A stretch of 64,000 nucleotides of DNA, taken from the IMG/VR virus record IMGVR_UViG_3300028734_000011, one strand, 5' to 3'. How positions within the stretch are numbered: position 1 is the stretch's first letter; each line of letters starts with the position of its first letter. Source of the stretch: a virus. Positions 1-64,000 of the stretch are shown here, one piece after another. The notes beneath the pieces were generated by a model that had not been told where the DNA came from, did no database searches, and was given only the letters and a program-made list of their open reading frames with translations. The position numbers and the translations under genes are program-made.

Positions 1-385
1 TAATTAATTCTCTATGATATACTCTTGATGAATTTTCTTCACCATCAGTTAGAATAACAAATAATGTTTTATCACTTCTTTTACTTTTTTTAGTTGATCC
101 TAACAAGTCTAAATAATTATCAATACAAGTACCAATTGAATCATACAAACTAGTTCCGCCGTTAGCATAATAAGTATCTTCATTAAGTTCTTCTACATCA
201 TTAATATCTACATTTTTATATGGCATATAAAAATCAGTATCAAAAAACATCAATGAAAAATTTATTTTATTTCCGCTTTCCTTCTGTTCCATTAAGAATT
301 TATTAAATCCTTCTCTCGCTTTCACTATTATCGAACTCATTGAGCCAGACATATCTAATATGCATACTATATCTATCTTATTCAT
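1..385 (-). CDS. von Willebrand factor A (vWA) domain protein, partial (runs off window start)
   Basis: Reverse translation from ATG at 383-385 gives MNKIDIVCILDMSGSM... with the MIDAS DxSxS motif and a later ...VILTDGEEN motif; open to position 1. One nt separates its start from the stop of the upstream gene. Confidence 0.5.
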   Translation of the reverse strand, partial: MNKIDIVCILDMSGSMSSIIVKAREGFNKFLMEQKESGNKINFSLMFFDTDFYMPYKNVDINDVEELNEDTYYANGGTSLYDSIGTCIDNYLDLLGSTKKSKRSDKTLFVILTDGEENSSRVYHRELI

Positions 386-386
386 A

Positions 387-1292
387 TTATAAAATTTTAT
401 TTCCGCATTTTGGACAAAATTTCCAAGTAGATTTTCTTAATCTATAACCGCAATCACCACAATATTCTCTTATCTCATTGATGCTCTGGGATTTAGTAGA
501 GTTTGGCATAAGTTTATAAGCTATAGAATAGAATGAAGTATTTGAAAATTCAACATTAACATTCTTTAATTTTTGATCTGATAATTCTCCTTTTTCAATC
601 CTTCCAGTTTCAATTGAATTTATACTTGTTGTTGATGATGTTGGAGTAGAATTAATATTTAAACTTGATGTAGATATTGAACCTAATCCAACATTACCAG
701 TAGTGTTAAATGTTGAATTGTTAAAAGAATTACAACTTTGAGTATATGCATAATTAATATCATTAGTAGAATATGTTCTTGAATTTGAATTACTATTACC
801 AAATTGAGAAAATCCATTAGAATTTCCTGCAGATAATGAAAAATTATTATAGTATATACCGTTAAATGATCCATTTTTGTCAGGTTTAGGCGGAAACTCA
901 TATTTTACATTGACTTCATTATTTGTATTACTTCTAAAATATTCTTTATAAAAATTAAAAGTAATTAATCCATTATTTTCAACTGCTTCAACTGCTTCTT
1001 TATTATTACCGTCAATGTTATAAGTTTCAAATACCATTTTACGTTGTTCATCTAAAAATCTATCTAAGAATATATCTTGTCCTGGATTTAAAATTAAATA
1101 AGAATCTCCTTTTTTTACTGAATTGAAAATTACTTCTACCCCTATTTTTTCTTTTAATGGGTTAAAAAATCTAAGTTCAAAGTTATCACCATCATTCAGG
1201 TAAATGATGTTATCCTGATAAACTTTTAATTCGTTTCTTTTGCTAGTGATTTGAACAGACGGTTGTCTATCCAACAATTTGTTGTTTTTCAT
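387..1292 (-). CDS. hypothetical protein with Asn/Ser-rich low-complexity centre and C-terminal zinc ribbon
   Basis: 301-aa ORF; long N/S/T-rich stretch; C-terminal CGDCGYRLRKSTWKFCPKCG (CxxC...CxxC). Confidence 0.5.
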   Translation of the reverse strand: MKNNKLLDRQPSVQITSKRNELKVYQDNIIYLNDGDNFELRFFNPLKEKIGVEVIFNSVKKGDSYLILNPGQDIFLDRFLDEQRKMVFETYNIDGNNKEAVEAVENNGLITFNFYKEYFRSNTNNEVNVKYEFPPKPDKNGSFNGIYYNNFSLSAGNSNGFSQFGNSNSNSRTYSTNDINYAYTQSCNSFNNSTFNTTGNVGLGSISTSSLNINSTPTSSTTSINSIETGRIEKGELSDQKLKNVNVEFSNTSFYSIAYKLMPNSTKSQSINEIREYCGDCGYRLRKSTWKFCPKCGNKIL

Positions 1293-1531
1293 ATTTTTTT
1301 ATTTTTTTTTATATTTTTAGTTTGCTAATTCATTTATTGCTTTTCAACAATTCCAAAGTCATAATGACTCTAAACTAACACAACCCAAAAAAATGAACCT
1401 TGCCCCTTTAAGTGCGACATTACTATATATAATTTTTAATTGAGCCCATAGTATTAAATAATATTAAAATTTATATCATATTCATTTTTATTTTTGTATC
1501 TTTGTAAATTAAATAAATAAAAAAGAATTAT

Positions 1532-1741
1532 ATGAAAGCGGAAGAGACTGTTTGGTCTGATTATTATGATGATTATATAAATAAATCTGATTCAATTTTT
1601 ATTGATAACTTAGAAAAATTTGGGTGTGATTATAGATATGAAGGAGATGATACATACTGGTATTCAGAAAAGTATGATGAATATTATGATAATGATATAA
1701 CTAAGGAAGAAGTTGATAATTTTAAGAACAAAATAATTTAA
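1532..1741 (+). CDS. hypothetical acidic Tyr/Asp-rich small protein
   Basis: 69-aa ORF after a 240-nt intergenic region; no recognisable motif. Confidence 0.35.
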   Translation: MKAEETVWSDYYDDYINKSDSIFIDNLEKFGCDYRYEGDDTYWYSEKYDEYYDNDITKEEVDNFKNKII

Positions 1742-1747
1742 AAAATT

Positions 1748-2044
1748 ATGTATAAAGAAAAAATTACACCTGATAATATGATTATACCACTTGGATATCA
1801 TCAAAAAAGACTTTTAAAAAAACAAGAAGAATATGATTCTATTCAATTAAGATTGAAAAATTATGAGAAATCTCAAATTGAACTTGATTCATTAAAGTCT
1901 GAATTGGATGATATTCATTTAAAAAATGAAATAAGTAAAGTTGATAAAATTTCGGACGAAGAATATCATGAGATTTACAAAAAATTGATAGAAATGGAAA
2001 CAAAAACAAAAAAATTATGGAAAATTACAAAACATACATTATAA
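1748..2044 (+). CDS. hypothetical protein (charged, coiled-coil-like)
   Basis: 98-aa ORF, closely spaced to neighbours. Confidence 0.35.
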   Translation: MYKEKITPDNMIIPLGYHQKRLLKKQEEYDSIQLRLKNYEKSQIELDSLKSELDDIHLKNEISKVDKISDEEYHEIYKKLIEMETKTKKLWKITKHTL

Positions 2045-2205
2045 GTTTTATTATTGGACTTATTATAGGACAAGTCGCAATTTGGCTAAAAATAGAATAT
2101 GTATCATTTGAATGGTGGATATTCGTTTTAATATCTGCCATTATATCAGCTTTAATTTTAGCAGTTATAAATAAAAAAATAAGAAACAAAAAATTAAAAT
2201 CTTAA
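2017..2205 (+). CDS. small membrane protein (two predicted TM helices)
   Basis: 62-aa hydrophobic ORF (IISFIIGLIIGQVAIWL..WWIFVLISAIISALILAVI). Confidence 0.3.
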   Translation: MENYKTYIISFIIGLIIGQVAIWLKIEYVSFEWWIFVLISAIISALILAVINKKIRNKKLKS

Positions 2206-2239
2206 AAGCTAAATAGTTAAAAATATCATAAAATATATT

Positions 2240-2536
2240 ATGGAAAATTATTTTATTGACACAGACATTGATTGGAAAAGTGTAGTTTTAGAACTTGGAT
2301 TTAATATTATACAGATAAAAACAACAAGGCAAGGTTTATCTTATGAAATACATAAAAATTGCACAGAAGAAACTATAATTGAGAATTTTTATTATATTCT
2401 ATCTAATGATGATTTATTAAAACTAAATTTAGATTCATTAGTTGATTATTCATTAGTCATGGAAAATAGAACTGATATCTGGTGGAGAAGATTTTATTCT
2501 GAAAAAATGACAGCACTATTAAAATTAAAACTATAA
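2240..2536 (+). CDS. hypothetical protein
   Basis: 98-aa ORF, no motif. Confidence 0.35.
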   Translation: MENYFIDTDIDWKSVVLELGFNIIQIKTTRQGLSYEIHKNCTEETIIENFYYILSNDDLLKLNLDSLVDYSLVMENRTDIWWRRFYSEKMTALLKLKL

Positions 2537-2547
2537 AAATCTTAAAA

Positions 2548-2904
2548 ATGAAAGATTTAAAAGATATCACTGAAGAAGAAGTTAAAATAATATGTGAAAT
2601 ATATGGTGAGCCATATCTAAGTTATATGGCTGGTAGTTGGACTCATGGATTAGCAGTTCAAATTGAAACTACATCAACAATAAACAATAGCAATTATGAT
2701 TCATATATTGCAATAGATTATAATGGTACTATTTCATTATCTAGAAATGATGGAAATTGGGGTGGAATGAATTATGAAAAAATTTGTCCATTAATAGCAA
2801 TTGACTATTTGAGAAGTATAGGATATGAATTTAAGTATGAAATTCCTATAAAGTTAGAAAGAAAGTTTAAATTGAATGAATTGAATAAAATAACTATCCT
2901 ATGA
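2548..2904 (+). CDS. hypothetical protein
   Basis: 118-aa ORF; ATGA overlap with next ORF. Confidence 0.4.
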   Translation: MKDLKDITEEEVKIICEIYGEPYLSYMAGSWTHGLAVQIETTSTINNSNYDSYIAIDYNGTISLSRNDGNWGGMNYEKICPLIAIDYLRSIGYEFKYEIPIKLERKFKLNELNKITIL

Positions 2905-3194
2905 AATTTGATAATAAAAAACAATGGACATCAGAAGAGAAAGCTATTCATAAAAATAATGGACAACCATTATACAAAGGAATTGCGTCAGAACATGTTG
3001 GTAAGATAGTTAAAAGATATAATGAATATGGTGTTATACTTTGTAGTGATATTTTCAATTTTAACGGAGAACCTGTCATAAAATATGATAATAAAAAAGA
3101 ATATGATGCTGAACAATTACTTGGATTACCATTTGAAGAAGTAAAAAATTATACTCTTAAATATATAAATATTGATGGTACATTAAAAAAATAA
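2901..3194 (+). CDS. hypothetical protein
   Basis: 97-aa ORF; ATGA overlap with upstream ORF. Confidence 0.4.
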   Translation: MKFDNKKQWTSEEKAIHKNNGQPLYKGIASEHVGKIVKRYNEYGVILCSDIFNFNGEPVIKYDNKKEYDAEQLLGLPFEEVKNYTLKYINIDGTLKK

Positions 3195-3258
3195 TAAACT
3201 TATTGTTTTTTCATACTATATAAGATGTGGAAATTTATCCACAATAATAAAAATAACG

Positions 3259-3465
3259 TTGATAATGAGTAAGTTAAAGGGTTCCGTAAAATTTTATAAT
3301 TCGGAAAAAGGATTTGGTTTCGTCTCTGAAAAAGAAACAGGTAAAGAATATTTTGTACACGCTACATCTTTGGTAGATAAAATCTATGAAAATGATGAAG
3401 TGAGTTTTGATTTAGTTGAAGGTAAAAAAGGTTTGGCATGTTCAAACGTAGAAGTTATAGGTTAA
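3259..3465 (+). CDS. cold-shock domain protein (CspA family)
   Basis: 68 aa; GSVKFYNSEKGFGFVS...EYFVHATSL matches the bacterial CspA RNP1/RNP2 pattern (KGFGF, VFVH); followed by a strong intrinsic terminator. Confidence 0.8.
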   Translation: MIMSKLKGSVKFYNSEKGFGFVSEKETGKEYFVHATSLVDKIYENDEVSFDLVEGKKGLACSNVEVIG

Positions 3466-3485
3466 CATATATTCTTACAGATTTT

Positions 3486-3520
3486 AAAAAAGCTCTCAAT
3501 TTTATTGAGAGCTTTTTTTG
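3486..3520 (+). terminator. rho-independent terminator
   Basis: AAAAAGCTCTCAAT-tttATTGAGAGCTTTTTTT: 10-bp GC-containing hairpin with A-run before and T-run after. Confidence 0.7.
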
Positions 3521-3592
3521 TCACATATTTTTTATTATTGAATAAAATCTATTAATTTTTATATATAATTATGTAAAAAATAATAATAAAAT

Positions 3593-4294
3593 ATGATAAT
3601 AGATGAATCACACAAAAAATGTGGAATTTGTGAAGAAATTAAAAATATAACTGAATTTCACAAGAAGAAAGGTGCTCCGCTTGGTTGTACAAATAAATGT
3701 AAAATATGTTCTAATAAAATTAGTAAAGAACATAGGGCTAATACTGATAGTCAAAAAAGAAATGATAATTGCAAAGAATGGAGAAAAAATAATAAGGGGT
3801 ATGAATCAACACCTGAAAGAAAAGAATATAGAGCTAAATGGAGGGAATTAAATTCAGAAAAAATAGCCAAGCAAACCAGTGATTATGTTAAAAAAAATAA
3901 AAAGCATTTAAGAGAAGTTGACAAACCAAAAAGAAAGATTAGATATAAAAAAAAATTAGAAGATCCATTATTTAAAATTCGTGAAAGTGTAAGATGTTCA
4001 ATTAGAAGAACAATTAAAAATAAGGGATTTAAAAAGACTATTAAAACTGACAAAATATTAGGATGTTCATATTTAGAATTTAAAATATATTTAGAATCGA
4101 AATTTGAGCCTTGGATGAATTATGACAATTATGGAAAATATAATGGAGAATTAAATTTTGGATGGGATATTGATCATATAATACCAGCATCAAAAGCAAA
4201 AACAGAAGATGAGATAATAAAATTGAATCATTATACAAACTTGCAGCCGTTATGCAGTAAAATTAATAGAGATATTAAAAGAGATAATATATAA
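3593..4294 (+). CDS. HNH endonuclease
   Basis: N-terminal Cys clusters (CGICEE...CTNKCKIC); C-terminal GWDIDHIIPASK...N.NLQPLCSKINRDIK fits the HNH motif (D-H...N...C..N). Confidence 0.7.
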   Translation: MIIDESHKKCGICEEIKNITEFHKKKGAPLGCTNKCKICSNKISKEHRANTDSQKRNDNCKEWRKNNKGYESTPERKEYRAKWRELNSEKIAKQTSDYVKKNKKHLREVDKPKRKIRYKKKLEDPLFKIRESVRCSIRRTIKNKGFKKTIKTDKILGCSYLEFKIYLESKFEPWMNYDNYGKYNGELNFGWDIDHIIPASKAKTEDEIIKLNHYTNLQPLCSKINRDIKRDNI

Positions 4295-4299
4295 ATTCT

Positions 4300-4797
4300 T
4301 TATAAGTTAAATTTATCAGCAGTTTGACACAATAAATAATCTTTATATTTATCTGGATAATCTCTCATTATTTTTTTCTTAATTTCTGGTTTTAAATAAT
4401 CAAAAAATGTAATTTTAACTGTTCTGCCTTTAATATTCCAATTTGCATTTGAGTCTATTAACAATTTCAAAATATTATAATATTCAACATCATTCAATTC
4501 AATAATGGAAGAATAGAACCCTGATAATAATAATGGAGTCCAACCTTGAGTAGTATTATCTTGAAAATTTACATCAGCTCCGTTATTAATCAAAAAATTA
4601 ACAATTTTTATATCAGATTCTTTATTAATAGAATATATTAAAGGAGTATATCCATCTTTATTAAAAAAATTCACATCAGCGCCTTTATTAACTAAGATTT
4701 TAACTTTTTCAAAGTCATTAGTTAAGCAAGCAGCAATTAATTGATCATTTAAATCTGGTTGATTAGAATTCTGCTCAAAATTCTTTATATGTTTCAT
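4300..4797 (-). CDS. cassette-family protein, ankyrin-repeat subtype
   Basis: N-term MKHIKNFEQN, C-term ADKFNL; ANK repeats (GADVNFFNKDGYTPLIYSI, GADVNFQDNTTQGWTPLLLSG); ATGA overlap with next gene. Confidence 0.7.
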   Translation of the reverse strand: MKHIKNFEQNSNQPDLNDQLIAACLTNDFEKVKILVNKGADVNFFNKDGYTPLIYSINKESDIKIVNFLINNGADVNFQDNTTQGWTPLLLSGFYSSIIELNDVEYYNILKLLIDSNANWNIKGRTVKITFFDYLKPEIKKKIMRDYPDKYKDYLLCQTADKFNL

Positions 4798-5318
4798 ATG
4801 TTAAATTTATCTGAGTTTTTTTTAGTTAAATATATTTCATATTGATTAGGATATTTCTTTAATATAAATTTTTTAATTTCTTCATTTTTATTTAAATAAT
4901 AAATAAAATCACGAATTATATTATTACCATAATTTTGTTTAATGTTCCAATCTGAACCTGCTTTTATTAATTTTTGAATTATTGATACGAAATAATTAAT
5001 GCTTGAACCAGTAAGTCCCATAGATGATAATATCAAAGCTGTTGTTCCATTTTCATCTTGAATATCTAAATTTGCTCCTGATTTTATTAATTCATCAAAC
5101 ACATTTTCATATCTATTTATAATAGCGAAATGCAATGCAGGTTTTCCATTTAATTGATTTGGTAAATCTAAATCTATTTGTCCAGATTTTATCATATTAA
5201 TCATTTCATTTTGGCCTTTCTGATTTAAATCTTTTTGTCTTATAAGATTTAATAAATCATAAGTATGATATTGATTTTCATTAATTTTTAATTCTTCGTA
5301 TAATTTGATATGTTTCAT
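4794..5318 (-). CDS. cassette-family protein, ankyrin-repeat subtype
   Basis: N-term MKHIKLYEEL, C-term SDKFNI; ANK repeats (GKPALHFAII..LIKSGANLDIQDENGTTALILSS). Confidence 0.7.
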   Translation of the reverse strand: MKHIKLYEELKINENQYHTYDLLNLIRQKDLNQKGQNEMINMIKSGQIDLDLPNQLNGKPALHFAIINRYENVFDELIKSGANLDIQDENGTTALILSSMGLTGSSINYFVSIIQKLIKAGSDWNIKQNYGNNIIRDFIYYLNKNEEIKKFILKKYPNQYEIYLTKKNSDKFNI

Positions 5319-5413
5319 ATATTTATATATTAATAAATTAATATTAATTTATTTTAATCAAGTTAAAAAAATACCTTATAGATTTTATATATAGTTGAAA
5401 TTAATTTTTTAGT

Positions 5414-5728
5414 ATGGAAATAAAAAAATTCAATGAAAATTCAAATAATATAGGAATATATGCAATAGTTACTATACCAGAAGATAAACGTCAAATAAAT
5501 TTAATTGAATTGATTGCGGATGACTATTATTTAAACAATGAATTACATTCATCAAGTGTAAATGAAAAAGAATCATTAATAAATTATACTATTGAGCATT
5601 ATCTTTATGATAAAGGATTATTCAAATATACATATAAATTAGTTGATGAATCTGGAGCTGAAGTAAAAATTGAAGATTTGGAAAAAAGGATAGAACTTAA
5701 TAATAATACAAATAAATTTAATATATGA
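5414..5728 (+). CDS. cassette-family protein (variant N-terminus)
   Basis: N-term MEIKKFNENS, C-term TNKFNI; ATGA overlap with next member. Confidence 0.5.
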   Translation: MEIKKFNENSNNIGIYAIVTIPEDKRQINLIELIADDYYLNNELHSSSVNEKESLINYTIEHYLYDKGLFKYTYKLVDESGAEVKIEDLEKRIELNNNTNKFNI

Positions 5729-6213
5729 AATACATAAAGACATTTGAATCGAATAAGAAATTACATATGATTAATATTATTAATTTGGATAATGATTCTA
5801 AAATTATAAAAGTTACTCAAGAAGAACTTGACAAATTAATAGAATCAGAATTTACAATTCTGTATGATGATGAAGAAATAGGATATGATTCAAACCATCC
5901 AGATGAATGGAGATATGATTCTGATGAAGAAGATGATATAAAAAATTGGTTAAAGTCATATAGAAGTATGATAAAAATATATGCATTAGGTAGCAGAAAT
6001 ATAATAAGAGTCACAAAAGAAGAACTTAATGTATTAATAGAAGAAGATTTTCAAATATTGTATGATGATGAAGAAATAGCTCATGATCCAACATTACCAA
6101 ATGAATGGAGATATGATGACGACGAAGAAGAAGAAATAAATAATTGGTTAAAATTATATAGAATATTAAAAGATCCAGAAAAAGTAAATCAAGCAATTAA
6201 ATTTAACTTATGA
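5725..6213 (+). CDS. cassette-family protein with internal tandem duplication
   Basis: N-term MKYIKTFESN, C-term AIKFNL; two ~50-aa repeats (..ILYDDEEIGYD..EWRYDSDEEDDIKNWLK / ..ILYDDEEIAHD..EWRYDDDEEEEINNWLK). Confidence 0.6.
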   Translation: MKYIKTFESNKKLHMINIINLDNDSKIIKVTQEELDKLIESEFTILYDDEEIGYDSNHPDEWRYDSDEEDDIKNWLKSYRSMIKIYALGSRNIIRVTKEELNVLIEEDFQILYDDEEIAHDPTLPNEWRYDDDEEEEINNWLKLYRILKDPEKVNQAIKFNL

Positions 6214-6704
6214 AATATATAAAAAAATTTGAAATGAATAATAATACTGATACAGATTTTTATTTAGAAGTTACATCAGAAGTCGCATTTAGTTATTGTA
6301 ATGGTAATCCGTTACCATCTACTGATCCAATTCCATTAAATACTCAAGTATTAGAATATGCATTTGGAATACCTAGTGATGGCGCAACAGACAGAGATTA
6401 TGAAGAGGTAGCTGAAGATGCTTGTGAATGGTTTGATGGAACAATAGAATCAATAAAAAATAGTGTTAATGCAGTCAATGAATTTGATTATGCAAGTGAA
6501 GGTCCAGATTTTGTATTAGGAGTTAATTATGATGGTGAATCAGCAGAATTTGGTAATCTTCATGTATTTTTAAAAGATTGTAAACAAGTAAAAGTTGTTT
6601 TTGTTTATGATTGTAAAAAGGAAAAATTTTATAAACCAAATTTTTTTAAAAAACTTTATAGTACGCCTGGATTATATAATAATATAGATAAATTTAACTT
6701 ATGA
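6210..6704 (+). CDS. cassette-family protein
   Basis: N-term MKYIKKFEMN, C-term IDKFNL; ATGA overlaps both sides. Confidence 0.6.
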   Translation: MKYIKKFEMNNNTDTDFYLEVTSEVAFSYCNGNPLPSTDPIPLNTQVLEYAFGIPSDGATDRDYEEVAEDACEWFDGTIESIKNSVNAVNEFDYASEGPDFVLGVNYDGESAEFGNLHVFLKDCKQVKVVFVYDCKKEKFYKPNFFKKLYSTPGLYNNIDKFNL

Positions 6705-7042
6705 AATACATAAAAAAATATAAAGGGGAACCAAAAGTTGGTGATTATGTTTTGTGTATATCAAATGCTAATGATGAAGCTTTCACTCTTTATATTAATA
6801 ATTCAATAGGAAAAATTATTAATATAACACCAGTTTATTCTGATGATAAAAAGACTAAATTTTATGATAACATTAAAATTAGGTATTATGATGTACCCCC
6901 AGACGAAGAAGTTGATTTATTTACAATAGATAAAAAAGACAAATCATATAAAATAACATTTCCTTCTTTTATGATTTATAATTTTTCAGAAAACAAGGAA
7001 GACATACAAATTGATATAAGAACAAATAAATTTAACATATGA
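6701..7042 (+). CDS. cassette-family protein, GDYV subtype
   Basis: MKYIKKYKGEPKVGDYVLC... C-term TNKFNI. Confidence 0.6.
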   Translation: MKYIKKYKGEPKVGDYVLCISNANDEAFTLYINNSIGKIINITPVYSDDKKTKFYDNIKIRYYDVPPDEEVDLFTIDKKDKSYKITFPSFMIYNFSENKEDIQIDIRTNKFNI

Positions 7043-7293
7043 AATATATAAAGAAATTTGAAAAAAAAATATTATTTAACCCAAATGATTGCAAGGTAGA
7101 TGAATATATAAGATATAGACAGAATTTTTATACATTCAATGCTAAAATAATTAAAAAGGATGACTCAGTTTATTTAGTTCAAAATGATAGACACATTGTA
7201 ACTATTGTGAAAGAACAAATTATGAGATATCTAACTGATTTAGAAATTGAAGAATTTACATTATCTTTAGCTGCAAATAAATTTAACATATGA
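7039..7293 (+). CDS. cassette-family protein
   Basis: N-term MKYIKKFEKK, C-term ANKFNI; the junction DNA is identical over ~45 nt to the next junction. Confidence 0.6.
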   Translation: MKYIKKFEKKILFNPNDCKVDEYIRYRQNFYTFNAKIIKKDDSVYLVQNDRHIVTIVKEQIMRYLTDLEIEEFTLSLAANKFNI

Positions 7294-7601
7294 AATATAT
7301 AAAGAAATTTGAAAAAAAAATAGATTTACCAGATGTTGGAGATTATGTATTAATGAATAGTTATGGAATTCCTAAAGTTGTAGAATTCATAACAAATAAT
7401 TATGGAATATTTATTAATTCTTATGTTGATAAACTATCTGTTAAACAAAAAATTATAGTAAGATATGAAAATATACCAGGAGACATAGATTTGTTTTTTC
7501 ATGATGGTACAAGAACATTTGATCTTGATTTATTAGTGTCCTATGGTAGTACAATAGAAGAATTAAAAATGAGAATAGAATCAAACAAATTTAACTTATG
7601 A
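7290..7601 (+). CDS. cassette-family protein, GDYV subtype
   Basis: MKYIKKFEKKIDLPDVGDYVL... C-term SNKFNL. Confidence 0.6.
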   Translation: MKYIKKFEKKIDLPDVGDYVLMNSYGIPKVVEFITNNYGIFINSYVDKLSVKQKIIVRYENIPGDIDLFFHDGTRTFDLDLLVSYGSTIEELKMRIESNKFNL

Positions 7602-7924
7602 AATATATAAAGAATTTTGAATCAATTAAAGATAATCCAGAAGTAGGAGATTATATATTAGCAAAATATAACAGTAAAAATGACTTCAATACTTCTATTA
7701 ATAATTTGAAAAACTTTATAAATAATACTATTGGAATTGTTCATAGTTTAGATCATATTAGAAATAGCTGTTATTTTAATATAAAATATGAAAACATACC
7801 AAAAAATATAATAAATTTTTTTGATGATGATATTAAAAGATTTAATATTGAGAGTATAGTGGAATTTGATAAAGATTTAGAACATTTAAAATTTAAAATT
7901 GAAGCAAAAAAATTTAACATATGA
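7598..7924 (+). CDS. cassette-family protein, GDYV subtype
   Basis: MKYIKNFESIKDNPEVGDYIL... C-term AKKFNI. Confidence 0.6.
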   Translation: MKYIKNFESIKDNPEVGDYILAKYNSKNDFNTSINNLKNFINNTIGIVHSLDHIRNSCYFNIKYENIPKNIINFFDDDIKRFNIESIVEFDKDLEHLKFKIEAKKFNI

Positions 7925-8256
7925 AATATATCAAAAAATTTGAAGATAAAAAATATGATCCAAAAGAAGGTTATTATGTATTAATGAAATCATCAATGAT
8001 GAATCCTGAACTGAATGAATTTATTGATAATACTATTGGTAAAATTTTAAAAATAGAAAACAATAGAAATTATGCATCATTGACTGTTGAATATGAAAAT
8101 ATTCCAATGGAAATAGCAAGCTTGTTTGGATATAATAATTATGGATTTGATGAAAATAAAGGATTCAAAGATTTTTTATATAGCAGTATTGTTGATTATT
8201 CAGAAAATAAAATAGATTTAGAATATAAAATTAATGCAAGAAAATTTAACTTATGA
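7921..8256 (+). CDS. cassette-family protein, GDYV-like subtype
   Basis: MKYIKKFEDKKYDPKEGYYVL... C-term ARKFNL. Confidence 0.6.
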   Translation: MKYIKKFEDKKYDPKEGYYVLMKSSMMNPELNEFIDNTIGKILKIENNRNYASLTVEYENIPMEIASLFGYNNYGFDENKGFKDFLYSSIVDYSENKIDLEYKINARKFNL

Positions 8257-8594
8257 AACACATAAAAATATTTGAAAAATACAACTCTTGGGAAGAGGAT
8301 AAAAATATGTATTGGGAAGTTATATTAAAAAGACCATATTTTAATTTATCGTTAAAAAAAATAGGAGTACCAACTGATTTGATTGACGAATGGAATGATA
8401 CATATGTAGATGAAGATCACATTGTGTATGTATATAAAGAAGATGTTAAACTATATGATAGGTTACGTGATGACTATGATATTATGACTCAATGGAGATT
8501 ACAAACAGAAAAGGATAATAGAGACATTTCAAAATTTATGGGAAGAATTAAACTTCAGGATTTTGAGATAAATGCTGATAAATTTAATTTATAA
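8253..8594 (+). CDS. cassette-family protein
   Basis: N-term MKHIKIFEKY, C-term ADKFNL; last member of array 1 before an AT-palindrome-containing spacer. Confidence 0.55.
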   Translation: MKHIKIFEKYNSWEEDKNMYWEVILKRPYFNLSLKKIGVPTDLIDEWNDTYVDEDHIVYVYKEDVKLYDRLRDDYDIMTQWRLQTEKDNRDISKFMGRIKLQDFEINADKFNL

Positions 8595-8684
8595 AAAGTA
8601 AAATTTAAAATTTAATATATAATAACAGTCGTATCAACTGATTATCAATAATTAATTATTGATATAATAAATAATGATATAATT

Positions 8685-8897
8685 ATGAAAGTTAAAGTAT
8701 TAGATTTAAGCCAAATTACTAAAGAAGTAGTATTAGAAAAACTTTCTGAATCAAACACATTAGATTTAGATCAAATAGATGAATATCTTGATATATTATC
8801 TGCTATAAAGGATGGAATGATTGTTTATAATATATCAACAACTGCAGGTGATTATATATTATTTATCACAGCTAGTCAATCTAAAAAATTATTATAA
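8685..8897 (+). CDS. hypothetical protein
   Basis: 70-aa ORF between cassette genes; lacks the family termini. Confidence 0.35.
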   Translation: MKVKVLDLSQITKEVVLEKLSESNTLDLDQIDEYLDILSAIKDGMIVYNISTTAGDYILFITASQSKKLL

Positions 8898-8899
8898 AT

Positions 8900-9409
8900 A
8901 TGAAATATTTAAAAACTTTTGAAAAGAGTAAAGAAAAAGAAGATACTATATTATACAAAAATAAGGATTTTACAATTATAATAAATAATAAAAATGATAA
9001 TATGACATATTACACAAATTATAGATCATGTTCTCCTATTTATGGTATGATAGATCAAATAAGAGAAAAATCAATTTTTTTAAATGATACAGAGTTAAGA
9101 AGAATTAAATTAACTGGTTATGAAAAATCTTTTGCTATGCTATCATTAGATCCACAATATTTTAAAAATAAGCTTAAATATCATTCATCTGTAATTAATG
9201 GATTTATAGGAGATGCATCAAAAGTTGAAGTTTCTAAATTACCAGATAAAGTATATTCTGAGTTAAGTGAATTTTATTTGCCTCTAATAGAAGATGTCAT
9301 AAAAAAATCTGAAACAATTGGAGATATAATTGATTCTTTTAAAATTTTATATGATGATATAACTGAAAAATTGCCTATGTATATAATTGGTTCAAAATTT
9401 AACTTATAA
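8900..9409 (+). CDS. cassette-family protein (long, 169 aa)
   Basis: N-term MKYLKTFEKS, C-term GSKFNL, then TAA and a terminator. Confidence 0.55.
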   Translation: MKYLKTFEKSKEKEDTILYKNKDFTIIINNKNDNMTYYTNYRSCSPIYGMIDQIREKSIFLNDTELRRIKLTGYEKSFAMLSLDPQYFKNKLKYHSSVINGFIGDASKVEVSKLPDKVYSELSEFYLPLIEDVIKKSETIGDIIDSFKILYDDITEKLPMYIIGSKFNL

Positions 9410-9440
9410 AAAAGCATCAATTAAATTGATGCTTTTATTT
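9409..9440. terminator. bidirectional intrinsic terminator
   Basis: AAAAGCATCAATTaaATTGATGCTTTT between convergent genes. Confidence 0.65.
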
Positions 9441-10128
9441 ATTTCCATTTTTTTATGAAATCAATTTCAGATTTTCTAAATAATATATCTAGTCTATATC
9501 CATCACAGCTAAGTATTTTTCCAACTGAATACCTAAAAATAACATTTTTGTAATGTCCTTCTGACTCAAACATTTTTTTTGCACATATTTTTAATATTTT
9601 CTTACGTTTTCTTGGTAATCTTTTTCTAATCATTTCCCAATGAGAAGGATTTGGATTTTTTGGTTTTGTATAAGAATGTTTTTTACAATAATAATTATCC
9701 TTATAATCAGTAGTATATGAAGTAGGCTTACCACATTTACAGCATTTTGTCAAAGGTTCAAATACCGTAGATGAATATGAACAATGTTTACAGTATGCAT
9801 ATCCATCAGTTCTATTTCTACGTTCCATTTCATGATTACAAGTTAAAATTTTTTGATATTTTTTCCAAGCATTTTCTTCAGATTCTTCCATTGTTTTTCC
9901 TTCACCTCTAATAAAGCATTCTGGATTTTTTGGAAATGCTTCAAAAAATGCTGTTTCATAACATTTCTTGCTTGACATTCCTTCTGATAATTCTTTTAAA
10001 GGATCACCAGAAAATACTTTATCAAAACTACCTGATGGTAAAACAATTCCAGATTCTCCTCCTTGACAAAAACAATTCCAATCATACTTAGAATCATATT
10101 CATTACTGCTTGACATTCTTACTTTCAT
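9439..10128 (-). CDS. Cys-rich zinc-finger-like protein
   Basis: 229 aa with many Cys/His clusters (CNHEMERRNRTDGYAYCKHC, CCKCGKP, YCKKHSY) and a basic C-terminal tail. Confidence 0.5.
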   Translation of the reverse strand: MKVRMSSSNEYDSKYDWNCFCQGGESGIVLPSGSFDKVFSGDPLKELSEGMSSKKCYETAFFEAFPKNPECFIRGEGKTMEESEENAWKKYQKILTCNHEMERRNRTDGYAYCKHCSYSSTVFEPLTKCCKCGKPTSYTTDYKDNYYCKKHSYTKPKNPNPSHWEMIRKRLPRKRKKILKICAKKMFESEGHYKNVIFRYSVGKILSCDGYRLDILFRKSEIDFIKKWK

Positions 10129-10349
10129 ATGTTTGTATATTTTAATTTATCTAATTTTTTTCTTCTAATTTCTTTTGTTGTATCAAAATAATCATTTATA
10201 TTAGACATTTTTATTTCAGGAAAATCATAAAACATATGTCCATTAATTTTAATAAATCCATCATTTACATAGTTATCATCATTTTCAGTATTATAGTATT
10301 TACCTACAATAAAATAATCATTTTTTGCCTTTTTACATAGATATTTCAT
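10125..10349 (-). CDS. hypothetical protein, MKYLCK paralog family
   Basis: MKYLCKKAKNDYFIVGKYYN...EIRRKKLDKLKYTNI; paralogous to 10385..10606. Confidence 0.4.
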   Translation of the reverse strand: MKYLCKKAKNDYFIVGKYYNTENDDNYVNDGFIKINGHMFYDFPEIKMSNINDYFDTTKEIRRKKLDKLKYTNI

Positions 10350-10384
10350 TATGAATTTTTTATATGAGGCAAAGATACAATAAA

Positions 10385-10606
10385 TTATTTAATATCAAGC
10401 AATTTTTTTAATTTTATTTTTCTAATTTCTTTTACAGTATAAAAATATTTATATATTTTTGGTTCTGATGGATTATTTGTATTCATAACAAAAAATAATT
10501 TTTCAATTTTAACATAATCTTTATTATTTGTTAAATAACTATTATAATATTCACCAGAAATAATTTCTTTTGAATATGTTCTTTTACATAAATATTTCAT
10601 TTGCAC
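10385..10606 (-). CDS. hypothetical protein, MKYLCK paralog family
   Basis: MQMKYLCKRTYSKEIISGEYYN...EIRKIKLKKLLDIK. Confidence 0.4.
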   Translation of the reverse strand: MQMKYLCKRTYSKEIISGEYYNSYLTNNKDYVKIEKLFFVMNTNNPSEPKIYKYFYTVKEIRKIKLKKLLDIK

Positions 10607-10800
10607 TTATTCATTATTGTTGTAATTTCATCTTTATCAGTAATATTATATTTCTTCAAATCTTTCATAATATTAAAAGAGAATGTATCATCAAATAATA
10701 CTACATCACTTTTAAAATATTTAAAAAAACTTAAATAATCTCCACTATTTGCAATATTTTTAAGTGAATCTTTTGATATATATCTTTTGTTGAATCCCAT
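10597..10800 (-). CDS. hypothetical protein
   Basis: 67-aa ORF, start of the minus-strand block; a divergent promoter region follows. Confidence 0.35.
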   Translation of the reverse strand: MGFNKRYISKDSLKNIANSGDYLSFFKYFKSDVVLFDDTFSFNIMKDLKKYNITDKDEITTIMNKCK

Positions 10801-10952
10801 GATTTTTATTTTTATTTTATATAATTATTAATTTATTATGTTTGATATTTAATAATATTTAACTACAATATAATGATATTAATTCTTATATATTTTTGTA
10901 TATCAGATTTTTGTTGTACTTTTGTATATCATTAATTTAAAATATAAACAAT

Positions 10953-11714
10953 ATGGAATTAATTGGATTTGCAAATAAATTTTACACTCTTTGGAGTTAT
11001 TCAGAAGAACCTTTGTATAGCACAGTTAATAATCAATCATATCAATATGGTATCAGACAGATATATAATTACATTAAGAATATATCTTTTGATTTAGATA
11101 AAGTTAAAGAACTTTATCCTGATGTTGTAATTGATGATGAATTAAAAGGTAAAAGTGCAAGTTGGACAACAGAGCCAAAATTTGAATACCCTGCTGAATG
11201 TTTTCATTTTGGTAAATACCAGGGACAACTTATCAGTGAGTGTAAAGACCAATCTTATCTGATTTGGTACTATGAAAATGGTTTGTATGATGAACGTCTT
11301 ACTATAACAAAAAATAGATTAGTTGAATTAGGATGTGGTTTTTATGATGATATGATATTTTCATCTATAGAATTACTTAATCAGTATACTGAAAGAATAA
11401 CTAAACAAGCGGAACTTTCAAAGATTATTTGTGAAACTTATGATAAATATAAAACACCTGGTATTTTTTCATATGATTTTAATCATTCTTTAAACAGTGA
11501 AGGAAATTATGCAGATGCTTCATTTGATTTTCATTTCAATGAATATTCTGAACAATATTATTCTGGATATAATTTTGGATTACCTTTAATGAATGGTAAG
11601 GCTAAAAGAATTAAAAACAAAGTTCTTGAAATGGAGGTTGTTACAGTAGAAAATGATGAACTTGACTATAAATATTTTAAAGTATTAAGCCTTAAATCAG
11701 TAAAAAATATATAA
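10953..11714 (+). CDS. hypothetical protein
   Basis: 253-aa ORF, no recognisable motif. Confidence 0.45.
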   Translation: MELIGFANKFYTLWSYSEEPLYSTVNNQSYQYGIRQIYNYIKNISFDLDKVKELYPDVVIDDELKGKSASWTTEPKFEYPAECFHFGKYQGQLISECKDQSYLIWYYENGLYDERLTITKNRLVELGCGFYDDMIFSSIELLNQYTERITKQAELSKIICETYDKYKTPGIFSYDFNHSLNSEGNYADASFDFHFNEYSEQYYSGYNFGLPLMNGKAKRIKNKVLEMEVVTVENDELDYKYFKVLSLKSVKNI

Positions 11715-11984
11715 ATGAATATAATTAAAAAAGTAATAAAAAATATTATCAGAGAATTTAAACCAGTGTATACTCAAGTGGTAACTGATGTTCCTGATGA
11801 ACAATATTATGAATATAAATGTTATAAAAACGACAAATATACTCATACTGTGAATATGCATTATTTCACAAATGAACAGATTAATGAATTTAAAGATATT
11901 CAAGAACAAATAAGTAATCAGCAAAAAGAAACATTAAACAAAAAAATACAGAATATAAAAAATAATAATCATTATGAAAATTAA
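11715..11984 (+). CDS. hypothetical protein
   Basis: 89-aa ORF starting 1 nt after the previous stop. Confidence 0.4.
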   Translation: MNIIKKVIKNIIREFKPVYTQVVTDVPDEQYYEYKCYKNDKYTHTVNMHYFTNEQINEFKDIQEQISNQQKETLNKKIQNIKNNNHYEN

Positions 11985-12225
11985 TAATGAAGAGGAATAT
12001 ATTGAAGCAAAAGAATCAATTAGAGAATATGAAAAAATAAATGATATTATATTTCCATATAATATCCATGTAGGCGATACAGTTGCTTATGTTTCTAACA
12101 GTAAAAGATTTGGAAATGAACTTATAAACGTAAAAGTAACTGAAAGTTTTCTTAGCGATCTTATTAAATATGAAGGTATTGAAAATTTTCATCAATTTAG
12201 AATAGTAAAAAAATACGATGAATGA
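11974..12225 (+). CDS. hypothetical protein
   Basis: 83-aa ORF, overlaps neighbours by a few nt. Confidence 0.4.
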   Translation: MKINNEEEYIEAKESIREYEKINDIIFPYNIHVGDTVAYVSNSKRFGNELINVKVTESFLSDLIKYEGIENFHQFRIVKKYDE

Positions 12226-12448
12226 TCCTAAATTTAAAAAAGGTGATAAATGTATATATGTATATCGAATTTTAGAAGATGATAAATTTTTATCTATTCT
12301 TGATTATGATATGACAATTTCAGATAATCCATGGTTTTATGAACAATATAATATATGGTATTATCCTATAAAAGGAAAGGCGAATGATTGTCCTGAATAT
12401 TTTCTTAGAATTTGGGAAAATGATATTGATATGTTTTATGATGAATAA
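12218..12448 (+). CDS. hypothetical protein
   Basis: 76-aa ORF. Confidence 0.4.
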   Translation: MNDPKFKKGDKCIYVYRILEDDKFLSILDYDMTISDNPWFYEQYNIWYYPIKGKANDCPEYFLRIWENDIDMFYDE

Positions 12449-12459
12449 AAAAATATAAA

Positions 12460-13260
12460 ATGAATAAAGAAGAATTAATACAAGTGTTTGAAGACACAAA
12501 ATTACACAGTGAATGTATGTTGAAATCAGAAACTACTATACATTCATTTGATGATAGATTAATGCCAGATATTAGCATTCCTTGTCATGAAAACATACAA
12601 GTTATAAATTCTGATAGTGTATCTGCAGTTACAGAATATAGTAAATTAGGAAAAACTTGTGTTCTTAATATGGCATCATTTAAACGTCCAGGTGGAGGAG
12701 TTGCAAAAGGGTCCAAAGCACAGGAAGAATGCTTATTTAGATGCTCAAATTTGATTCATTTAATTAATACTGATAATTATCCATTGAATGATGATAACGC
12801 ATTATACACTAAAGATGCCACATTTTTCAAGGATGTATATTATAATTATATGAATGACGTTCAATCTGATGTTGTAACTATTGCAGCATTAAATCTTAGA
12901 AATGTTGATATTAATAGTCATTCTGATACAATAACAAGTGAAAATATATCATCAATAAATTCTGATGGAATAACAATATCAAATTGGGATTATGAACAAC
13001 TTACTAAGGAAAAAATAAGATTGATGTTATCACTTGCAATTAAAAATGATGTTGATATTATAATTTTAGGCTCATTCGGATGTGGAGTTTTCAAAAATGA
13101 TCCTGAAAAAATGGCTAAAATATTCAAGAAATTATTAGTAAATGAAGGATATTCTAAATATTTTGAAAAAGTAATATTTGCGATTATCAATGACAATAAC
13201 TCAGTAGGTAATAATTATGAAATTTTCAAAAATGTTTTTAGTGATTATAATTTAATTTAA
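12460..13260 (+). CDS. bacterial-type poly(ADP-ribose) glycohydrolase-like macrodomain protein (DUF2263-like)
   Basis: FKRPGGGVAKGSKAQEE matches the PARG signature GGG-x6-8-QEE; a second Gly-rich loop LGSFGCGVFKNDP is typical of the macro fold. Confidence 0.6.
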   Translation: MNKEELIQVFEDTKLHSECMLKSETTIHSFDDRLMPDISIPCHENIQVINSDSVSAVTEYSKLGKTCVLNMASFKRPGGGVAKGSKAQEECLFRCSNLIHLINTDNYPLNDDNALYTKDATFFKDVYYNYMNDVQSDVVTIAALNLRNVDINSHSDTITSENISSINSDGITISNWDYEQLTKEKIRLMLSLAIKNDVDIIILGSFGCGVFKNDPEKMAKIFKKLLVNEGYSKYFEKVIFAIINDNNSVGNNYEIFKNVFSDYNLI

Positions 13261-13269
13261 TTTAATATT

Positions 13270-14022
13270 ATGAAAAATGCATTAAGTTTATTGCAGTCAA
13301 AAGCATTAGTAGACACTATTAACATGTTATATGATGATGGTGATTTAGCTATAATTTTACCAGAATTATATAACTTATACACAACTAATGATGGTCATAA
13401 AAATAATTATTACCACACATTAGGAGTACTTAATAATGTAATTAAATATGACAATGATAACTTAAAAATGAAAATTGTTGCATTATTACATGATATTGGA
13501 AAGATTTCTGTTAGATCTAAAAATGATGATGGAAATTGGACATTTCATGATCATGAAAATGTAGGAGCAAAAATGGTTAAAAAAATCTTGAAAAGATTTA
13601 ATATAACCAATAAGAAAACTATTGATTATGTTTACAGAATGGTTAAATATCATGGTAGAGTAAAAATGCACAGAGATGTAACAGAATCAGCTATAAGAAG
13701 GCTTGACGTGGAAGTTGGACCTGATATAGTATTAGAGTTGATTGAGTTCTGTAAGTGTGACATAACCACTAAATATGAAGATAAAAGACAACGTATTGTT
13801 TCAGGATTAGATGAAATAAAAAAAAGAATATTAGAAGTTCGTAACAAAGACAATGAATCTAAATGGCGTTCTCCAATAACAGGAATTATAATAATGAAAA
13901 TGTTAGGAATAACTACTGGTAGAATGGTTGGAGATATAAAGAAAGTAACTGATGAAAAAATAAAATCAGGTGAATGGACTGAAGATGATGCTATTAAATA
14001 CATTGAAACATTTAAGATATAA
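13270..14022 (+). CDS. HD-domain phosphohydrolase
   Basis: YYHTLGV...ALLHDIGK...HDHENVGAKMV: the H...HD...D metal-binding pattern of HD-superfamily enzymes (cf. HD domains of CCA enzymes and 2',3'-cyclic phosphodiesterases). Confidence 0.6.
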   Translation: MKNALSLLQSKALVDTINMLYDDGDLAIILPELYNLYTTNDGHKNNYYHTLGVLNNVIKYDNDNLKMKIVALLHDIGKISVRSKNDDGNWTFHDHENVGAKMVKKILKRFNITNKKTIDYVYRMVKYHGRVKMHRDVTESAIRRLDVEVGPDIVLELIEFCKCDITTKYEDKRQRIVSGLDEIKKRILEVRNKDNESKWRSPITGIIIMKMLGITTGRMVGDIKKVTDEKIKSGEWTEDDAIKYIETFKI

Positions 14023-14107
14023 TATGTAGTGCAAAATAGCACGCTTGATACCCAAAAAAGGATAAACAATTAAACTCAAGAGGTCCTGTAAAATCAGGCA
14101 TATTTAG

Positions 14108-14140
14108 AAAAAGATAATACTTATGTATTATCTTTTTTGT
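14108..14140 (+). terminator. rho-independent terminator
   Basis: AAAAAGATAATACttatGTATTATCTTTTTTGTTTTTG. Confidence 0.6.
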
Positions 14141-14177
14141 TTTTGTATAATTAAATAATAATATATAAAAATAAAAA

Positions 14178-15047
14178 ATGCATAAAGTATTAATAACAGG
14201 AGGTGCTGGATTTGTAGGAACTAATCTTATTAAATATTTAAAGAAAAATTATAAAGACATAGAAATATCATCATTAGATAATTACTTCACAGGAAAAAAA
14301 GAAAACCATGTAGATGAAGTCATATATTACGAAGGTAATACATGGAATGCACCTGAAATATTTAAAGATAAAAAATTTGATACAGTATTTCATTTTGGAG
14401 AATATTCAAGAATTGTAAAATCATTTGATGATATTAAATATGTAGAAAAAACAATTTTATATGGCACTCCAATAATAATGGAATTATGTAGAGAATGGAA
14501 TGCAAAATTAATATATTCTGCTTCATCATCAAAATTTGGAAATAATGGAGAAAATGAAAATTTAGCTCCATATTCATGGATGAAATCAAAGATTGTTGAA
14601 CTTATCAAAAATTATAATAATTGGTATAATTTACAATATGAAATTTGCTATTTTTTTAACGTGTATGGTGAATGTCAAATAATGACAGGTGATTATGCTA
14701 CTGTAATAGGTATATTTGAGCATCAATATATAGAAGGTAGCAAATGTACAGTTGTTGAACCAGGTACTCAGAGCAGAGACTTTACACACATTGAGGACAT
14801 TGTTAGAGGAGTAGTATTATCATCATTTACAAATATGAATCATGAATGGTATTTAAGGTCTGGAATAAATACTAACATTATTGATGTCGCTAAAATGTTT
14901 GGAGAATTTAAATTTGTATCTAAAAGAAAAGGTGAGAGATATACATCAGAAGAATTTGAGAATGATACTGAAAGTGAATTAAAATGGATACCAGAACATA
15001 AATTAGAAGATTGGATAGAATTAATAAAAAACAAAAAGAGAGATTAA
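14178..15047 (+). CDS. NAD-dependent epimerase/dehydratase (extended SDR)
   Basis: N-terminal Rossmann motif VLITGGAGFVGTNL; catalytic YxxxK (YSWMK). Confidence 0.7.
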   Translation: MHKVLITGGAGFVGTNLIKYLKKNYKDIEISSLDNYFTGKKENHVDEVIYYEGNTWNAPEIFKDKKFDTVFHFGEYSRIVKSFDDIKYVEKTILYGTPIIMELCREWNAKLIYSASSSKFGNNGENENLAPYSWMKSKIVELIKNYNNWYNLQYEICYFFNVYGECQIMTGDYATVIGIFEHQYIEGSKCTVVEPGTQSRDFTHIEDIVRGVVLSSFTNMNHEWYLRSGINTNIIDVAKMFGEFKFVSKRKGERYTSEEFENDTESELKWIPEHKLEDWIELIKNKKRD

Positions 15048-15062
15048 AAATCTCTCTTTTTG
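15036..15062 (+). terminator. rho-independent terminator
   Basis: AGAGAGAttaaaaaTCTCTCTTTTTG immediately after the stop. Confidence 0.55.
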
Positions 15063-15293
15063 TTATAATGCACCTTCTGATTTCATATCATCTTCTAATT
15101 TTAAAATTCTTTCTTCAAGAGCTTCTTTTTTATCTTTCCACATAAATGACACTTCATTGTAGAATGCTAAATTCCATAGTCTATCTGGATATTTCCATTC
15201 TGAATGACGTTTTAGTCTATCAATTAGAGAATAATAATCAGAACTATACGTTTCTGATACATTTTTGTTTGAATTATTTTCCATTATTTTCAA
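15063..15293 (-). CDS. hypothetical protein
   Basis: 76-aa ORF. Confidence 0.4.
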   Translation of the reverse strand: MKIMENNSNKNVSETYSSDYYSLIDRLKRHSEWKYPDRLWNLAFYNEVSFMWKDKKEALEERILKLEDDMKSEGAL

Positions 15294-15296
15294 TTA

Positions 15297-15575
15297 TTAT
15301 TTAGTTACTCTAACAATTGTATATTTCTCAGAAAAATCTCCGTTATCATGTTTAGTTTTTTCAACTTCAAATTCTCCTTTATTCAAAGAATTTAAGTATT
15401 TATGAAAATTTGATTCACTACCTTTTGAATTTTTACCTGTATAGCCAATAAGGTTAAATTCTTTTCTTTCTTCTTCATTTAAAAAGTTTAAATTATCGTA
15501 AAATGAAGATAAATATCCACTATTTGTAACTATTTTATGAATTTCTATTGCCATAATAATATTAATTAATTTCAC
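15297..15575 (-). CDS. hypothetical protein
   Basis: 92-aa ORF. Confidence 0.4.
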   Translation of the reverse strand: MKLINIIMAIEIHKIVTNSGYLSSFYDNLNFLNEEERKEFNLIGYTGKNSKGSESNFHKYLNSLNKGEFEVEKTKHDNGDFSEKYTIVRVTK

Positions 15576-15948
15576 ATATATTTAATTCAGAATTTACCTT
15601 TTCAACAAAAATAAGAATTTTTTCAACTACTTTATTCATTGATTTTACATTACATTTACGAAATTTAGAATTTAATCTTTCTCTGTTTGATGAATCTTTT
15701 TGATGTAAAGAGCATTCAAATACTTCGACTTCACCAGATTGTTCAATATTAAATCTTAAATAATTGGAATTTTGAAGATATCCATAATGCCAATTTTCAT
15801 TTTTATCAAATGATATAGTCAATATAATAGTATCATTTCCCATGCAAGCATTTGATACATTAAGATATTCTACCTTATCAGTTAATTCTTTACGTAAAAA
15901 TTCAATCGCATCAATTTGTTTTAAATTTTCATTATTGAAGATTCTCAT
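15562..15948 (-). CDS. hypothetical protein
   Basis: 128-aa ORF. Confidence 0.4.
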   Translation of the reverse strand: MRIFNNENLKQIDAIEFLRKELTDKVEYLNVSNACMGNDTIILTISFDKNENWHYGYLQNSNYLRFNIEQSGEVEVFECSLHQKDSSNRERLNSKFRKCNVKSMNKVVEKILIFVEKVNSELNICEIN

Positions 15949-16018
15949 ATCTTTATAAATTTTAATGATTAATTTGTACTACAAAAGTACAAATAATTAT
16001 TCATTATACCAAATATAT

Positions 16019-16483
16019 TTAATTTTTTTCTTTTGTTAAATCAATTTTTAATTTGATTTTTTTATTATACATAGCATTAAATATTTCCTCATGTGAAAAA
16101 TTCATTAGGCAAATATTCATACTATCATCAGATAATTCATTATCTTTTACTATAATATCTTCTCCTAATTTATTTTTTCCAATTTTTTTAACTTCAATTT
16201 TAGGACGTGGATAAATAAGAGTTTCCGGTTTTTTATATTCATGTAATCCGACAACTATCTCTCTTGATCTTATTTTATCAGTAAATATTTCATCATTCAT
16301 AACTGAAATACCATCATTTATTTTAGATAAAAATTCTTTATCATTTTCATGAACATAAATATGAAAAATATTAACCATAGTTGATATAACATCTTTATCT
16401 GTTGCCTCATATTTCATTGTCTTACAATTCATCAGAAATTTCTTATAACCTTTTTCAATCAAAAAATTTTCAAATGCTATCAT
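16019..16483 (-). CDS. hypothetical protein
   Basis: 154-aa ORF. Confidence 0.4.
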   Translation of the reverse strand: MIAFENFLIEKGYKKFLMNCKTMKYEATDKDVISTMVNIFHIYVHENDKEFLSKINDGISVMNDEIFTDKIRSREIVVGLHEYKKPETLIYPRPKIEVKKIGKNKLGEDIIVKDNELSDDSMNICLMNFSHEEIFNAMYNKKIKLKIDLTKEKN

Positions 16484-16805
16484 CTTCTATTATATTACCT
16501 AAATTATCTAATTTTGTTTTTCTAACATATTGAACACACTCATCATAATATCTTTTACAATCACGATTATAATAAGTTTCTACGTTCTGCTGTCCTTTCT
16601 CATTTGCATCTTTAACAACAGATTGTAAGCATTCACCACAACAATAGCTCCACAATGTACTCATTCTAGTATCATCTCCAAGAAAAACTGAAAATTCTTG
16701 ATTATTTACTTTGCAGTTATTACATAATGTTGAACCTTTCCCTGTATAGCCTACTATGACATGACTGAAAAGTTTATAATATTCATTTTTGTCTGGCTTT
16801 TTCAT
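16470..16805 (-). CDS. Cys-rich hypothetical protein
   Basis: 111 aa; CNNCKVN...CCGECLQ...CKRYYDEC. Confidence 0.4.
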   Translation of the reverse strand: MKKPDKNEYYKLFSHVIVGYTGKGSTLCNNCKVNNQEFSVFLGDDTRMSTLWSYCCGECLQSVVKDANEKGQQNVETYYNRDCKRYYDECVQYVRKTKLDNLGNIIEDDSI

Positions 16806-16806
16806 T

Positions 16807-17127
16807 TTATTTTTTTAATAATTTTAATTTTTTCTTTCTCAAAAAATTTTCAATATTTTTATCAAGTTTTTCTTTACTTACTAAAATACTACCTTTACCT
16901 TGAGTATAATCACAACAATCAATCCAATATTCAAATGTTATACCATCATCGTAAATATCAGTATGAGTAATAACTGAATAATTACCAAAATTACTATATT
17001 TATCTAATAATTCTGTAGCTAATTCTAAATATTGTTCTGTGATAGAATCAGCTTTATCTATTAAAACTTCTCTTTTTTTGTATATTACGTCATAAATCAT
17101 GATTCTGATATTTCTGAAATTAGCCAA
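16807..17127 (-). CDS. hypothetical protein
   Basis: 106-aa ORF. Confidence 0.4.
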   Translation of the reverse strand: MANFRNIRIMIYDVIYKKREVLIDKADSITEQYLELATELLDKYSNFGNYSVITHTDIYDDGITFEYWIDCCDYTQGKGSILVSKEKLDKNIENFLRKKKLKLLKK

Positions 17128-17471
17128 TTCATAAAATCTAACTCAGTTAAAAAAACTAAAATGGAATTCTCATCATAAGGAAAATCACACATAACACTTG
17201 AGCCAGAGATATTTTTTTCTATTTTTATATCATCTGATGTAAAAATAATTTTTATTTGTGTAGTCTCACCTTCTTCATAATCATTCCATCCATATGTTGC
17301 TTCAATAATATTATCATATATCACATCATATTCCAATATTGGTCCAGTTTCACTACCATTATGATAATATTCTGAATTGACTTTTTCTTCTTTATCAAAT
17401 AAAGCAATAGAGTTTAACATTACATCTGTTACATTCATAATATATAATATTTTAAAATTATAAGAATACAA
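17097..17471 (-). CDS. hypothetical protein
   Basis: 124-aa ORF. Confidence 0.4.
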   Translation of the reverse strand: MYSYNFKILYIMNVTDVMLNSIALFDKEEKVNSEYYHNGSETGPILEYDVIYDNIIEATYGWNDYEEGETTQIKIIFTSDDIKIEKNISGSSVMCDFPYDENSILVFLTELDFMNWLISEISES

Positions 17472-17544
17472 AGATAGTTATTTAAAATGATGTAGCCTAA
17501 TATAGTATTAATTTTTAGAAAATCAATTTAATATATATAGTCAT

Positions 17545-17889
17545 ATGAAATACTTGAAATGCTTTGAAGATTTATCAAATAGTGATTATAAGAAAGGTGA
17601 TTATGTTTTATTAGATTTAGATAAAATTAGATATAATAATAATGAGAGTGGTGACGTAGATGTAGATGAAAATGGTGATCCTACGCCATTTGATAAATAT
17701 GCATTAATAAATGAAATTACAGTTGAATTGAATAATGGTCAATTTCTATATAATGTCATATTTTATAATTATAATAAAGAAATAAATAATTCATATGGAG
17801 TTCAATCAGATGAAATAATAAGAAAACTAAACTCAAGTGAGATAGAAGTTTTTAATAGAAAAAAAGATGCATTAAAATATAACATATGA
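17545..17889 (+). CDS. cassette-family protein, GDYV subtype (first of array 2)
   Basis: MKYLKCFEDLSNSDYKKGDYVLL... C-term ALKYNI. Confidence 0.55.
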   Translation: MKYLKCFEDLSNSDYKKGDYVLLDLDKIRYNNNESGDVDVDENGDPTPFDKYALINEITVELNNGQFLYNVIFYNYNKEINNSYGVQSDEIIRKLNSSEIEVFNRKKDALKYNI

Positions 17890-18320
17890 AATATATCAAA
17901 AAATTTGAAAATAGATTTACTAACATATTTAAATCTTCTGATGTGAATATGTGGGATGAATATTTAGAAAACGAATTGGAAAATGATCATAGATTTAGTA
18001 AACTTTTTCAATCTGTACATATTGGAAATCTTAAAAGATTTGAATATTTATTACCAAAATATCTAGATAAAATAAATGATATTTATGATGGACAAAATAT
18101 ATTAATTAAGGTTATAATAGAAGATGTTGATTTATATGAACAAAAGAAGATGATTGAATTATTGTTAGATAACGGAATTGATTATAATTTTAAGTTTGAA
18201 GGTAAAACATTTTATGATTTTATGATTGATGAAAAATTAAAAAAATGGTTTGATAAAAAATATCCAGAAATAGTAAAAGAACTTAATTTAAATAAAAATG
18301 CAAATAAATTTAATTTATGA
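17886..18320 (+). CDS. cassette-family protein
   Basis: N-term MKYIKKFENR, C-term ANKFNL. Confidence 0.6.
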   Translation: MKYIKKFENRFTNIFKSSDVNMWDEYLENELENDHRFSKLFQSVHIGNLKRFEYLLPKYLDKINDIYDGQNILIKVIIEDVDLYEQKKMIELLLDNGIDYNFKFEGKTFYDFMIDEKLKKWFDKKYPEIVKELNLNKNANKFNL

Positions 18321-18640
18321 AATATATAAAAAAATTTGAAAAAACAAATAGAGATATAAAAAAAGGAGATTATGCTAAGTTAAATTTTCAAACACTTAAT
18401 TCAGAATTAAATAGTTTTTTTAGAAATAATTTTTGTAAAATTATTGAAACAAATGGATATAGTCCAATATGGTTTAAATTTGGATTTCAATACATACCAG
18501 ATGAACTTGTAGAATTTTTTAATAAGCAAGGTAAATATTATGTATATCATATACAATTGAGTACTGATGATGTAGTAGATTATGCTAGAACAATTGAAGA
18601 TTTAGAACTAAAATTATCAACAAAAAAATTTAATTTATGA
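18317..18640 (+). CDS. cassette-family protein, GDYV-like
   Basis: MKYIKKFEKTNRDIKKGDYAKL... C-term TKKFNL. Confidence 0.6.
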   Translation: MKYIKKFEKTNRDIKKGDYAKLNFQTLNSELNSFFRNNFCKIIETNGYSPIWFKFGFQYIPDELVEFFNKQGKYYVYHIQLSTDDVVDYARTIEDLELKLSTKKFNL

Positions 18641-19203
18641 AATATTTAAAACAATTTGAATTGATAAATTTTTATGATGAAAAAGACATATTTAGATATC
18701 TTTATCACTCAGATTTACCAAAAATAAAAGAATTAGTATCTGAGATACCTAATATTAATCTTAATATTAAAGATAAAAATGGCGATACTCCTTTGATATA
18801 TTCTATAAGATTTAGTTTATTTACAATATTTAAATTTTTAATTGAATCAGGAGCAGATATTAATTATACTGATACATTTGGAAATACACCACTAATACTA
18901 GCTGGAAGAAATAAAAAAGAAGAAATGACACAATATTTAATTGAATCAGGCGCTGATTTAGATATCAGAAATAATGATGGTGAAACAGTATTAATTATGT
19001 GTTCTAACTATAAAGATAAAAAGGCATTTAAAATAATTAAAATGCTGATTGAAAATGACGCTGATTGGAATGTATCTGATGATTTAGGTAATACATTTAT
19101 TGAATATTTATATCCTTTGTATAAAAAAGAAATCATAGAAAAATATCCTGATAAATATAGTAATTTTTTAATGATTAAAAATGCAAATAAATTTAACATA
19201 TGA
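18637..19203 (+). CDS. cassette-family protein, ankyrin-repeat subtype
   Basis: N-term MKYLKQFELI, C-term ANKFNI; 3-4 ANK repeats (DKNGDTPLIYSI..LIESGADINYTDTFGNTPLILAG..LIESGADLDIRNNDGETVLIMC). Confidence 0.7.
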   Translation: MKYLKQFELINFYDEKDIFRYLYHSDLPKIKELVSEIPNINLNIKDKNGDTPLIYSIRFSLFTIFKFLIESGADINYTDTFGNTPLILAGRNKKEEMTQYLIESGADLDIRNNDGETVLIMCSNYKDKKAFKIIKMLIENDADWNVSDDLGNTFIEYLYPLYKKEIIEKYPDKYSNFLMIKNANKFNI

Positions 19204-19580
19204 AATATATAAAAGAAATGAATACTTGGTTTAATAAATCAAAAGAAGGAGATTCAATAGTTTCAAGAATTTTTGATATTGTAAAAGAAGAAAATATTAA
19301 AATTTCACATAACGGAGGATATACAATAGAAATAGATGATTATATATATTCTTTTTCACATATAGGCATTTACTCTGTTGGTAAATATAATAAATCACAG
19401 AGAATAATATCAGGTGAATATAAAGGAATTATAACTGGACATCCTATATCAAATCATGAGTTTTCTAATAAATTATGGAAAGAATTGATAAAAATATATG
19501 ACAATCAACAAAAAAATGTAGATGAAGATTTAGATATTCTTAATCCTGTGACACGTTCTTCAAAAAAATTTAACATATGA
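19200..19580 (+). CDS. cassette-family protein
   Basis: N-term MKYIKEMNTW, C-term SKKFNI. Confidence 0.55.
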   Translation: MKYIKEMNTWFNKSKEGDSIVSRIFDIVKEENIKISHNGGYTIEIDDYIYSFSHIGIYSVGKYNKSQRIISGEYKGIITGHPISNHEFSNKLWKELIKIYDNQQKNVDEDLDILNPVTRSSKKFNI

Positions 19581-19978
19581 AATACATAAAGAAATTTGAA
19601 AGTGAAAGAGACGATTATATAAGAGATGTTAGAAATATTCAAAAAAAGGCTGATAACGATATAAAAAAAGCATATAAGGTCATGAAGAAATATATATTAT
19701 TTCATGATGTGAAGAAATTTATTGAATCTGGTATATATTTCATATTAGAAAAAGATAGAATAGAAGCTTGCTATGATCACACAAATCTTTTTATAGTAAC
19801 AAAGAAATTATATACATATAATTTAAATACAGATAAATTAAAAAATAATAAAAAACAAGGAATGTATTATAATTTATCAGAAACTAGTCTTAGTTATATA
19901 ATGAAAGATTCGGATGATTTACAAGAATTATTAGATTGCCTGCCTTCACTAAAAAATGTAAATAAATTTAACTTATGA
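19577..19978 (+). CDS. cassette-family protein
   Basis: N-term MKYIKKFESE, C-term VNKFNL. Confidence 0.6.
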   Translation: MKYIKKFESERDDYIRDVRNIQKKADNDIKKAYKVMKKYILFHDVKKFIESGIYFILEKDRIEACYDHTNLFIVTKKLYTYNLNTDKLKNNKKQGMYYNLSETSLSYIMKDSDDLQELLDCLPSLKNVNKFNL

Positions 19979-20448
19979 AATATATAAAATCATTTGAAAA
20001 TAATTTTACTGACATATTTAAAAAAAGAAAAAAATTACCTATTGAGGTTATTAATTTTAGTGAAATATTAACTAAAACTATAGAAAAAGCTATAGATAAT
20101 GATTGGGATGTTTATTCAAATATATATGGAATTAATAATAAAAAGTATTACGATATAATAAGTATTTTTGTTGATCCACATGATTTAGATGACGCAGCAG
20201 AAGTTGTAGAGTTACATTATAATCTTAGTAGAAATGCAATTCTTTATTGTTATCATCCAAAAATGAATTTCATGGAAAATATTCAAAATTTTTTATCTGA
20301 TATTATACGCAATAGTTCATGTGAAGATATATCGGTAAAGAATGATAATAGATATTGGATTCCATTAGATAAATTACCTGAAATAATAAATAAAATAAAT
20401 GATACAAATTTCGAATTGTTTAAAATGACAAATAAATTTAACTTATGA
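19975..20448 (+). CDS. cassette-family protein
   Basis: N-term MKYIKSFENN, C-term TNKFNL. Confidence 0.6.
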   Translation: MKYIKSFENNFTDIFKKRKKLPIEVINFSEILTKTIEKAIDNDWDVYSNIYGINNKKYYDIISIFVDPHDLDDAAEVVELHYNLSRNAILYCYHPKMNFMENIQNFLSDIIRNSSCEDISVKNDNRYWIPLDKLPEIINKINDTNFELFKMTNKFNL

Positions 20449-20891
20449 AATACTTAAAACGGTTTGAAAGTATAGTAGAAGTACTAAAGTATAATGATAA
20501 AGGACTTAGCTTACTACCAGAGTTACCAGATACAGCAAAAGAATTATATTGTTATCATAATCACTTGGTCAGGTTACCAAAATTACCAAGTTCATTAGAA
20601 ATATTGTCATGTTTTGGTAATGATTTGCGTGAACTACCTACTTTACCATATACAATAAAAAAAATATTTTGTTATTCAAATAATTTATCTGAATTGCCAG
20701 TATTACCTTATTCATTAGAAATTTTGAATTGTTGTGATAATAATTTAACTGAGTTACCAATTCTTCCAGAGTCACTAACACTATTAGTATGCACTGGAAA
20801 TAAATTACCCTATAATAATTTGTATGAATACAAAAAATGGCAAGAAATAAATATGCCTGATGTTTCGATGTCTAAAAAATTCAACTTATAA
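20445..20891 (+). CDS. cassette-family protein, LPX-type leucine-rich-repeat subtype
   Basis: N-term MKYLKRFESI, C-term SKKFNL; about five 20-aa repeats LPxLPxxLxxLxCxxNxLxx (LPELPDTAKELYCYHNHLVRLPKLPSSLEILSCFGNDLRELPTLPYTIKKIFCYSNNLSELPVLPYSLEILNCCDNNLTELPILPESL) like YopM/IpaH/SspH-type LRRs. Confidence 0.65.
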   Translation: MKYLKRFESIVEVLKYNDKGLSLLPELPDTAKELYCYHNHLVRLPKLPSSLEILSCFGNDLRELPTLPYTIKKIFCYSNNLSELPVLPYSLEILNCCDNNLTELPILPESLTLLVCTGNKLPYNNLYEYKKWQEINMPDVSMSKKFNL

Positions 20892-20892
20892 T

Positions 20893-21273
20893 ATGAAATA
20901 CATAAAAACTTTTGAATATAAAAAGAAAAAATATTATACTATTGAAAATGAATTAATTGATGCTGTATATAATAATCAGTATTCTAAAGTTAAAAGATTA
21001 TTAGATTCTGGATTTGATATTAATAGTACAGTAGTTGGAGAAAAAAATAATGCATTATTATATGCTTCGTATAAAGGATATTGGAGTATTTTATATCTAT
21101 TATTAAAATATAATCCTGATTGGTATGTAAAAGATGATAGTAAAACAGATTTTATTCAATTGATAGAGGAACATTTATATGGAGATAAAGTAATAGAAAA
21201 AATAAGAAAAAAATATTCAGAAAAATATGAAGAGTATTTAATGAAAAAAAACATAGAAAAATTTAATTTATAA
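20893..21273 (+). CDS. cassette-family protein, ankyrin-repeat subtype
   Basis: Track ORF 20860..21273 trimmed to the family start MKYIKTFEYK at 20893; C-term IEKFNL; ANK-like (LLDSGFDINSTVVGEKNNALLYAS). Confidence 0.6.
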   Translation: MKYIKTFEYKKKKYYTIENELIDAVYNNQYSKVKRLLDSGFDINSTVVGEKNNALLYASYKGYWSILYLLLKYNPDWYVKDDSKTDFIQLIEEHLYGDKVIEKIRKKYSEKYEEYLMKKNIEKFNL

Positions 21274-21275
21274 TT

Positions 21276-21587
21276 ATGAAAATTCAAAAATTCGATGAGC
21301 ATCATTTTACTACATTTAATGGAGAAATGTTATTAGCAGGTAAATCTAAATATCCAGTAGGCACTAAAATCAAATTTAAAGATGAAGGTGAATACTTAAC
21401 TGGCACTTTGACACATCCATTTGGTTATTGTAATGGTGATGTTGGAGTGTATTTAGATCAAAAAGGAAAGTATGTGGATGATAGATTGTGCTTAAAAAAT
21501 AGAGAATATATAGTAATTGATGATGATGTTGAAGAATATATGAAAGATAATACATTTAAAACAGATATAAAAAAATTCAATTTATAA
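21276..21587 (+). CDS. cassette-family protein (divergent N-terminus), last of array 2
   Basis: N-term MKIQKFDEHH, C-term IKKFNL. Confidence 0.5.
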   Translation: MKIQKFDEHHFTTFNGEMLLAGKSKYPVGTKIKFKDEGEYLTGTLTHPFGYCNGDVGVYLDQKGKYVDDRLCLKNREYIVIDDDVEEYMKDNTFKTDIKKFNL

Positions 21588-21633
21588 GTGAAATAGCTTA
21601 TAATGCGTATTTATAAGTGAAATAGCTTATAAC

Positions 21634-21678
21634 AAAAAAATCCTATCTGATTTTTCAATTAGATAGGATTTTTTTTAT
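21634..21678. terminator. bidirectional intrinsic terminator
   Basis: AAAAAAATCCTATCT-gatttttcaatt-AGATAGGATTTTTTTT; preceded by a 20-nt direct repeat ATAAGTGAAATAGCTTATAA x2 (21587-21640). Confidence 0.6.
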
Positions 21679-21689
21679 ATTGCTTGAGA

Positions 21690-22650
21690 ATACAGCATTA
21701 TAGAGAAGAACTTTAGAAACTATTATTTTTTCTGCTTCTTTTCCACCAATCTTTTGAATTGGTACTCCTCCAATGACGGTCAATTAGATTCACCACTCCT
21801 TTTGTTGTTAGATACTCTCTTAATAATCATTACTCATCTAGAATGCCTTCCAGATTAAATCTTGCGGATTTAGAGAACTTTCTTAAAAATCATGTTAGAC
21901 TTGGGGTCTTTCACGGCTATAACGAATTTCTTCTCATAACTAGTAGTCACCTATCTCCAACAACAGTCGAACTCTTTTCCTTTATTTGTTTATTTTAATT
22001 TTGCATTAAATTTGCAGTTAAAGTTTGTTTTGTGGATGATGAAAGTAGTGGTTCGACAACCAGATTCTCCATCTTTTGAACGGAGCTATACTAAACTACT
22101 CTCTGAGATATCCCTACCTCCATATTTTAAGTTAACTAAGACACTCTCATATCCTTTGGTAAAGATAGGGTAACCTTAATAACAGCACCACCTGTACATT
22201 GGATTACAATCTTATTTACCTTTCGGTTTTAAGCCAACTTTTATATTGGATAACGCAATTACACAACTGGAAATCGTGTTTCTTGCAATAATCCTTCAGG
22301 TTATTCTTATTGATGTTCCCATCTCACTTAGACTACCCACATAGCCCTTGCATTAAACCACTTTCTCTATAGTGTTACCCTCGATAATTAAGGTTTAATG
22401 ATATCCTGATTGTCTGCTCGAACACTAAATGAATATTACTAACAAATTTTTATAACTAATAACTATTATTCACATAATTGAATGTTTTATATAAACTCAC
22501 CGAAGTAAGTTTATTTACGAACAATTATATGTCAAACTATTAGCCTAATAATCTGTTAAATAATAAATCATTTGATGTCGCAAATATATAGAAACAACTA
22601 CATATTCACTTTATCCTACTTTCGTAGTTTATTTAATGACTACAGACAGC
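21690..22650 (-). rRNA. degenerate small-subunit rRNA-like segment (3' half), possibly a pseudogene or captured fragment
   Basis: ORF-free and GC-elevated. The minus strand shows SSU-like motifs in the correct colinear order:
- CAGATTATTAGGCTAATAGT (cf. CAGGATTAGATACCCTGGTAGT)
- TAATTATCGAGGG (cf. AATTGACGGGGG)
- AGTGGTTTAATGCAAG (cf. TGTGGTTTAATTCGATGCAACG)
- AAGAATAACCTGA (cf. GAAGAACCTTACC)
- ACAGGTGGTGCTG (cf. ACAGGTGGTGCATGG)
- TTAGTTAACTT (cf. TTGGGTTAAGT)
- GGAGGTAGGGATAT (cf. GGAGGAAGGTGGGGAT)
- TCTGGTTGTCGAACC (cf. TCTGCAACTCGACTCC)
- GGTGAAT...ACCGTCATTGGAGGAG (cf. GGTGAATACG...CCCGTCACACCATGGGAG)
The universally conserved ACACCGCCCGTC core is truncated and there is no anti-SD tail. 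Confidence 0.4.
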
Positions 22651-23084
22651 CAAATATTTTCAATTTTACAAAGAACGCTTTTAAATAAAAAACAAACATT
22701 TAGATTATAGTAAATTTTTATACTATCATTTCTTAACTAAAAGAATTTAGATCTAATAAAAGGAACTAACCTCTTAAACTTGTAAATTAACCATTTTCAT
22801 AGTTATATTTACTAATAAATCTAAATGTATTGTTTCTTGTTGTTTTTCAAGTACTTTTACTTGAAAATGACACAAATCTATTTCAGTCCTTTTGTTCTTC
22901 ACAGAACTTTTTTCAGTGGAACAATAAACATTATTATGTTCATTATATTTACTTTTGTAATATCAATCCTTGAATCTTTATTACTTCTGCAATATTTACT
23001 TCTGCAATATTAATCATACACTTTTGCAAGCTTCAAGTTGGCTTTTGCCTTTGATTATTTTTATTGCTTTTTCAATTATTAATG

Positions 23085-23153
23085 TCTAAGTGTGTTTATT
23101 TGCACTATCTCCTTTTGCAAGCTTCAAGGTGGTTTCTGTACCATTAGATTTTT
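23085..23153. repeat. repeat module A, copy 1
   Basis: TCTAAGTGTGTTTATTTGCACTATCTCCTTTTGCAAGCTTCAAGGTGGTTTCTGTACCATTAGATTTT; five near-full copies plus a partial copy at 23021-23049. Confidence 0.7.
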
Positions 23154-23264
23154 AGTTGGTTATACAACATTTACTGTCATGATATTAATAATTACTCATA
23201 CCATCAATAAAGTTGGTTATCATAGATTATTTTTCACTTTTTCAATTATTAATATCTAAGTATG

Positions 23265-23330
23265 ATCAATTACACTTAATCCTTTTGCAAGCTTCAAGGT
23301 GGTTTTTATCTAATTAGATATTAAATTGTA
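23265..23330. repeat. repeat module A, copy 2 (divergent 5' part)
   Basis: ...CCTTTTGCAAGCTTCAAGGTGGTTTTTATCTAATTAGATA. Confidence 0.6.
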
Positions 23331-23349
23331 TAAGCAAGATAATTAATAT

Positions 23350-23417
23350 ATAAGTTGTGTTCATTTGCACTATCATCCTCTTGCAAGCTTCAAGGTGGTT
23401 TTTGTACCATTATATTT
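23350..23417. repeat. repeat module A, copy 3
   Basis: GTGTTCATTTGCACTATCATCCTCTTGCAAGCTTCAAGGTGGTTTTTGTACCATTATATTTT. Confidence 0.7.
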
Positions 23418-23424
23418 TCATTGC

Positions 23425-23545
23425 TTCAATCTGAAATTTGATTTGTTTCATTATTGTAGTTCAAAATTACAAAAAGTTTTTTGTTTTACCAAATATTTAA
23501 TGTTAAAGTTTTGAACTTTTTTTATCAAGTACTCTTACTTGAATG
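23425..23545. repeat. repeat module B, copy 1 (with flanking sub-modules)
   Basis: CAATCTGAAATTTGATTTGTTT + ATTGTAGTTCAAAATTACAAAAAGTTTTTTGTTTTACCAAATATTTAATGTTAAAGTTTTGAACT (9-bp inverted ends AGTTCAAAA/TTTTGAACT) + CAAGTACTCTTACTTGA hairpin. Confidence 0.7.
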
Positions 23546-23662
23546 AGTATTAAAAAATAAAATCATTTATAAGTTCTTTTATCTTCTCAGATTAGAAAAA
23601 ATAAACTTTAAATCATATTTATTCTTGTAACTTTACAAATCTGCGAAATGTATTATTATAAA

Positions 23663-23730
23663 TCTAAGAGTGTTCATTTGCACTATCTCCTTTTGCAAGC
23701 TTCAAGGTGGTTTTTATACCATTAGATTAT
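23663..23730. repeat. repeat module A, copy 4
   Basis: TCTAAGAGTGTTCATTTGCACTATCTCCTTTTGCAAGCTTCAAGGTGGTTTTTATACCATTAGATTAT. Confidence 0.7.
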
Positions 23731-23760
23731 CCATTAAATATGAATTGTGATTTTCTTTTT

Positions 23761-23847
23761 TATTATAGTGTGAAATTACAAAAAGTTTTTTGTTTTACCA
23801 AATATTTAATGTTAAAGTTTCAAACTATTTTCAAGTACTCCTACTTG
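23761..23847. repeat. repeat module B, copy 2
   Basis: TATAGTGTGAAATTACAAAAAGTTTTTTGTTTTACCAAATATTTAATGTTAAAGTTTCAAACT...CAAGTACTCCTACTTGA. Confidence 0.65.
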
Positions 23848-24497
23848 ATTTTTTATTCAAGGAATTTTAATTAAACAATTTTTTTAAATATCATATTAAA
23901 ATTAACTACTCTTTTTCAAGAGATTTAAATTAATTTTTTTACAATTATCAAATTTTATAAGATAATCAAAACTCTCTTGTTTTGGTTATGAATATCAATA
24001 GTGGAACTTACTTAAAACCGAAGTTTGTTTTTCAGTGTTGAAATCAATATTCATAGTGAAGATAGATGGAGTTGAACCCAGTGTCAGTAACACTTGCCTT
24101 CTGCACAATTTGAATCGTGCTGCACCCTGTGTGCTTATCTTCATCATTTTTTATAATTTAATCAATAGTCAGTTCTTGTAGTGAAAGTAATAGCAGTCAG
24201 TCACATATCATCTAACATTAGGATTTATAATATTCCAAATTTAATTCAAATATTGTATTTCCACGGTGTAGTTACTATTTACATTTATAACAAGATAAGT
24301 TCTACATAACTTATATATCTACTTCAACGGATATTTATCTTTGATAGTTTTTTTATTGTATAAGATTACAATCTTATCATTAATTCACCATTCACACTTT
24401 CAGATTCATCTTTTTTAATACATCTTCTTATAAATATATTATTAGATAAGTTACTAATGCTGATATTTCTTGTTTAAATCTGATTTTTTGATTTAAA

Positions 24498-24585
24498 TTA
24501 TTGTAGTTCAAAATTACAAAAAGTTTTCTGTTTTGCCAAATATTTTTGTTATTTTTTATACATTTTCTCAAGTACTTTTACAAGA
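24498..24585. repeat. repeat module B, copy 3 (divergent 3' half)
   Basis: ATTGTAGTTCAAAATTACAAAAAGTTTTCTGTTTTGCCAAATATTTTTG...CAAGTACTTTTACAAGAG. Confidence 0.6.
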
Positions 24586-24743
24586 GATTTTTTTAAAATC
24601 AAATCATTTTCAGTTCTTTTATCTTCACAGATTAGAAACAATAAATTTTCATTTATTATATTTACTTTTTAAATTCTGTATTTTATTTTTCACTATAAAA
24701 AATTACTTAAAAATAGTGAGTTTTTTATTACAAAATTTAATTA

Positions 24744-24813
24744 ATCTAAGTGTGTTCATTTGCACTATCATCCTCTTGCAAGCTTTAAGGTGGTTTCTAT
24801 ACCATTAGATTTT
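24744..24813. repeat. repeat module A, copy 5
   Basis: TCTAAGTGTGTTCATTTGCACTATCATCCTCTTGCAAGCTTTAAGGTGGTTTCTATACCATTAGATTTT. Confidence 0.7.
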
Positions 24814-24816
24814 TTT

Positions 24817-24915
24817 CAATCTGAAATTTGATTTGTTTTTATTGTAGTTCAAAATTACAAAAAGTTTTTTGTTTTACCAAATATTTAATGTTAAAGTTTT
24901 GAACTTTTTTTATCA
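24817..24915. repeat. repeat module B, copy 4
   Basis: CAATCTGAAATTTGATTTGTTT + ATTGTAGTTCAAAATTACAAAAAGTTTTTTGTTTTACCAAATATTTAATGTTAAAGTTTTGAACT. Confidence 0.7.
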
Positions 24916-24952
24916 TTTTAAATTATGATTTTTTACAATCACTTTTCATTTG

Positions 24953-25105
24953 ATATTGTAGTGCAAAATTACAAAAAGTTTTTTGTTTTACCAAATATTT
25001 AATGTTAAAGTTTTGAACTTTATTTTCAAGTACTCTTACTTGATGTTTTTGTTTTGTTTGTAGTACAAAAGTATAAAAAGTTTTTGAAACTACCAAACAT
25101 TTATA
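24953..25105. repeat. repeat module B, copy 5 plus a degenerate sixth copy
   Basis: ATTGTAGTGCAAAATTACAAAAAGTTTTTTGTTTTACCAAATATTTAATGTTAAAGTTTTGAACT...CAAGTACTCTTACTTGA, then degenerate TGTAGTACAAAAGTATAAAAAGTTTTTGAAACTACCAAACATTT. Confidence 0.6.
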
Positions 25106-25124
25106 GATAAATTTTAAAATATTT

Positions 25125-25577
25125 TCAAATTTGAATATTTCTATTCCAAGGACGACCTATATTTCTATCACTTTTTGTTTTATGTTTTATAATTTTTTCA
25201 GATTCATCTAAATCTTCAAACCCATTATAATATTTACATAAATCATTCAATGAATAGAACACTAGTATATTATTAGTAATAGCAAATTCTACTTCATTGT
25301 CTGCTCCACTTGAATCTCCTGGTAATCTTAAAATGCAATCACACACTGGAATCCATTCAAAGTCCAATTTTAACCAATCTTCATATGGTCTTGGATGAGC
25401 CATATGCTGAAAATGTGAATATAATGGAGTAAATGGTACAAATCCTTTATTCATCAATTCATCTGCAGTATCCATTTGTGTTTTTACATTAACTGCAACA
25501 TCACCTTTTGTATATGGTGAAGCTATATAAACTTTAATCATATTTTTATTTCTTTTTTTTAATATATATGGTATCAT
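25125..25577 (-). CDS. nucleoside 2-deoxyribosyltransferase-like protein (tentative)
   Basis: 150 aa; KVYIASPYTKGD...FTPL...DW(L)..D...I..CD.ILRLPGDSSGADNEVEFA fits the Rossmann-like NDT/Rcl/DUF4406 pattern. Confidence 0.45.
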   Translation of the reverse strand: MIPYILKKRNKNMIKVYIASPYTKGDVAVNVKTQMDTADELMNKGFVPFTPLYSHFQHMAHPRPYEDWLKLDFEWIPVCDCILRLPGDSSGADNEVEFAITNNILVFYSLNDLCKYYNGFEDLDESEKIIKHKTKSDRNIGRPWNRNIQI

Positions 25578-26103
25578 GAAAAATATAAAAAGTTTTGATA
25601 GATTTAATGAAAATGTACTAACTGATGGATTTACACCAGAAAATGCAAGATATAATGCAGGAATAAAAGCAAATAAAATAATAGATAATCTTAAAAATTT
25701 ATTGTTGCCAATAGGAAAATTAACAGAACAAGTTGTTACTAAGTCAATTGATTCAATAAATTCACTAAATAGAATAATTAATGACGAAATTATTGATGAT
25801 AATGCAATGATAACTCAATTAAAAAAATCAGATCCTACAGATACAATATTCAATGTTATAAAAAATATTGAAGTTAATCCAAATGGTATAAATAGATCTA
25901 CAAATAAATACTCAGCAACAATAAATTCGTTATGGTTAGGAGGGAAAAAATATGATTTAATAGTAAAGCCATTATCATTTTGGTTGAATATGGCAAAAAA
26001 GGATAGAGAAACTGAAAATAAAATATCTAATCAGCTATGTGGTTGGATTAATAGTAATATAAATTTAACAATTGAATCATTAAAAAAAATAACACACAAA
26101 TGA
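25576..26103 (+). CDS. hypothetical protein
   Basis: 175-aa ORF; divergent from the 25125 gene (starts overlap back-to-back). Confidence 0.4.
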   Translation: MKNIKSFDRFNENVLTDGFTPENARYNAGIKANKIIDNLKNLLLPIGKLTEQVVTKSIDSINSLNRIINDEIIDDNAMITQLKKSDPTDTIFNVIKNIEVNPNGINRSTNKYSATINSLWLGGKKYDLIVKPLSFWLNMAKKDRETENKISNQLCGWINSNINLTIESLKKITHK

Positions 26104-26639
26104 ATAAAACAATTAAAATAATATTAATAATTTTGGCTGTTTTGTCTTTAATATTTATAGTTTATAAAATTGCAACTATTAAAGATAAGTCATTTAGTAA
26201 AATTGAAATTACTAATTATCATCACATATATAACTTAACAAACAAACCATATTTAGATACAATAGTAGAATCAGGATTACTATCTCTAAAAATTGATACC
26301 GTTACAGTTATAATAAAAAATATCGAATTGAAATCAACAGTAATTAATAATGAGGACATTGAACTAAAAGCATATATAGTTGATTCTAATGGAATATATT
26401 ACATATTTATTGGTGATTATAATAGAAGTGAAAATATTCGCATATTATCTCATGAATTGATTCATTTAAAACAATATTATGATAAAACTTTATTTATTAG
26501 TAGAACAGGAGTTTATTATTGGTTGAATGAATCTATTGATATATCAGACATTGATTATAATCAAAGACCTTGGGAAATAGAAGCATTTGATGGAGAATCA
26601 GTTAACTCTAATAATATGAAGAAAATTTTATATAAATGA
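26100..26639 (+). CDS. membrane-anchored protein with HExxH motif (putative zinc metallopeptidase)
   Basis: N-terminal TM helix (IKIILIILAVLSLIFIVYKI); LSHELIHLKQ contains HExxH; ATGA overlap with upstream gene. Confidence 0.4.
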   Translation: MNKTIKIILIILAVLSLIFIVYKIATIKDKSFSKIEITNYHHIYNLTNKPYLDTIVESGLLSLKIDTVTVIIKNIELKSTVINNEDIELKAYIVDSNGIYYIFIGDYNRSENIRILSHELIHLKQYYDKTLFISRTGVYYWLNESIDISDIDYNQRPWEIEAFDGESVNSNNMKKILYK

Positions 26640-26640
26640 G

Positions 26641-26988
26641 TTATAAATTGAATTTTTTAGAATCATTAGTTATATTATAAATCTCAGGAGTAGTAAATTT
26701 GTTTGGAAAAAAAAGTTTATCAGATCCGTCATCTTTATCATTAATAACATATCCATTTTCAGTTTTAATTGAAATTAAATCACCTTTTCCTATTGTATCA
26801 ACATCTAAATAATATCTATGTCCATTATTTTCTGAATACTTCACAATAGAATTTATAATAAATATATCACCTTCTTTTAAATAGTTAGACTGGTGACCTA
26901 CATATATAATTTTATCTCCTATTTTTAAATCATTTAAATATTCAGGAGTATAATTTTTTATTTCAAATATTTTAAATTTTGTTATCAT
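26641..26988 (-). CDS. cassette-family protein (minus-strand array 3, MITKFK N-terminus)
   Basis: MITKFKIFEIKNYTPEYLNDLKIGDKIIYV... C-term SKKFNL. Confidence 0.55.
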   Translation of the reverse strand: MITKFKIFEIKNYTPEYLNDLKIGDKIIYVGHQSNYLKEGDIFIINSIVKYSENNGHRYYLDVDTIGKGDLISIKTENGYVINDKDDGSDKLFFPNKFTTPEIYNITNDSKKFNL

Positions 26989-27362
26989 ATATTGAATTTT
27001 TTTGAATTTGATAAATATTCCAAATCTGATTTTTTATCAGATAGAAATTTTATTTCTGTCCTGGTTACAGTTACTGAATTTTCATATTTTTTATTTGGAT
27101 CATTATCGTGACATTGTATTTGAAATGAATGTTTTAAATTATCTGGAATATAATCATATTGAATAACATAATTATCAAAACGTTCTCTTATATTTAGAAT
27201 ATCTATTATCTGTCCAACATTAGATGATGTAAAATCACTTAACATAGGAAATGATTCACTTTCACAAATAACGTAATCTCCTATTTTATAATCTTTAACT
27301 AATATTTTTTTAGTTTTTGGCGATTTTTTTATTGTTTCATATAGTTTAAATTTAGTTATCAT
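26985..27362 (-). CDS. cassette-family protein (array 3)
   Basis: MITKFKLYET...YKIGDYVICE... C-term SKKFNI; ATGA overlaps. Confidence 0.55.
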   Translation of the reverse strand: MITKFKLYETIKKSPKTKKILVKDYKIGDYVICESESFPMLSDFTSSNVGQIIDILNIRERFDNYVIQYDYIPDNLKHSFQIQCHDNDPNKKYENSVTVTRTEIKFLSDKKSDLEYLSNSKKFNI

Positions 27363-27658
27363 ACATTGAATTTATTTGTTTGCTTAATTAATTCCAATTT
27401 GTCTTCTAATATTTTTTTAACAGATGAATATTTAAATACATCTTTTTTATCAATCCAAAAACCATCTTCATGATAATAATCTTTAAAATCAATTTTATAT
27501 TGAGTTTTGCTTTTGTTTATTATTTGAAAAATATTATTACTTATTTTTGTTTTATATTGAATATCATAATTTATACCTTTAAGAACAGGTATAACGTAAT
27601 ATCCAATAGGTATTTCAATATCTTTAACAACGAATTCAAATGTTTTTATATATTTCAT
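27359..27658 (-). CDS. cassette-family protein (array 3)
   Basis: N-term MKYIKTFEFV, C-term TNKFNV. Confidence 0.55.
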   Translation of the reverse strand: MKYIKTFEFVVKDIEIPIGYYVIPVLKGINYDIQYKTKISNNIFQIINKSKTQYKIDFKDYYHEDGFWIDKKDVFKYSSVKKILEDKLELIKQTNKFNV

Positions 27659-27702
27659 AATTTATATTTATATTTTTTAACACCATATATATTAATATAT
27701 AT

Positions 27703-28317
27703 TTGAAAAAAATTATCATGAAAAACTTATCAATATTATTAGTCTTTTTGTTTTTATCAATATTATCTTTTTCTCAAAGGACAAATGTTATAGTTAAAAA
27801 TGATATCTATACAGTATCATATAATGAAGTGTATAAACAGCCTAATTGGGTCATTTACTATATAACTAATGAATCAAAAAATGTATCAAGAGCAGGAATG
27901 AATTTTTATGAAGTACCAGGTATAATCACATCAACGAATGCTGATTATGTTCATAACGTATGGGATAAAGGACATTTAGCTCCTGCTGCAACATTTTCTG
28001 ATACAAAAAATCATTTATATGAAACTTTTTCATACCTTAATTGTTCGTTACAACGTGATTCATTAAATAGAGTAACTTGGGAACATTTAGAGAATTATGA
28101 AAGAACTATATTATTTAAAACTTATAAAAAATTGACAGTAAAAGTAGTTTTAGATTTTTCTGGTAAAATTATTATACTTAAATCTGGTGCTCATGTACCT
28201 AATGGATTTTACAAACAAATAATTACTCCCACAAATGATACATTAACATATTATTTTCCTAACTCTGTTCTACCTCATGATTTTTATTTTTATAGAATAA
28301 AAAATATAAAAATATAA
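27703..28317 (+). CDS. secreted DNA/RNA non-specific endonuclease (Serratia NucA / EndoG family)
   Basis: N-terminal signal peptide (MKKIIMKNLSILLVFLFLSILSFSQ); active-site motif NVWDKGHLAPAA (cf. DRGHxAP); followed by a terminator. Confidence 0.65.
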   Translation: MKKIIMKNLSILLVFLFLSILSFSQRTNVIVKNDIYTVSYNEVYKQPNWVIYYITNESKNVSRAGMNFYEVPGIITSTNADYVHNVWDKGHLAPAATFSDTKNHLYETFSYLNCSLQRDSLNRVTWEHLENYERTILFKTYKKLTVKVVLDFSGKIIILKSGAHVPNGFYKQIITPTNDTLTYYFPNSVLPHDFYFYRIKNIKI

Positions 28318-28321
28318 AAAC

Positions 28322-28355
28322 AAAAAAGTCCAAGTAATTTACTTGGACTTTTTAT
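28322..28355 (+). terminator. rho-independent terminator
   Basis: AAAAAGTCCAAGTAAtttACTTGGACTTTTT. Confidence 0.7.
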
Positions 28356-28419
28356 ATAAATAAAATAACAATCTTATTTTTTTATATATAATATAAACAA
28401 CAAAACACTACAATTATAT

Positions 28420-30063
28420 ATGTTAAGATATGATGATTATAATAAATTAAATGAGGCTTTCTTTCATCGAAGTAAAGATGAGTTAGAAAACCTCATACAT
28501 TCTTTTAAAAGTTTGATTATAAATTTAAAACAATCAATAGACAAAAAATATACTTTAGATTTCTATAAAAATCAAATCAAAGAAGATTTAGAATCATATA
28601 AGAAAAGTCTATTGAACAATTATAATAAAACAACAATTATTAAATTTAAGGATTTATTCAAAGATTTTTTAAATAATGTTGATAACGATATAATTAGGCA
28701 CATGAGATTAAATAAATTTGCGAATGATATATTAAAAATATATTCAATTAACAATTCATTTGATATTAATATAAAGAATGTAGATAGTGTTTTTAAAGCA
28801 TATGCTGATAACGTAGATCGATATATAGACAGTACATATGAATTTTTTTATGACAAAATAGAGACTGACAAATCATATGAGCCTTATAATAAGATAGATA
28901 TAAAAATAAATAAAGTTCCTCTTGATGAATATCAAAAAACTAAATATAAATATCAAATAGAGTTATTAAAATTACAGGAATGGATTACATACAATAACAA
29001 AAAGGTATTAATAATATTTGAAGGTAGAGATGCTGCAGGAAAAGGATCTGCAATTAGAAATATTACTAGGTTTCTTGATCCAAAACATTATAGAGTACAA
29101 ACATTTGGTATTCCGTCAGAAGAAGAAAGTGATAATTGGTTTGAAAGATATGAAAAAGTTTTACCAAAAAATGGTGAAATTGTTTTCTTTGATAGATCTT
29201 GGTATACAAGAGGTTACGTTGAACCAGTGATGAAATATTCAACAGATGATAAATACAATAAATTCATGAAAGAAGTTAATAACTTTGAGGATAAATTAAT
29301 TGATGATGATATTATACTTATAAAAATATGGTTCTCTATATCTCAGGATGTTCAAAAAATGAGATTTGAATTAAGAAAATCCAATCCATTGAAATATTGG
29401 AAATTTAGTAAGAATGATGAGCAAACGTTAGATAAGTGGGATGAGTTCACTAAATACATAAATGACATTTTCAAAAAAACAAATACAAAAGAATCACCTT
29501 GGATAATAATAGATGCTGACGATGAGAATTATTCAAGATTAGAATCATTTAACAGTATAATAAAAACTATTGAAAAAGATAAAGATAATACTAAAGAAGG
29601 CGGAATAAAAGTTGTATTTGAAGATATTGATGGACCTCTTATTCCTTATGATAAAACATCTGATACTGATTATCATAAATTTTTTAATGATCCAGAAAAA
29701 TGGAGTAAAACTGCAATGAGCAATTTAAACAAAATAATAGAAAAAACAGATGCAAAAGTTGTATTATCATCTTCATATAGAGATGATAAACCTTTAAGTG
29801 AGATTGAAAAAATGATGAAAGATGCAGGGTTTAAATATAAAATTTATGATGTTGTTCCAAATGACAAATCAAAAAAACGTGGTTCTGATATAAAAGATTG
29901 GTTGAAGAACAACAAATTTGTTAGCAATTTTATAATTATTGACGATAATAAGCATGACTTATATGATGTGTTCAGTAAAAAACATATTGTTAAAACTACT
30001 CATGAATTAGGTATAACAGATAGTATTGTTGATGAAGCTATTGAAAAATTAAATACCAAGTAA
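28420..30063 (+). CDS. polyphosphate kinase 2 (PPK2) domain fused to C-terminal HAD-like phosphatase domain
   Basis: PPK2 Walker A IIFEGRDAAGKGSAI and Walker B/lid VFFDRSWYTRG; C-terminal ~150 aa carry VVFEDIDGPL (DxDG, HAD motif I), VLSSS (motif II), K...GSD and IIIDDN (motifs III/IV). Confidence 0.6.
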   Translation: MLRYDDYNKLNEAFFHRSKDELENLIHSFKSLIINLKQSIDKKYTLDFYKNQIKEDLESYKKSLLNNYNKTTIIKFKDLFKDFLNNVDNDIIRHMRLNKFANDILKIYSINNSFDINIKNVDSVFKAYADNVDRYIDSTYEFFYDKIETDKSYEPYNKIDIKINKVPLDEYQKTKYKYQIELLKLQEWITYNNKKVLIIFEGRDAAGKGSAIRNITRFLDPKHYRVQTFGIPSEEESDNWFERYEKVLPKNGEIVFFDRSWYTRGYVEPVMKYSTDDKYNKFMKEVNNFEDKLIDDDIILIKIWFSISQDVQKMRFELRKSNPLKYWKFSKNDEQTLDKWDEFTKYINDIFKKTNTKESPWIIIDADDENYSRLESFNSIIKTIEKDKDNTKEGGIKVVFEDIDGPLIPYDKTSDTDYHKFFNDPEKWSKTAMSNLNKIIEKTDAKVVLSSSYRDDKPLSEIEKMMKDAGFKYKIYDVVPNDKSKKRGSDIKDWLKNNKFVSNFIIIDDNKHDLYDVFSKKHIVKTTHELGITDSIVDEAIEKLNTK

Positions 30064-30067
30064 TATT

Positions 30068-30472
30068 ATGAGATATATAAAAACATATGAAAGTATTGAA
30101 ACTTCATCAGATAATAAGATATTCATTATTTTTCTAAATAGTTTTATAACATCATTAGATTATAATATGAAATCAAATCATTCAAGTTCAAATTTAGAAT
30201 ATGATTTTTATTACTACAGTTCAAAATCTGAAAGATCAAAAAAATTATCAATTAGTACTGAGATAGAAGGAGATGATTTATTCATTAGTATATATAATGA
30301 GATGTTTAATATTATTGAAGAATATTTAGAAACTATTTATGGATTAAATTTAATAACATTTGAATCTCGTACATACAACTTTGAAATAAAAGGAAATATA
30401 TATGATGTAATGAGTCAGATAACAAAAGAAGATTTTTATTTAAAAAGAGAATCAAATAAATTTAACATATGA
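30068..30472 (+). CDS. cassette-family protein (first of array 4)
   Basis: N-term MRYIKTYESI, C-term SNKFNI. Confidence 0.55.
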   Translation: MRYIKTYESIETSSDNKIFIIFLNSFITSLDYNMKSNHSSSNLEYDFYYYSSKSERSKKLSISTEIEGDDLFISIYNEMFNIIEEYLETIYGLNLITFESRTYNFEIKGNIYDVMSQITKEDFYLKRESNKFNI

Positions 30473-30813
30473 AATATATAAAAACGTTTGAATCTAAAGG
30501 AATAGATTTATTCAAGGCTATCATAAATGACGATGAAAAATTAGTTAAAAAATTAATTAGGTTTAATGTAGACATAAATATTCAGGATATGGAAGGTCGT
30601 ACACCAATATTTTATGCTGCTAATCATGATTTTATGTCAATTGTTGAGATTCTTATTAAAGCAGGAGCAGATTGGAATATTATAAACAACAAAGGATATG
30701 ATTTTACATATTTGTTGAGTGACAAGCAACTTGAAATAATCAAGAAAAAATACCCAAATGAATATTCTGAATATTTATTAAAAAAAGAAGCTACAAACAA
30801 ATATAATTTATGA
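30469..30813 (+). CDS. cassette-family protein, ankyrin-repeat subtype
   Basis: N-term MKYIKTFESK, C-term TNKYNL; ANK (NVDINIQDMEGRTPIFYAANHDFMSIVEILIKAGADWNI). Confidence 0.65.
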   Translation: MKYIKTFESKGIDLFKAIINDDEKLVKKLIRFNVDINIQDMEGRTPIFYAANHDFMSIVEILIKAGADWNIINNKGYDFTYLLSDKQLEIIKKKYPNEYSEYLLKKEATNKYNL

Positions 30814-31238
30814 AACATTTAAAAATTTATGAGAATTATAAAGATAAAATGAAGTCAAAGAATAAGTTCAATGATATGATAAATAATTATATTCCAGGCT
30901 TTTATATGATATACAAATCTAATATTTATCATTGGAAATATGGTAAAATGAATAACTATTTAGCTTTGTGTAGAATTCTGGAGCCAACAGAATTTGATGA
31001 TGGAATAAGATTAAAAATTGATATAATTTCATATGTATGCGAAATAGATGAAATAGACTTGAAAAACTCAGAAAGAATAAATATAGGAATAAAATATTTA
31101 AATATTAACAGTGACACATTTGAAAGAGTTTTTTTATCATCATCATTAAAAACTGCTCAAGATAAATTTGAAGAATTGAAAAAAACTACTTGTTATCAAT
31201 GGGAGTTAAATAATATGACAAATAAATTCAATATATGA
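30810..31238 (+). CDS. cassette-family protein
   Basis: N-term MKHLKIYENY, C-term TNKFNI. Confidence 0.55.
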   Translation: MKHLKIYENYKDKMKSKNKFNDMINNYIPGFYMIYKSNIYHWKYGKMNNYLALCRILEPTEFDDGIRLKIDIISYVCEIDEIDLKNSERINIGIKYLNINSDTFERVFLSSSLKTAQDKFEELKKTTCYQWELNNMTNKFNI

Positions 31239-31621
31239 AAACATTCAATCAATTCTATGAATCTATAAAAAACAAATATTTTTCTATATATTTCAGAAGA
31301 TATTATGAATCAGGTAGACATAATATATCAGATATATATTACGACATTGAACAAGCAAATAGATATAACATTGAATATGTTCTATTTAATAATACCACTA
31401 AAGGAGATGAGTTTTTTTACTTATATTTATTTCCATGTAATGAATATGAATATAAAATTATTAGTTCTGAGTTAATTGGTATGTTTAATATATCAAGTAT
31501 AACTAATGTAGATTTAAAAAAAGAAGAAAATATAGAATTAATAAAAAATAATAAAAATGCTAATATTATAAATTTAGAAGATGTAAATTTAATAATAAGC
31601 TCTAAAAAATTTAATATATGA
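31235..31621 (+). CDS. cassette-family protein (variant N-terminus)
   Basis: N-term MKTFNQFYES, C-term SKKFNI. Confidence 0.5.
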   Translation: MKTFNQFYESIKNKYFSIYFRRYYESGRHNISDIYYDIEQANRYNIEYVLFNNTTKGDEFFYLYLFPCNEYEYKIISSELIGMFNISSITNVDLKKEENIELIKNNKNANIINLEDVNLIISSKKFNI

Positions 31622-31977
31622 AAACATTTATACAATTTAATGAAATGAGTAATGTTGGTTGTACTGTATTTTTCAAAGTATATTTTAAACTTGAAAATAT
31701 CTATAACCATCTTGATATATTAGATAAAAATAGAATAGATTATGATATATCTTATCATAATAAATTCATTAAAATAGATGCTTATGCATATACGGTAAGT
31801 GAATATAATTTTCTTATCTCAATTGAGTTCAAAATAAATAAAAAGTCACAAGAACTAATAAATCCAAATATGTCACTTGATAATATTAGAAGTATTGTAA
31901 AATCAGATAAAGTTTGGACACCAACAAGTAAAGAAGAATTACCATATCTATCAGATACAAATAAATTTAATTTATGA
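31618..31977 (+). CDS. cassette-family protein (variant N-terminus)
   Basis: N-term MKTFIQFNEM, C-term TNKFNL. Confidence 0.5.
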   Translation: MKTFIQFNEMSNVGCTVFFKVYFKLENIYNHLDILDKNRIDYDISYHNKFIKIDAYAYTVSEYNFLISIEFKINKKSQELINPNMSLDNIRSIVKSDKVWTPTSKEELPYLSDTNKFNL

Positions 31978-32357
31978 AATACTTAAAAAAGTTTGAAAGT
32001 AGAGAGATATCAATAGATCCATATTTAAAAAAAATATATGTATCAAATAACGATTTTACTGATTTATATGATGAAATTAAAACTCTAACTAATTATAAAT
32101 TTGATTTTGAATTATATTATAGAGTAGATGAAAAATACATATTCAATATTATAGTATTTATTAAATCTAATGAGTATACAATGAGTAAATCTATGCATTA
32201 TTATGGTTATATACGTTATGATACATTAAAATCCCATATTAACACATCAGATGCAAATATTATGAAAAACTATTTAAATGAGTTAACAGATTGGACTCAT
32301 ATTAATAATAAAAATGATATTGAAACTGAAATCACTGCAAATAAATTTAATATATGA
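31974..32357 (+). CDS. cassette-family protein
   Basis: N-term MKYLKKFESR, C-term ANKFNI. Confidence 0.6.
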   Translation: MKYLKKFESREISIDPYLKKIYVSNNDFTDLYDEIKTLTNYKFDFELYYRVDEKYIFNIIVFIKSNEYTMSKSMHYYGYIRYDTLKSHINTSDANIMKNYLNELTDWTHINNKNDIETEITANKFNI

Positions 32358-32872
32358 AATACTTAAAAAAATATGAAAAATATGATGCATCTTTAGATTT
32401 GAATTATATATTAGATAGCGAAGTATATTCAGATTCTGATGCTATAAAATTATTAGAAAAGGTGAGATACGCTATTGATAATGATTGTGTTATTGATGAT
32501 ATAAATGTTCATTGGCTTGATAGAACACCTTTAATCGTGTGTTCGATTTCAGAGTGTCATATAAATAATAAAAGTTCTAATTATATTCATATATATAAAC
32601 AAATAGCAAAAGAATTAATAGATGCAGGAGCAAATATAGATTTAGTTGATCATGATGGTAGAAGTGCATTGATATGGGCAGCATCAAGAAAACATTTTGA
32701 TGTGATGGAATTATTAATTGAAGAAGGAGCAAATTGGAATATTCGTGATATATATCATTATGAATTTCATGAATATTTAACAAATGATGAATCAAAAAAA
32801 ATCATGAATAAATATCCTGATAAAAGTGAATTATATACTACTAAAAAAATAGCTAATAAATTTAACTTATGA
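32354..32872 (+). CDS. cassette-family protein, ankyrin-repeat subtype
   Basis: N-term MKYLKKYEKY, C-term ANKFNL; ANK (LIDAGANIDLVDHDGRSALIWAASRKHFDVMELLIEEGANWNI). Confidence 0.65.
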   Translation: MKYLKKYEKYDASLDLNYILDSEVYSDSDAIKLLEKVRYAIDNDCVIDDINVHWLDRTPLIVCSISECHINNKSSNYIHIYKQIAKELIDAGANIDLVDHDGRSALIWAASRKHFDVMELLIEEGANWNIRDIYHYEFHEYLTNDESKKIMNKYPDKSELYTTKKIANKFNL

Positions 32873-33360
32873 AACATATAGTTACATATACTCAGAAAGA
32901 ATTAAATTCTGAATTATTGGAATATTCAGAAAATAAAGCATCAACACAGAAAGTAAGAGAATTGATATTAGATGGTGCTGATGTAAATTGTTTTGATGCT
33001 AGTAAAAGTAGGACACCGTTAATTAAAGCAGTATTAAAATTAAATTACAGTATAATTAAATTATTAATTGAAAATAATGCTGATGTTAATTTAACAAATA
33101 GATTTAATGAAACTTGCTTATTTTTTATTACTCATAATGGTAATTATACATATAAAATATTAAAAAAAAATATTGATAATATTATTGATTTATTAATGAA
33201 ATCTGGAATTGATATGAAAATTGAAAATTTAAAGGGTGAAGATATATTTAGTAAAATTGATACATCAAATCCTATAATATTACAACATATAATAGAAACC
33301 TATCCTGAAAGATATAAAGAATATTTAATGAAAAAAACCGCAAATAAATTCAACATATGA
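32869..33360 (+). CDS. cassette-family protein, ankyrin-repeat subtype
   Basis: N-term MKHIVTYTQK, C-term ANKFNI; ANK (LILDGADVNCFDASKSRTPLIKAVLKLNYSIIKLLIENNADVNL). Confidence 0.65.
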   Translation: MKHIVTYTQKELNSELLEYSENKASTQKVRELILDGADVNCFDASKSRTPLIKAVLKLNYSIIKLLIENNADVNLTNRFNETCLFFITHNGNYTYKILKKNIDNIIDLLMKSGIDMKIENLKGEDIFSKIDTSNPIILQHIIETYPERYKEYLMKKTANKFNI

Positions 33361-33719
33361 AGCACATAAAAACATTTGAAAATAATAAAGACGTACCAAA
33401 AGAGGGTGATTATGTATTAATTAATGCAACAAGTGATATTTACACTGGATTTAAAGTTAATGAATTTATAAATTATATAAATAATCATATAGGTAAAGTA
33501 GTTTCTAAAACATGGGATTATGATCATAATGATATTAGAGTAATTTATGAAGATATGACATATAAAGAAGATAAAGAAATTGGAACATGGTTTGGCTATT
33601 ATAAAGATGGAGATAAATTCATACATTCAAAAGATTTTAAATATTCTCAAGTTAAATTTTATCACAAAAATAAAGATTATTTAGAACAAATGTTGAATGT
33701 TCAAAAATTCAATTTATAA
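33357..33719 (+). CDS. cassette-family protein, GDYV subtype (last of array 4)
   Basis: MKHIKTFENNKDVPKEGDYVLI... C-term VQKFNL. Confidence 0.6.
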   Translation: MKHIKTFENNKDVPKEGDYVLINATSDIYTGFKVNEFINYINNHIGKVVSKTWDYDHNDIRVIYEDMTYKEDKEIGTWFGYYKDGDKFIHSKDFKYSQVKFYHKNKDYLEQMLNVQKFNL

Positions 33720-33954
33720 AATAACATATAAACAAATGAAAATAAAAAAATTCAAAGAACTAAATGAAGCTGATACCAATCAGATTCCAGGTACATCATT
33801 AGATAAATATTATATTTATTATAAAAGATGGTGTGATGAAAATGAAGTAGAATATAATTTCAAAGATGCATCAGAAGAAGAAATAATAAGTATAGGTAAA
33901 AAATATGCGTGTGATAATAATTTACCTAATATGATATATAATAAAAATGATTAA
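33697..33954 (+). CDS. hypothetical protein
   Basis: 85-aa ORF overlapping the end of the previous gene in another frame; followed by a terminator. Confidence 0.35.
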   Translation: MFKNSIYKITYKQMKIKKFKELNEADTNQIPGTSLDKYYIYYKRWCDENEVEYNFKDASEEEIISIGKKYACDNNLPNMIYNKND

Positions 33955-33959
33955 CAATA

Positions 33960-33998
33960 AAAATGAATTATTAAGTTCATAATTCATTTTTTTTGATT
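33960..33998 (+). terminator. rho-independent terminator
   Basis: AAATGAATTATtaagttcATAATTCATTTTTTTT. Confidence 0.55.
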
Positions 33999-34028
33999 AT
34001 ATTTGAATAAAAAATTAATAGACAAAAA

Positions 34029-34211
34029 ATGTATAAAACATTAGATATAATAAATAAAACAATTTTATTTTTCGCTTTGATTTGGTTAGCGTTATCATTA
34101 TGCGTAATAATTTTATTATCATTAATTAAAACTTTTTTAAAAATAACATATAACTCAATTAAGAATAAATTTAAATCAAAAAATGAAAAAAACATTACTG
34201 TGGCTAGATGA
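34029..34211 (+). CDS. small membrane protein (uncertain)
   Basis: 60-aa hydrophobic ORF. An antisense ORF 33977..34225 also exists, so coding strand is uncertain. Confidence 0.25.
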   Translation: MYKTLDIINKTILFFALIWLALSLCVIILLSLIKTFLKITYNSIKNKFKSKNEKNITVAR

Positions 34212-34521
34212 TTCTCGTGATCCATTAGAAAATGATTGGCTAGTTTTTAGCCCAATAGGAAGAGATGTTGATGTGAATTGGGTGACAACCCAAATGGAAT
34301 TTGAAGATTGGATAATGATTAATGGATTACCTGATGGTATATGTTTTGATCATGACTTAGGTACAGGCAATGGGGATGGATATGAATGTGCCAAATGGCT
34401 ATGTAGATACTGTGACAACAAAAGTTTAAAGATACCTTTATATGCTATGCAATCAGCTAATACAGTAGGTCGAGAAAATATTGATTGCTATTTAAAGAAT
34501 TACATGAAGCATTGTTATTAA
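34183..34521 (+). CDS. receiver (REC/CheY)-like domain protein (tentative)
   Basis: LLWLDDSRDP (acidic pocket DD), ICFDHDLG (putative phospho-acceptor Asp), YAMQSAN (conserved S/T position) resemble a response-regulator receiver fold; no output domain. Confidence 0.35.
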   Translation: MKKTLLWLDDSRDPLENDWLVFSPIGRDVDVNWVTTQMEFEDWIMINGLPDGICFDHDLGTGNGDGYECAKWLCRYCDNKSLKIPLYAMQSANTVGRENIDCYLKNYMKHCY

Positions 34522-34528
34522 TAATATT

Positions 34529-34729
34529 ATGAAAACAGATAAAGAAAAAGAAATAAAGGAATTTGAAAATTGGAGGATAAGAGAAGAATTAAAACTTCAA
34601 ATTTTAGTTGCAATAAATAGTGCAGTTAAAAATTTTAAATCCACTACAATTGAAGGCTATAAGCCAACAAATAATGATATTAATTATGTTATAAGTGAAA
34701 TTTTAAATAAACGTTTAAAGAATAAATAA
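34529..34729 (+). CDS. hypothetical protein
   Basis: 66-aa ORF followed by a strong terminator. Confidence 0.35.
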   Translation: MKTDKEKEIKEFENWRIREELKLQILVAINSAVKNFKSTTIEGYKPTNNDINYVISEILNKRLKNK

Positions 34730-34768
34730 AAAAAGAGTTGTGACTTAAATCACAACTCTTTTTTTTTA
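34730..34768. terminator. bidirectional intrinsic terminator
   Basis: AAAAAAAGAGTTGTGActtaaaTCACAACTCTTTTTTTTT between convergent genes. Confidence 0.7.
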
Positions 34769-34769
34769 T

Positions 34770-35492
34770 TTATTTTTGAAATGAAGGTTTCAGCCACATC
34801 TTAGTATGATTAAATACATAATCTCTCAAAGTAGGAAATTCATTTAATACTAATATTGTTTTCAATGTATCAAATTTGAAACACTTAGTAAGTTCATCTT
34901 GAATTCTTTCACTTGAAACTACTTTCATTTTTGATTCATAATCATAATTTTTGATAGCAATTTCAATTTCATCAGTCATTCTGAATCCTTTTGTAATACA
35001 AAATCTCACACATCTTAAGATTCTTAGGGAATCCTCATCAAATGTAAGCTCACAAGGTCTTGGTGTTCTAAGAATTCCCATTTTAAGGTCTTTAACTCCA
35101 TCAAACAAATCAATCAATGTACCATTTTCATCAAGTGCCATCGCATTTAATGTGAAATCACGTCTGATTAAATCATCTTCAAGAGTACCAAGTTCTAAAA
35201 TTGGACGTCTTGTACCTTCATAATAACCAATTTCCTTTCTTGCCATTACAAAGTCTGCAGTCAAACCGTCATGTTTATGACCCTTTGGAAATTTTGCTTT
35301 AATTGTAAAACATCTTGGCGTTGAATTATAAATAGTATAACCATTTTTACGTAGCCATAACTCCATATCCATGAATCCAGATTCAACAGATTGATTCTTA
35401 TCATCCAATACAAAAGTAAAGTCAATGTCCTTACAATCAACTCCTAAGATACGGTCTCTGACCGCTCCACCTACTTCATAAATTTTTGGCAT
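34770..35492 (-). CDS. tRNA nucleotidyltransferase (CCA-adding) / poly(A) polymerase family head domain protein
   Basis: Class II nucleotidyltransferase motifs: YEVGGAVRDRILG, DIDF (metal-binding DxD), RRDFTLNAMA; 240 aa, head/neck only. Confidence 0.7.
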   Translation of the reverse strand: MPKIYEVGGAVRDRILGVDCKDIDFTFVLDDKNQSVESGFMDMELWLRKNGYTIYNSTPRCFTIKAKFPKGHKHDGLTADFVMARKEIGYYEGTRRPILELGTLEDDLIRRDFTLNAMALDENGTLIDLFDGVKDLKMGILRTPRPCELTFDEDSLRILRCVRFCITKGFRMTDEIEIAIKNYDYESKMKVVSSERIQDELTKCFKFDTLKTILVLNEFPTLRDYVFNHTKMWLKPSFQK

Positions 35493-35659
35493 AATTTTAT
35501 TTTTATTTAATATATTTAAATTCTAGTTTATCTGAAAATTCATTAATATCCTGAGCCAATGCTATAAGTAAGAATCCTACTAATATAACGCAAGTAAAAA
35601 TTCCAATAAATCCTAATAACAAAGAAAATAATCTTAATAATACTATTATAAATCTCATT

Positions 35660-35902
35660 TCAATTTTTTTTATTTTTTAATAAATTATAAGAAATTATTA
35701 TTATTGTAATTAGAACAAAAAAAGTAAAAAATGTTCCTAATCCAAAAACCACATAATTCTCAATACACTTATAAGTTGAATAATAATGTATATTATATAA
35801 ATCATGAGTAATTTTAATTCCACCAATCATACATGAAAACATATATCCATACATGATAAATAATAAAAAATTAAAAAATAATTTAAAAATTTTTTCTTTC
35901 AT
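35660..35902 (-). CDS. small membrane protein
   Basis: 80 aa with two hydrophobic helices. Confidence 0.35.
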   Translation of the reverse strand: MKEKIFKLFFNFLLFIMYGYMFSCMIGGIKITHDLYNIHYYSTYKCIENYVVFGLGTFFTFFVLITIIIISYNLLKNKKN

Positions 35903-35910
35903 AATATGAA

Positions 35911-36177
35911 TTATTTAAAAATATATCCTTCTGGAAACTTTTTTCTACATTCTGAACCAACTCCCATAACCCATGCATCAGGATATGATTCTTTATCATC
36001 AGCTTTATACATTGCGCCGCCGTATATTGAATTAATGAAATATTTTGGTGTTTTTAATGCTTTACCACAACATGGACAATGCTCCATATTCATATAATCT
36101 GCTCTATCTCTATTAGAATCAAACATATCATAATTATCAATTGTAGGAATATTAATAATATCGTTAGGCTCTTTCAT
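35911..36177 (-). CDS. hypothetical Cys-containing protein
   Basis: 88 aa; MEHCPCCGKALK...GSECRKK; the antisense + ORF 35906..36097 is rejected. Confidence 0.4.
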   Translation of the reverse strand: MKEPNDIINIPTIDNYDMFDSNRDRADYMNMEHCPCCGKALKTPKYFINSIYGGAMYKADDKESYPDAWVMGVGSECRKKFPEGYIFK

Positions 36178-36213
36178 ATTGCTGTTTATTTTTTAATTAC
36201 AATACAAAGGTAT

Positions 36214-36250
36214 ATAAAAAGCCTTGAATATAAAATATTCAAGGCTTAAT
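36214..36250. terminator. bidirectional intrinsic terminator
   Basis: AAAAAGCCTTGAATAtaaaATATTCAAGGCTT. Confidence 0.65.
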
Positions 36251-36270
36251 TTAATATATTTTAATAAAAA

Positions 36271-37209
36271 TTAGAAAAAATTAGAGGCATCAACATATTT
36301 AAAGCCACATCGTTTAGCGAATGTTTTATCACTTGTCAAATCTCCAACCATTATACATTGTGATGGATCAAGTTTATATTTCTCAATGAATTCAACTCCA
36401 AAGCCAACTCCTGGCTTTCTACAATAGCAAGTGATTGGAGGAACAGAGTGCCCGCAATATTTATAATCAATATTAACTCCTAACATTTCATTTGTCTTTT
36501 CAAAACATTCTATTGCAGTCTCATGAGTTAATAATCCTTTTGCTATACCACTTTGATTTGAAACACCAAGTAATATATAACCTTGACTCTGTAATTCTAA
36601 AAGTTTTTCTGTTCTACCAGGAATTATTTCAATATCACTAATATCTGTTGGATAATGTCCTCCACTTTTCGTTAATCTCAAAGTGCCGTCATAATCAAAG
36701 AAGATTGCTTTATTTTTATACTCTGATGGATATCTTTTGAAATCTATTTTTTCTATATCATCAATACCTTCTGATAATTCTGGTGTTTCAAAATGTTTAT
36801 TCATTTTATAAAGTGCAGCTACAGGAAACATATGTGGATCATTAACTTTAGAATAATCACTTAATTCTGTAAATAATCTATCATATTTTCTTATCATTCT
36901 TGTTACCTGATTGAACATACAATCTTCAATCTTTGTGGTGAAATAAAGGCAAATTATATAGTAGTCATATTTTTTTGCTAATTCAATAACTTCAGAACGA
37001 GATAACTTAGTTGTATATGTACCATCTAATACAATATCAACACCATCTATCATCAGTGCTTCAAGTTTCTTATTAAGTGAAATTAATGTACCACCTTCAA
37101 TATCTCTTGATAATAAGGTGTAATTATAATCAACATAAGATTCAACAATACCTGATTTACCTGCAGCAGGTAATCCACAAGTCATAACTAATCTTTTTTC
37201 TTCTTTCAT
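36271..37209 (-). CDS. pnk: polynucleotide 5'-kinase / 3'-phosphatase (T4 Pnk-like)
   Basis: N-terminal P-loop kinase VMTCGLPAAGKSG; C-terminal HAD phosphatase with IFFDYDGTL (DxDGT), LGVSNQSG, CRKPGVG, MVGDLTSD. Domain order kinase-then-phosphatase as in T4 Pnk. Confidence 0.8.
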   Translation of the reverse strand: MKEEKRLVMTCGLPAAGKSGIVESYVDYNYTLLSRDIEGGTLISLNKKLEALMIDGVDIVLDGTYTTKLSRSEVIELAKKYDYYIICLYFTTKIEDCMFNQVTRMIRKYDRLFTELSDYSKVNDPHMFPVAALYKMNKHFETPELSEGIDDIEKIDFKRYPSEYKNKAIFFDYDGTLRLTKSGGHYPTDISDIEIIPGRTEKLLELQSQGYILLGVSNQSGIAKGLLTHETAIECFEKTNEMLGVNIDYKYCGHSVPPITCYCRKPGVGFGVEFIEKYKLDPSQCIMVGDLTSDKTFAKRCGFKYVDASNFF

Positions 37210-37212
37210 TTT

Positions 37213-38427
37213 TTAATACCTATAATTGTTCCATTTATTATTTTCATCTACAACACGGCCGTTTTTATCATAATAATAGTTATTTAATATTACATATACA
37301 GATAATCCTAATGATACAATAAGTATAATTATAAACAACCAAATTTGCTGTGCGCTACTCAAATCAACATCAATATATTCAAAATCTTTAAATTGTTTTC
37401 GTTGCCAATATTTTGGTATATTACTTTCTGTCCAATTAGCTAATTCTTCTAAATTCAATTTAGTTTTACCATTATAGTAACTTCTAAAATTAACTTCAAA
37501 TGTTGGTTTATCACTCCAAGAGAATGCATCTACCCATTGTATATTTTTAGATATAGAATCAAGTCCAAAACACAGAACAAGTTCATTCTTATTACCACCT
37601 AACCAATAACTTTGTTGCTCTTTTACTATTGAACGAGATTTATTATAATAGAACATTAAAAATACTCTTATTTGATTTTTTTGACCATAATATCCATTAA
37701 TATATTGCCAAGATTTTAATTCTTTTAAAGTTGGTTTGTAGCCTAAAAATGGTGATTGATCATTAGTACCACTTCCACTTGAGAACATACCATTAGAACC
37801 ATCATTATTTGAATATAAATTTGGATAATCATATAATCCATCTTCTTTTGCTACTTTCTTTGATATTTTTGAGAATCCAAATATAGAATATGAACTATTA
37901 ATTTTATTTGTATATGAGTGTTCGGTTGTGATAGTTTTTGAGCTATAAATATTATTGTCCCATTTAATATTATACATATTACCATCATTATTATAAAAAT
38001 CTCTGTTCATATCTACAAATATTTTACGAGCATTCCAGGATTTTAATAATTTATAATATTCATCTTTTGATATTTCTTGTTCCTTACCATTTGATAATAC
38101 TTGTGTCCAATGTTCAGGATGGTCATCTCTATGAGAACAATCATATGATTCACTATGAGATTTACCATTACCATCATCTACTGTTCTTGAGCAAGTTTCT
38201 GTAATCCATTCGTCCCAAAATTCATAATCATGTGCCTCAGTAACATAATCACCAAAGTACTCTGTTGCTTGCGTTCTACTATGAATCATCACTGTACTAA
38301 TAATTAGTGTTAGCAATAAGGTTGGTACAATAACTATTAGATATTCCCACCAAACAACTTTTGTTCTGAAAAAAATAAAGATAAAAATAGCAATTACAAT
38401 TGGAATAAAATAAATGATTGTCGTCAT
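37213..38427 (-). CDS. membrane protein (N- and C-terminal TM helices, large central domain)
   Basis: 404 aa; N-terminal IIYFIPIVIAIFIFIFF and LIVIVPTLLLTLIISTV, C-terminal IWLFIIILIVSLGLSVYVIL; 3 nt from the pnk stop. Confidence 0.5.
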   Translation of the reverse strand: MTTIIYFIPIVIAIFIFIFFRTKVVWWEYLIVIVPTLLLTLIISTVMIHSRTQATEYFGDYVTEAHDYEFWDEWITETCSRTVDDGNGKSHSESYDCSHRDDHPEHWTQVLSNGKEQEISKDEYYKLLKSWNARKIFVDMNRDFYNNDGNMYNIKWDNNIYSSKTITTEHSYTNKINSSYSIFGFSKISKKVAKEDGLYDYPNLYSNNDGSNGMFSSGSGTNDQSPFLGYKPTLKELKSWQYINGYYGQKNQIRVFLMFYYNKSRSIVKEQQSYWLGGNKNELVLCFGLDSISKNIQWVDAFSWSDKPTFEVNFRSYYNGKTKLNLEELANWTESNIPKYWQRKQFKDFEYIDVDLSSAQQIWLFIIILIVSLGLSVYVILNNYYYDKNGRVVDENNKWNNYRY

Positions 38428-38445
38428 ATTTTTAGATTTTTAGTA

Positions 38446-38865
38446 TTAAATATATTTATTTTTATGTTCTGAATAATATTTTTTTAACTCTTGAAAAGAT
38501 TTCATATCTTTTTGTATTACGCATCTTTTAAGAGAATTTAATTCTGATAATGACAAATTATTTAATTCTTCAGTTAAAATAAAATCATATTCATCATTAT
38601 CATTTAATTTCAAATACTTTTCGATATATTCATTACCATCCATAAACCAGTGATCAACAGAAGATGAATACCCAACTCCTGACATATTATATTTTTCTGA
38701 TTCCTCACCATCAAATACAATTTTACAAAAGTCATACCAATCAATCAAAGGATTACCAGTGTCAAATCTCATTTCTTTCTTATCTCCATAATATAAGATA
38801 AGAGCTACATATGATGATTGTAATGAATCATCATAATCTACAGTTAAAAATCCAGATTTATCCAT
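38446..38865 (-). CDS. hypothetical protein
   Basis: 139-aa ORF. Confidence 0.4.
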   Translation of the reverse strand: MDKSGFLTVDYDDSLQSSYVALILYYGDKKEMRFDTGNPLIDWYDFCKIVFDGEESEKYNMSGVGYSSSVDHWFMDGNEYIEKYLKLNDNDEYDFILTEELNNLSLSELNSLKRCVIQKDMKSFQELKKYYSEHKNKYI

Positions 38866-38944
38866 ATTATTTATTTTTAAATTATGTACAAAGATACAAC
38901 TAATTAGTCATATAATAAAATATGATTAATAATTTTTAACAAAA

Positions 38945-38973
38945 AAAAGCTGTATATAACATATACAGCTTTT
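38945..38973. terminator. intrinsic terminator
   Basis: AAAAGCTGTATATaacATATACAGCTTTT. Confidence 0.6.
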
Positions 38974-38993
38974 ATTAAATTTCTTATTTTTTA

Positions 38994-39533
38994 TTATAGT
39001 GAAATCTCATTATCATCGACTCGAGTTTTCATAACATCTTTTGTTTCTGTACAAGAAATTGGTATATAAACAAATTGTTTAGAGTTTTCTTTTGTCACAA
39101 ACCATTTTGCTGGAATTTGAGTTATATATGTATCATAATCACGTTTCATATCTATCATTCGTTTTTGCTGATTAGCGAAGTTGGTACGTTGAATTTCAAC
39201 ACTATTCATTAAAGTTACATATAAAGTATTATCAAATTTAGGATTAGATTCTTGAATCCATTTCATTAATGTACCATCTCCTTTTGAATAACGACCACCA
39301 ATCATATCAGTATAAATCTTATCAAACTTGTCTGCATATGCTGCAGGTATTTTTGCTTGATCTTTAAGAATTGTCCACATTTCATTATGAACTGCTTCAA
39401 TGTTACCGTTCTGTGCTTCACAAGCTTTATACTTCTGAATAGAGCTGTTATTAACTGATACATAAGTAAAAAATACTGAAATTGCGATTAGTGCAGCAAT
39501 TCCTACAACAGTGAGAATAATAATTTTCTTCAT
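38994..39533 (-). CDS. N-terminally anchored membrane/secreted protein
   Basis: 179 aa; MKKIIILTVVGIAALIAISVFFTYVSV TM/signal anchor. Confidence 0.45.
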   Translation of the reverse strand: MKKIIILTVVGIAALIAISVFFTYVSVNNSSIQKYKACEAQNGNIEAVHNEMWTILKDQAKIPAAYADKFDKIYTDMIGGRYSKGDGTLMKWIQESNPKFDNTLYVTLMNSVEIQRTNFANQQKRMIDMKRDYDTYITQIPAKWFVTKENSKQFVYIPISCTETKDVMKTRVDDNEISL

Positions 39534-39579
39534 TTTTTTAAAAATTTTTAATTGTTTTAGTATTAATATTTATTTGTGT

Positions 39580-39912
39580 TTAAATTTCGAAATCATGTTT
39601 TTGAATATCTAATATAAAATCATCTAATTTTTTTTGATTATCTTCTGTATGATATTTTTCATCTCTCCACCCAAATTTACCAATTTTACTAAATTTCAAT
39701 TTGTTATCAACGACTTTGAATATTAGTTTAACTCCGCTGCACCATTCAGAAGAAAAATAATAATTTAGCATAACTATTTTATCATTTTTTAAAATATATC
39801 CCTGTACAGTATCAATACTTTTTATATCTAATCTAGACAAGAAATCTTTAGCTGTATTCATCAAGTTATTATCAAGACTTGGTACAGATTTAAACAATTT
39901 AAATATATTCAT
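39580..39912 (-). CDS. hypothetical protein
   Basis: 110-aa ORF. Confidence 0.4.
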   Translation of the reverse strand: MNIFKLFKSVPSLDNNLMNTAKDFLSRLDIKSIDTVQGYILKNDKIVMLNYYFSSEWCSGVKLIFKVVDNKLKFSKIGKFGWRDEKYHTEDNQKKLDDFILDIQKHDFEI

Positions 39913-39918
39913 GATTTT

Positions 39919-40152
39919 TTATTTTGTGATTTTGTTTTTTACATTTAAAATTGATTGTTCATTAACCTTATAATCATTATATCCTAATACTTCTACTTCA
40001 GAACTATTATTACATAATTCAACTGTATCATCACAAGCAGTTTTAATTACCTCTATAATTGTTTTATACAGATAATCATAATCATGATACTTTGAAGTAG
40101 GTGTAATACCCTTAGATTTCAAGATTTCAGAGATGATTATTTTGGTTTTCAT
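39919..40152 (-). CDS. hypothetical protein
   Basis: 77-aa ORF. Confidence 0.35.
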   Translation of the reverse strand: MKTKIIISEILKSKGITPTSKYHDYDYLYKTIIEVIKTACDDTVELCNNSSEVEVLGYNDYKVNEQSILNVKNKITK

Positions 40153-40241
40153 TTTTATTATTTTTAAATTATGTGCAAAGATAATTATAATTATTTATAC
40201 AAAAAATTATATTTACAATATTTAACAAAAAAATATAATAT

Positions 40242-40919
40242 TTATTTTATGAATCCAAGTTTATTAATTAAGATATCTTCTTTACCTTTAATTAATTCAA
40301 TCATAATTTCTTTAAGATAACTATCTGACCAAAAACATGTACCAATATGTTCATTTTTAATTAATAATAATAGAGTATCTAACTTAGTACCAGACCAAAA
40401 ATCCCTAGCACAATTAATATAATAAGGCTCTTTTCCATCTGGTTTCTCAACTAAATTATTTATTGACAGTCTTAAATATCGGATTTTATTTTCCCATGAT
40501 TGTGCGCCATTACTATTATATGGTACTTTTTTCCATTCATTACTACATTCAGTACATTTATTTATTTCAAGTGTGTCTATACTACCATGAATTGAACCTG
40601 ATCCAAACATACCTCCAAGACTACCACTAATTGATGATGAACCATTAATTTCGCCTTTCAATTGGCTTATTTTATCAACTACTTTAGTAGATGAACATTT
40701 TGGACATGTTCCATTTGATTTTTCAAAATTTATTTTTTCTTTTTCATTATACTTAGATCTTTCTTCATCTAATTTATCATTTAGACGTTTACTTTCAAGT
40801 TCATAAATAGAATACACCCTTTCTTCTTCAAGTGTTTTATCAATACCTTCTTGTTTAACTCTTTCAGATTCAATTCTATCACGTTCTTTACGTGCATTAC
40901 TTTTAAAAATTTCCCACAT
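40242..40919 (-). CDS. coiled-coil protein with split zinc ribbon
   Basis: 225 aa; charged N-terminal coiled-coil; CPKCSSTK...(Gly/Ser-rich linker)...CTECSNEW. Confidence 0.45.
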   Translation of the reverse strand: MWEIFKSNARKERDRIESERVKQEGIDKTLEEERVYSIYELESKRLNDKLDEERSKYNEKEKINFEKSNGTCPKCSSTKVVDKISQLKGEINGSSSISGSLGGMFGSGSIHGSIDTLEINKCTECSNEWKKVPYNSNGAQSWENKIRYLRLSINNLVEKPDGKEPYYINCARDFWSGTKLDTLLLLIKNEHIGTCFWSDSYLKEIMIELIKGKEDILINKLGFIK

Positions 40920-40933
40920 ATTATTTAATTTTA

Positions 40934-41557
40934 TTATACTTCAAATCCATTTATATAGATATTATTAATCAAAAAGTTATCAATTTTATTTAAATTTTCA
41001 ATAGGATAAATTAATATATTATAATCAACATTAATAACATTGTTTCTTTTTCCTATTTTATTTCTTTTGTATTCAATATTTAGAATTGACATTTCTTTCT
41101 CTAATTCTTCTAAAGAATACTCAGATGATATGAAATGAATATTATAAATTTTTGAATGATGAAAAGTATCAAATATATTCTCAAACTTAAAAAATACAAT
41201 CATAACTAATAATACGACCAATAGAACAAAGGCTGCTAATGTATAATTTTGAAACCCTATGCACATACCTATTGCGGATGCCATCCAAATGATTGCAGCA
41301 GAAGTTATACCACGAATATTTCCACCTTCTTTAAAAACAACCCCAGCACCAATAAAACCAATTCCAGTAACTATGTTTGATGCTATTCTATCTCCACTCA
41401 CCAAATTAACTGATAATATGGTAAATACACATGAACTAACACAAATTAATATCATTGTCTTAAATCCTGCAGGTTTTCCATGAAATCCACGTTCTATTCC
41501 TAATATAGATCCAGCGAATAGTGAAGCTAATATTTGTATGATATATTCTGGTAACAT
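40934..41557 (-). CDS. MgtC/SapB-family membrane protein
   Basis: N-terminus MLPEYIIQILASLFAGSILGIERGFHGKPAGFKTMILICVSS matches the MgtC signature (..LGxEReF...AGxRT..L); multiple TM helices. Confidence 0.6.
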   Translation of the reverse strand: MLPEYIIQILASLFAGSILGIERGFHGKPAGFKTMILICVSSCVFTILSVNLVSGDRIASNIVTGIGFIGAGVVFKEGGNIRGITSAAIIWMASAIGMCIGFQNYTLAAFVLLVVLLVMIVFFKFENIFDTFHHSKIYNIHFISSEYSLEELEKEMSILNIEYKRNKIGKRNNVINVDYNILIYPIENLNKIDNFLINNIYINGFEV

Positions 41558-41566
41558 ATTTTATTT

Positions 41567-41758
41567 TTATATATTTTTCATAATCTCATAATACTCTTCT
41601 GTGTGTACTATTCCTATGTCATTTTCTATTGCATCTCTTAATTTAATTGCCCTATCAATAAAATCTTTATTAATAAAATCTGAATTAAATACATCTAATA
41701 CTCTTTTATAATAATAAGAAAGTAATATTTTATTATCTGTTTCTTCAATTTTTGTCAT
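41567..41758 (-). CDS. hypothetical protein
   Basis: 63-aa ORF. Confidence 0.35.
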   Translation of the reverse strand: MTKIEETDNKILLSYYYKRVLDVFNSDFINKDFIDRAIKLRDAIENDIGIVHTEEYYEIMKNI

Positions 41759-41841
41759 ACTAATTTTAATTATTTGACAAAAATACTAAATTTTTTGTTA
41801 CTAACCAAAAAATAAAATAACATTTATACATTTTTCACCTT

Positions 41842-42366
41842 TCAATTATATTTATTGATATTAGTTTCAGAAATATAATCATAAACATGACCAATATTTT
41901 TCAATTTATATTGCCAATCATAACCATCAAAGTAGATTTTCTCAATTATAACATTTTTTTTATCATAATTGAATTTAACTTCATTGTTATATTTAGGATA
42001 TGTAGTTGGTTTATTTGGTTTAACAACTTCAAAATGAGATTGTATAATTTCATCTGTTAGATTATCTCCATATTCTTTAAAATCACTATGCAAGTGACTA
42101 TAATAAGGAAGTTTACAATTATCATAAAAGTCTTTATTTATATCAAATTTATCACCAACAAATACAATTTTCATTAGATATTTATTAGAACTAAATGAAT
42201 CTATTTGATCACTGTAACCAGAATATTTTTTTTCAATCATTCCTTCAAAATCATCAGCCCAATTTTTATTTTTTGATGCATAATCATATTTAATTGCGGC
42301 CTCACGATATTTTTCACGTGTAGTATGAATTTTATATATTTTATAATCAACAACTTTAAATTCCAT
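41842..42366 (-). CDS. hypothetical protein
   Basis: 174-aa ORF, Tyr/Lys-rich. Confidence 0.4.
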   Translation of the reverse strand: MEFKVVDYKIYKIHTTREKYREAAIKYDYASKNKNWADDFEGMIEKKYSGYSDQIDSFSSNKYLMKIVFVGDKFDINKDFYDNCKLPYYSHLHSDFKEYGDNLTDEIIQSHFEVVKPNKPTTYPKYNNEVKFNYDKKNVIIEKIYFDGYDWQYKLKNIGHVYDYISETNINKYN

Positions 42367-42451
42367 AGTTTTTATTTTTTTATATTATATGCAAAAATAA
42401 TATAATTATTTCAATTGAAGAATTTAATTATGTTTTTTTAATATATAAAGT

Positions 42452-42787
42452 ATGAAATATTTAAAAACATTTGAAATAAATAATAAATTAGAAATTGGTG
42501 ATTATGTAATATGTGAATGGTATGATGGTAAATATAATAATACATATAAAGAATTTAATGATTTCATTAAAAATAAGGTAGGAAAACTTATTGATATTGA
42601 TTATAAATTAATACCAGGTGCTACATATTATATAGTTGAATATGATCATATTCCAGATAATTTAAATAATTTCAAGAGATATAAAAATGAATCTGCATTT
42701 ACTATGAAAGGAGCAGATATAGTTAGATATTCAAAAGATAAATCAGAATTAGAAATTTCTATTAATACAAATAAATTTAACCTATGA
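42452..42787 (+). CDS. cassette-family protein, GDYV subtype (first of array 5)
   Basis: MKYLKTFEINNKLEIGDYVIC... C-term TNKFNL. Confidence 0.6.
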   Translation: MKYLKTFEINNKLEIGDYVICEWYDGKYNNTYKEFNDFIKNKVGKLIDIDYKLIPGATYYIVEYDHIPDNLNNFKRYKNESAFTMKGADIVRYSKDKSELEISINTNKFNL

Positions 42788-43098
42788 AATATATAAAAAA
42801 TTTTGAAAAAATAAATAATACAATTCATTATAAAATTCCAGCATATCCGTTAGAAGCATATTTTATTGCACTAACTAAAATTGGTATGTCACAAGATGAA
42901 ATATCAAATTGGAGTAGTAATAAATTAGCTCAATATTGGAATAATTCAAATTTTAAATTTATATATTTAGATCACATATACAATGATTATACTAAAAAAT
43001 ATCAATGGAGTTGGTCAAATAGAATAAATGTAAATCAAACTGTAAGAGAAATAACTGTTGACGATTATGAAATTGATGCAAAGAAATTTAACATATGA
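42784..43098 (+). CDS. cassette-family protein
   Basis: N-term MKYIKNFEKI, C-term AKKFNI; near-identical to the next gene (KIPAYPLEAYFIALTKIGMSQDEIS..). Confidence 0.6.
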   Translation: MKYIKNFEKINNTIHYKIPAYPLEAYFIALTKIGMSQDEISNWSSNKLAQYWNNSNFKFIYLDHIYNDYTKKYQWSWSNRINVNQTVREITVDDYEIDAKKFNI

Positions 43099-43400
43099 AA
43101 TATATAAAAAAATTTGAAAAGATAAATATTAAAAAAATTCAATATAAAATTCCATCATACCCGTTAGAAGTATATTTTATTGCACTAACTAAAATAGGTA
43201 TGTCAACAGATGAAATATCAAGTTGGAGTAATAATACGCACTCTCAATATTGGAATAACCCACATTTTAAATTTATATATTTAAATCACTCATTAATCTA
43301 TAACAGTTGGAGTTGGTCAGATAAAATAAATGTAAATAAAACTGTAATAGAAATAACTGTTGAAGATTATGAAATTGATGCAAACAAATTTAACATATGA
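43095..43400 (+). CDS. cassette-family protein (recent duplicate of 42784..43098)
   Basis: N-term MKYIKKFEKI, C-term ANKFNI; KIPSYPLEVYFIALTKIGMSTDEIS.. Confidence 0.6.
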   Translation: MKYIKKFEKINIKKIQYKIPSYPLEVYFIALTKIGMSTDEISSWSNNTHSQYWNNPHFKFIYLNHSLIYNSWSWSDKINVNKTVIEITVEDYEIDANKFNI

Positions 43401-43762
43401 AATATATAAAGAAATTTGAAAATGATACTAATGAGACTGAAGTAGGAGATTATGTGTCAATAGTAAGTAAAAATTATATTAATCATTTGAAAAATCACTA
43501 CGATGAAAAATATCTTGATTTGTTAAAAGATTTTTTTCTTAATTGTCCTGGACAAATATATACTACTTTTAATAACAACAAAATAAAGGTTATATATGGT
43601 TTTGATATTCCAAAAAATGTAAGAGAATTTTTTCAATATGATAAAAATTATGGCTACAATCAAATATTTTATTTAGAAGATATAAACTTATTAGCAAAAA
43701 CAAAAGATGAATTGAAAAATAAAATAGAAATTCAAAATAATTCAAATAAATTCAACCTATGA
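43397..43762 (+). CDS. cassette-family protein, GDYV subtype
   Basis: MKYIKKFENDTNETEVGDYVSI... C-term SNKFNL. Confidence 0.6.
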   Translation: MKYIKKFENDTNETEVGDYVSIVSKNYINHLKNHYDEKYLDLLKDFFLNCPGQIYTTFNNNKIKVIYGFDIPKNVREFFQYDKNYGYNQIFYLEDINLLAKTKDELKNKIEIQNNSNKFNL

Positions 43763-44070
43763 AGTATATAAAATCATTTGAAATTAACAAACTAAATATT
43801 AATATAGGAGATTATGTTAAAATAAAAATAATTCCTGATTATGTGGAGAGAGTAGAAAAAATACCAGATAATTTATTTGTCAAAATAATAGAAATAACTC
43901 TATTGGAGAATCATAATAATGAAGATAAAGATAACATAGTTATTACATTTGAAACATTAATCACTAAGCAAAAAATAACTGGTAATATATATTTTATTTC
44001 AAGAAAAATGACTAAATCAGAAATAGATTATTGTAAGACTAAATCAGAAACAAATAAATTTAACTTATGA
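43759..44070 (+). CDS. cassette-family protein, GDYV subtype
   Basis: MKYIKSFEINKLNINIGDYVKI... C-term TNKFNL. Confidence 0.6.
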   Translation: MKYIKSFEINKLNINIGDYVKIKIIPDYVERVEKIPDNLFVKIIEITLLENHNNEDKDNIVITFETLITKQKITGNIYFISRKMTKSEIDYCKTKSETNKFNL

Positions 44071-44360
44071 AGTACTTGAAAAAATTTGAAGATATAGAAA
44101 ATACTCCAGACGTAGGTGACTATATAATTCCTAATGTAGAAACTCTTAATGCTGTTATTAATGATAAAATTAATAATAATATATTTCAAATAATTGGAAC
44201 GAGACAAAGAAAAATAGGGAAGATTTTATATATCATTAAATTTAAATTAGAAAACCATATTGATGATAATTGGTATTTAGATGTATCTGAGATAAAACAT
44301 ATTTCAAAAAATAAAGAAGAATTAGAAATATTATTACAATCAAAAAAATATAACATATGA
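44067..44360 (+). CDS. cassette-family protein, GDYV subtype
   Basis: MKYLKKFEDIENTPDVGDYIIP... C-term SKKYNI. Confidence 0.6.
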   Translation: MKYLKKFEDIENTPDVGDYIIPNVETLNAVINDKINNNIFQIIGTRQRKIGKILYIIKFKLENHIDDNWYLDVSEIKHISKNKEELEILLQSKKYNI

Positions 44361-44683
44361 AACATTTGAAACAATTTGAAGCTACTGAAAATAACCCAAT
44401 TGTTGGTGATTATGTTATTATGAATATTAAAAAGATGAAATATTTTCATTCTGATTTAGATGAATTATTAAATGAATATATAAACAATTCAATTGGTAAA
44501 ATTTATGATATATACAATGGAGGTGTTTTTGTAAAATATAACAAAATTCCTTCAAATTTGAAAAAATTATTTTATGACGGTGTTGATAATGATATGCTGA
44601 GATTTGAAATGAATGATATTTTATATTTTGGAGATAAAAATGAAATGGAAAAAATACTATCAGCAAAAAAATTTAACTTATGA
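44357..44683 (+). CDS. cassette-family protein, GDYV subtype
   Basis: MKHLKQFEATENNPIVGDYVIM... C-term AKKFNL. Confidence 0.6.
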   Translation: MKHLKQFEATENNPIVGDYVIMNIKKMKYFHSDLDELLNEYINNSIGKIYDIYNGGVFVKYNKIPSNLKKLFYDGVDNDMLRFEMNDILYFGDKNEMEKILSAKKFNL

Positions 44684-45018
44684 AATATATAAAGACATTT
44701 GAAAATAAAGAAACAATACCAGAAATTGGTGATTATGTTATACTGAATGTAAAAAATTTAAAATTTAGTGATCCTAACTCATATAAAAATAAAAATTATA
44801 TAAGAATATTTACTAATAATGTATATAAAATAATTGGTGATAATAGTGAATACTCTCCAAAATATACAAGTAAATTCCCATCTTCAGTATATACAATTAA
44901 TTTTTATGATAAAACTCATCCTGATGGATGGGATATCTATTATGAGGATATACTATTTTATGATAAAGATGAAGAAGTTGTTAAATATAAAAATATAGCA
45001 AATAAATTTAACTTATGA
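44680..45018 (+). CDS. cassette-family protein, GDYV subtype
   Basis: MKYIKTFENKETIPEIGDYVIL... C-term ANKFNL; close paralog of the next gene. Confidence 0.6.
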   Translation: MKYIKTFENKETIPEIGDYVILNVKNLKFSDPNSYKNKNYIRIFTNNVYKIIGDNSEYSPKYTSKFPSSVYTINFYDKTHPDGWDIYYEDILFYDKDEEVVKYKNIANKFNL

Positions 45019-45314
45019 AATACTTAAAAAAATTTGAAAATAATAATGATGAACCAAGAATTGGCGATTATGTTGTTCTGAACACAAAAAATTTAAATTT
45101 TAGTGATCCAGAGATAGGTGATCATTATAGAAAAATATTCACTGATAATGCATATAAAATAATAAATTATTATAGTGGCTCAGCATACATGATTGATTTT
45201 TATGATGAAAATCATCCTAATGGATGGAATGTTTATATAGAAGATATATTGGCATTTGATAAAGATAAGAATGTTGTTAAATATAAAAATAATATAAATA
45301 AATTCAACTTATAA
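45015..45314 (+). CDS. cassette-family protein, GDYV subtype (last of array 5)
   Basis: MKYLKKFENNNDEPRIGDYVVL... C-term INKFNL then TAA. Confidence 0.6.
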   Translation: MKYLKKFENNNDEPRIGDYVVLNTKNLNFSDPEIGDHYRKIFTDNAYKIINYYSGSAYMIDFYDENHPNGWNVYIEDILAFDKDKNVVKYKNNINKFNL

Positions 45315-45593
45315 TTTATTCAATTTTATCAATTTATTCTTTCTTTGATATGTTATATAATCAAAGTTCTGAGTTATTTCAACATCATCTAATGAGCAAT
45401 CACTACAAAATTTAACTTCATATTTTCTGTTAGTTTTTTCTGATTCAATATAATATGGGTATTCACAGTCAATAAATATAGATAAAATTTTATATTTAGA
45501 ACCTTTATTAAAATGATAAGACATACCATTAATTGAATATTTAACCCAATCATCTAATGCAATTAATACATCTTCTCTATATAATTTAATCAT
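45309..45593 (-). CDS. hypothetical protein, LDDW paralog family
   Basis: MIKLYREDVLIALDDWVKYSING...KLIKLNKL; paralog of 45836..46114. Confidence 0.45.
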   Translation of the reverse strand: MIKLYREDVLIALDDWVKYSINGMSYHFNKGSKYKILSIFIDCEYPYYIESEKTNRKYEVKFCSDCSLDDVEITQNFDYITYQRKNKLIKLNKL

Positions 45594-45599
45594 TTAGTT

Positions 45600-45843
45600 T
45601 TTTTAATTTTTTAATTCTTTGAATTGACTTATAATCAAAATGTTTCATTATTTCATCATAAGTCAATGAAACATATCTAAAAGAGTCATTTGATCTCATT
45701 TCTATAACATATAGTCCATACATATTTATATATGAAACTTCATATTTGCCACCTTTTAAAAATATATAAGAATTTCCGTTAAGAGTAAATTTAACCCAAT
45801 GTTATAAAGAAATTAATACATCTTTCCTATATAATTTATTCAT
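45600..45843 (-). pseudogene. decayed third copy of the LDDW paralog family
   Basis: Sequence between the two intact copies repeats the shared 5' and 3' ends (catttagtttttttaattttt...; ...gttaagagtaaatttaacccaatgttataaag...ataatttattcat), but the frame is broken and no ORF >=60 aa survives. Confidence 0.4.
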
Positions 45844-46114
45844 TTAGTTTTTTTAATTTTTTTCTTCTTTGAATTGATTTATAATCAAAATGTTTTATTA
45901 TTTCTTCTTCAGTTAATAATGACAAATTGCAATTTGAATTTGCATAGATATATATTTCAGATTCTACTGAATAACAATTATATTCAGGACAATAATATGT
46001 AAATTTATATTTATTGCCTTTTATAAATGAGTGATTTTGAGTACCAAGATCATATTTTAACCAATCATCTAATGATGTTAACATCTCACCTATGCTTAAA
46101 TTAAGCTTATTCAT
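45836..46114 (-). CDS. hypothetical protein, LDDW paralog family
   Basis: MNKLNLSIGEMLTSLDDWLKYDLG...KKLKKLNE. Confidence 0.45.
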   Translation of the reverse strand: MNKLNLSIGEMLTSLDDWLKYDLGTQNHSFIKGNKYKFTYYCPEYNCYSVESEIYIYANSNCNLSLLTEEEIIKHFDYKSIQRRKKLKKLNE

Positions 46115-46215
46115 TTATATTTAATTTTATATTAAACAAAGATACAAATTATTTTTGGTTAAATAACTATTTAAATATAAACTTTCATATTAAAAATGAT
46201 ACAATAAAATAAACT

Positions 46216-47109
46216 ATGAAAGATTTAGAATTAAAAAAATTAGTACATTCAACTATTGACAACACAATCAAGTATATTTTTTATACAGAGGATAAATTAA
46301 TAATTGAATTTTCTTATATCAATAAGAATGATGGTAAAAATATTATTTGCTGTCCAGTTTCAACATTTTGCTCAATAGGATGCAAATTTTGTCATACAGC
46401 AGAATATGTTGGTAAAATTAAAAATAGAAATCTAACATCATTTGAAATTTCTAATGGAGTTAATTATATTTATAATGATTTAAAATTATCTGAAAACCCA
46501 AAAACTTTATTAATAAGTTTCATGGGTATTGGTGAAATTGTAACAAATGTTGATGAAGTTGTAGAATCAATGATAAATATTCAAAATACTTATCTGAAAG
46601 ATATATACGTTAGATTCGCATTTGCAACATCTTTACCTGAATCTCACAGTATTGAATTTTTCAAATTAACAAATAAAATAGCTAAAAACAATTTGCCTGT
46701 TAAGTTGCATCTATCTTTACATTATACTACAAATGAGCAGAGAGTTCAGTGGATGCCAAGATCAATGAAAATTGAACCGACCATTGCAGCAGTAGATTAT
46801 TATAAATCTATGACAGGAAATAGTGTTGAAATACATTATGCTCTAATAGAGAATGTAAATGATAAATCAGAAGATGCTATGAGATTAACTAATCTTATTA
46901 AAGACAAAGGATTTGATGTTAAATTTTTATTCTATAACAAGAAAGATAATATAGACGCTGAACCATCAAACATTTCTAAAATTAAAGTATTTTCAGATAT
47001 ATTTAGTCTTGTTGGAATTAAACATGAATATTACATACCTCCTGGACTAGAAATTGGAAGTTCTTGTGGGTTACTATCCATAAATGAGTATATTAAAATA
47101 AAAGATTAA
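46216..47109 (+). CDS. radical SAM enzyme, RlmN/Cfr-like (tentative)
   Basis: CPVSTFCSIGCKFCHTAEY contains CxxxCxxC with a CKFC.T context resembling RlmN (..GCxLxCKFCxT); 297 aa. Confidence 0.5.
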   Translation: MKDLELKKLVHSTIDNTIKYIFYTEDKLIIEFSYINKNDGKNIICCPVSTFCSIGCKFCHTAEYVGKIKNRNLTSFEISNGVNYIYNDLKLSENPKTLLISFMGIGEIVTNVDEVVESMINIQNTYLKDIYVRFAFATSLPESHSIEFFKLTNKIAKNNLPVKLHLSLHYTTNEQRVQWMPRSMKIEPTIAAVDYYKSMTGNSVEIHYALIENVNDKSEDAMRLTNLIKDKGFDVKFLFYNKKDNIDAEPSNISKIKVFSDIFSLVGIKHEYYIPPGLEIGSSCGLLSINEYIKIKD

Positions 47110-47113
47110 TATT

Positions 47114-47311
47114 ATGACAGAAGAAGAGATAGAAGATTGTAGATATATAAAATCTAAAATGGAAAATGAGGGATTTGATTATTGCTTTAGACATTATAGC
47201 AACTTCAAAGAAATTAAAGATGATGAATTTCATGAACTAAGAAGACAATATATTGAAAGTTCAGAATTATTAGAAGATTATATAAATAATAAATGTGATG
47301 GAAAAATTTAA
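47114..47311 (+). CDS. hypothetical acidic protein
   Basis: 65-aa ORF. Confidence 0.35.
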   Translation: MTEEEIEDCRYIKSKMENEGFDYCFRHYSNFKEIKDDEFHELRRQYIESSELLEDYINNKCDGKI

Positions 47312-47510
47312 TATTGGTGATAAAGTAATTAAGAATGAAGAAACTTGGATAACTAATGATTTTGATGGTTGGGGAAGAGGAATTGGTGTAGGAGTTGTAG
47401 TTGAGCCGCCATTTTACATGAATGACGATGAAGTTGACATCAGATGGAATGGTGGTAGATGTTTTGAATTTACAGAAGAATTGATAAATATTACAGGAAA
47501 AAATGAATGA
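47295..47510 (+). CDS. hypothetical protein
   Basis: 71-aa ORF; followed by a terminator. Confidence 0.35.
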   Translation: MMEKFNIGDKVIKNEETWITNDFDGWGRGIGVGVVVEPPFYMNDDEVDIRWNGGRCFEFTEELINITGKNE

Positions 47511-47525
47511 TTAATCACGCATTAA

Positions 47526-47563
47526 GAGAATAAAAACAAAAGATTGAATGATTACTCATTCAA
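47526..47563 (+). terminator. rho-independent terminator
   Basis: AAAAGATTGAATGAttactCATTCAATCTTTTTTTT. Confidence 0.7.
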
Positions 47564-47829
47564 TCTTTTTTTATAAATTAATACAGGAATTTATTTATAA
47601 AATGGCATACTTCAGTTCTTTTTTGGATCCCTCTGTAACTTAGACCTATTATTTTTTTTAGCCCTGCACCGAACTTGCTAACTTTTTTCAGTGGCATCGT
47701 AGTTCCACTTCGGCTTACGAATATTATATCAAAAAATCACCAAGACTGTATGATATCGCTTGTTGTCATTTCAACAAAATGAATAACATGACTTTGTAAT
47801 AATAATACTCTAATAATTTATATTTAATC

Positions 47830-48123
47830 TTATTGAACCAATTTATAGCACATATCAAAGGCAACAGCAGGATTACCGTTTAATTCCTCGTAATATGAAT
47901 ATATTATGTGAATATGTCTTACTTCTTTTACAAACAATAAAATTGGTAACATAGTTTTGCTATCTACAATACCTCGATTATTATCTTTTGTAATAGGACA
48001 TATAAATCTATCACCTTTTTTTAATATTTTTTCAACAGTAATAAGTTCAAATTGATCTATCAACACAGTTTTTGTTCCTGTTTTGTAGTCTCTGTTTCTA
48101 TCAATATATTCAAATTCTTCCAT
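47830..48123 (-). CDS. hypothetical protein
   Basis: 97-aa ORF; ATGA-type tiling with upstream gene. Confidence 0.4.
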   Translation of the reverse strand: MEEFEYIDRNRDYKTGTKTVLIDQFELITVEKILKKGDRFICPITKDNNRGIVDSKTMLPILLFVKEVRHIHIIYSYYEELNGNPAVAFDMCYKLVQ

Positions 48124-48494
48124 TATTTATTAGATGACTTATAATGTTTAAAAAATTCATCTAATTCTTCTGGTGACATTTTAGAAATTTTTTCACTTAC
48201 TATTTTTTCAAAATTAACCTTATAACATTTATTAGATGACTTATATGGCATCAGATATGAATTAAAATGTGTGTCAATAGTCTCATTTTTTTTATATTCA
48301 TGATAAATTGAAATAGAAAAAATAAGAATAAAATAAAAAACAAGAAGCAAATAATAATTAGATTTGTTCTTATTAGATATGAAAACAAATTCTAAACAGA
48401 TAATAGACAAAACGCCAATAATAACTGAGGATAATAATAATGCTATCATAATAATATTATTTAAATTGTTTGAATTGAATTTTTTTATACACAA
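48123..48494 (-). CDS. membrane protein
   Basis: 123 aa with two hydrophobic helices. Confidence 0.4.
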   Translation of the reverse strand: MCIKKFNSNNLNNIIMIALLLSSVIIGVLSIICLEFVFISNKNKSNYYLLLVFYFILIFSISIYHEYKKNETIDTHFNSYLMPYKSSNKCYKVNFEKIVSEKISKMSPEELDEFFKHYKSSNK

Positions 48495-48871
48495 TAAAAA
48501 TTAAAATTAAAAAAAATGAAATTTAAAATGTCTTCTGAATCTTTTATTAAATTAATGAAAGACAATCTATTCTTATATAATTCTTCAATACCGATTTCTA
48601 TACCATCAAATTCTTCTAATTTATATTTAGTCCTTGGTACTTTAAAATTATTAAAATTATTAAAAATACTACTAGATATAGTAGAAATATTAATAAGACT
48701 GAAATGTGTTCTCAAATCAGGCTGCAAGTACGTATTATTAATCTCACTAACTTCCTTTAAAGCATATTCACGAAGTTTTCTATTAACTATATTATGAACA
48801 ATATCATTAAACTCAATTTGATGAGTGTCTATTGTTAATTCTTCTTCTGGAGGATAAACTGATACTGACAT
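48485..48871 (-). CDS. hypothetical protein
   Basis: 128-aa ORF. Confidence 0.4.
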   Translation of the reverse strand: MSVSVYPPEEELTIDTHQIEFNDIVHNIVNRKLREYALKEVSEINNTYLQPDLRTHFSLINISTISSSIFNNFNNFKVPRTKYKLEEFDGIEIGIEELYKNRLSFINLIKDSEDILNFIFFNFNFYCV

Positions 48872-48961
48872 AATTATATTGTTTTATTGTTTGACTTAAT
48901 ACAATGCAAAGATACCACATATAATTTATATATGTGGTATATCAAAAGTTAAATAATATTA

Positions 48962-49363
48962 TTAATAACTAATGTGTATTAAAACACTATTTCTTACTAT
49001 GGATTTTTTAAGAATATAAATAAAATCAGTCTGTTCTTCATCAGTCCAATGCTTATTTTCTTTCATTAAACTTTCTATGTTTGGAATGTCACTCTCTTTC
49101 ATATTTACAATACAATCATTAAGTTCATTTCTTTGATAGAATGAATCTGGATCATATTTTATCTGACCATATTCACCAGCCAAATAATTTAGAACCACCC
49201 AATTATTTCTAAGATAATAAATTTCAGTGACTAGTTTTTCAAAATCTTCTAATATTATTGAGTCTTTTTTTTGTTTAATAAGACAATTATCATCTTGATA
49301 TACAACTGGAGTCACATCTTTGTATATATCTTTTGTCTTGTAGAATGTTATATCAAGTCCCAT
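48962..49363 (-). CDS. hypothetical protein
   Basis: 133-aa ORF. Confidence 0.4.
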   Translation of the reverse strand: MGLDITFYKTKDIYKDVTPVVYQDDNCLIKQKKDSIILEDFEKLVTEIYYLRNNWVVLNYLAGEYGQIKYDPDSFYQRNELNDCIVNMKESDIPNIESLMKENKHWTDEEQTDFIYILKKSIVRNSVLIHISY

Positions 49364-49365
49364 AT

Positions 49366-49671
49366 TTATTTATTATTATCTTTATATCTAATCATTAAAC
49401 CTGATCCTTCTGTAGAATTTGATGTATAATAAAATTCAAGGTTGTGAGTAACTAAATATCTAACTAATCCTTCATGATCTGATTTTGATACTCCACTATT
49501 TCTATTTGGTATTAATTCTATTCCATCCTGAAATCCTTTTTGATATCCTATTTGTCTACCATTCTCAAATGATTTAGTGTCTATCTGATATTTATCAAGA
49601 ATAATTTGAATTTTCATCTCATATATCTTTTTAAATATATAATTAATAATTTTCTTTATTAGATTTTTCAT
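49366..49671 (-). CDS. hypothetical protein
   Basis: 101-aa ORF. Confidence 0.4.
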   Translation of the reverse strand: MKNLIKKIINYIFKKIYEMKIQIILDKYQIDTKSFENGRQIGYQKGFQDGIELIPNRNSGVSKSDHEGLVRYLVTHNLEFYYTSNSTEGSGLMIRYKDNNK

Positions 49672-49891
49672 TTAATTTAATTATTTTATATTTTCTATAT
49701 TCATATAATGTAAGATATGTATGAAATTTAATATAGTAAAGATGATTTTCAAATTCTTCTACTTCAAATCTAAATTCATTAATATCTATAAATTTAATAT
49801 GTAAAGGAGTGAATAGTGGTAATTTTCTAGTAAAACAAGTATCTGAATTTTTATTTTCTATACAAAATATCACATCACCAGGTTTTATCAT
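49643..49891 (-). CDS. hypothetical protein, MIKxGD paralog family
   Basis: MIKPGDVIFCIENKNSD...EYRKYKIIKLNEK; paralogs at 49875..50108 and 58860..59102. Confidence 0.45.
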   Translation of the reverse strand: MIKPGDVIFCIENKNSDTCFTRKLPLFTPLHIKFIDINEFRFEVEEFENHLYYIKFHTYLTLYEYRKYKIIKLNEKSNKENY

Positions 49892-50108
49892 TCAAATTTG
49901 TCAATTTTAGTTTTCTATATTCAGATGATGTAATAAATTTATGATGCTTCATCATAAAAAAATTATCATTTATTTCTTCAAAAATAATCAATACATCATC
50001 AGTTACTAATTTCACATGTAAAGGTTTTAAAAGTGGTAAAAAAGCACCAACTCCAATTATTGGAGTAATATTTTCAATACAAATCAATACATCACCATTT
50101 TTTATCAT
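49875..50108 (-). CDS. hypothetical protein, MIKxGD paralog family
   Basis: MIKNGDVLICIENITP...EYRKLKLTNLNDK. Confidence 0.45.
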   Translation of the reverse strand: MIKNGDVLICIENITPIIGVGAFLPLLKPLHVKLVTDDVLIIFEEINDNFFMMKHHKFITSSEYRKLKLTNLNDKTW

Positions 50109-50306
50109 TTTATATTAGTTTTAAATTATAGTCCTATTTTCCAATCAATTGGTCCTTCTTCAATAGAAACACCTTCATATTTAGTTTGAAGTTCCTCAAA
50201 TATACCGTGAATTAATTTATATTCAGAATCAGTTAGATATCTTTCAATCCTCATGTTATCTGTTCCAGATATTTCAAGATTATATAATTTCTTTTCTTGT
50301 TCCATG

Positions 50307-50630
50307 TCATTTATTTTTTAATATTTTTATTTTTTTTCTTCTTAAATATCTCTCAATGATATCTATATCAATATTATCTAAAAAATCATCATCTATTAAG
50401 ATATTAGGATTAACATAATATTCCCAGCCATCTTGCCACTCACTTAAATTGAAATCATGTTTAAGATTAGGAAAAATTGTTTTTCTAGTACAAGTAAACA
50501 TAATATAAATTCTATTATTTAGTATTCCTAAAAATATCATTTCTTCTCCCATATATGATCCATCATCTCCATGAGATCTCTCTGTTCTAACTATATGATC
50601 TCCTTTATTAAATATGTGAATTGAACTCAT
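50307..50630 (-). CDS. hypothetical protein
   Basis: 107-aa ORF. Confidence 0.4.
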   Translation of the reverse strand: MSSIHIFNKGDHIVRTERSHGDDGSYMGEEMIFLGILNNRIYIMFTCTRKTIFPNLKHDFNLSEWQDGWEYYVNPNILIDDDFLDNIDIDIIERYLRRKKIKILKNK

Positions 50631-50638
50631 TTAATCAT

Positions 50639-51184
50639 TTAAAATTTTGTAGTCCATTTTGGATTAGGTAAATAATTTTCCTCTTCATATTTTTTCAATA
50701 AATTATAAAGTGGTTCCCAATCTGAATCTGGAAAAAACGCTGCCTTATCATCTAGGATCACGTTGAAATACATTTTTTGTTCATAGAAACCAAAATTTCC
50801 ATTATTCGATGAGATGTTTGGATTTTCATTTATATTATCAAAATGAATATAATTATTATCAAATTCTTTGATATAATTATCAATTTCATTTTGATATGAT
50901 GATGTCCACATTATAATATGAATATCATTTCTTGCTGTTAATAATTGTAATACTTCTTTTGCAAAAGGATAAAACTCAAACTGATTATCATTTAAGTTAT
51001 AACTGGATTTTATTACAGTTGAATGTAAATCTATAACCCAATAAGTTGTGTACCATTCTTTTTTAAAAGAATTGGTAAACACCTTATCAATATATTTAGT
51101 CATAGAAGTAGTTAATAATTCGTCAAACATTTTATTATTTATTATCAGGTTCAAATTCATTTTTAAGTTCAAGAAATCTTTCAT
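50639..51184 (-). CDS. HAD-like hydrolase (possible 5'(3')-nucleotidase; tentative)
   Basis: VIDLHSTV (motif-I-like) and VILDDKA (DD motif). True start may be an internal Met, since it overlaps the upstream gene by 50 nt. Confidence 0.3.
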   Translation of the reverse strand: MKDFLNLKMNLNLIINNKMFDELLTTSMTKYIDKVFTNSFKKEWYTTYWVIDLHSTVIKSSYNLNDNQFEFYPFAKEVLQLLTARNDIHIIMWTSSYQNEIDNYIKEFDNNYIHFDNINENPNISSNNGNFGFYEQKMYFNVILDDKAAFFPDSDWEPLYNLLKKYEEENYLPNPKWTTKF

Positions 51185-51467
51185 ATCTATTTTTTTTCAA
51201 TAAATCTTTAGATTTCTGTGTTTCTATCATTCTCTTATTGTACTGTTCATCTGTTTCTTCTATCATTCTATTAACCTCTAAATAGAAATATCCATCATGC
51301 TCATAATCAGTTGTACACATAGGTTCTATGTATTCAATATTTATGATATCATCATCCTGAAATTGTAAATGTTTCAAGTCTTTCCATGTGATATAGTTAT
51401 CTAAATGCTTAGTAAAGATAGTTTTTTCAATTTTCAATTTTTTCATAATGTTATTCAAATGGTTCAA
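51135..51467 (-). CDS. hypothetical protein
   Basis: 110-aa ORF. Confidence 0.4.
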   Translation of the reverse strand: MNHLNNIMKKLKIEKTIFTKHLDNYITWKDLKHLQFQDDDIINIEYIEPMCTTDYEHDGYFYLEVNRMIEETDEQYNKRMIETQKSKDLLKKNRYERFLELKNEFEPDNK

Positions 51468-51858
51468 TAATTTTTTTTATATATTTAACTGGTATATCAA
51501 CCTCACAACACAAATGATTTCTATTAGATGACATATCTTGATCTGAAAAACTATCATCATAAAAAATGATACCATCTTTAATCAATTCTTGGGTATCTAT
51601 TGCAACTATATATGAATCATCATAATATCTAAACATATCTCCAGTAGTATGGGTTATAGGATATGAAAAAAATAGCATTCCTGTCTCAACAATTGATTTA
51701 TATTGCGGTTGATTAATTTTTAGTCCATCAATTTTAATATTCTCAATTCTATCTTTAGTAGTTACATGATACAAGACATCATATTTACTAATATCATGAA
51801 GATTAAACTCTTCTTCAAAAGTTTCACCACTAAAAAATGATACAAATTTCTTTTTCAT
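51451..51858 (-). CDS. hypothetical protein with Tpt1/KptA- or ART-fold-like N-terminal motif (speculative)
   Basis: YDVLYHVTTKDRIENIKIDGLKI resembles the LYHGT...I..GL.. opening of RNA 2'-phosphotransferase / DarT-like ADP-ribosyltransferases; 135 aa is short for either. Confidence 0.25.
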   Translation of the reverse strand: MKKKFVSFFSGETFEEEFNLHDISKYDVLYHVTTKDRIENIKIDGLKINQPQYKSIVETGMLFFSYPITHTTGDMFRYYDDSYIVAIDTQELIKDGIIFYDDSFSDQDMSSNRNHLCCEVDIPVKYIKKIIEPFE

Positions 51859-52040
51859 ATTATTTAGTCAAAGGACAATTATTACATTTATTATCTATAT
51901 CTATTTGATTTATATAATTATCAATACCTATTTCAGGTATATTAAACCATGATGATCCTCCTTGTTTTTTGCAATATTCAGCAAATTTCATTAATTCAGA
52001 TTTAAGTTTTATTTTATCTTTTTCGTTCATTATTTAAATT

Positions 52041-52235
52041 TTATTTTTCAATTAATTCTACTGTATGAATTTCACTATTTTCAACAGAATAGTAAAAAAA
52101 TGTCCAGTTTTTCATTGCATATCCTATGTTAAATGGCTCTGTATCACCAAAATCCTTTATACATGATGGAATGAAAAGTTTTTTTAATTTATCTTTAAAA
52201 TCTTCTCTATTTGTAACAATTTCAGTAGCATTCAT
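52041..52235 (-). CDS. hypothetical protein
   Basis: 64-aa ORF. Confidence 0.35.
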   Translation of the reverse strand: MNATEIVTNREDFKDKLKKLFIPSCIKDFGDTEPFNIGYAMKNWTFFYYSVENSEIHTVELIEK

Positions 52236-52236
52236 A

Positions 52237-52701
52237 TTATTTCATCAATGATTTTGCTTCAACTAATTTTTGAATTACAATATCCATTAGATTAATATTA
52301 TTAATTAACAAATCTGGAATTTCTTTATAAACTTCATCAATTAATTTATAATATTTTTCAGATTGATCACTGAAAACATGAGTAGGTAACCATTTTTTAA
52401 TAATATCTTCTAATACTTCAGCACTTTCATCACTTTCAAAGGCTTCTTCTAATCCTGCTATAATATTACCTTCTTCATCAATAGAAATAACATTATCAGA
52501 TATAGGTTGTAATGTACCCCAATTATTATAATGTGACATAAATCTCAATTCATATCTACCATTGAAAATTCTTTGACTTTCAAATGTAAGTGGAAATCCG
52601 AGTGAACAATCATCAAGATCATCATTGTCTTCATATGATTTGTTAATGAAATCTATAATTTCATTTCCATTAATTATTTCTAAATTAATCATTATCTTCA
52701 A
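52237..52701 (-). CDS. hypothetical protein
   Basis: 154-aa ORF. Confidence 0.4.
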   Translation of the reverse strand: MKIMINLEIINGNEIIDFINKSYEDNDDLDDCSLGFPLTFESQRIFNGRYELRFMSHYNNWGTLQPISDNVISIDEEGNIIAGLEEAFESDESAEVLEDIIKKWLPTHVFSDQSEKYYKLIDEVYKEIPDLLINNINLMDIVIQKLVEAKSLMK

Positions 52702-53053
52702 TATAATAATCTAAATCTAATCCAATTTTATCACAGTAGTCACTAAATTCTTCAGAATAATCTGTGCCATATATTTTTTCAAGTTCTTCACTATCATCTG
52801 GTAATCCATCACAGCATCCATAATAACCAATAAATTCGCCTTTATTTTCAAAAGATGCCATATATAAATTACCGCAAGGAATACCATTTTCTTTGGAAAA
52901 TTCTTCAAAAAAATGAAGTACAATATTTACTGACTCTTTACTGTTTCGGATATAATTTTTATAGAAAATATCTAGAACATCAATTATCATGTACATTTTC
53001 TTTTCGTCAAATTCTTCACTTGTAATAACTGGGTAATCTTTAAATTCTTTCAT
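52685..53053 (-). CDS. hypothetical protein
   Basis: 122-aa ORF. Confidence 0.4.
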   Translation of the reverse strand: MKEFKDYPVITSEEFDEKKMYMIIDVLDIFYKNYIRNSKESVNIVLHFFEEFSKENGIPCGNLYMASFENKGEFIGYYGCCDGLPDDSEELEKIYGTDYSEEFSDYCDKIGLDLDYYIEDND

Positions 53054-53249
53054 TCTTTTTATTTTATTTTGTTTAAATTTTCTAATTTCCTTTTTCTATT
53101 TCTGATTGTAACATATTCTTCCTCAATATCTTTTATTTTCATTTCATCCATTAAACTTCATCCATATTGCAAAAATAAATGCTCTATTTCTTTGGCTGTC
53201 CAATCATCTGGATTATTCTTAATATTTTCAGAGAAAAATCTAACATCCA

Positions 53250-53432
53250 TTATTTTATAGTTTCTTTCGATCCATATCTTGTTCCGTTAACACCAATCAT
53301 TATTTCTAAAAATGGTGTGATATGTAATGAATAAGTGTTTAATTTATCATTAATTTTTGTTTTACTAACTCCAATTAAGTATGGAATTATTCTATAAAAA
53401 TTTGTACTAATATTACCTTTATAATTTGTCAT
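53250..53432 (-). CDS. hypothetical protein
   Basis: 60-aa ORF. Confidence 0.3.
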   Translation of the reverse strand: MTNYKGNISTNFYRIIPYLIGVSKTKINDKLNTYSLHITPFLEIMIGVNGTRYGSKETIK

Positions 53433-53442
53433 GTTTTATTAT

Positions 53443-53676
53443 TTATTTATTAATCAATGATTGTCTTGATACTACATCCATTGTAGCACTCATACAATTT
53501 ATTATCATTTCAAGTCCAAATTCAGTTTCATTTTGTATTTCAGTTGCTAACTCACGTCTGGAATATGTATTTACTCCACAACACATATAAACTACATCTA
53601 AATCACGTGGAGAATTCATTAAATTGTCAATCAATCCGTTTTTTAACTTCAATGATAGTTCATTTATCTTTTCCAT
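53443..53676 (-). CDS. hypothetical protein
   Basis: 77-aa ORF. Confidence 0.35.
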   Translation of the reverse strand: MEKINELSLKLKNGLIDNLMNSPRDLDVVYMCCGVNTYSRRELATEIQNETEFGLEMIINCMSATMDVVSRQSLINK

Positions 53677-54044
53677 TTTATTATTTTATCTTTTTTATAA
53701 TCATTTAAGTATTTTTCAATATATTTCAATTCTATACTTTCAAAAATCACAAATATTGAATTATTATATTCTTTAATGTTTAAGGAGATATCTAAACATT
53801 CTAATTTCTTCATTCTTAAATAAGATTCAATATTTTTAACACTGGTATTTTCAAGAATGTTTTTTATTTTTTGTAATTTAATATTTAGTTCATTAAGCTT
53901 ATTAGAAATCTCTGTACAATCATCATCCGCTATACTCCAATATAATGCTCCACCCATCATATTTCTGATTTCACATGCTTTATCTAAATTTCTCTGACCT
54001 TCTTCAATTGTGTCAAATATTAATAAATCTGTGGATAAATTCAT
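53664..54044 (-). CDS. hypothetical protein (translationally coupled downstream of NadD)
   Basis: 126 aa; ATGA overlap with the NadD stop/start at 54044. Confidence 0.4.
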   Translation of the reverse strand: MNLSTDLLIFDTIEEGQRNLDKACEIRNMMGGALYWSIADDDCTEISNKLNELNIKLQKIKNILENTSVKNIESYLRMKKLECLDISLNIKEYNNSIFVIFESIELKYIEKYLNDYKKDKIIKWKR

Positions 54045-54661
54045 TATTTATATAAATTATGTATATGAATATATTTCTCAACTGATGATGGTACAAAGAT
54101 ACTAATATCTTCTGAATTCGCAATAAGATTTCTAATTTTTGTTGAAGATAAAGATGATATTTTAAAATCACTCAAAAAAACAGTATCATTATTTATAATT
54201 ACATTATTACTAAGTAATTCTGATTTTTTATACACAAAACATTTTTCATTTGTTTCATTATCAAAATCTCTTGGTAATACAATAAAAGGATATTTTTCAC
54301 ATATAACTTTATAGTTTTTCCATTTGTCTATATCTAACCAAATATCCAACCCCATTATCATATAATACTTAGTATCTGGATTTGATAAACTTAATGAGTT
54401 TAATGCATTTATTGTATATGATGGTAAAGGTAAGTACTGTTCAACTGTATTAACTGTAATGTTAATATAAGGTTCTACTGATAAACCGCACATTTTACAT
54501 CTATCTTTATAATCAGCCAAATCATGTTTAAAAGGATTTTGTGGAGAAACAACCAATTGTACTTCATCAATATAATTTAGCTTAGATATATTCTCAGCTA
54601 TCTTAATATGAGTATTATGACAAGGATTGTAGCTACCAAAAAATAGTGCGACATTTTTCAT
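54044..54661 (-). CDS. nadD: nicotinate/nicotinamide mononucleotide adenylyltransferase (NadD-type)
   Basis: N-terminal (H/T)xGH nucleotidyltransferase motif FFGSYNPCHNTH; C-terminal ISSLSSTKIRNLI matches the NadD ISST.IR motif; 205 aa. Confidence 0.75.
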   Translation of the reverse strand: MKNVALFFGSYNPCHNTHIKIAENISKLNYIDEVQLVVSPQNPFKHDLADYKDRCKMCGLSVEPYINITVNTVEQYLPLPSYTINALNSLSLSNPDTKYYMIMGLDIWLDIDKWKNYKVICEKYPFIVLPRDFDNETNEKCFVYKKSELLSNNVIINNDTVFLSDFKISSLSSTKIRNLIANSEDISIFVPSSVEKYIHIHNLYK

Positions 54662-54662
54662 A

Positions 54663-54872
54663 TTATTTTCTTAATCCTAAATATTCATCAAATGCATGAA
54701 CCCAAGCTAAAGCATCTTCTTCATATGATGTATCTGGATCATAATAATCCAATTCTATTTTCATTGACATATCATCAGAAAATATCAAATCATATTTTGC
54801 ATTCCAACTCAAGTCAGAATTTATAATTTCATGAGCTTCTGAGTTTAAATCTATTAACGCTCCTATTTTCAT
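54663..54872 (-). CDS. hypothetical acidic protein
   Basis: 69-aa ORF. Confidence 0.35.
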   Translation of the reverse strand: MKIGALIDLNSEAHEIINSDLSWNAKYDLIFSDDMSMKIELDYYDPDTSYEEDALAWVHAFDEYLGLRK

Positions 54873-54877
54873 AATAC

Positions 54878-55108
54878 TTATTTTATTTCTATTTTTACTT
54901 TATAATAATGATTTTCTAATCCAGCATTTTTTAATGCATTATAAATTTTCATAGCTTCTTCTTCATGATCATATGAAGTAAAAACTTCTATTTCAATCTT
55001 AGCCTTACCTTCTAATTCTCCACCTTTTATCCAAAGTTCCCTAGAATTATGATTTAAAACTTTCAACTTATCATTTTTGTCAATATAAAAACTATCTGAA
55101 TTCGCCAT
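54878..55108 (-). CDS. hypothetical protein
   Basis: 76-aa ORF. Confidence 0.35.
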   Translation of the reverse strand: MANSDSFYIDKNDKLKVLNHNSRELWIKGGELEGKAKIEIEVFTSYDHEEEAMKIYNALKNAGLENHYYKVKIEIK

Positions 55109-55111
55109 AAT

Positions 55112-55342
55112 TTATTTTTTATTTTTACAATTAATAATAATATTTGCAATTAACATGATAAATAAAACAATAGAAATAGTAATAATAAATGATAAGATAG
55201 CTAATTGTGTAAAGCTATACGGAGATTTACTAACTGTAGATAATACAAAAAATCCAAGCCATGTTGTTAATATACTATATTTTACCTCAAACATAATAGC
55301 CAAATTTCTATATAAAAATTTTTTCATAATATTATTTTTCAA
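55112..55342 (-). CDS. small membrane protein
   Basis: 76 aa, two TM helices; first of three tandem small hydrophobic proteins. Confidence 0.4.
   Translation of the reverse strand: MKNNIMKKFLYRNLAIMFEVKYSILTTWLGFFVLSTVSKSPYSFTQLAILSFIITISIVLFIMLIANIIINCKNKK

Positions 55343-64000: not shown

Follow-up and report, generated by a model that had tools for sequence, protein, structure and literature searches.

The 64-kb window (the whole stretch of DNA analysed, 64,000 nucleotides) contains exactly 43 open reading frames (ORFs) that terminate in [KR][FY]N[LIV]-stop. These genes encode proteins of 84–188 aa and sum to 16,419 nt, or 25.7% of the window; our ORF scan recovered the same 43 small tagged genes that had been counted in the initial annotation, and all of them fall, at the same coordinates, into the five arrays delineated there. 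The first array has two divergent parts. On the minus strand, two ankyrin-type family genes (4300–4797 and 4794–5318), joined by an ATGA overlap, constitute array 1a (4300–5318); ankyrin matches are recorded for the homologous genes of L001. Array 1b (5414–9409, plus strand), the interval singled out initially, comprises ten family genes (5414–5728, 5725–6213, 6210–6704, 6701–7042, 7039–7293, 7290–7601, 7598–7924, 7921–8256, 8253–8594, and 8900–9409) and an untagged 70-aa ORF (8685–8897), with an intrinsic-terminator-like hairpin (9410–9436, plus strand) immediately 3′ of the last gene. Array 2 (17545–21587, plus strand) also consists of ten family genes, starting at 17545, 17886, 18317, 18637, 19200, 19577, 19975, 20445, 20893, and 21276; its cores include ankyrins (18637 and 20893) and an LPX-type LRR (20445), and it is immediately followed by an intrinsic-terminator-like hairpin of 19 pairs with a T run (21634–21675, plus strand). 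Array 3 (26641–27658, minus strand) contains three family genes (27359–27658, 26985–27362, and 26641–26988). The two remaining arrays, both on the plus strand, carry nine family genes each: array 4 (30068–33719; starts at 30068, 30469, 30810, 31235, 31618, 31974, 32354, 32869, and 33357) begins 4 nt past a PPK2-like gene, and array 5 (42452–45314) has gene starts at 42452, 42784, 43095, 43397, 43759, 44067, 44357, 44680, and 45015.

As described initially, the family genes are joined head to tail by ATGA overlaps, which we counted at 34 junctions, without intergenic DNA; a 26-nt degenerate junction pattern has 23 matches, against 0.00 expected from shuffles. The near-identity reported for neighbouring junctions was borne out by a 49-nt run common to 7023–7071 and 7274–7322, longer than the ~45 nt claimed. 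Across all junction pairs, the identical run through the ATG has a median of 8 nt and a maximum of 49 nt. The tags do not depend on the junction: the N tag is kept in array-first genes and the C tag in array-last genes, which end in a TAA stop, as do 114 of 219 family members from distant phages.

The arrays show an operon layout and have an upstream motif in common with tail genes. A promoter-like motif, TTAATATATAT (17528–17538, plus strand), lies 6 nt 5′ of the ATG that opens array 2. Its equivalents accompany array 5 (42438–42448), array 3 (27685–27695, minus strand), and array 1a (5323–5333, minus strand; 4 nt 5′ of the ATG, also matching the TTAATATATA motif), and another is located at 8612–8622. 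Of 197 TTAATATATA cases, 116 lie 0–40 nt 5′ of an ORF start, versus 23 of 193 in the reverse orientation; the motif stands before tail-fibre-like genes, a tail sheath gene, and 49 array-first genes. It is also found ahead of non-structural genes, which encode a secreted nuclease and an epimerase, and may therefore be a general rather than a late promoter of the phage. AAATTTAAC was looked for upstream of array-first genes and is absent there.

Terminal tags and the cores between them

The C-terminal frame K-[FY]-N-[LIV] claimed in the initial annotation is found in 43 of 43 genes. Both K(−4), encoded by AAA without exception, and N(−2) are present in every gene; position −3 is F in 40 and Y in 3, and the last residue is L (n = 25), I (n = 17), or V (n = 1). 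The full N tag, M-[KR]-[YH]-[IL]-K-x-[FY]-E, opens 33 of the 43 genes; M-[KR]-[YH]-[IL]-[KV] is found in 36, as is E8. Variant N tags occur in seven genes (MEIKKFNE, MKIQKFDE, MKTFNQFYE, MKTFIQFNE, and MITKFK[IL][FY]E, the last in the array 3 genes 26985–27362 and 26641–26988 on the minus strand), and residues 7–8 are off-pattern in three (6701, 19200, and 32869). Thus, the statement that all genes begin with the N tag holds for most of them and was slightly overstated. Both ends are conserved jointly in nearly every member, and each has a K-aromatic-polar triplet.

When the termini are masked, the 43 cores form 24 BLAST clusters, including Tudor/SH3-like “GDYV”, ankyrin, LRR, and many orphan types; across loci, there are 75 core clusters, among which further types include a Methyltransf_24 core and an ExoX-like C-terminal domain. 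Pfam agrees with the ankyrin and LRR assignments made earlier. The earlier description of the cores as unrelated is correct where ankyrin, LRR, and barrel types are compared, but a single Tudor/SH3-like barrel accounts, in variant forms, for ~17 of the 43. Most cores are acidic (88% after tag removal; median pI 5.25). What defines the family is a pair of short, exposed peptides at the termini and not a shared fold, and the cargo between the tags is generic. AlphaFold2 models of a barrel-type (7290–7601) and an ankyrin-type (18637–19203) protein have pLDDT values of 84.8 and 88.6, respectively. The N terminus falls below a pLDDT of 50 over residues 1–10 in the former and 1–13 in the latter, the C tag is at the tip of the terminal helix in both, and no strand is assigned at either terminus in these two models with unrelated cores. 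The tags are thus predicted to be exposed, with the N tag forming a flexible segment or a short amphipathic helix.

Selection, distribution, and cassette turnover

Synonymous and nonsynonymous changes per codon were compared in 57 ortholog-like pairs, yielding 0.130/0.183 for the N tag, 0.224/0.136 for the C tag, and 0.144/0.339 for the cores; neighbouring non-family genes give 0.186/0.189. Synonymous change in the tags is approximately equal to or above that in the cores (13–22% versus 14% of codons), and nonsynonymous change is 2–2.5 times rarer (14–18% versus 34%). The cores, with a nonsynonymous/synonymous ratio of 2.36 versus 1.02 for the neighbouring genes, evolve about twice as fast as the latter. 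Synonymous variation within the termini, earlier proposed as a test, is present in the window (TAT/TAC, 20/10; TTT/TTC, 30/10; AAC/AAT, 28/15). Among 155 representatives with no more than 50% identity to one another, K(−4) is found in 152, N(−2) in 153, and E8 in 137, and the peptide is retained in over 1,000 diverged clusters though codons, and even the residue, vary (KYNL versus KFNL). The ortholog pattern, the tags at array ends, and this near-invariance support the earlier suggestion that selection acts on the tag peptides themselves. Codon choice in the tags is nevertheless skewed, with AAC for Asn(−2) in 65% of the genes versus 10% in cores (p = 9e-18), TAC for Tyr3 in 33% versus 7.5%, and no ATT for Ile4 in the window, indicating that some nucleotide-level or accuracy-level constraint acts too.

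The DNA belongs to a jumbo phage with a contractile tail, a member of the Bacteroidota huge-phage clade known from metagenomes only. The T4-family accessory genes Phage_30_3, T4_Y16D, and RNA ligase sit just outside the window, and relatives of the tail sheath infect free-living or gut Bacteroidota. The GDYV-type profile alone matches 2,569 clusters at 50% identity, of which the top 150 all have both tags, and genomes encode at least 43–52 different family members. No family matches were found in Pfam, PHROGs, NCBIfam, PDB, GenBank phages, or GTDB genomes, and a literature search on the tag motifs returned none, consistent with the initial failure to recognise a named family. The jumbo-phage family is large, real, and undescribed.

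Array content varies among relatives with flanking genes 84–93% identical. The locus syntenic to array 5 in L122, L111, and L049 contains only four, partly different, cassettes between flanking genes that are 84–88% identical; L060 is without five of the ten array 2 cassettes; array 4 in L018 displays one insertion, one loss, and two replacements; and single array 1b cassettes are absent from L037 and L065. Single cassettes have been gained or lost at exact ATGA junctions between relatives with ~80% nucleotide identity. Judged from the sequences, the combination of fast cores and differing array content looks like an arms race.

The presence and absence of cassettes at exact junctions supports recombination handles, one of the readings offered initially, as an evolutionary mechanism. 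Taken further, the junction would be conserved mainly as a DNA homology patch for in-frame shuffling between arrays and co-infecting phages, through duplication and deletion of whole genes, and the peptides would be a by-product. The 49-nt identical run and the departure of tag codons from those of the cores fit this possibility. However, the synonymous divergence of the tags in orthologs matches that of the cores, the median run is short, the tags are kept at gene ends that neither adjoin nor overlap another family gene, and highly diverged clusters retain the peptide when codons and even a residue differ. Recombination is therefore an unlikely reason for the conservation of the tags, which it leaves unexplained, and we accept it as a real secondary effect.

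Proposed address tags and competing explanations

Among the initial readings, targeting or packaging signals are the best supported. Our preferred explanation, which we advance tentatively, is that the termini are address tags, exposed on the members of a diversified binder/effector repertoire that is probably targeted to the capsid in the manner of the capsid-targeting sequence (CTS) of T4 internal proteins. We infer a common tag-reading partner, a capsid destination, cleavage of the N tag, and protein injection. The tags would be address labels recognised by one phage partner, and any small domain set between them would reach the same destination, most likely the prohead during its assembly, by analogy with the T4 CTS. 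The prohead protease would remove the N tag after its glutamate, and the fast-evolving set would be carried into the next host cell, where the delivered proteins may serve counter-defence or host take-over. The junction (..KFNL-stop/ATG-KYIK..) would double as a short homology patch, letting whole cassettes duplicate, disappear, or be exchanged in frame. If so, one quarter of the 64-kb stretch would represent a tagged repertoire loaded into the virus particle. In favour of this reading are the peptide-level selection on the tags, their independence from the junction and predicted exposure, the generic cargo, the arms-race-like pattern, the precedents in T4 and giant phages, the upstream element shared with tail genes, and the contractile tail and T4-family accessory genes of the phage. 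Against a capsid destination, K-[FY]-E of the tag, with a variable P3, is outside the T4 ([LI]-x-E) and phiKZ ([SAG]-x-E) cleavage logos; the cores are mostly acidic, whereas T4 internal proteins are basic; at least 43–52 members per genome is above any known packaged-protein set; and the equally conserved C tag is not accounted for by the CTS model.

It is quite unlikely that the tags instead control turnover or timing, as degrons or adaptor motifs for an AAA+ unfoldase/protease (host Clp/Lon or a phage Clp-like ATPase) that would stabilise or destroy the whole repertoire jointly at a defined point in infection. ClpX and ClpA recognise short N- or C-terminal motifs, the termini are predicted to be flexible and exposed, the C terminus is hydrophobic-x-hydrophobic-COOH, and the tag-bearing relative L019 encodes an 844-aa ClpB/ClpC-like ATPase (phrog_4871, E = 5e-259) a few kb from an array. 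Yet this gene was seen in one relative only, and not in the window, the tags bear no likeness to known degrons, such as the ssrA-type LAA, and there is no obvious need for two degrons on each of more than 40 proteins.

A role in expression, whereby the C-terminal codons would double as the region in which translation of the following gene initiates and those at the N terminus would provide an A/U-rich optimised start, can be envisaged for termination-reinitiation in long overlapping operons of a Bacteroidota host not using Shine-Dalgarno sites. The 34 overlaps with zero intergenic DNA, the skewed tag codons, and the apparently near-leaderless array-first genes, with the motif 3–6 nt before the ATG, are in accord with such a role, and the requirement of an ATG overlap for a final codon ending in A accounts in part for the NTA codons (L, I, or V). 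This explanation is distinctly improbable, given that K[FY]N[LI] is kept in array-last genes and TAA-stop members, that array-first genes start arrays without AAATTTAAC upstream, that untagged genes of the window overlap by ATGA too, and that the amino-acid invariance of [FY]7-E8 and N(−2) despite varying codons is unexplained.

Ankyrin and LPX-type LRR domains are typical of secreted bacterial effectors, and secretion substrates typically bear terminal signals; both core types are present here according to Pfam. Nevertheless, it is highly improbable that the tags route the proteins out of the bacterial cytoplasm via host or phage secretion, possibly into a eukaryotic cell: the tags contain no hydrophobic signal peptide and look unlike the known secretion signals of types III, IV, and IX; small barrels and orphans make up most of the cores; the surroundings of the arrays showed no secretion genes; and the hosts of the tail sheath relatives are free-living or gut Bacteroidota. 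Finally, although both ends are conserved together and share the K-aromatic-polar triplet, the earlier proposal that N and C strands zip together into a scaffold displaying a variable insert, taken here as pairing within one molecule, is hardly credible in view of the low-pLDDT N end, the helical C tag, and the lack of a terminal strand in the two AlphaFold2 models, as well as the location of the termini at opposite ends of ankyrin and LRR solenoids.

Comparison with known systems

For the proposed exposed address tags with a probable capsid destination, the closest parallel is provided by T4. The T4 CTS is MKTYQEFIAE (PMC8442874), with residues 4 and 7 determining targeting and residues 8 and 10 processing (PMC9026906). 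Like the proteins described here, T4 internal proteins are small (8–20 kDa), with unrelated mature parts and only a ~10-residue N-terminal tag in common, and their set is hypervariable among related phages and linked to the phage–host arms race (PMC3012670, PMC9026906). The aromatic residue 4, Phe7, and Glu at the cleavage site of the CTS compare with the conserved Y3/[IL]4, [FY]7, and E8, and the variant tags MKTYQQFNE and MKKYNQFINE are closer still, although this likeness was recognised only post hoc and involves few residues, in an AT-rich, lysine-rich proteome. In contrast to the T4 system, there is a second, equally conserved tag at the C terminus, each genome has 40–50 or more members where T4 has 3, and the cores are mostly acidic instead of basic; the usual tag misfits the [LI]-x-E logo, and packaging and cleavage are putative, in a phage of a Bacteroidota huge-phage clade and not a T-even phage. 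A precedent for a bipartite terminal code is T4 Alt, a packaged and injected ADP-ribosyltransferase with propeptides at both termini cut by the prohead protease (PMC9026906), although Alt is one large enzyme and does not form a tagged multigene family. Large tandem paralog arrays are also known in a giant phage: head paralog family B of SPN3US has 20 mostly tandem members (gps 138–154), all of them head proteins, and the copy number of such paralogs differs widely among related phages (PMC5694885). The bodies of those true paralogs, however, are related and carry no described terminal tags, whereas here only the termini are common.

With respect to cassette turnover, the T4-type mobile gene cassettes flanked by promoter-early stem-loops (PeSL), reportedly described by Arbiol, Comeau and Krisch in 2010, are similar in that short boundary repeats in hyperplastic regions enable the shuffling of whole small genes between phages. 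The PeSL are intergenic regulatory DNA, whereas the repeat described here is coding, under peptide-level selection, and embedded in 4-nt overlaps without intergenic space. Encapsulin cargo-loading and bacterial microcompartment encapsulation peptides are short terminal peptides that dock unrelated proteins inside a shell, which in encapsulins has the HK97-type fold. There is no motif similarity, these systems use one tag and not two, and the only shell gene involved in our case is the presumed phage capsid; the common feature is the presence of short terminal peptides on otherwise unrelated proteins.

Terminal tags, cores and spread of the family

A mechanical six-frame scan of the window retrieved exactly 43 ORFs ending in [KR][FY]N[LIV]-stop, in agreement with the initial annotation, which had counted 43 tagged genes in five arrays: array 1 (4300-5318 on the minus strand and 5414-9409), array 2 (17545-21587), array 3 (26641-27658, minus strand), array 4 (30068-33719) and array 5 (42452-45314). 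The genes encode proteins of 84-188 aa and amount to 16,419 nt, or 25.7% of the window. In the C-terminal tag (C tag, K-[FY]-N-[LI]; positions numbered from the C terminus), Lys-4, always encoded by AAA, Phe or Tyr at -3 and Asn-2 are present in all 43 proteins, and the final residue varies (Leu, 25; Ile, 17; Val, one). The N-terminal tag (N tag, M-K-[YH]-[IL]-K-x-[FY]-E) had been ascribed to all members, but is common rather than universal: M-[KR]-[YH]-[IL]-[KV] starts and Glu8 are each found in 36 of 43 proteins, seven genes carry the variants MEIKKFNE, MKIQKFDE, MITKFK[IL][FY]E, MKTFNQFYE or MKTFIQFNE, and three deviate at residues 7-8.

The reported head-to-tail joining of neighbours also stands, with 34 junctions consisting of 4-nt ATGA overlaps, and a 26-nt degenerate junction pattern has 23 matches in the window versus 0.00 in shuffled sequences. 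There is no intergenic DNA at the family junctions, and terminator-like hairpins occur at array ends only. Identical runs of 27-49 nt are shared by some junctions (median run, 8 nt); the longest, between 7023-7071 and 7274-7322, extends the near-identity previously noted for these neighbours. The tags are nevertheless independent of the junction: the N tag is kept in array-first genes, which have no upstream member, and the C tag in array-last genes, which end in TAA. The same stop codon is used by 114 of 219 members from phages without nucleotide similarity to the window. Reading of the sequence led us to reject an RNA hairpin pairing AAAUUU of the C tag with AAAUUU of the next N tag, because the second half-site is usually absent (N-tag position 6 is Lys in only 16 of 43 genes), as well as a -1 frameshift at AAATTTA, where the zero frame reads AAA TTT A, the wrong phase for X XXY YYZ.

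Between the tags, the cores of the 43 window proteins form 24 BLAST clusters (the first nine and last six residues of each protein having been trimmed beforehand), and Pfam confirmed the ankyrin repeats (18637-19203) and the LRR (20445-20891). The product of gene 5725-6213 is internally duplicated and very acidic (net charge -20). Full proteins have a median pI of 6.5 and cores one of 5.25, with 88% of the cores being acidic.

Tag-bearing relatives are plentiful in metagenomes and IMG/VR. The 0.9 Mb of fetched loci contain 355 distinct ORFs ending in the C tag, of which 232 start with MK[YH][IL]K..E, 30 with MITxFKxFE and the remainder mostly with MKI[KN]RFNE, MKTYQQFNE or MKKYNQFINE. Their cores fall into 75 BLAST clusters (barrel-type, that is, Tudor/SH3-like "GDYV" cores, 65; ankyrin, 26; LRR, 20; and many small ones); among the longer members, Methyltransf_24 and ExoX-like C domains occur. 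At least 52 members were found in the fetched pieces of a single 222-kb genome. A profile built from barrel-type members alone and searched against 1.84 billion cluster representatives had 2,569 matches at E ≤ 0.001 (1,190 at E ≤ 1e-10), all metagenomic and unnamed, and both tags are present in all of the best 150. Among 155 proteins sharing at most 50% identity, Lys-4 is found in 152, Asn-2 in 153, an aromatic residue at -3 in 155 (Tyr or Phe in 154) and Glu8 in 137, with KYNL being commoner than KFNL. Although inclusion of the tags in the search profile favoured tagged matches, such invariance across divergent proteins is strong.

The contention that this is not a named family was upheld. 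Searches of Pfam, PHROGs, NCBIfam and PDB gave core-specific matches only (ankyrin, LRR and a sub-threshold match to phrog_325), and none of these libraries contains a profile covering the tags. No tblastn match to two barrel-type members was found in GenBank phages, and the ten junction-pattern matches in GTDB (one genome per species) were all due to chance, lacking family ORFs. Full-text literature searches for the tag strings yielded nothing relevant, and those on ankyrin, jumbo phage and paralog nothing helpful. The frame is real, non-random, selected as peptide and widespread in metagenomes, and is absent from the curated libraries and deposited genomes searched.

AlphaFold2 models were obtained for two core types. 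In the barrel-type protein 7290-7601 (22-sequence alignment; mean pLDDT 84.8), residues 1-10 score below 50, a C-terminal helix spans 89-101 and the last three residues average 51; in the ankyrin protein 18637-19203 (mean pLDDT 88.6), residues 1-13 score below 50, being drawn as a loose helix at 2-9, and helix 171-185 ends at the tag Lys. The body of the former is a small β-barrel with weak likeness to Tudor, chromo and SH3-like domains (best Foldseek probability 0.8-0.9, no match at E < 0.001), consistent with the sub-threshold match to the SH3-like part of Dda helicases (phrog_325). Since neither model has a strand at the N or C terminus, both tags look like exposed linear motifs, and the frame of zipped terminal strands proposed in the initial annotation is not supported by the two models.

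Two further observations concern proteins of this kind. P0024, a 243-aa protein from an ENA metagenome, is a single ORF of two fused barrel-type modules with a decayed internal junction (..DASKLQV NIISKKL KHLKLYE..), illustrating the outcome when the stop/start junction is lost. In addition, the window encodes another terminal-tag family of small proteins (67-107 aa), all on the minus strand (10125-10349, 10385-10606, 16807-17127, 45309-45593, 45836-46114, 49643-49891, 50307-50630 and 58860-59102), with the common C-terminal peptide [RK]-[RK]-x-K-[LI]-x-K-[LI]; several start with a 'GD.V/I' barrel-like motif, and some copies adjoin the arrays on the opposite strand.

Selection on the tags and turnover of the cassettes

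To distinguish peptide from DNA conservation, 57 ortholog-like gene pairs between the window and its relatives were compared, with 62 pairs of neighbouring non-family genes serving as controls. Synonymous and nonsynonymous changes per codon were 0.130 and 0.183 in the N tag (codons 2-8), 0.224 and 0.136 in the C tag (last four codons), 0.144 and 0.339 in the cores, and 0.186 and 0.189 in the control genes. The tag DNA is free to change and amino-acid change alone is suppressed, as the initial annotation had argued from synonymous variation; conservation of the tags is mostly at the peptide level. The cores, relative to silent changes, take replacements ~2.3 times more readily than ordinary genes of the same phage.

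Codon usage within the tags is also skewed. In the window, Asn-2 is encoded by AAC in 65% of members versus 10% of core Asn (p = 9e-18), Tyr3 by TAC in 33% versus 7.5% in cores, and Ile4 never by ATT; an excess of C-ending codons recurs in distant phages without nucleotide similarity (AAC, 40%; TAC, 25%). The NTA last codons are partly explained by the overlapping ATG, which forces the final A. The skew constitutes a second layer of constraint, which may reflect either selection for accurate decoding of critical residues or an effect at the RNA level.

Comparison of syntenic loci revealed extensive gain and loss of whole genes. One syntenic site is bounded by a 174-aa gene and a radical-SAM gene, with flanking genes 84-88% identical among relatives. 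It contains nine cassettes in the window, four in locus L122 and another set of four in loci L111 and L049; the cassettes that have a counterpart share 45-69% identity, and others have none. In array 1, locus L037 lacks only the 84-aa cassette 7039 and L065 lacks 6701 and 7598; of the ten cassettes of array 2, five are missing from L060, and L018 differs in array 4 by one insertion, one loss and two replacements. ATGA joining of neighbours is retained in each of these four loci. Whole-gene exchange at the conserved junction is the simplest account of this turnover. L122, a syntenic relative from a different sampling campaign, also carries a TnpB/IS605 OrfB-type gene (12803-14263, plus strand; 486 aa) beside the radical-SAM gene, absent from the window at that site.

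The phage and expression of the arrays

GC content is 21-27% throughout the window, and this AT-richness together with the ankyrin repeats prompted us to consider a giant eukaryotic virus. This origin was rejected because the window contains a full-length GOLLD RNA (RF02032, 274.8 bits; 21681-22103, minus strand) just past the end of array 2, ATGA-coupled operons, and intrinsic hairpin terminators immediately 3′ of arrays 1 and 2, and because tag-bearing relatives encode tail-fibre-like proteins and a tail sheath of 1,221 aa (phrog_34521, E = 3e-74) whose closest relatives are huge phages of Bacteroidota. These sheath relatives comprise LR756501, a 735-kb phage (49% identity across 97% of the query), further uncultured phages of 630-640 kb, Lak megaphages of Prevotella, and phages of Flavobacterium, Tenacibaculum and Chryseobacterium; the PPK2-like gene of the window leads to the same huge phages. 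JGI and ENA metagenome contigs as long as 177 kb carry the same family proteins, and the junction pattern retrieves IMG/VR contigs of 180-330 kb. Just past window position 64000, locus L125 (1-10000) has Pfam matches to Phage_30_3, T4_Y16D and RNA ligase. Based on the sheath relatives, the PPK2-like gene and these T4-family genes, the element is a jumbo contractile-tailed phage of the Bacteroidota-infecting clade, its host being inferred from the sheath and PPK2 relatives. A PNK3P-type polynucleotide kinase/phosphatase (36271-37209) and a CCA-adding-type nucleotidyltransferase (34770-35492), along with the RNA ligase and T4-associated genes, suggest a T4-like RNA-repair set. Rfam, unlike ARAGORN, detects a tRNA (36.8 bits, 99 nt) at 60932-61030 (minus strand), which may be unusual or interrupted.

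The 10-mer TTAATATATA occurs in 197 copies in the window and fetched loci. For 116 of these, an ORF begins within the next 0-40 nt in the sense orientation, compared with 23 of 193 when the orientation is reversed. This upstream element, TTAATATATA[AT], is thus specific in its orientation and has window copies at 5323-5333 (minus strand), 8612, 17528, 23343, 25559, 27685 (minus strand), 27692, 42438 and 63862 (minus strand). The genes that follow it include the tail sheath gene (L025), tail-fibre-like genes (L014, L056) and 49 array-first genes of the family, as well as an epimerase and a secreted nuclease. Hence, the arrays are operons with an upstream element common to structural genes, which is compatible with, though no proof of, synthesis during assembly. 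Exact copies precede the start codons of 5318 (minus strand), 17545 and 42452 by 3-6 nt and that of 27658 (minus strand) by 26 nt; because the element can sit as little as 3-7 nt from an array's ATG, the first genes of arrays may be nearly leaderless. The T4 late promoter TATAAATA does not serve as a signal here (41 copies in the window versus 43 expected), a sigma-70 promoter scan was uninformative in DNA of 22% GC (192 sites versus 193 expected), and the Bacteroidota -7 motif TAnnTTTG is absent within 120 nt upstream of array starts.

The copy at 23343 lies in a nearly ORF-free region of ~3.5 kb (21600-25100) that also holds the GOLLD RNA; the other ~2.5 kb of this region (GC ~0.26), also non-coding, matched no Rfam family at E < 0.1. 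Another TTAATATATA copy is found 6 nt upstream of 25576-26103 (plus strand), encoding a 175-aa protein with an N-tag-like start (MKNIKSFD) and no C tag. It overlaps 26100-26639 (plus strand), whose product has an N-terminal membrane segment and a HELIH zinc-protease-like motif; neither product has a Pfam match.

Possible roles of the tags and comparison with known systems

Any explanation has to accommodate exposed tags selected as peptides, their compatibility with any core, dozens of members per genome, fast-evolving cores and an upstream element shared with tail genes. We tentatively favour the possibility that the two tags are address labels for prohead loading, the cargo being a diversified arsenal of binders and effectors, because there is a precedent in the capsid targeting sequence (CTS) of T4 internal proteins and because the N tag shares a few residues with it. 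Recombination handles as the primary cause of conservation are unlikely given the peptide-level selection, although exchange at the junctions is real as a side effect. It is rather doubtful that the tags are degrons or Clp-adaptor tags; in one relative, the 119-kb IMG/VR contig L019, an 844-aa ClpB/ClpC-like AAA+ protein (9776-12310, plus strand; phrog_4871, E = 5e-259) is encoded ~6 kb from an array and could possibly read terminal tags. A role as expression signals is improbable, and one as export signals highly improbable.

Equally remote is the idea that the tags are partners of each other, the N tag of one member docking on the C tag of another to build a heteropolymer. Lys2/Lys5, the aromatic residue 7 and Glu8 of the N tag may engage Lys-4, the aromatic residue at -3 and Asn-2 of the C tag, through helix or strand pairing or even a Glu-catalysed Lys-Asn isopeptide bond; interchangeable modules strung head-to-tail could form a chain of inner-body or scaffold-like cargo in the capsid, or a fibre. 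Contacts between molecules lie beyond the reach of our AlphaFold2 models, which are monomers. If the tags do pair between members, the order of the genes and the turnover of cassettes would reset what a physical assembly is made of. Least probable of all is an intramolecular clamp of the CnaB/SpyTag kind, for which the residues are present (K2/K5, E8, N-2) but terminal strands are missing and the N tag has pLDDT below 50 in the monomer models of two core types; head-to-tail cyclisation via the penultimate Asn was not taken further, since ankyrin and LRR solenoids have widely separated termini.

Should the tags indeed load the particle, they would represent the first general capsid-loading code outside T-even phages, on a far larger scale, through which huge Bacteroidota phages deliver dozens of binder or effector proteins with their DNA. 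This would provide a handle on many "unknown" huge-phage genes, at least 8-10% of coding capacity (43-52 members seen in ~55-64 kb of ~220-kb genomes), and the family would yield candidate anti-defence proteins whose scaffolds are small barrels, ankyrin repeats or LRRs; protein delivery, for which the T4 CTS is already in use, might be another application of the two-peptide tag. Whatever the destination, two short linear motifs are held fixed by selection while the protein between them gets replaced, and junctions within coding sequence can double as sites of cassette exchange.

In the latter respect, the arrays resemble PeSL and integron cassettes, where relatives likewise differ by single genes and the breakpoints fall at a repeated boundary element. 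However, the boundary in those systems is non-coding (a promoter and stem-loop, or attC with an integrase), whereas here it is a 4-nt overlap inside coding sequence.

For the tags themselves, the only well-studied phage parallel, to our knowledge, is the T4 CTS. As in T4 internal proteins, a short N-terminal peptide is common to small proteins with unrelated mature parts. The window and the fetched loci do not extend to the head module, where a gp21-type prohead protease and scaffolding core would be expected; their nearest contributions are a tail sheath and T4-family accessory genes. In the T4 CTS, MKTYQEFIAE (PMC8442874), residues 4 and 7 are responsible for targeting and residues 8 and 10 for processing (PMC9026906); in the N tag, the aromatic/aliphatic pair Y3/[IL]4, [FY]7 and E8 are conserved. 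The variants MKTYQQFNE and MKKYNQFINE come closer, but this resemblance involves few residues and was noticed after the fact. Several features weigh against prohead loading. Cleavage follows [LI]-x-E in T4 and [SAG]-x-E in phiKZ-like phages, whereas the majority tag ends in x-[FY]-E, its P3 residue varying among K, T, L, Q, S and N, and matches neither logo; only the MITxFK[IL][FY]E variant reads [IL]-x-E. T4 internal proteins are basic and embedded in packaged DNA, whereas the cores here are mostly acidic. The C tag falls outside the CTS precedent, although T4 Alt is trimmed at both termini (PMC9026906), and the number of members is unprecedented, the tandem paralog set packaged by a giant phage, SPN3US family B, having 20 (PMC5694885). 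Collectively, while their function is unproven, the nearest known kind appears to be terminal address tags on phage cargo: the frame would work most like the T4 CTS system, from which it departs in cleavage logo, core charge, C tag and number of members.

Follow-up and report, generated by a model that had tools for sequence, protein, structure and literature searches.

Do a PARG-like gene, an HD hydrolase gene and an SDR epimerase gene that follow one another in the DNA of a huge phage (about 23% G+C) work as one unit? The first-pass annotation of this locus proposed that they do, as a module that recycles or degrades ADP-ribose products or jointly reverses DarT-like ADP-ribosylation. We followed up this proposal in the window, that is, the whole stretch of 64,000 nucleotides of viral DNA that was analysed. 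On balance, we lean towards a block of independent accessory genes: a PARG predicted to be catalytically competent, a headless HD protein and an unrelated epimerase, the first two plausibly serving RNA repair.

Layout of the block and its third gene

The three co-directional open reading frames were confirmed on the plus strand at 12460-15047, each with a strong family match. The block contains the following features:

12460-13260, plus strand: gene 1, bacterial-type PARG-family protein of 266 aa (PF10021 / TIGR02452), predicted active ADP-ribosyl glycohydrolase
12691-12729, plus strand: PARG signature GGGVAKGSKAQEE (GGG-x7-QEE), residues 78-90, with catalytic Glu89/Glu90
13069-13092, plus strand: GSFGCGVF loop, by homology the macrodomain diphosphate-binding loop, aligned with LGAWGCGVF of DrPARG
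13270-14022, plus strand: gene 2, 'headless' CCA-enzyme paralogue of 250 aa, with an HDIG-type HD domain and no polymerase head
13489-13494, plus strand: His74-Asp75 dyad of the HD motif (LHDIGK) in gene 2
14108-14137, plus strand: terminator-like hairpin 3' of the HD gene, with a 13-bp perfect A+T-rich stem and a 4-nt loop, followed by the T-run TGTTTTTGT
14178-15047, plus strand: gene 3, extended-SDR nucleotide-sugar epimerase/dehydratase of 289 aa
14199-14219, plus strand: Rossmann motif GGAGFVG (GxxGxxG) of gene 3, residues 8-14
14571-14585, plus strand: catalytic YSWMK (YxxxK) of gene 3, residues 132-136
15030-15064, no strand assigned: 16-bp perfect hairpin covering the SDR stop codon, where minus-strand genes converge

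The spacers measured 9 nt between genes 1 and 2 and 155 nt between genes 2 and 3, in agreement with the separation of 10-150 nt given before. Putative terminator-like hairpins were found after genes 2 and 3 and none in the 9-nt spacer, and the earlier statement that terminators lie only after the second and third genes was essentially right. The hairpin at 15030-15064 has its T-run on the minus-strand side, and it was the only one picked up by a consensus terminator scan; the one at 14108-14137 was missed because it has too few G-C pairs. Since genes 1 and 2 are so close and lack a hairpin between them, they are probably co-transcribed, while gene 3 appears to be its own transcription unit.

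The surroundings of the block gave few matches. Megablast of 10000-22000 against the phage collection returned none, so the window is without a close cultured relative. Upstream, a 253-aa protein and three small ORFs (10953-12448) had no Pfam matches. In relatives with an 86%-identical PARG, no gene was called between the 253-aa gene and the PARG; thus, the three small ORFs are apparently absent there. A CTP_transf_like gene lies 40 kb from gene 1.

Gene 3 matched Epimerase (PF01370; E=4.5e-31, 108.5 bits, cut-off 20.9) and phrog_540 (E=8.7e-40), and its best PDB matches were 6dnt and 4zrm, a UDP-glucose 4-epimerase. We retrieved homologues from 134 phage records. Its substrate is not assignable because it scored far below every NCBIfam equivalog cut-off (best TIGR02197, 80.5 bits against 274.6). 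Judged by these matches, gene 3 is a common phage nucleotide-sugar epimerase that looks unrelated to genes 1 and 2.

Gene 1 and the PARG family

Gene 1 scored above the cut-offs of Pfam PARG_cat_microb (PF10021; E=1.4e-19, 71.4 bits, cut-off 23.5) and of NCBIfam TIGR02452 (115.9 bits, cut-off 50), covering positions 56-265 of 266 in the latter. A profile of gene 1 and its homologues matched DrPARG (5zda) and TcPARG (3sig) at E~1e-40. In alignment A1 (17 sequences), G78-G80, Q88, E89 and E90 of the signature are invariant, as are G204, G207, C208, G209, V210 and F211 of the GSFGCGVF loop. The motif had been noted as an intact GGG-x8-QEE: it is intact and neither catalytic Glu is replaced, but the spacing is x7, inside the published definition of the signature, GGG-X6-8-QEE (PMC8120803). 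Gene 1 also carries a clade-specific insertion of roughly 20 aa at residues about 147-175.

The AF2 model of gene 1, built from alignment A4, reached a pLDDT of 82.4 and a pTM of 0.86, with low confidence in the catalytic loops (pLDDT ~60-66 at residues 71-90 and <50 at 207-210). Foldseek placed it nearest to 3sih (E=2.9e-14, TM 0.67). Ranks 1-13 were all TcPARG or DrPARG (E from 2.9e-14 to 4e-10, TM 0.60-0.67), and other macrodomains and canonical PARGs came at E 1e-5 or worse. The model groups with bacterial PARGs and not with DarG or non-catalytic macro-like families. From sequence and model, we are confident that gene 1 encodes a bacterial-type PARG-family macrodomain with an intact catalytic QEE.

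The suggested link to DarG failed. No PADLOC model, DarG included, matched gene 1 at E<=0.01, and the 50 best PDB fold matches contained no DarG: PARGs came first, followed by SauMacro, MacroD2 and macroH2A. A DarT-like neighbour is absent, gene 1 being flanked by the HD ORF and by small ORFs without a Pfam match. Orphan DarG-like or NADAR counter-defence enzymes have been described in phages (PMC11825919, PMC13309987).

Gene 1 matched no PHROGs family, and its best matches among 185,579 species genomes, scanned with a pattern, were at most about 36% identical. Metagenomic homologues reach 55-60% identity, several of them on contigs of at least 0.6 Mb, and PARG-like genes are present in at least 326 IMG/VR contigs, mostly of jumbo and huge phages. 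The literature that we searched describes no characterised phage member of the PARG family, despite relatives on this many viral contigs.

By homology, Glu89/Glu90 of the QEE would hydrolyse the O-glycosidic bond that joins C1'' of a terminal ADP-ribose to a ribose 2'-OH or to a phosphate. In a phage, the likeliest substrates would be RNA that carries ADP-ribose at a 2'-OH or a phosphate end, or other ADP-ribosylated macromolecules, with adducts that may have been placed by host ADP-ribosyltransferase toxins or defences. This is in line with the recent demonstration that bacterial-type PARGs reverse RNA ADP-ribosylation and protect cells from an RNA-targeting toxin (PMC11833690).

Gene 2 and the separate head gene

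Gene 2 contains the HD domain that had been proposed for it (PF01966, E=6.3e-12, 46.2 bits, cut-off 22; TIGR00277 HDIG, 32.2 bits, cut-off 27.6), but the label of a generic HD phosphohydrolase did not hold. It aligned with positions 217-461 of 466 of TIGR02692 (E=2e-39; 135.5 bits, equivalog cut-off 438.8), with residues 230-500 of the Aquifex enzyme 3wfo and with positions 186-380 of 392 of phrog_2244. Pfam found no PolyA_pol match in gene 2, and no Pol-beta head was recognised. The AF2 model (pLDDT 90) was nearest to 3wfp/3wfs, and Foldseek ranks 1-17 were all chains of 3wfo-3wfs (TMq 0.57-0.60). Taken together, profiles and model indicate that gene 2 corresponds to the C-terminal half of a class II CCA-adding enzyme: the HD domain is included, the polymerase head is missing.

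This short form is not unique to the window. Relatives of gene 2 that share at least 43% identity with it have a length of about 250 aa, and those at 39% or less are mostly CCA-type enzymes of 430-560 aa that include the N-terminal head region. Among the best 150 representatives at 50% identity, about 45 have the length of gene 2 (~250 aa), forming a diverse family. The HD metal ligands (H49, H74, D75, H95, H128 and D164) are all invariant across 17 homologues (alignment A2), which argues for retained catalysis.

Apart from the block, we located a separate head gene and two further RNA-repair genes in the window:

28420-30063, plus strand: PPK2 fused to a 'Swiss-army-knife' RNA-repair HAD domain (PPK2 E=1.1e-72, HAD_SAK_2 E=1.3e-23)
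34770-35492, minus strand: head-only CCA-adding enzyme of 240 aa, Pol-beta head and start of the neck, 21 kb from gene 2
36271-37209, minus strand: polynucleotide kinase and 3'-phosphatase, Pnkp-like RNA end-healing enzyme (AAA_33 E=5.9e-10, PNK3P E=2.2e-9)

The head-only gene matched PolyA_pol (E=9e-20) and positions 5-240 of 245 of phrog_24229 (E=8e-69), with the GGAVRD...DIDF, RRD and EDSLR motifs intact. In a tblastn search with queries taken from the head part of full-length phage CCA enzymes, it was the only match in the window. ARAGORN detected zero tRNA genes in the window; hence, no tRNA array adjoins the HD and head genes here.

We propose that gene 2 would act on its own, as a tRNA-binding HD phosphohydrolase that originated from the C-terminal half of a CCA-adding enzyme with an HD domain. 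The HD domain of E. coli Cca was reported by Yakunin et al. (2004) to act as a 2',3'-cyclic phosphodiesterase, 2'-nucleotidase and phosphatase. On damaged tRNA, gene 2 is predicted most likely to clear the 3' end of 2',3'-cyclic or 3'/2'-phosphates, after which the head-only enzyme could add CCA anew. Both this gene and gene 1 would fit the scattered RNA-repair toolkit of the window, with its Pnkp-like enzyme and PPK2-HAD_SAK. Jumbo phages carry such dispersed sets, including CCA enzymes, Pnkp-HAD, SAK-HAD and HD-like phosphatases (PMC7824862).

The head-only protein might cooperate with the HD protein or act after it on its products. In the first case, the two could bind each other as parts of a split CCA-adding enzyme, with gene 2 supplying the C-terminal subunit in trans; tRNA affinity would be restored, and the HD chemistry would be secondary or vestigial. 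The window contains the two genes, which are conserved in the clade; the head (profile positions 4-200) and the HD ORF (186-380) tile phrog_2244 end to end, and gene 2 keeps the body/tail that class II enzymes use to bind tRNA. However, head-only enzymes are very common in phages (315 IMG/VR contigs, many of them small), and Lak phages match the head query and are not among the matches of the HD query. Besides, the 642-kb relative LR756502.1 pairs its headless HD gene with a 394-aa CCA-type enzyme, not a head-only one, at a distance of 351 kb. An obligate split enzyme is weakened by how often head-only enzymes occur alone and by this pairing, and the invariant HD ligands also speak against it; we regard a split enzyme as unlikely. 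The existence of a headless HD protein suggests that the polymerase and phosphohydrolase functions of the CCA enzyme have become unbundled in huge phages.

Gene linkage, possible roles and known systems

The PARG-HD-SDR order was found only in the window's own clade (PARG 81-86% identical). At a threshold of 60% identity we defined 36 phage PARG clades, and the three-gene order was absent from the other 35 and from 63 bacterial loci. Relatives with an 81%-identical PARG have two extra genes between HD and SDR, and in the rebuilt genome of LR756502.1 the PARG and HD genes are 115 kb apart. The headless HD genes of other huge phages had no PARG in the 6-8 kb flanks that were fetched. A CCA-related gene lies within 8 kb of the PARG in 2 of the 36 clades; the second comprises 12 loci on contigs of ~57-220 kb, in which the PARG is preceded, 4-7 kb upstream, by a 488-aa CCA enzyme with an HD domain. 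By a rough, uncomputed estimate, this frequency fits chance for one such gene per 200-700-kb genome.

The neighbourhoods of phage PARG genes showed no fixed partner either. In a Pfam scan of the 139 nearest neighbours from 35 dereplicated phage clades, no family occurred in more than three. Two RNA ligases, one RtcB and one Thg1 were among these 139. The bacterial neighbours (n=126) included NADAR (12), Macro (5), Tpt1/KptA (3) and TROVE/Ro60 (3), and ARH was also found. Both sets thus have members in line with an RNA-repair theme, but a sparse one.

These results bear directly on the module first proposed. Its genes are co-directional and tightly spaced, their order is kept where the PARG is 81-86% identical, and an operon of a PARG and an HD-phosphatase does exist in D. 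radiodurans (PMC11833690). Against this, the linkage is confined to one close clade, for the adjacency of the PARG to HD as well as to SDR. The HD protein derives from a CCA enzyme and not from a nucleotide or ADP-ribose hydrolase family, and the SDR is a generic phrog_540 epimerase that sits behind a terminator-like hairpin and is split from HD by inserted genes in some relatives. Moreover, HD and SDR/Epimerase are outside the 25 most frequent PARG-neighbour families sampled (35 phage clades and 63 bacterial loci), and similarity to DarG is lacking. The synteny analysis largely refutes the module, which we consider highly improbable: the three genes do not form an ADP-ribose-processing unit, because one neighbour of the PARG is a fragment split off from a tRNA-repair enzyme and the other is an ordinary sugar-nucleotide epimerase. 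As it stands, the three-gene claim should not be carried forward.

Gene 1 alone might act in counter-defence through de-ADP-ribosylation. It could be a counter-defence or host-takeover enzyme acting on protein or DNA ADP-ribosylation or on PAR, for example by erasing host ART marks or trimming those of phage ARTs/PARPs, with HD a mere neighbour. PAR hydrolysis is the founding activity of the family (PMC8120803), jumbo phages encode ARTs and PARP-like enzymes (PMC7824862), and PARG-like genes occur on 326 IMG/VR contigs with no fixed partner. The NADAR, Macro and ARH genes beside bacterial PARG genes also resemble ADP-ribose-reversal islands. However, no ART or PARP gene was among the window ORFs scanned. 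Bacterial-type PARGs, generally regarded as exo-glycohydrolases, are not known to release protein-proximal ADP-ribose, which also counts against this role. We hold it to be rather unlikely.

Another role for gene 1 would be the destruction of soluble ADP-ribose-derived immune signals, linearising 2'cADPR to ADP-ribose and blunting Thoeris-type defence. The bond chemistry fits PARG specificity: 2'cADPR has a 1''-2' ribose-ribose O-glycosidic bond of the same type as PAR, and this linkage has been described as a PARG target (PMC11833690). There is also a precedent in RyDEP, phage glycosidases of unrelated fold that do this to 2'cADPR and 3'cADPR (PMC13232231), and Macro domains have been predicted to degrade cADPR-type signals in the jumbo-phage literature (PMC7824862). 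However, the literature searched reports no PARG cleaving cADPR isomers, an exo-type site with a ribose cap may not accommodate a cyclic substrate, and no NARP1-like genes lie beside gene 1. This role seems to us very doubtful. If host-imposed ADP-ribose marks are erased, or ADP-ribose-based signals cleaved, by phage PARGs, these enzymes would make up a widespread class of counter-defence.

Returning to RNA repair by independent genes, a more specific version is that the PARG and the headless HD protein form a co-transcribed two-step cassette for tRNA/RNA rescue. Where host toxins of the RNA-targeting ADP-ribosyltransferase type had modified the 2'-OH or phosphate ends of RNA, the PARG would take off the ADP-ribose. 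Blocking phosphates (2',3'-cyclic or 3') would next be cleared by the HD protein, and the head-only CCA-adding enzyme could then restore the acceptor end. We give such a cassette only a small chance. If true, it would be the first viral system reversing RNA ADP-ribosylation, and it would provide a function for the headless CCA-enzyme paralogues of huge phages, a large family so far undescribed.

Compared with known systems, gene 1 resembles the bacterial PARGs of T. curvata (3SIG), D. radiodurans (DRB0099, 5ZDA) and S. coelicolor (SCO0909) in signature, GCGVF loop and size, and its macrodomain fold is nearest to 3sih/5zdc; unlike them, it is phage-encoded. DarG, the antitoxin of DarTG, is also a macrodomain and reverses nucleic-acid ADP-ribosylation. 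In D. radiodurans, DRB0099 shares its operon with an RNA/DNA ligase and an HD-phosphatase/PNK (PMC11833690) and, like gene 1, adjoins an HD-family phosphohydrolase gene. The HD protein studied here differs from that of the DRB0100-DRB0098 operon in having the CCA-enzyme body/tail and no fused kinase/PNK; the Pnkp-like gene is 22 kb off, and the window ORFs scanned included no ligase with which to make up an end-repair operon of this type.

Gene 3 is close to the phage epimerases of phrog_540, such as those of Vibrio phage Kuja (WcaG-like) and cyanophage P-SSM2, and its alignment with the Kuja protein covers 97% of its length at 41% identity. With 289 aa, gene 3 falls below the usual size of GalE or RmlB enzymes. 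With class II CCA-adding enzymes (the actinobacterial type of TIGR02692, 3WFO and E. coli Cca), gene 2 aligns across the C-terminal half, including the HDIG motif and the tail, and its model superposes on 3wfp/3wfs; unlike them, it is without the Pol-beta head and catalytic motifs A-E. The 34770-35492 protein matches phage head-only tRNA nucleotidyltransferases (phrog_24229; Cellulophaga phage phi17:2 and Microbacterium phage Cece) over the full length at 45-47% identity, and in this window it coexists with a separate headless HD paralogue.

Layout of the three genes and genome setting

An ORF check of the window placed the three co-directional ORFs where the first-pass annotation had them, and each one matched its family:

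12460-13260 (+): gene 1, PARG-like, 266 aa (PARG_cat_microb, E=1.4e-19)
13270-14022 (+): gene 2, HD protein, 250 aa (HD, E=6.3e-12)
14108-14137: terminator-like hairpin after gene 2, perfect 13-bp A+T-rich stem, then TGTTTTTGT
14178-15047 (+): gene 3, SDR/epimerase, 289 aa (Epimerase, E=4.5e-31)
15030-15064: perfect 16-bp hairpin over the gene 3 stop codon

We hold the family assignments of the genes with high confidence. The intergenic spacers measured 9 nt (genes 1-2) and 155 nt (genes 2-3), in line with the 10-150 nt first noted. No inverted repeat was found in the gene 1-gene 2 spacer, and the hairpins follow genes 2 and 3 only, as had been described for the terminators; a generic terminator scan picked up the 15030-15064 hairpin and not the one at 14108-14137.

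The G+C of the window is ~21-27% throughout, and it is crowded with short ORFs, many of which follow one another with overlapping stop/start codons. Contigs from JGI, ENA, and IMG/VR, as long as 711 kb, encode proteins that match gene 1 either fully or at 81-86% identity, and remoter homologues were found in LR756502.1 (a 642-kb uncultured huge phage), Lak megaphages, and Bacillus phage G. Because of these homologues and of one window ORF that matched a phage virion-protein family, we treated the window as part of a putative huge phage genome. We found no nucleotide-level relative of it among GenBank phages and no tRNA genes within it.

Small paralogues stand in tandem arrays with overlapping stop/start codons at 17545-21273, 4300-5318, 32354-33360, and elsewhere in the window. 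Their products share the N-terminus MKY[LI]K.FE and often the C-terminus ...ANKFN[LI], and several contain ankyrin repeats; such arrays are also present in relatives with a PARG 81-86% identical. Other genes of the window included one for an MgtC-family protein, a type that normally serves bacteria in virulence and Mg2+ homeostasis:

27703-28317 (+): non-specific DNA/RNA endonuclease
40934-41557 (-): MgtC-family membrane protein (E=3e-34); LR756502.1 encodes a homologue
46216-47109 (+): weak radical-SAM match
54044-54661 (-): cytidylyltransferase-like protein, possibly NMN/NaMN adenylyltransferase-type
61745-62446 (-): calcineurin-like phosphoesterase

The PARG-like enzyme and its neighbours

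Gene 1 cleared the curated thresholds for both PF10021 and TIGR02452. Its signature, GGGVAKGSKAQEE (nt 12691-12729), is intact as first proposed, with a spacing of GGG-x7-QEE instead of the x8 noted, and lies within the published GGG-X6-8-QEE (PMC8120803). The GGG, QEE, and GCGVF elements were invariant in an alignment of gene 1 and 16 homologues, down to 30% identity, and a PDB search with the profile of that alignment retrieved nothing but PARG chains from D. radiodurans and T. curvata (E~1e-40). The AlphaFold model (pLDDT 82, pTM 0.86) agreed: its best 13 Foldseek matches were all PARG structures from these two species (TM up to 0.67), and canonical PARGs, SauMacro, and MacroD-type domains scored at least 9 orders of magnitude worse than bacterial PARGs. 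Since the QEE is invariant and the nearest structures are bacterial PARGs, neither a replaced QEE nor a grouping with non-catalytic macro families was seen in the alignment, the profile search, or Foldseek, and the PARG identity first assigned to gene 1 is upheld. The comparison with DarG found no footing, as no PADLOC defence model (DarG included) matched gene 1 and the 50 best Foldseek matches of its model contained no DarG entry.

This PARG-like family is common in viruses, with 326 IMG/VR stretches encoding a relative of gene 1. A set of homologues with 55-60% identity, some of whose contigs measure at least 0.6 Mb, stands apart from the bacterial ones; the best matches in a pattern-based scan of a 185,579-species genome collection reached ~36% identity. 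We found no report of a characterised phage PARG in the literature searched. Gene 1 also carries a clade-specific Ser/Asn/Ile-rich insertion of ~20 aa (NVDINSHSDTITSENISSINSDGITISNW, nt 12898-12984, residues ~147-175), which is missing from homologues whose identity is 63% or below and has a lower modelling confidence (pLDDT ~71-76).

The first-pass annotation had proposed that PARG, HD, and SDR form a block processing ADP-ribose, and the neighbourhoods of PARG genes argue against this. Among 79 IMG/VR loci with a PARG relative, where HD and SDR were sought by tblastn in 8-kb flanks, both stood beside PARG only in loci of the window's own clade (PARG 81-86% identical). When PARG proteins were grouped at 60% identity and CCA-related genes were sought by HMM within 8 kb, the window clade and only one other had such a gene (2/36 clades), which by our rough judgement is about the chance level for one CCA-related gene per 200-700-kb genome. 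No PARG was found in the 6-8 kb flanks fetched around headless HD genes (the C-terminal half of a CCA-adding enzyme without the polymerase head) of other huge phages, and their neighbours differ. When the four genes closest to PARG were classified by Pfam in each of 35 clades, phage PARG showed no recurrent partner: the commonest family made up 3 of 139 neighbours, and RNA-repair or tRNA genes were thinly scattered (RNA ligase 2, RtcB 1, Thg1 1).

Around bacterial PARG (L251-L330, flanks of TIGR02452 genes; 63 loci, 126 neighbours), we found NADAR (12), Macro (5), ARH (3), Tpt1/KptA (3), TROVE/Ro60 (3), and PRPP-synthetase-like genes (3), which suggests islands of ADP-ribose reversal and RNA quality control. 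HD and epimerase were absent from the 25 most frequent families in these loci. With the linkage confined to one clade and neither HD nor SDR a frequent neighbour in either census, the three-gene module finds no support in the tblastn flanks, the 36-clade HMM survey, the HD-gene flanks, or the two Pfam censuses, and we discount it with high confidence.

The second clade with a CCA-related gene (L063-L088; IMG/VR contigs of ~57-220 kb) is unrelated, with a PARG 33-36% identical. Upstream of its PARG-like gene, at a distance of 4-7 kb, stands the gene of a CCA-adding enzyme of 488 aa that is full-length and contains an HD domain (for example, L088:1085-2551 and 8001-8615), and a metallophosphoesterase-like gene and an AAA ATPase directly adjoin PARG.

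Gene 3 is an extended SDR with the motifs GGAGFVG and YSWMK, assigned to phrog_540 ("nucleotide-sugar epimerase"); its nearest structures are of the UDP-hexose 4-epimerase type, and no specific NCBIfam equivalog was reached. Homologues were found in 134 phage records; cyanophages are among them, as is Vibrio phage Kuja, whose protein is 41% identical. Upstream of gene 3 lie the hairpin at 14108-14137 and an A+T-rich spacer of 155 nt, and in relatives with a PARG 81% identical the HD-SDR gap holds two added genes (43 and 179 aa). Neither motifs, family, structures, layout, nor relatives connected gene 3 to ADP-ribose. The SDR first suggested as able to handle ADP-ribose products is a common phage epimerase, lying behind a hairpin and separated from HD in those relatives.

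The headless HD protein and a separate CCA polymerase

Gene 2, first read simply as an HD phosphohydrolase, aligned throughout with the C-terminal half of CCA-adding enzymes. It matched positions 217-461 of 466 of the NCBIfam actinobacterial CCA tRNA nucleotidyltransferase (E=2e-39, far under the equivalog cut-off), residues 230-500 of 3WFO, a class II enzyme from Aquifex (phmmer), and positions 186-380 of 392 of the PHROGs phage tRNA nucleotidyltransferase family. For its AlphaFold model (pLDDT 90), the 17 best PDB matches were 3WFO-3WFS chains, and other HD proteins had E of 0.04 or worse. The HD ligands H49, H74, D75, H95, H128, and D164 were invariant in its homologues. Every IMG/VR relative at 43% identity or more was ~250 aa long, and those at 39% or less were mostly 430-560-aa CCA-type enzymes with an N-terminal head region. 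Of the best 150 in an exhaustive search of 1.84 billion representatives (50% identity), ~45 were 238-281 aa with a match beginning near the N-terminus, and most others were 400-690 aa with a match beginning deep inside, typically around residue 190-290. On these alignments and the ~250-aa relatives, gene 2 is no generic HD hydrolase; it belongs with a headless and diverse family, present in metagenomes, that branched off from CCA-adding enzymes with an HD domain.

Four further huge-phage loci encode a protein of 376-394 aa either directly upstream of the headless HD gene or no more than ~1.7 kb from it:

L169:3191-4375
L103:5082-6236
L098:6817-7947
L099:6844-7998

These proteins share the patterns ...FLQLT/FLKLTS...YPY.TE (N-terminal) and ...F(T/A)(C/S)HLDT, one has a weak Peptidase_M28 match, and they may be a conserved partner of the headless HD protein; no homologue was noticed beside the HD gene of the window.

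Eight full-length phage CCA enzymes supplied their first 225 residues as tblastn queries, and these had a sole match in the window (E down to 3e-31):

34770-35492 (-): head-only CCA gene, 240 aa, PolyA_pol head and beginning of the RNA-binding neck

The product matched the head-only family phrog_24229 along its full length, with the motifs GGAVRD...DIDF, RRD, and EDSLR intact. It lies 21 kb from gene 2 on the opposite strand, and the two tile the full-length phage CCA family phrog_2244 (positions 4-200 and 186-380). Phages large and small have head-only enzymes (452 GenBank records, 315 IMG/VR stretches), which are so common that the head would have no strict need for the HD protein. We also reassembled the whole 642-kb LR756502.1 genome and searched it for HD, CCA, and PARG:

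246536-247333 (246.5 kb): headless HD protein, 265 aa
361826-362566 (362 kb): PARG homologue
597869-599053 (598 kb): CCA-type enzyme, 394 aa

All mutual distances exceed 100 kb, and the HD gene is linked to neither the CCA polymerase nor PARG. Headless HD and a separate CCA polymerase therefore coexist in two distant huge phages.

A proposed role in RNA maintenance

By homology, gene 1 would hydrolyse the C1''-O bond of a terminal ADP-ribose. The bacterial-type PARGs SCO0909 and DRB0099 were the sole tested hydrolases that reversed RhsP2-type 2'-OH RNA ADP-ribosylation; they also remove ADP-ribose from phosphate ends and protect E. coli against RhsP2-type toxin, and the DRB0099 operon holds a ligase and an HD-phosphatase/PNK (PMC11833690). 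Gene 2 retains the body/tail region of class II CCA enzymes, which is their tRNA-binding part. The HD domain of E. coli Cca reportedly has 2',3'-cyclic phosphodiesterase, 2'-nucleotidase, and phosphatase activities (Yakunin and colleagues, 2004). The window contains further genes of RNA repair:

36271-37209 (-): Pnkp-like kinase-phosphatase, AAA_33 and 3'-phosphatase PNK3P/HAD
28420-30063 (+): PPK2-HAD_SAK_2 fusion, 547 aa (PPK2 E=1e-72; HAD_SAK_2 E=1e-23)

The former and the head-only CCA gene share a strand and are ~780 bp apart. HAD_SAK_2 is the HAD domain of "Swiss-army-knife" RNA-repair proteins, and its pairing with PPK2 suggests polyphosphate- or nucleotide-driven RNA end processing; the homologue of the fusion in LR756502.1 has 388 aa. 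Jumbo phages carry dispersed RNA-repair sets of this sort (PMC7824862).

Given the PARG literature, the parent HD activities, the tRNA-binding region, and these window genes, our preferred interpretation is that genes 1 and 2 would be co-transcribed and both serve RNA maintenance during host attack: gene 1 would strip ADP-ribose adducts, and gene 2 would repair the 3' ends of tRNAs on behalf of the head-only CCA enzyme. We put forward this RNA-repair role for the pair tentatively, as possible and somewhat short of probable. Since the PARG-HD linkage is not conserved, functional coupling could be mere local gene order in one lineage. In rival readings gene 1 would act alone: it may erase protein, DNA, or PAR marks, or it may cleave 2'cADPR at its 1''-2' glycosidic bond, as the phage glycosidase RyDEP, unrelated to PARG, was recently shown to do (PMC13232231).

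What is new here is a viral member of the known PARG enzyme family, with two accessory genes unrelated to it as neighbours. Of the side findings, the most interesting is a headless HD family derived from CCA enzymes, which in huge phages occurs alongside a CCA polymerase encoded elsewhere in the genome.

What the first reader, a model, noticed from the sequence alone, without database searches (positions are those of the whole stretch)
22840..25110. 2.3-kb non-coding mosaic of at least three interspersed repeat modules next to the rRNA-like segment
- Module A (~65 nt, 5 copies plus 1 partial; core CCTTTTGCAAGCTTCAAGGTGG).
- Module B (~65 nt with 9-bp inverted termini AGTTCAAAA...TTTTGAACT, 5-6 copies).
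- Module C (CAAGTAC-T[CT]TTACTTGA hairpin plus ..TCATTT..AGTTCTTTTATCTTC[AT]CAGATTAGAAA, 3 copies) and CAATCTGAAATTTGATTTGTTT sub-repeats.
- Spacing is irregular and the units carry dyad symmetry, so this is not CRISPR-like.
- Candidates: replication origin or iteron field, arrayed small-RNA genes with their own hairpin terminators, or recombination/packaging sites.
- The reverse complement of module A loosely resembles the SSU 330-370 region (GGAGGCAGCAG..GAATATTGCACAATGG vs GAAGCTTGCAAAAG..AGATAGTGCAAATGAA). This is weak and speculative, and would make the island a scrambled, amplified rRNA remnant.
Basis: seen in the sequence. Interest (0 to 1): 0.7.

Follow-up and report, generated by a model that had tools for sequence, protein, structure and literature searches.

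The report
Small-RNA gene array upstream of GOLLD
The repeat mosaic is a cluster of small non-coding RNA genes in a giant bacteriophage, made of near-identical promoters and a new cloverleaf-shaped RNA, and it sits where related phages keep tRNA genes next to the large GOLLD RNA, whose function is unknown.

Summary
The repeats are real, confined to this island within the 64-kb window, and non-coding. The neighbouring "rRNA-like segment" is a GOLLD RNA (Rfam 274.8 bits, minus strand).

All modules make sense on the GOLLD (minus) strand:
- **Module B** is a Bacteroidota sigma-A-type promoter (TTG-N19-21-TAnnTTTG). There are six copies, all pointing at GOLLD. The same motif precedes genes in this window.
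- **Module A** (5 full copies and 1 partial) is a roughly 68-nt four-way-junction "cloverleaf" RNA. Its pairs are kept by compensatory changes, and its 11-nt loop GAAGCUUGCAA is invariant in the full copies of the window and of two relatives. It is not a tRNA and matches no Rfam family.
- **Module C** resolves into a covarying GNRA-tetraloop hairpin plus an 18-nt palindromic hairpin.
- A roughly 630-nt unique segment carries a tRNA mimic with an acceptor stem and a T-arm but no anticodon loop.

The only canonical terminator follows GOLLD. Three phage lineages at about 80% nucleotide identity keep this layout with varying copy number. Other phages with the same GOLLD subtype have tRNA-Met or tRNA arrays at this position.

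Best reading: a tRNA-island-like, multi-promoter non-coding RNA operon ending in GOLLD. What the cloverleaf RNA does is unknown (GOLLD partner or decoy, inferred). There is no expression data. The origin, packaging-site and rRNA-remnant readings are not supported.

The parts
21634..21675 (.). Bidirectional intrinsic terminator (19-bp stem, A-run and T-run) closing the GOLLD transcript. It is the only canonical terminator in 21500-25300.
   Evidence: inverted repeat I2
21681..22103 (-). GOLLD RNA, conserved 3' domain
   Evidence: Rfam RF02032, 274.8 bits against a gathering score of 150, full model 1-416
22104..22693 (-). GOLLD 5' (variable) domain. The block is conserved with relatives up to about 22693.
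   Evidence: nhmmer alignment of 21681-22700 to L002-L007 and L001; 74% match of 22281-22405 to the GOLLD locus of LR745206
22847..22864 (-). Hairpin C, copy 1 (TCAAGTA-N4-TACTTGA), the last one before GOLLD
22884..22908 (-). GNRA-hairpin box, divergent copy (GUUCU-GUGA-AGAAC followed by AAAAGGACUGAAA)
23007..23059 (-). Module A partial copy (A6). Hairpin 2 is kept with ACUU/AAGU.
   Evidence: R1 28 bits
23079..23152 (-). Module A cloverleaf RNA, copy A5
   Evidence: R1 98.1 bits
23249..23322 (-). Module A cloverleaf RNA, copy A4 (the most divergent)
   Evidence: R1 80.7 bits
23343..23418 (-). Module A cloverleaf RNA, copy A3 (closing stem UAUAA/UUAUA)
   Evidence: R1 93.3 bits
23456..23522 (-). 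Module B, promoter P1 (core TTGGTAAAACAAAAAACTTTTTGTAATTTTG at 23492-23462; predicted transcription start near 23457)
23525..23542 (-). Hairpin C, copy 2
23572..23596 (-). GNRA-hairpin box (AUCU-GAGA-AGAU)
23657..23730 (-). Module A cloverleaf RNA, copy A2
   Evidence: R1 100.2 bits
23765..23831 (-). Module B, promoter P2, with a mutated -7 box (TAATTTCA) and a matching change in the upstream arm
23831..23848 (-). Hairpin C, copy 3
23870..24504 (-). Unique conserved non-coding unit of about 630 nt, transcribed from P3
   Evidence: three-lineage alignment A2; fold z-score -2.15 on minus against -1.20 on plus; its ORF is broken in L002-type relatives
24056..24142 (-). tRNA mimic inside the P3 unit. 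It has a 7-bp acceptor-like stem, a D-like arm with GG and the T-loop GGGUUCAACUCC, but a non-canonical anticodon arm.
24503..24560 (-). Module B, promoter P3 (core 24539-24509)
24566..24585 (-). Hairpin C variant (CTCTTGTA-AAAG-TACTTGAG), conserved as a variant in all lineages
24612..24636 (-). GNRA-hairpin box (AUCU-GUGA-AGAU)
24739..24813 (-). Module A cloverleaf RNA, copy A1
   Evidence: R1 94.1 bits
24844..24910 (-). Module B, promoter P4 (core 24880-24850)
24958..25024 (-). Module B, promoter P5 (core 24994-24964)
25026..25043 (-). Hairpin C, copy 5
25060..25126 (-). Module B, degenerate promoter P6 (core TTGGTAGTTTCAAAAACTTTTTATACTTTTG at 25096-25066)

Best explanation
The island 22840-25126 together with GOLLD (21681-22693) is one non-coding RNA gene cluster on the minus strand of a jumbo phage that infects Bacteroidota. 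It is built like the tRNA islands that usually accompany GOLLD.

**Supported by sequence comparison**
- Six copies of a host sigma-A-type promoter (module B) all point toward GOLLD.
- They precede 5 full and 1 partial copies of a conserved roughly 68-nt four-way-junction ("cloverleaf") RNA (module A), three small GNRA-tetraloop hairpins, five 18-nt palindromic hairpins and one roughly 630-nt RNA that contains a tRNA mimic.
- The only canonical terminator lies after GOLLD.

**Inferred**
- Host RNA polymerase starts at each promoter. Read-through gives nested polycistronic precursors ending at the GOLLD terminator, so GOLLD is co-transcribed with the last cloverleaf run from P1.
- The cloverleaf units and the tRNA mimic are cut out by tRNA-processing or other RNases. 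The stacked promoters and gene copies serve to make a great deal of this RNA.

**Function (inferred, weakest step)**
- The cloverleaf RNA is a non-decoding, tRNA-shaped small RNA that has taken the place of the tRNAs next to GOLLD.
- It acts either as a partner or cargo of the GOLLD assembly, through its invariant palindromic loop and the GNRA hairpins, or as a high-dosage decoy for a protein that recognises that loop.

The confidence given applies to the gene-cluster reading (promoters, structured RNAs, minus strand, tRNA-island equivalence). The specific function is much less certain.
For: **GOLLD and strand**
- GOLLD lies on the minus strand.

**Module B is a promoter**
- Module B matches TTG-N19-21-TAnnTTTG only on the minus strand. 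There are 5 exact matches in the island plus P2, whose -7 box is mutated, and none on the plus strand of the island.
- The same motif, with the same TTGGT...TGTAnnTTTG flavour, lies 19-41 nt upstream of ORF starts at 10953(+), 59848(-), 41759(-), 15949(-) and 10350(-).
- A copy with the module B promoter core directly precedes a protein gene in L001.
- Two B-like promoters sit directly upstream of GOLLD in L281.
- TAnnTTTG at -12 to -5 is the flavobacterial sigma-A box (PMC9723704).
- The nearest phage homologues of a window protein are Prevotella and Tenacibaculum phages.

**Module A is a structured RNA**
- RNAalifold independently predicts the four-way junction.
- On 15 copies, 92% of cells are paired, 6 pairs show compensatory change, and 0/500 shuffles reach this. 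Slid controls give 30-52% paired.
- On 21 distinct copies, 10 of 18 pairs show compensatory change. Examples are closing-stem pair 6:99 (CG 11, UA 5, AU 3, GC 1) and hairpin-2 pair 25:66 (CG 15, AU 4, UA 1).
- U:G wobbles in hairpins 2 and 3 would be C·A mismatches on the plus strand.

**GNRA hairpins**
- GUGA, GAGA and GAAA loops sit on stems AUCU/AGAU, AGCU/AGCU and (G)UUCU/AGAA(C). They read as GNRA only on the minus strand.

**Non-coding, conserved and local**
- ORFs are not conserved.
- The island is 82-84% identical to relatives, like the flanking genes (77-88%), and module blocks are 88-99% identical.
- The array sits directly upstream of GOLLD on the same strand in the relatives where both fall inside the retrieved stretch.
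- There is only one canonical terminator, after GOLLD.

**Position equals the tRNA island**
- In other phages with the same GOLLD subtype, the equivalent position holds tRNA-Met(CAT), with or without arrays of 9-23 tRNAs on the same strand.
- In LR745206, four copies of a repeated 54-nt Bacteroidota-type promoter module are interleaved with a tRNA and tRNA-like genes upstream of GOLLD.
- The literature reports that GOLLD is often near tRNA islands, and that phage tRNAs, which sometimes lie in its linker, are among the cargoes proposed for the cage (PMC12286853; PMC6582537).
Against: - There is no expression, 5'-end or 3'-end data. Strand, promoters and processing are all computational inferences.
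- The family is known from only three closely related lineages at about 80% nucleotide identity plus paralogues. The covariation counts are therefore not independent events, and gene conversion among copies could inflate them. Alignment A4 is also fitted to the model.
- Single-copy folding energies are no better than shuffles (z from +0.3 to -1.4).
- There are no terminators between units, and hairpin C lacks a U tract on either strand.
- P2 has a damaged -7 box.
- Short "units" after P5 and P6 have no conserved product.
- No complementarity above chance was found between the invariant loop and GOLLD or any window sequence. The functional link to GOLLD therefore rests on adjacency alone.
- The cloverleaf lacks every sequence hallmark of tRNA, so recognition by RNase P, RNase Z or a CCA-adding enzyme is speculative.
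Confidence: 0.72

Rival explanations
1. DNA-level element. The island is a replication origin or iteron field, possibly transcription-activated like the T4 ori(uvsY)/ori(34) origins, or a packaging or recombination site. On this view the modules are protein-binding repeats and the palindromes are binding sites.
For: - The stretch is 2.3 kb of AT-rich non-coding DNA with direct repeats and perfect DNA palindromes. Hairpin C shows sequence conservation without covariation, and there are AAGCTT/TTGCAA palindromes and the module B inverted arms.
- It holds many promoters that have no conserved product.
Against: - Compensatory substitutions preserve pairing in four helices of module A and in the GNRA hairpins. 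Loops are GNRA on one strand only. These are signatures of RNA, not of protein half-sites.
- Repeat spacing is irregular.
- There is no turn of cumulative GC skew at 22-25 kb; skew simply follows gene orientation.
- No initiator, terminase or recombinase gene is adjacent. Neighbours are ankyrin, LRR, DUF7768 and unknowns.
- Relatives place tRNA genes at the homologous position.
Confidence: 0.07
2. Decaying remnant. The island is a degenerated tRNA or small-RNA island, with duplicated pseudogenes and orphan promoters drifting neutrally and no present function apart from a promoter for GOLLD.
For: - There are partial and degenerate copies (A6; the L001 copy scoring 60.7 bits).
- The tRNA mimic does not pass tRNA detectors.
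- P2 has a damaged box.
- Copy number varies between lineages.
- The leader in front of module A looks like a degraded module A 3' half.
Against: - Module blocks are 88-99% identical between lineages whose genes are only 77-88% identical.
- The 11-nt loop is invariant in the 15 aligned full copies (one further relative copy reads GCGA in place of GCAA), while stems change by compensation.
- Five of the six promoters keep a consensus core.
Confidence: 0.1
3. The array is transcribed on the plus strand. Module A would be small RNAs that end in T-runs, and module B a structured RNA or terminator.
For: - On the plus strand, two of the six module A copies are followed by a run of T: TTTTTTT after 24813 and TTTTT after 23152. 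The hairpin at 24694-24720 is followed by TTTTTT.
- The cloverleaf can be drawn on either strand.
Against: - No promoter motif occurs on the plus strand of the island.
- The T-runs are inconsistent between copies.
- GNRA loops and U:G wobbles fit the minus strand only.
- GOLLD and the tRNAs at the equivalent position in relatives are on the same strand as the predicted promoters.
Confidence: 0.05
4. Repeat-RNA antitoxin (type III toxin-antitoxin-like) or another defence or counter-defence repeat RNA. Tandem structured repeats would be processed by, and neutralise, a cognate protein.
For: There is a tandem run of 3-4 structured repeats behind a promoter (A3-A6), and multi-copy dosage suggests titration of a partner.
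Against: - No toxin-like ORF follows the repeats; GOLLD follows.
- Units of about 68 nt spaced 90-170 nt apart are unlike the 34-40-nt head-to-tail antitoxin repeats of such systems (the comparison is from general knowledge).
- PADLOC was not searched.
Confidence: 0.03

Closest known systems
tRNA islands flanking GOLLD RNA in phages and prophages (Weinberg et al. 2009 as cited in PMC6582537; PMC12286853)
   Same: - Same position and strand relative to GOLLD.
- Arrays of cloverleaf-sized RNA genes of about 70 nt.
- Individual or shared host-type promoters.
- A single terminator after GOLLD.
- In phages with the same GOLLD subtype this site holds tRNA-Met, with or without 9-23 further tRNAs.
   Different: - The repeated unit is not a tRNA. 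It has no U33 or 7-nt anticodon loop, no T-loop and no D-loop GG.
- It is not detected by ARAGORN or the Rfam tRNA model.
- All copies are near-identical paralogues rather than different isoacceptors.
Stable non-tRNA small RNAs embedded in phage tRNA clusters (T4 "species 1/2", rnaC/rnaD; from general knowledge, not tested here)
   Same: They are small stable RNAs of unknown function, encoded within and co-transcribed with a phage tRNA cluster.
   Different: T4 has single-copy RNAs of about 120-140 nt with no known repeat array, and no GOLLD. No sequence relationship was tested.
Multicopy "sibling" small-RNA clusters in bacteria (for example LhrC1-5 and Qrr1-5; from general knowledge)
   Same: Several near-identical small-RNA genes are clustered, each or most with its own promoter, and share an invariant loop that carries the function.
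   Different: - Sibling small RNAs are simple stem-loops with their own Rho-independent terminators and act by antisense pairing.
- Here the unit is a four-way junction without its own terminator, and no antisense target was found.
tRNA-like non-coding RNAs (bacterial YrlA/Y RNA tRNA-like domains, viral tRNA-like structures; from general knowledge)
   Same: The element at 24056-24142 mimics the acceptor, T-arm and D-arm of tRNA while lacking a decoding anticodon loop.
   Different: There is no Ro/Rsr gene or Y-RNA stem, no Rfam match to those families, and it is embedded in a longer RNA of about 630 nt.
Short phage or bacterial RNAs that self-assemble through kissing loops and GNRA contacts (manA motif; bioRxiv 10.64898/2026.07.01.735769)
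   Same: It is a small structured phage RNA carrying palindromic loop sequences (AAGCUU, UUGCAA) and neighbouring GNRA hairpins. That paper names these motif types as predictors of assembly competence.
   Different: Assembly of module A is pure conjecture. There is no homology to manA.

Membership tests
GOLLD RNA (RF02032), the neighbouring "rRNA-like segment" | Score above the Rfam gathering threshold over the full covariance model | tested here: met
   274.8 bits against 150, model positions 1-416, minus strand 21681-22103
tRNA (module A) | Closing acceptor stem of 7 bp enclosing three hairpins (cloverleaf) | tested here: met
   A 7-bp closing stem plus three hairpins is predicted by RNAalifold and supported by covariation
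tRNA (module A) | 5-bp anticodon stem with a 7-nt loop carrying U33 and a purine at 37 | tested here: not met
   The middle hairpin has a 4-bp stem and an 11-nt loop GAAGCUUGCAA
tRNA (module A) | T-loop (GTTCRA) and D-loop GG; detection by tRNA finders | tested here: not met
   The hairpin-3 loop is CAAAUGAA and the hairpin-1 loop AUAGAAA. ARAGORN finds nothing at default settings and there is no Rfam tRNA hit at E<=10.
tRNA (element 24056-24142) | 7-bp acceptor stem, T-arm with a GGTTCRA-type loop, D-loop GG | tested here: met
   GAAGAUA/UAUCUUC acceptor stem, GGGUUCAACUCC T-loop, GCAC-ACAGG-GUGC D-like arm. L002 has a clean AAGG-UUCAAUU-CCUU T-arm.
tRNA (element 24056-24142) | Canonical anticodon arm; passes tRNA detectors | tested here: not met
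   A 7-bp stem with a 4-nt loop (or an 8-nt loop), different in each lineage. ARAGORN detects it only at a lowered threshold. The best Rfam match is tRNA-Sec at 13 bits, E=3.6.
Bacteroidota sigma-A promoter (module B) | -33 TTG, a spacer of about 19 nt, and a -7 box TAnnTTTG | tested here: met
   5 of 6 copies match exactly on the minus strand, and P2 has TAATTTCA. The consensus is taken from PMC9723704.
Bacteroidota sigma-A promoter (module B) | The same motif is used upstream of genes of the same genome or clade | tested here: met
   Five ORF-proximal instances in the window, a gene promoter in L001, the GOLLD promoters in L281 and the tRNA promoters in L270
Bacteroidota sigma-A promoter (module B) | Mapped transcription start about 5 nt downstream of the box | not testable with these tools
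   No transcriptome data are available
Iteron-type replication origin | Regularly phased direct repeats, an adjacent initiator gene, and a strand-composition switch | tested here: not met
   Irregular spacing, no GC-skew turn at the island, and no initiator-like neighbour among the 10 flanking proteins scanned
Intrinsic terminator (hairpin C) | GC-rich stem followed by a U tract | tested here: not met
   The stem has only 2 G·C pairs, no consistent U tract follows on either strand, and it is not reported by the terminator scan
CRISPR array | Identical repeats at regular spacing with unique spacers | tested here: not met
   Spacings are 91, 170, 96, 312 and 1083 nt. There is no CRISPR-DR hit.
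Any described RNA family (module A, GNRA box, P3 unit) | Match to an Rfam 15 covariance model | tested here: not met
   GOLLD is the only significant match in 21500-25300; every other hit at E<=10 has E of 1.4 or more (16-20 bits) and lies outside the modules

The most novel reading that the evidence does not exclude
In this phage lineage the tRNAs that normally accompany GOLLD have been replaced by a dedicated, multi-copy, non-decoding cloverleaf RNA. That RNA would be the physical partner or cargo of the GOLLD nanocage. It would dock or oligomerise through its invariant doubly palindromic loop (AAGCUU/UUGCAA) and the adjacent GNRA hairpins. This would give the first defined RNA ligand for GOLLD.
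Probability: 0.15. Interest if true: 0.85.

Novelty: new variant of a known kind. Interest (0 to 1): 0.55.

Why it matters
GOLLD is one of the largest bacterial or phage non-coding RNAs. It forms a 14-mer nanocage, and neither its function nor its contents are known. Its one consistent genomic clue is proximity to tRNA genes.

This lineage keeps the same architecture (repeated host-type promoters, cloverleaf-sized RNAs, then GOLLD and a terminator). But it has swapped decoding tRNAs for many copies of one tRNA-shaped, non-decoding RNA plus a tRNA mimic. That suggests GOLLD's neighbours may matter for their shape or dosage rather than for decoding.

It also supplies concrete, short, synthesisable candidates for binding, co-assembly and cryo-EM tests with the cognate GOLLD. 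In addition, it provides a clean set of near-identical strong Bacteroidota-type phage promoters, and a new candidate RNA family for Rfam-style curation.

Tried and rejected
- **rRNA remnant.** There is no rRNA hit at E<=10, and the neighbour is GOLLD.
- **Genuine tRNA genes.** ARAGORN at default settings finds none in the island or in any related locus. Lowered thresholds give only noise plus the tRNA mimic.
- **Protein-coding or mini-ORF reading.** All ORFs of 42-91 aa are interrupted in relatives. The AAGGAG-N9-AUG inside module A looked like a ribosome-binding site plus a start codon. However, the AUG is AUA, UUA or CUA in many copies, and the downstream peptides differ in length and sequence.
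- **Alternative genetic code hiding genes.** ORF statistics do not improve with TAG or TGA reassignment.
- **Antisense target of the invariant loop.** Only chance-level 7-9-mers were found in the window, including one 7-mer in GOLLD.
- **Wider distribution.**
Only L030 was real.
  - A second IMG/VR pattern from hairpin 3 found no new lineage.
  - R1 found no copies in 18 loci sharing the flanking DUF7768 gene, in 17 loci with the same GOLLD subtype, or convincingly in LR745206, where the best match was a single 23-bit hit far from GOLLD.
- **Synteny through the flanking gene.** The closest outgroup, L252, has ordinary genes there. A few more distant ones have tRNA islands nearby, which is only weak support.
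- **Sigma-70-type promoter scan.** It gives no enrichment (27 found against 28.7 expected). That consensus is the wrong one for this host.

Full report
**Observation**

The region 22840-25126 is an AT-rich stretch (about 23% G+C, like the rest of the window) without conserved ORFs. The longest reading frames (42-91 aa) are all interrupted by stop codons in the related genomes. ORF statistics give no hint of a reassigned stop codon.

- Module A core TTGCAAGCTTYAAGGTGG occurs six times with at most 1 mismatch, all in one orientation and nowhere else in the 64 kb (expected 0.01).
- Module B has five near-exact copies and one degenerate copy, with the 9-nt inverted termini.
Only a weak 2-mismatch look-alike occurs elsewhere in the window, at 5491.
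- The box TCTAATCTG[AT]GAAGATAAAAGAACT occurs twice, plus one divergent copy.

The same mosaic occurs in nine IMG/VR contigs of 38-330 kb from nine different metagenomes (judged from their ids) and in one further metagenome contig, so it is not an assembly artefact.

**What lies next to it**

The "rRNA-like segment" is a GOLLD RNA. Rfam RF02032 scores 274.8 bits (gathering score 150) over the whole model, on the minus strand at 21681-22103. The less conserved 5' domain continues to about 22693, judged from conservation with relatives. A strong bidirectional terminator follows immediately at 21634-21675. It is the only canonical terminator in 21500-25300.

The genome is a large phage of a Bacteroidota host:
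- The related contigs reach 181-330 kb.
- The window encodes PPK2 fused to an RNA-repair HAD domain, a Pnkp-like kinase-phosphatase, a poly(A)-polymerase/CCA-type nucleotidyltransferase head domain, an HD protein, PARG and ankyrin proteins.
- The nearest homologues of one protein among deposited phages are in Prevotella Lak megaphages and Tenacibaculum jumbo phages.

**Module B is a promoter, read on the minus strand**

On the minus strand each module B reads ...AATATTTGGTAAAACAAAAAACTTTTTGTAATTTTGAACTACAAT. That is TTG, 20 nt, then TAATTTTG, which is the Bacteroidota sigma-A -33/-7 architecture. TAnnTTTG at -12 to -5 is documented for flavobacteria in PMC9723704.

- A scan for TTG-N17-21-TAnnTTTG finds five island copies on the minus strand and none on the plus strand of the island. 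A sixth copy, P2, has TAATTTCA.
- The same motif, with the same TTGGT...TGTAnnTTTG flavour, lies 19-41 nt upstream of five ORF starts elsewhere in the window.
- A copy with the module B promoter core drives a protein gene in L001.
- Two B-like promoters sit directly in front of GOLLD in an unrelated 22%-G+C phage, L281.
- A sigma-70-type scan shows no enrichment. That is expected, because it is the wrong consensus for this host.

All six promoters point toward GOLLD. Predicted starts are near 25061, 24959, 24845, 24504, 23766 and 23457.

**Module A is a structured RNA on the same strand**

Read on the minus strand, each copy is 5'-AAUCUAA-UGGU(AUAGAAA)ACCA-CCUU(GAAGCUUGCAA)AAGG-AGAUA-GUG(CAAAUGAA)CAC-AC-UUAGAUU-3'. 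This is a 7-bp closing stem enclosing three hairpins.

- RNAalifold predicts this four-way junction without guidance.
- On 15 distinct copies from three genomes, 92% of cells are paired and six pairs show changes on both sides. No shuffle out of 500 reaches these values, and sliding the partners drops pairing to 30-52%.
- A model-based alignment of 21 distinct copies shows compensatory change at ten of 18 pairs. This alignment leans toward the structure. Examples are C:G, U:A, A:U and G:C at one closing-stem position, and C:G, A:U and U:A at the base of hairpin 2.
- Two hairpins contain U:G wobbles that would be C·A mismatches on the plus strand.
- The 11-nt loop of hairpin 2 is invariant in all 15 aligned full copies, and one further relative copy reads GCGA instead of GCAA. 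The loop contains two overlapping 6-nt palindromes (AAGCUU, UUGCAA).

Caveats are that the sequences are close relatives and paralogues, and that single-sequence folding energies are not better than shuffles.

The unit is tRNA-sized and cloverleaf-shaped, but it fails every sequence criterion of tRNA. ARAGORN and Rfam do not recognise it, and no Rfam family matches it at E<=10.

**Module C resolves into two RNA-like pieces**

- The "box" contains a small hairpin with a GNRA tetraloop. The loops are GUGA, GAGA or GAAA, and the stems differ by compensatory changes across copies and genomes: AUCU/AGAU, AGCU/AGCU and (G)UUCU/AGAA(C). The loops are GNRA only on the minus strand.
- The 18-nt palindromic hairpin keeps its stem sequence without covariation, has a free loop and lacks a U tract on either strand. 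It always lies a few nucleotides upstream of a module B; the last copy lies about 155 nt before the GOLLD block. Its role is undecided: partial terminator, processing or stability element, or DNA operator.

**Layout on the minus strand**

P6, hairpin C, P5, P4 -> A1, GNRA box, hairpin C variant -> P3 -> a roughly 630-nt unique RNA -> hairpin C -> P2 -> A2, GNRA box, hairpin C -> P1 -> A3, A4, A5, A6 (partial), GNRA box, hairpin C -> GOLLD -> terminator.

No promoter motif lies between the last hairpin C and GOLLD. GOLLD is therefore probably co-transcribed with the A3-A6 run; this is an inference.

The unique unit is conserved in all three lineages and folds somewhat better than shuffles on the minus strand (z -2.15 against -1.20). 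It contains a tRNA mimic at 24142-24056 with these features:
- a 7-bp acceptor-like stem, including a G:U in L002 that fits only this strand;
- a D-like arm with GG;
- a T-loop GGGUUCAACUCC, which is a clean AAGG-UUCAAUU-CCUU arm in L002;
- an anticodon arm that is non-canonical and different in each lineage.

tRNA detectors reject it.

**Comparative context**

- Three lineages keep the island directly upstream of GOLLD on the GOLLD strand wherever both fall inside the retrieved stretch. They are the window, L001/L008, and the L002-L007/L009/L010/L030 group. Their flanking genes are 77-88% identical at the nucleotide level.
- The island as a whole is 82-84% identical, and module blocks are 88-99% identical.
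- Copy numbers differ: 5+1, 7+1 and 5+1 module A copies. One relative has about seven tandem B promoters ahead of the first cloverleaf.
- A conserved motif of the GOLLD 5' domain retrieved 17 further phage loci of the same GOLLD subtype. In ten of them a tRNA-Met(CAT) was found close to the GOLLD motif on the same strand, and three of these also carry arrays of 9-23 tRNAs upstream.
- In the 635-kb phage LR745206, four copies of a 54-nt repeated Bacteroidota-type promoter module are interleaved with a tRNA, a tRNA-like gene and tRNA-Met upstream of GOLLD.
- None of these loci contains module A.
- This agrees with the literature, which reports that GOLLD lies near tRNA islands. Phage-encoded tRNAs, sometimes present in its linker, are among the cargoes proposed for the 14-mer cage (PMC12286853; PMC6582537).

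**Interpretation**

The mosaic is a multi-promoter non-coding RNA operon equivalent to a GOLLD-linked tRNA island. In it, decoding tRNAs have been replaced by a multi-copy, tRNA-shaped, non-decoding RNA plus a tRNA mimic.

- Supported by sequence comparison alone: strand, promoter identity, the RNA structures, non-coding status, conservation and positional equivalence.
- Inferred: nested read-through transcripts ending at the GOLLD terminator; excision of the cloverleaves by tRNA-processing enzymes (the phage's own nucleotidyltransferase and RNA-repair genes are circumstantial only); and high dosage as the reason for stacked promoters and gene copies.
- Function is the weakest step. Adjacency suggests a role with GOLLD, and the invariant palindromic loop and GNRA hairpins are the kinds of motif that mediate RNA-RNA assembly in other small phage RNAs (bioRxiv 10.64898/2026.07.01.735769). 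However, I found no complementarity above chance to GOLLD or to anything else in the window. A protein-decoy role is equally open.

**Rivals**

- A DNA-level origin, iteron or packaging reading is disfavoured. Compensatory changes, strand-specific GNRA loops, irregular spacing, the absence of a skew turn and the lack of initiator or terminase neighbours all argue against it.
- Neutral decay of an old tRNA island is disfavoured by module conservation above the level of coding sequence and by the five intact promoter cores.
- Plus-strand transcription, a type-III-antitoxin-like array, CRISPR, coding mini-ORFs and an rRNA remnant were each examined and rejected.

**Limits**

- There are no expression data.
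- Only three related lineages are known.
Absence of module A elsewhere is therefore shown only for IMG/VR pattern scans and for the loci fetched.

**Unexplained**

- The co-varying inverted arms of module B. Copy P2 changes both arms in step even though this damages its -7 box.
- The role of hairpin C.
- The short non-conserved intervals between stacked promoters.

Noticed in passing
window 60413-61030 (minus strand): Three tRNA-like genes have canonical T-arms (GGTTCGA[TG]TCC) but irregular anticodon regions. One at 60931-61030 scores 36.8 bits with Rfam tRNA, and ARAGORN calls it tRNA-Leu(CAG) with a 23-nt intron. Two more, near 60520-60590 and 60413-60498, are detected only at lowered threshold.
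   Followed up: partly
window 12460-14022, 28420-30063, 34770-37209: An RNA end-repair and maturation toolkit lies near the island. It comprises microbial PARG, an HD protein, PPK2 fused to a "Swiss Army Knife" RNA-repair HAD domain, a poly(A)-polymerase/CCA-type nucleotidyltransferase head domain, and a Pnkp-like kinase-phosphatase. No standard tRNA is detected in the window at default settings.
   Followed up: partly
window 21581-21603 and 21610-21632: Two copies of a 23-nt imperfectly palindromic element, TTTATAAGTGAAATAGCTTATAA, lie between the end of gene 21276-21587 and the GOLLD terminator. The pair is also present in L002 (about 3050-3110).
   Followed up: no
window 23765-23831 (module B copy P2): Both inverted arms of this promoter module changed in step (AGTTTGAAA / TTTCACACT against AGTTCAAAA / TTTTGAACT). 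Pairing is preserved but the TTTG of the -7 box is destroyed. This suggests the arms have a pairing-dependent role, or reflects templated quasi-palindrome mutation.
   Followed up: partly
L003 980-1600: About seven B-type promoters stand in tandem, 90-115 nt apart, with non-conserved sequence between them, ahead of the first cloverleaf copy. The window has three (P6, P5, P4).
   Followed up: partly
L001 2066-2192 (= L250 12397-12523): A second copy of about 130 nt of the GOLLD 3' end lies about 210 nt downstream of the complete GOLLD in the L001/L008 lineage. It is not seen in the window.
   Followed up: no
L270 (LR745206) 5279-5381 and 6474-6576: A 103-nt tRNA-like element is duplicated at 98% identity on both sides of GOLLD in a 635-kb phage. 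It has the acceptor GGTCGGT/ACCGACT, a canonical T-arm and a long extra arm. Rfam tRNA does not call it at the gathering threshold.
   Followed up: no
L281 10245-10440 (minus strand): In a different 22%-G+C phage, two B-like promoters are each followed by a hairpin plus U-run (GUUAGCAGAAGUGCUAAC-UUUUUU). These lie directly upstream of GOLLD and could be an attenuator in front of it.
   Followed up: no
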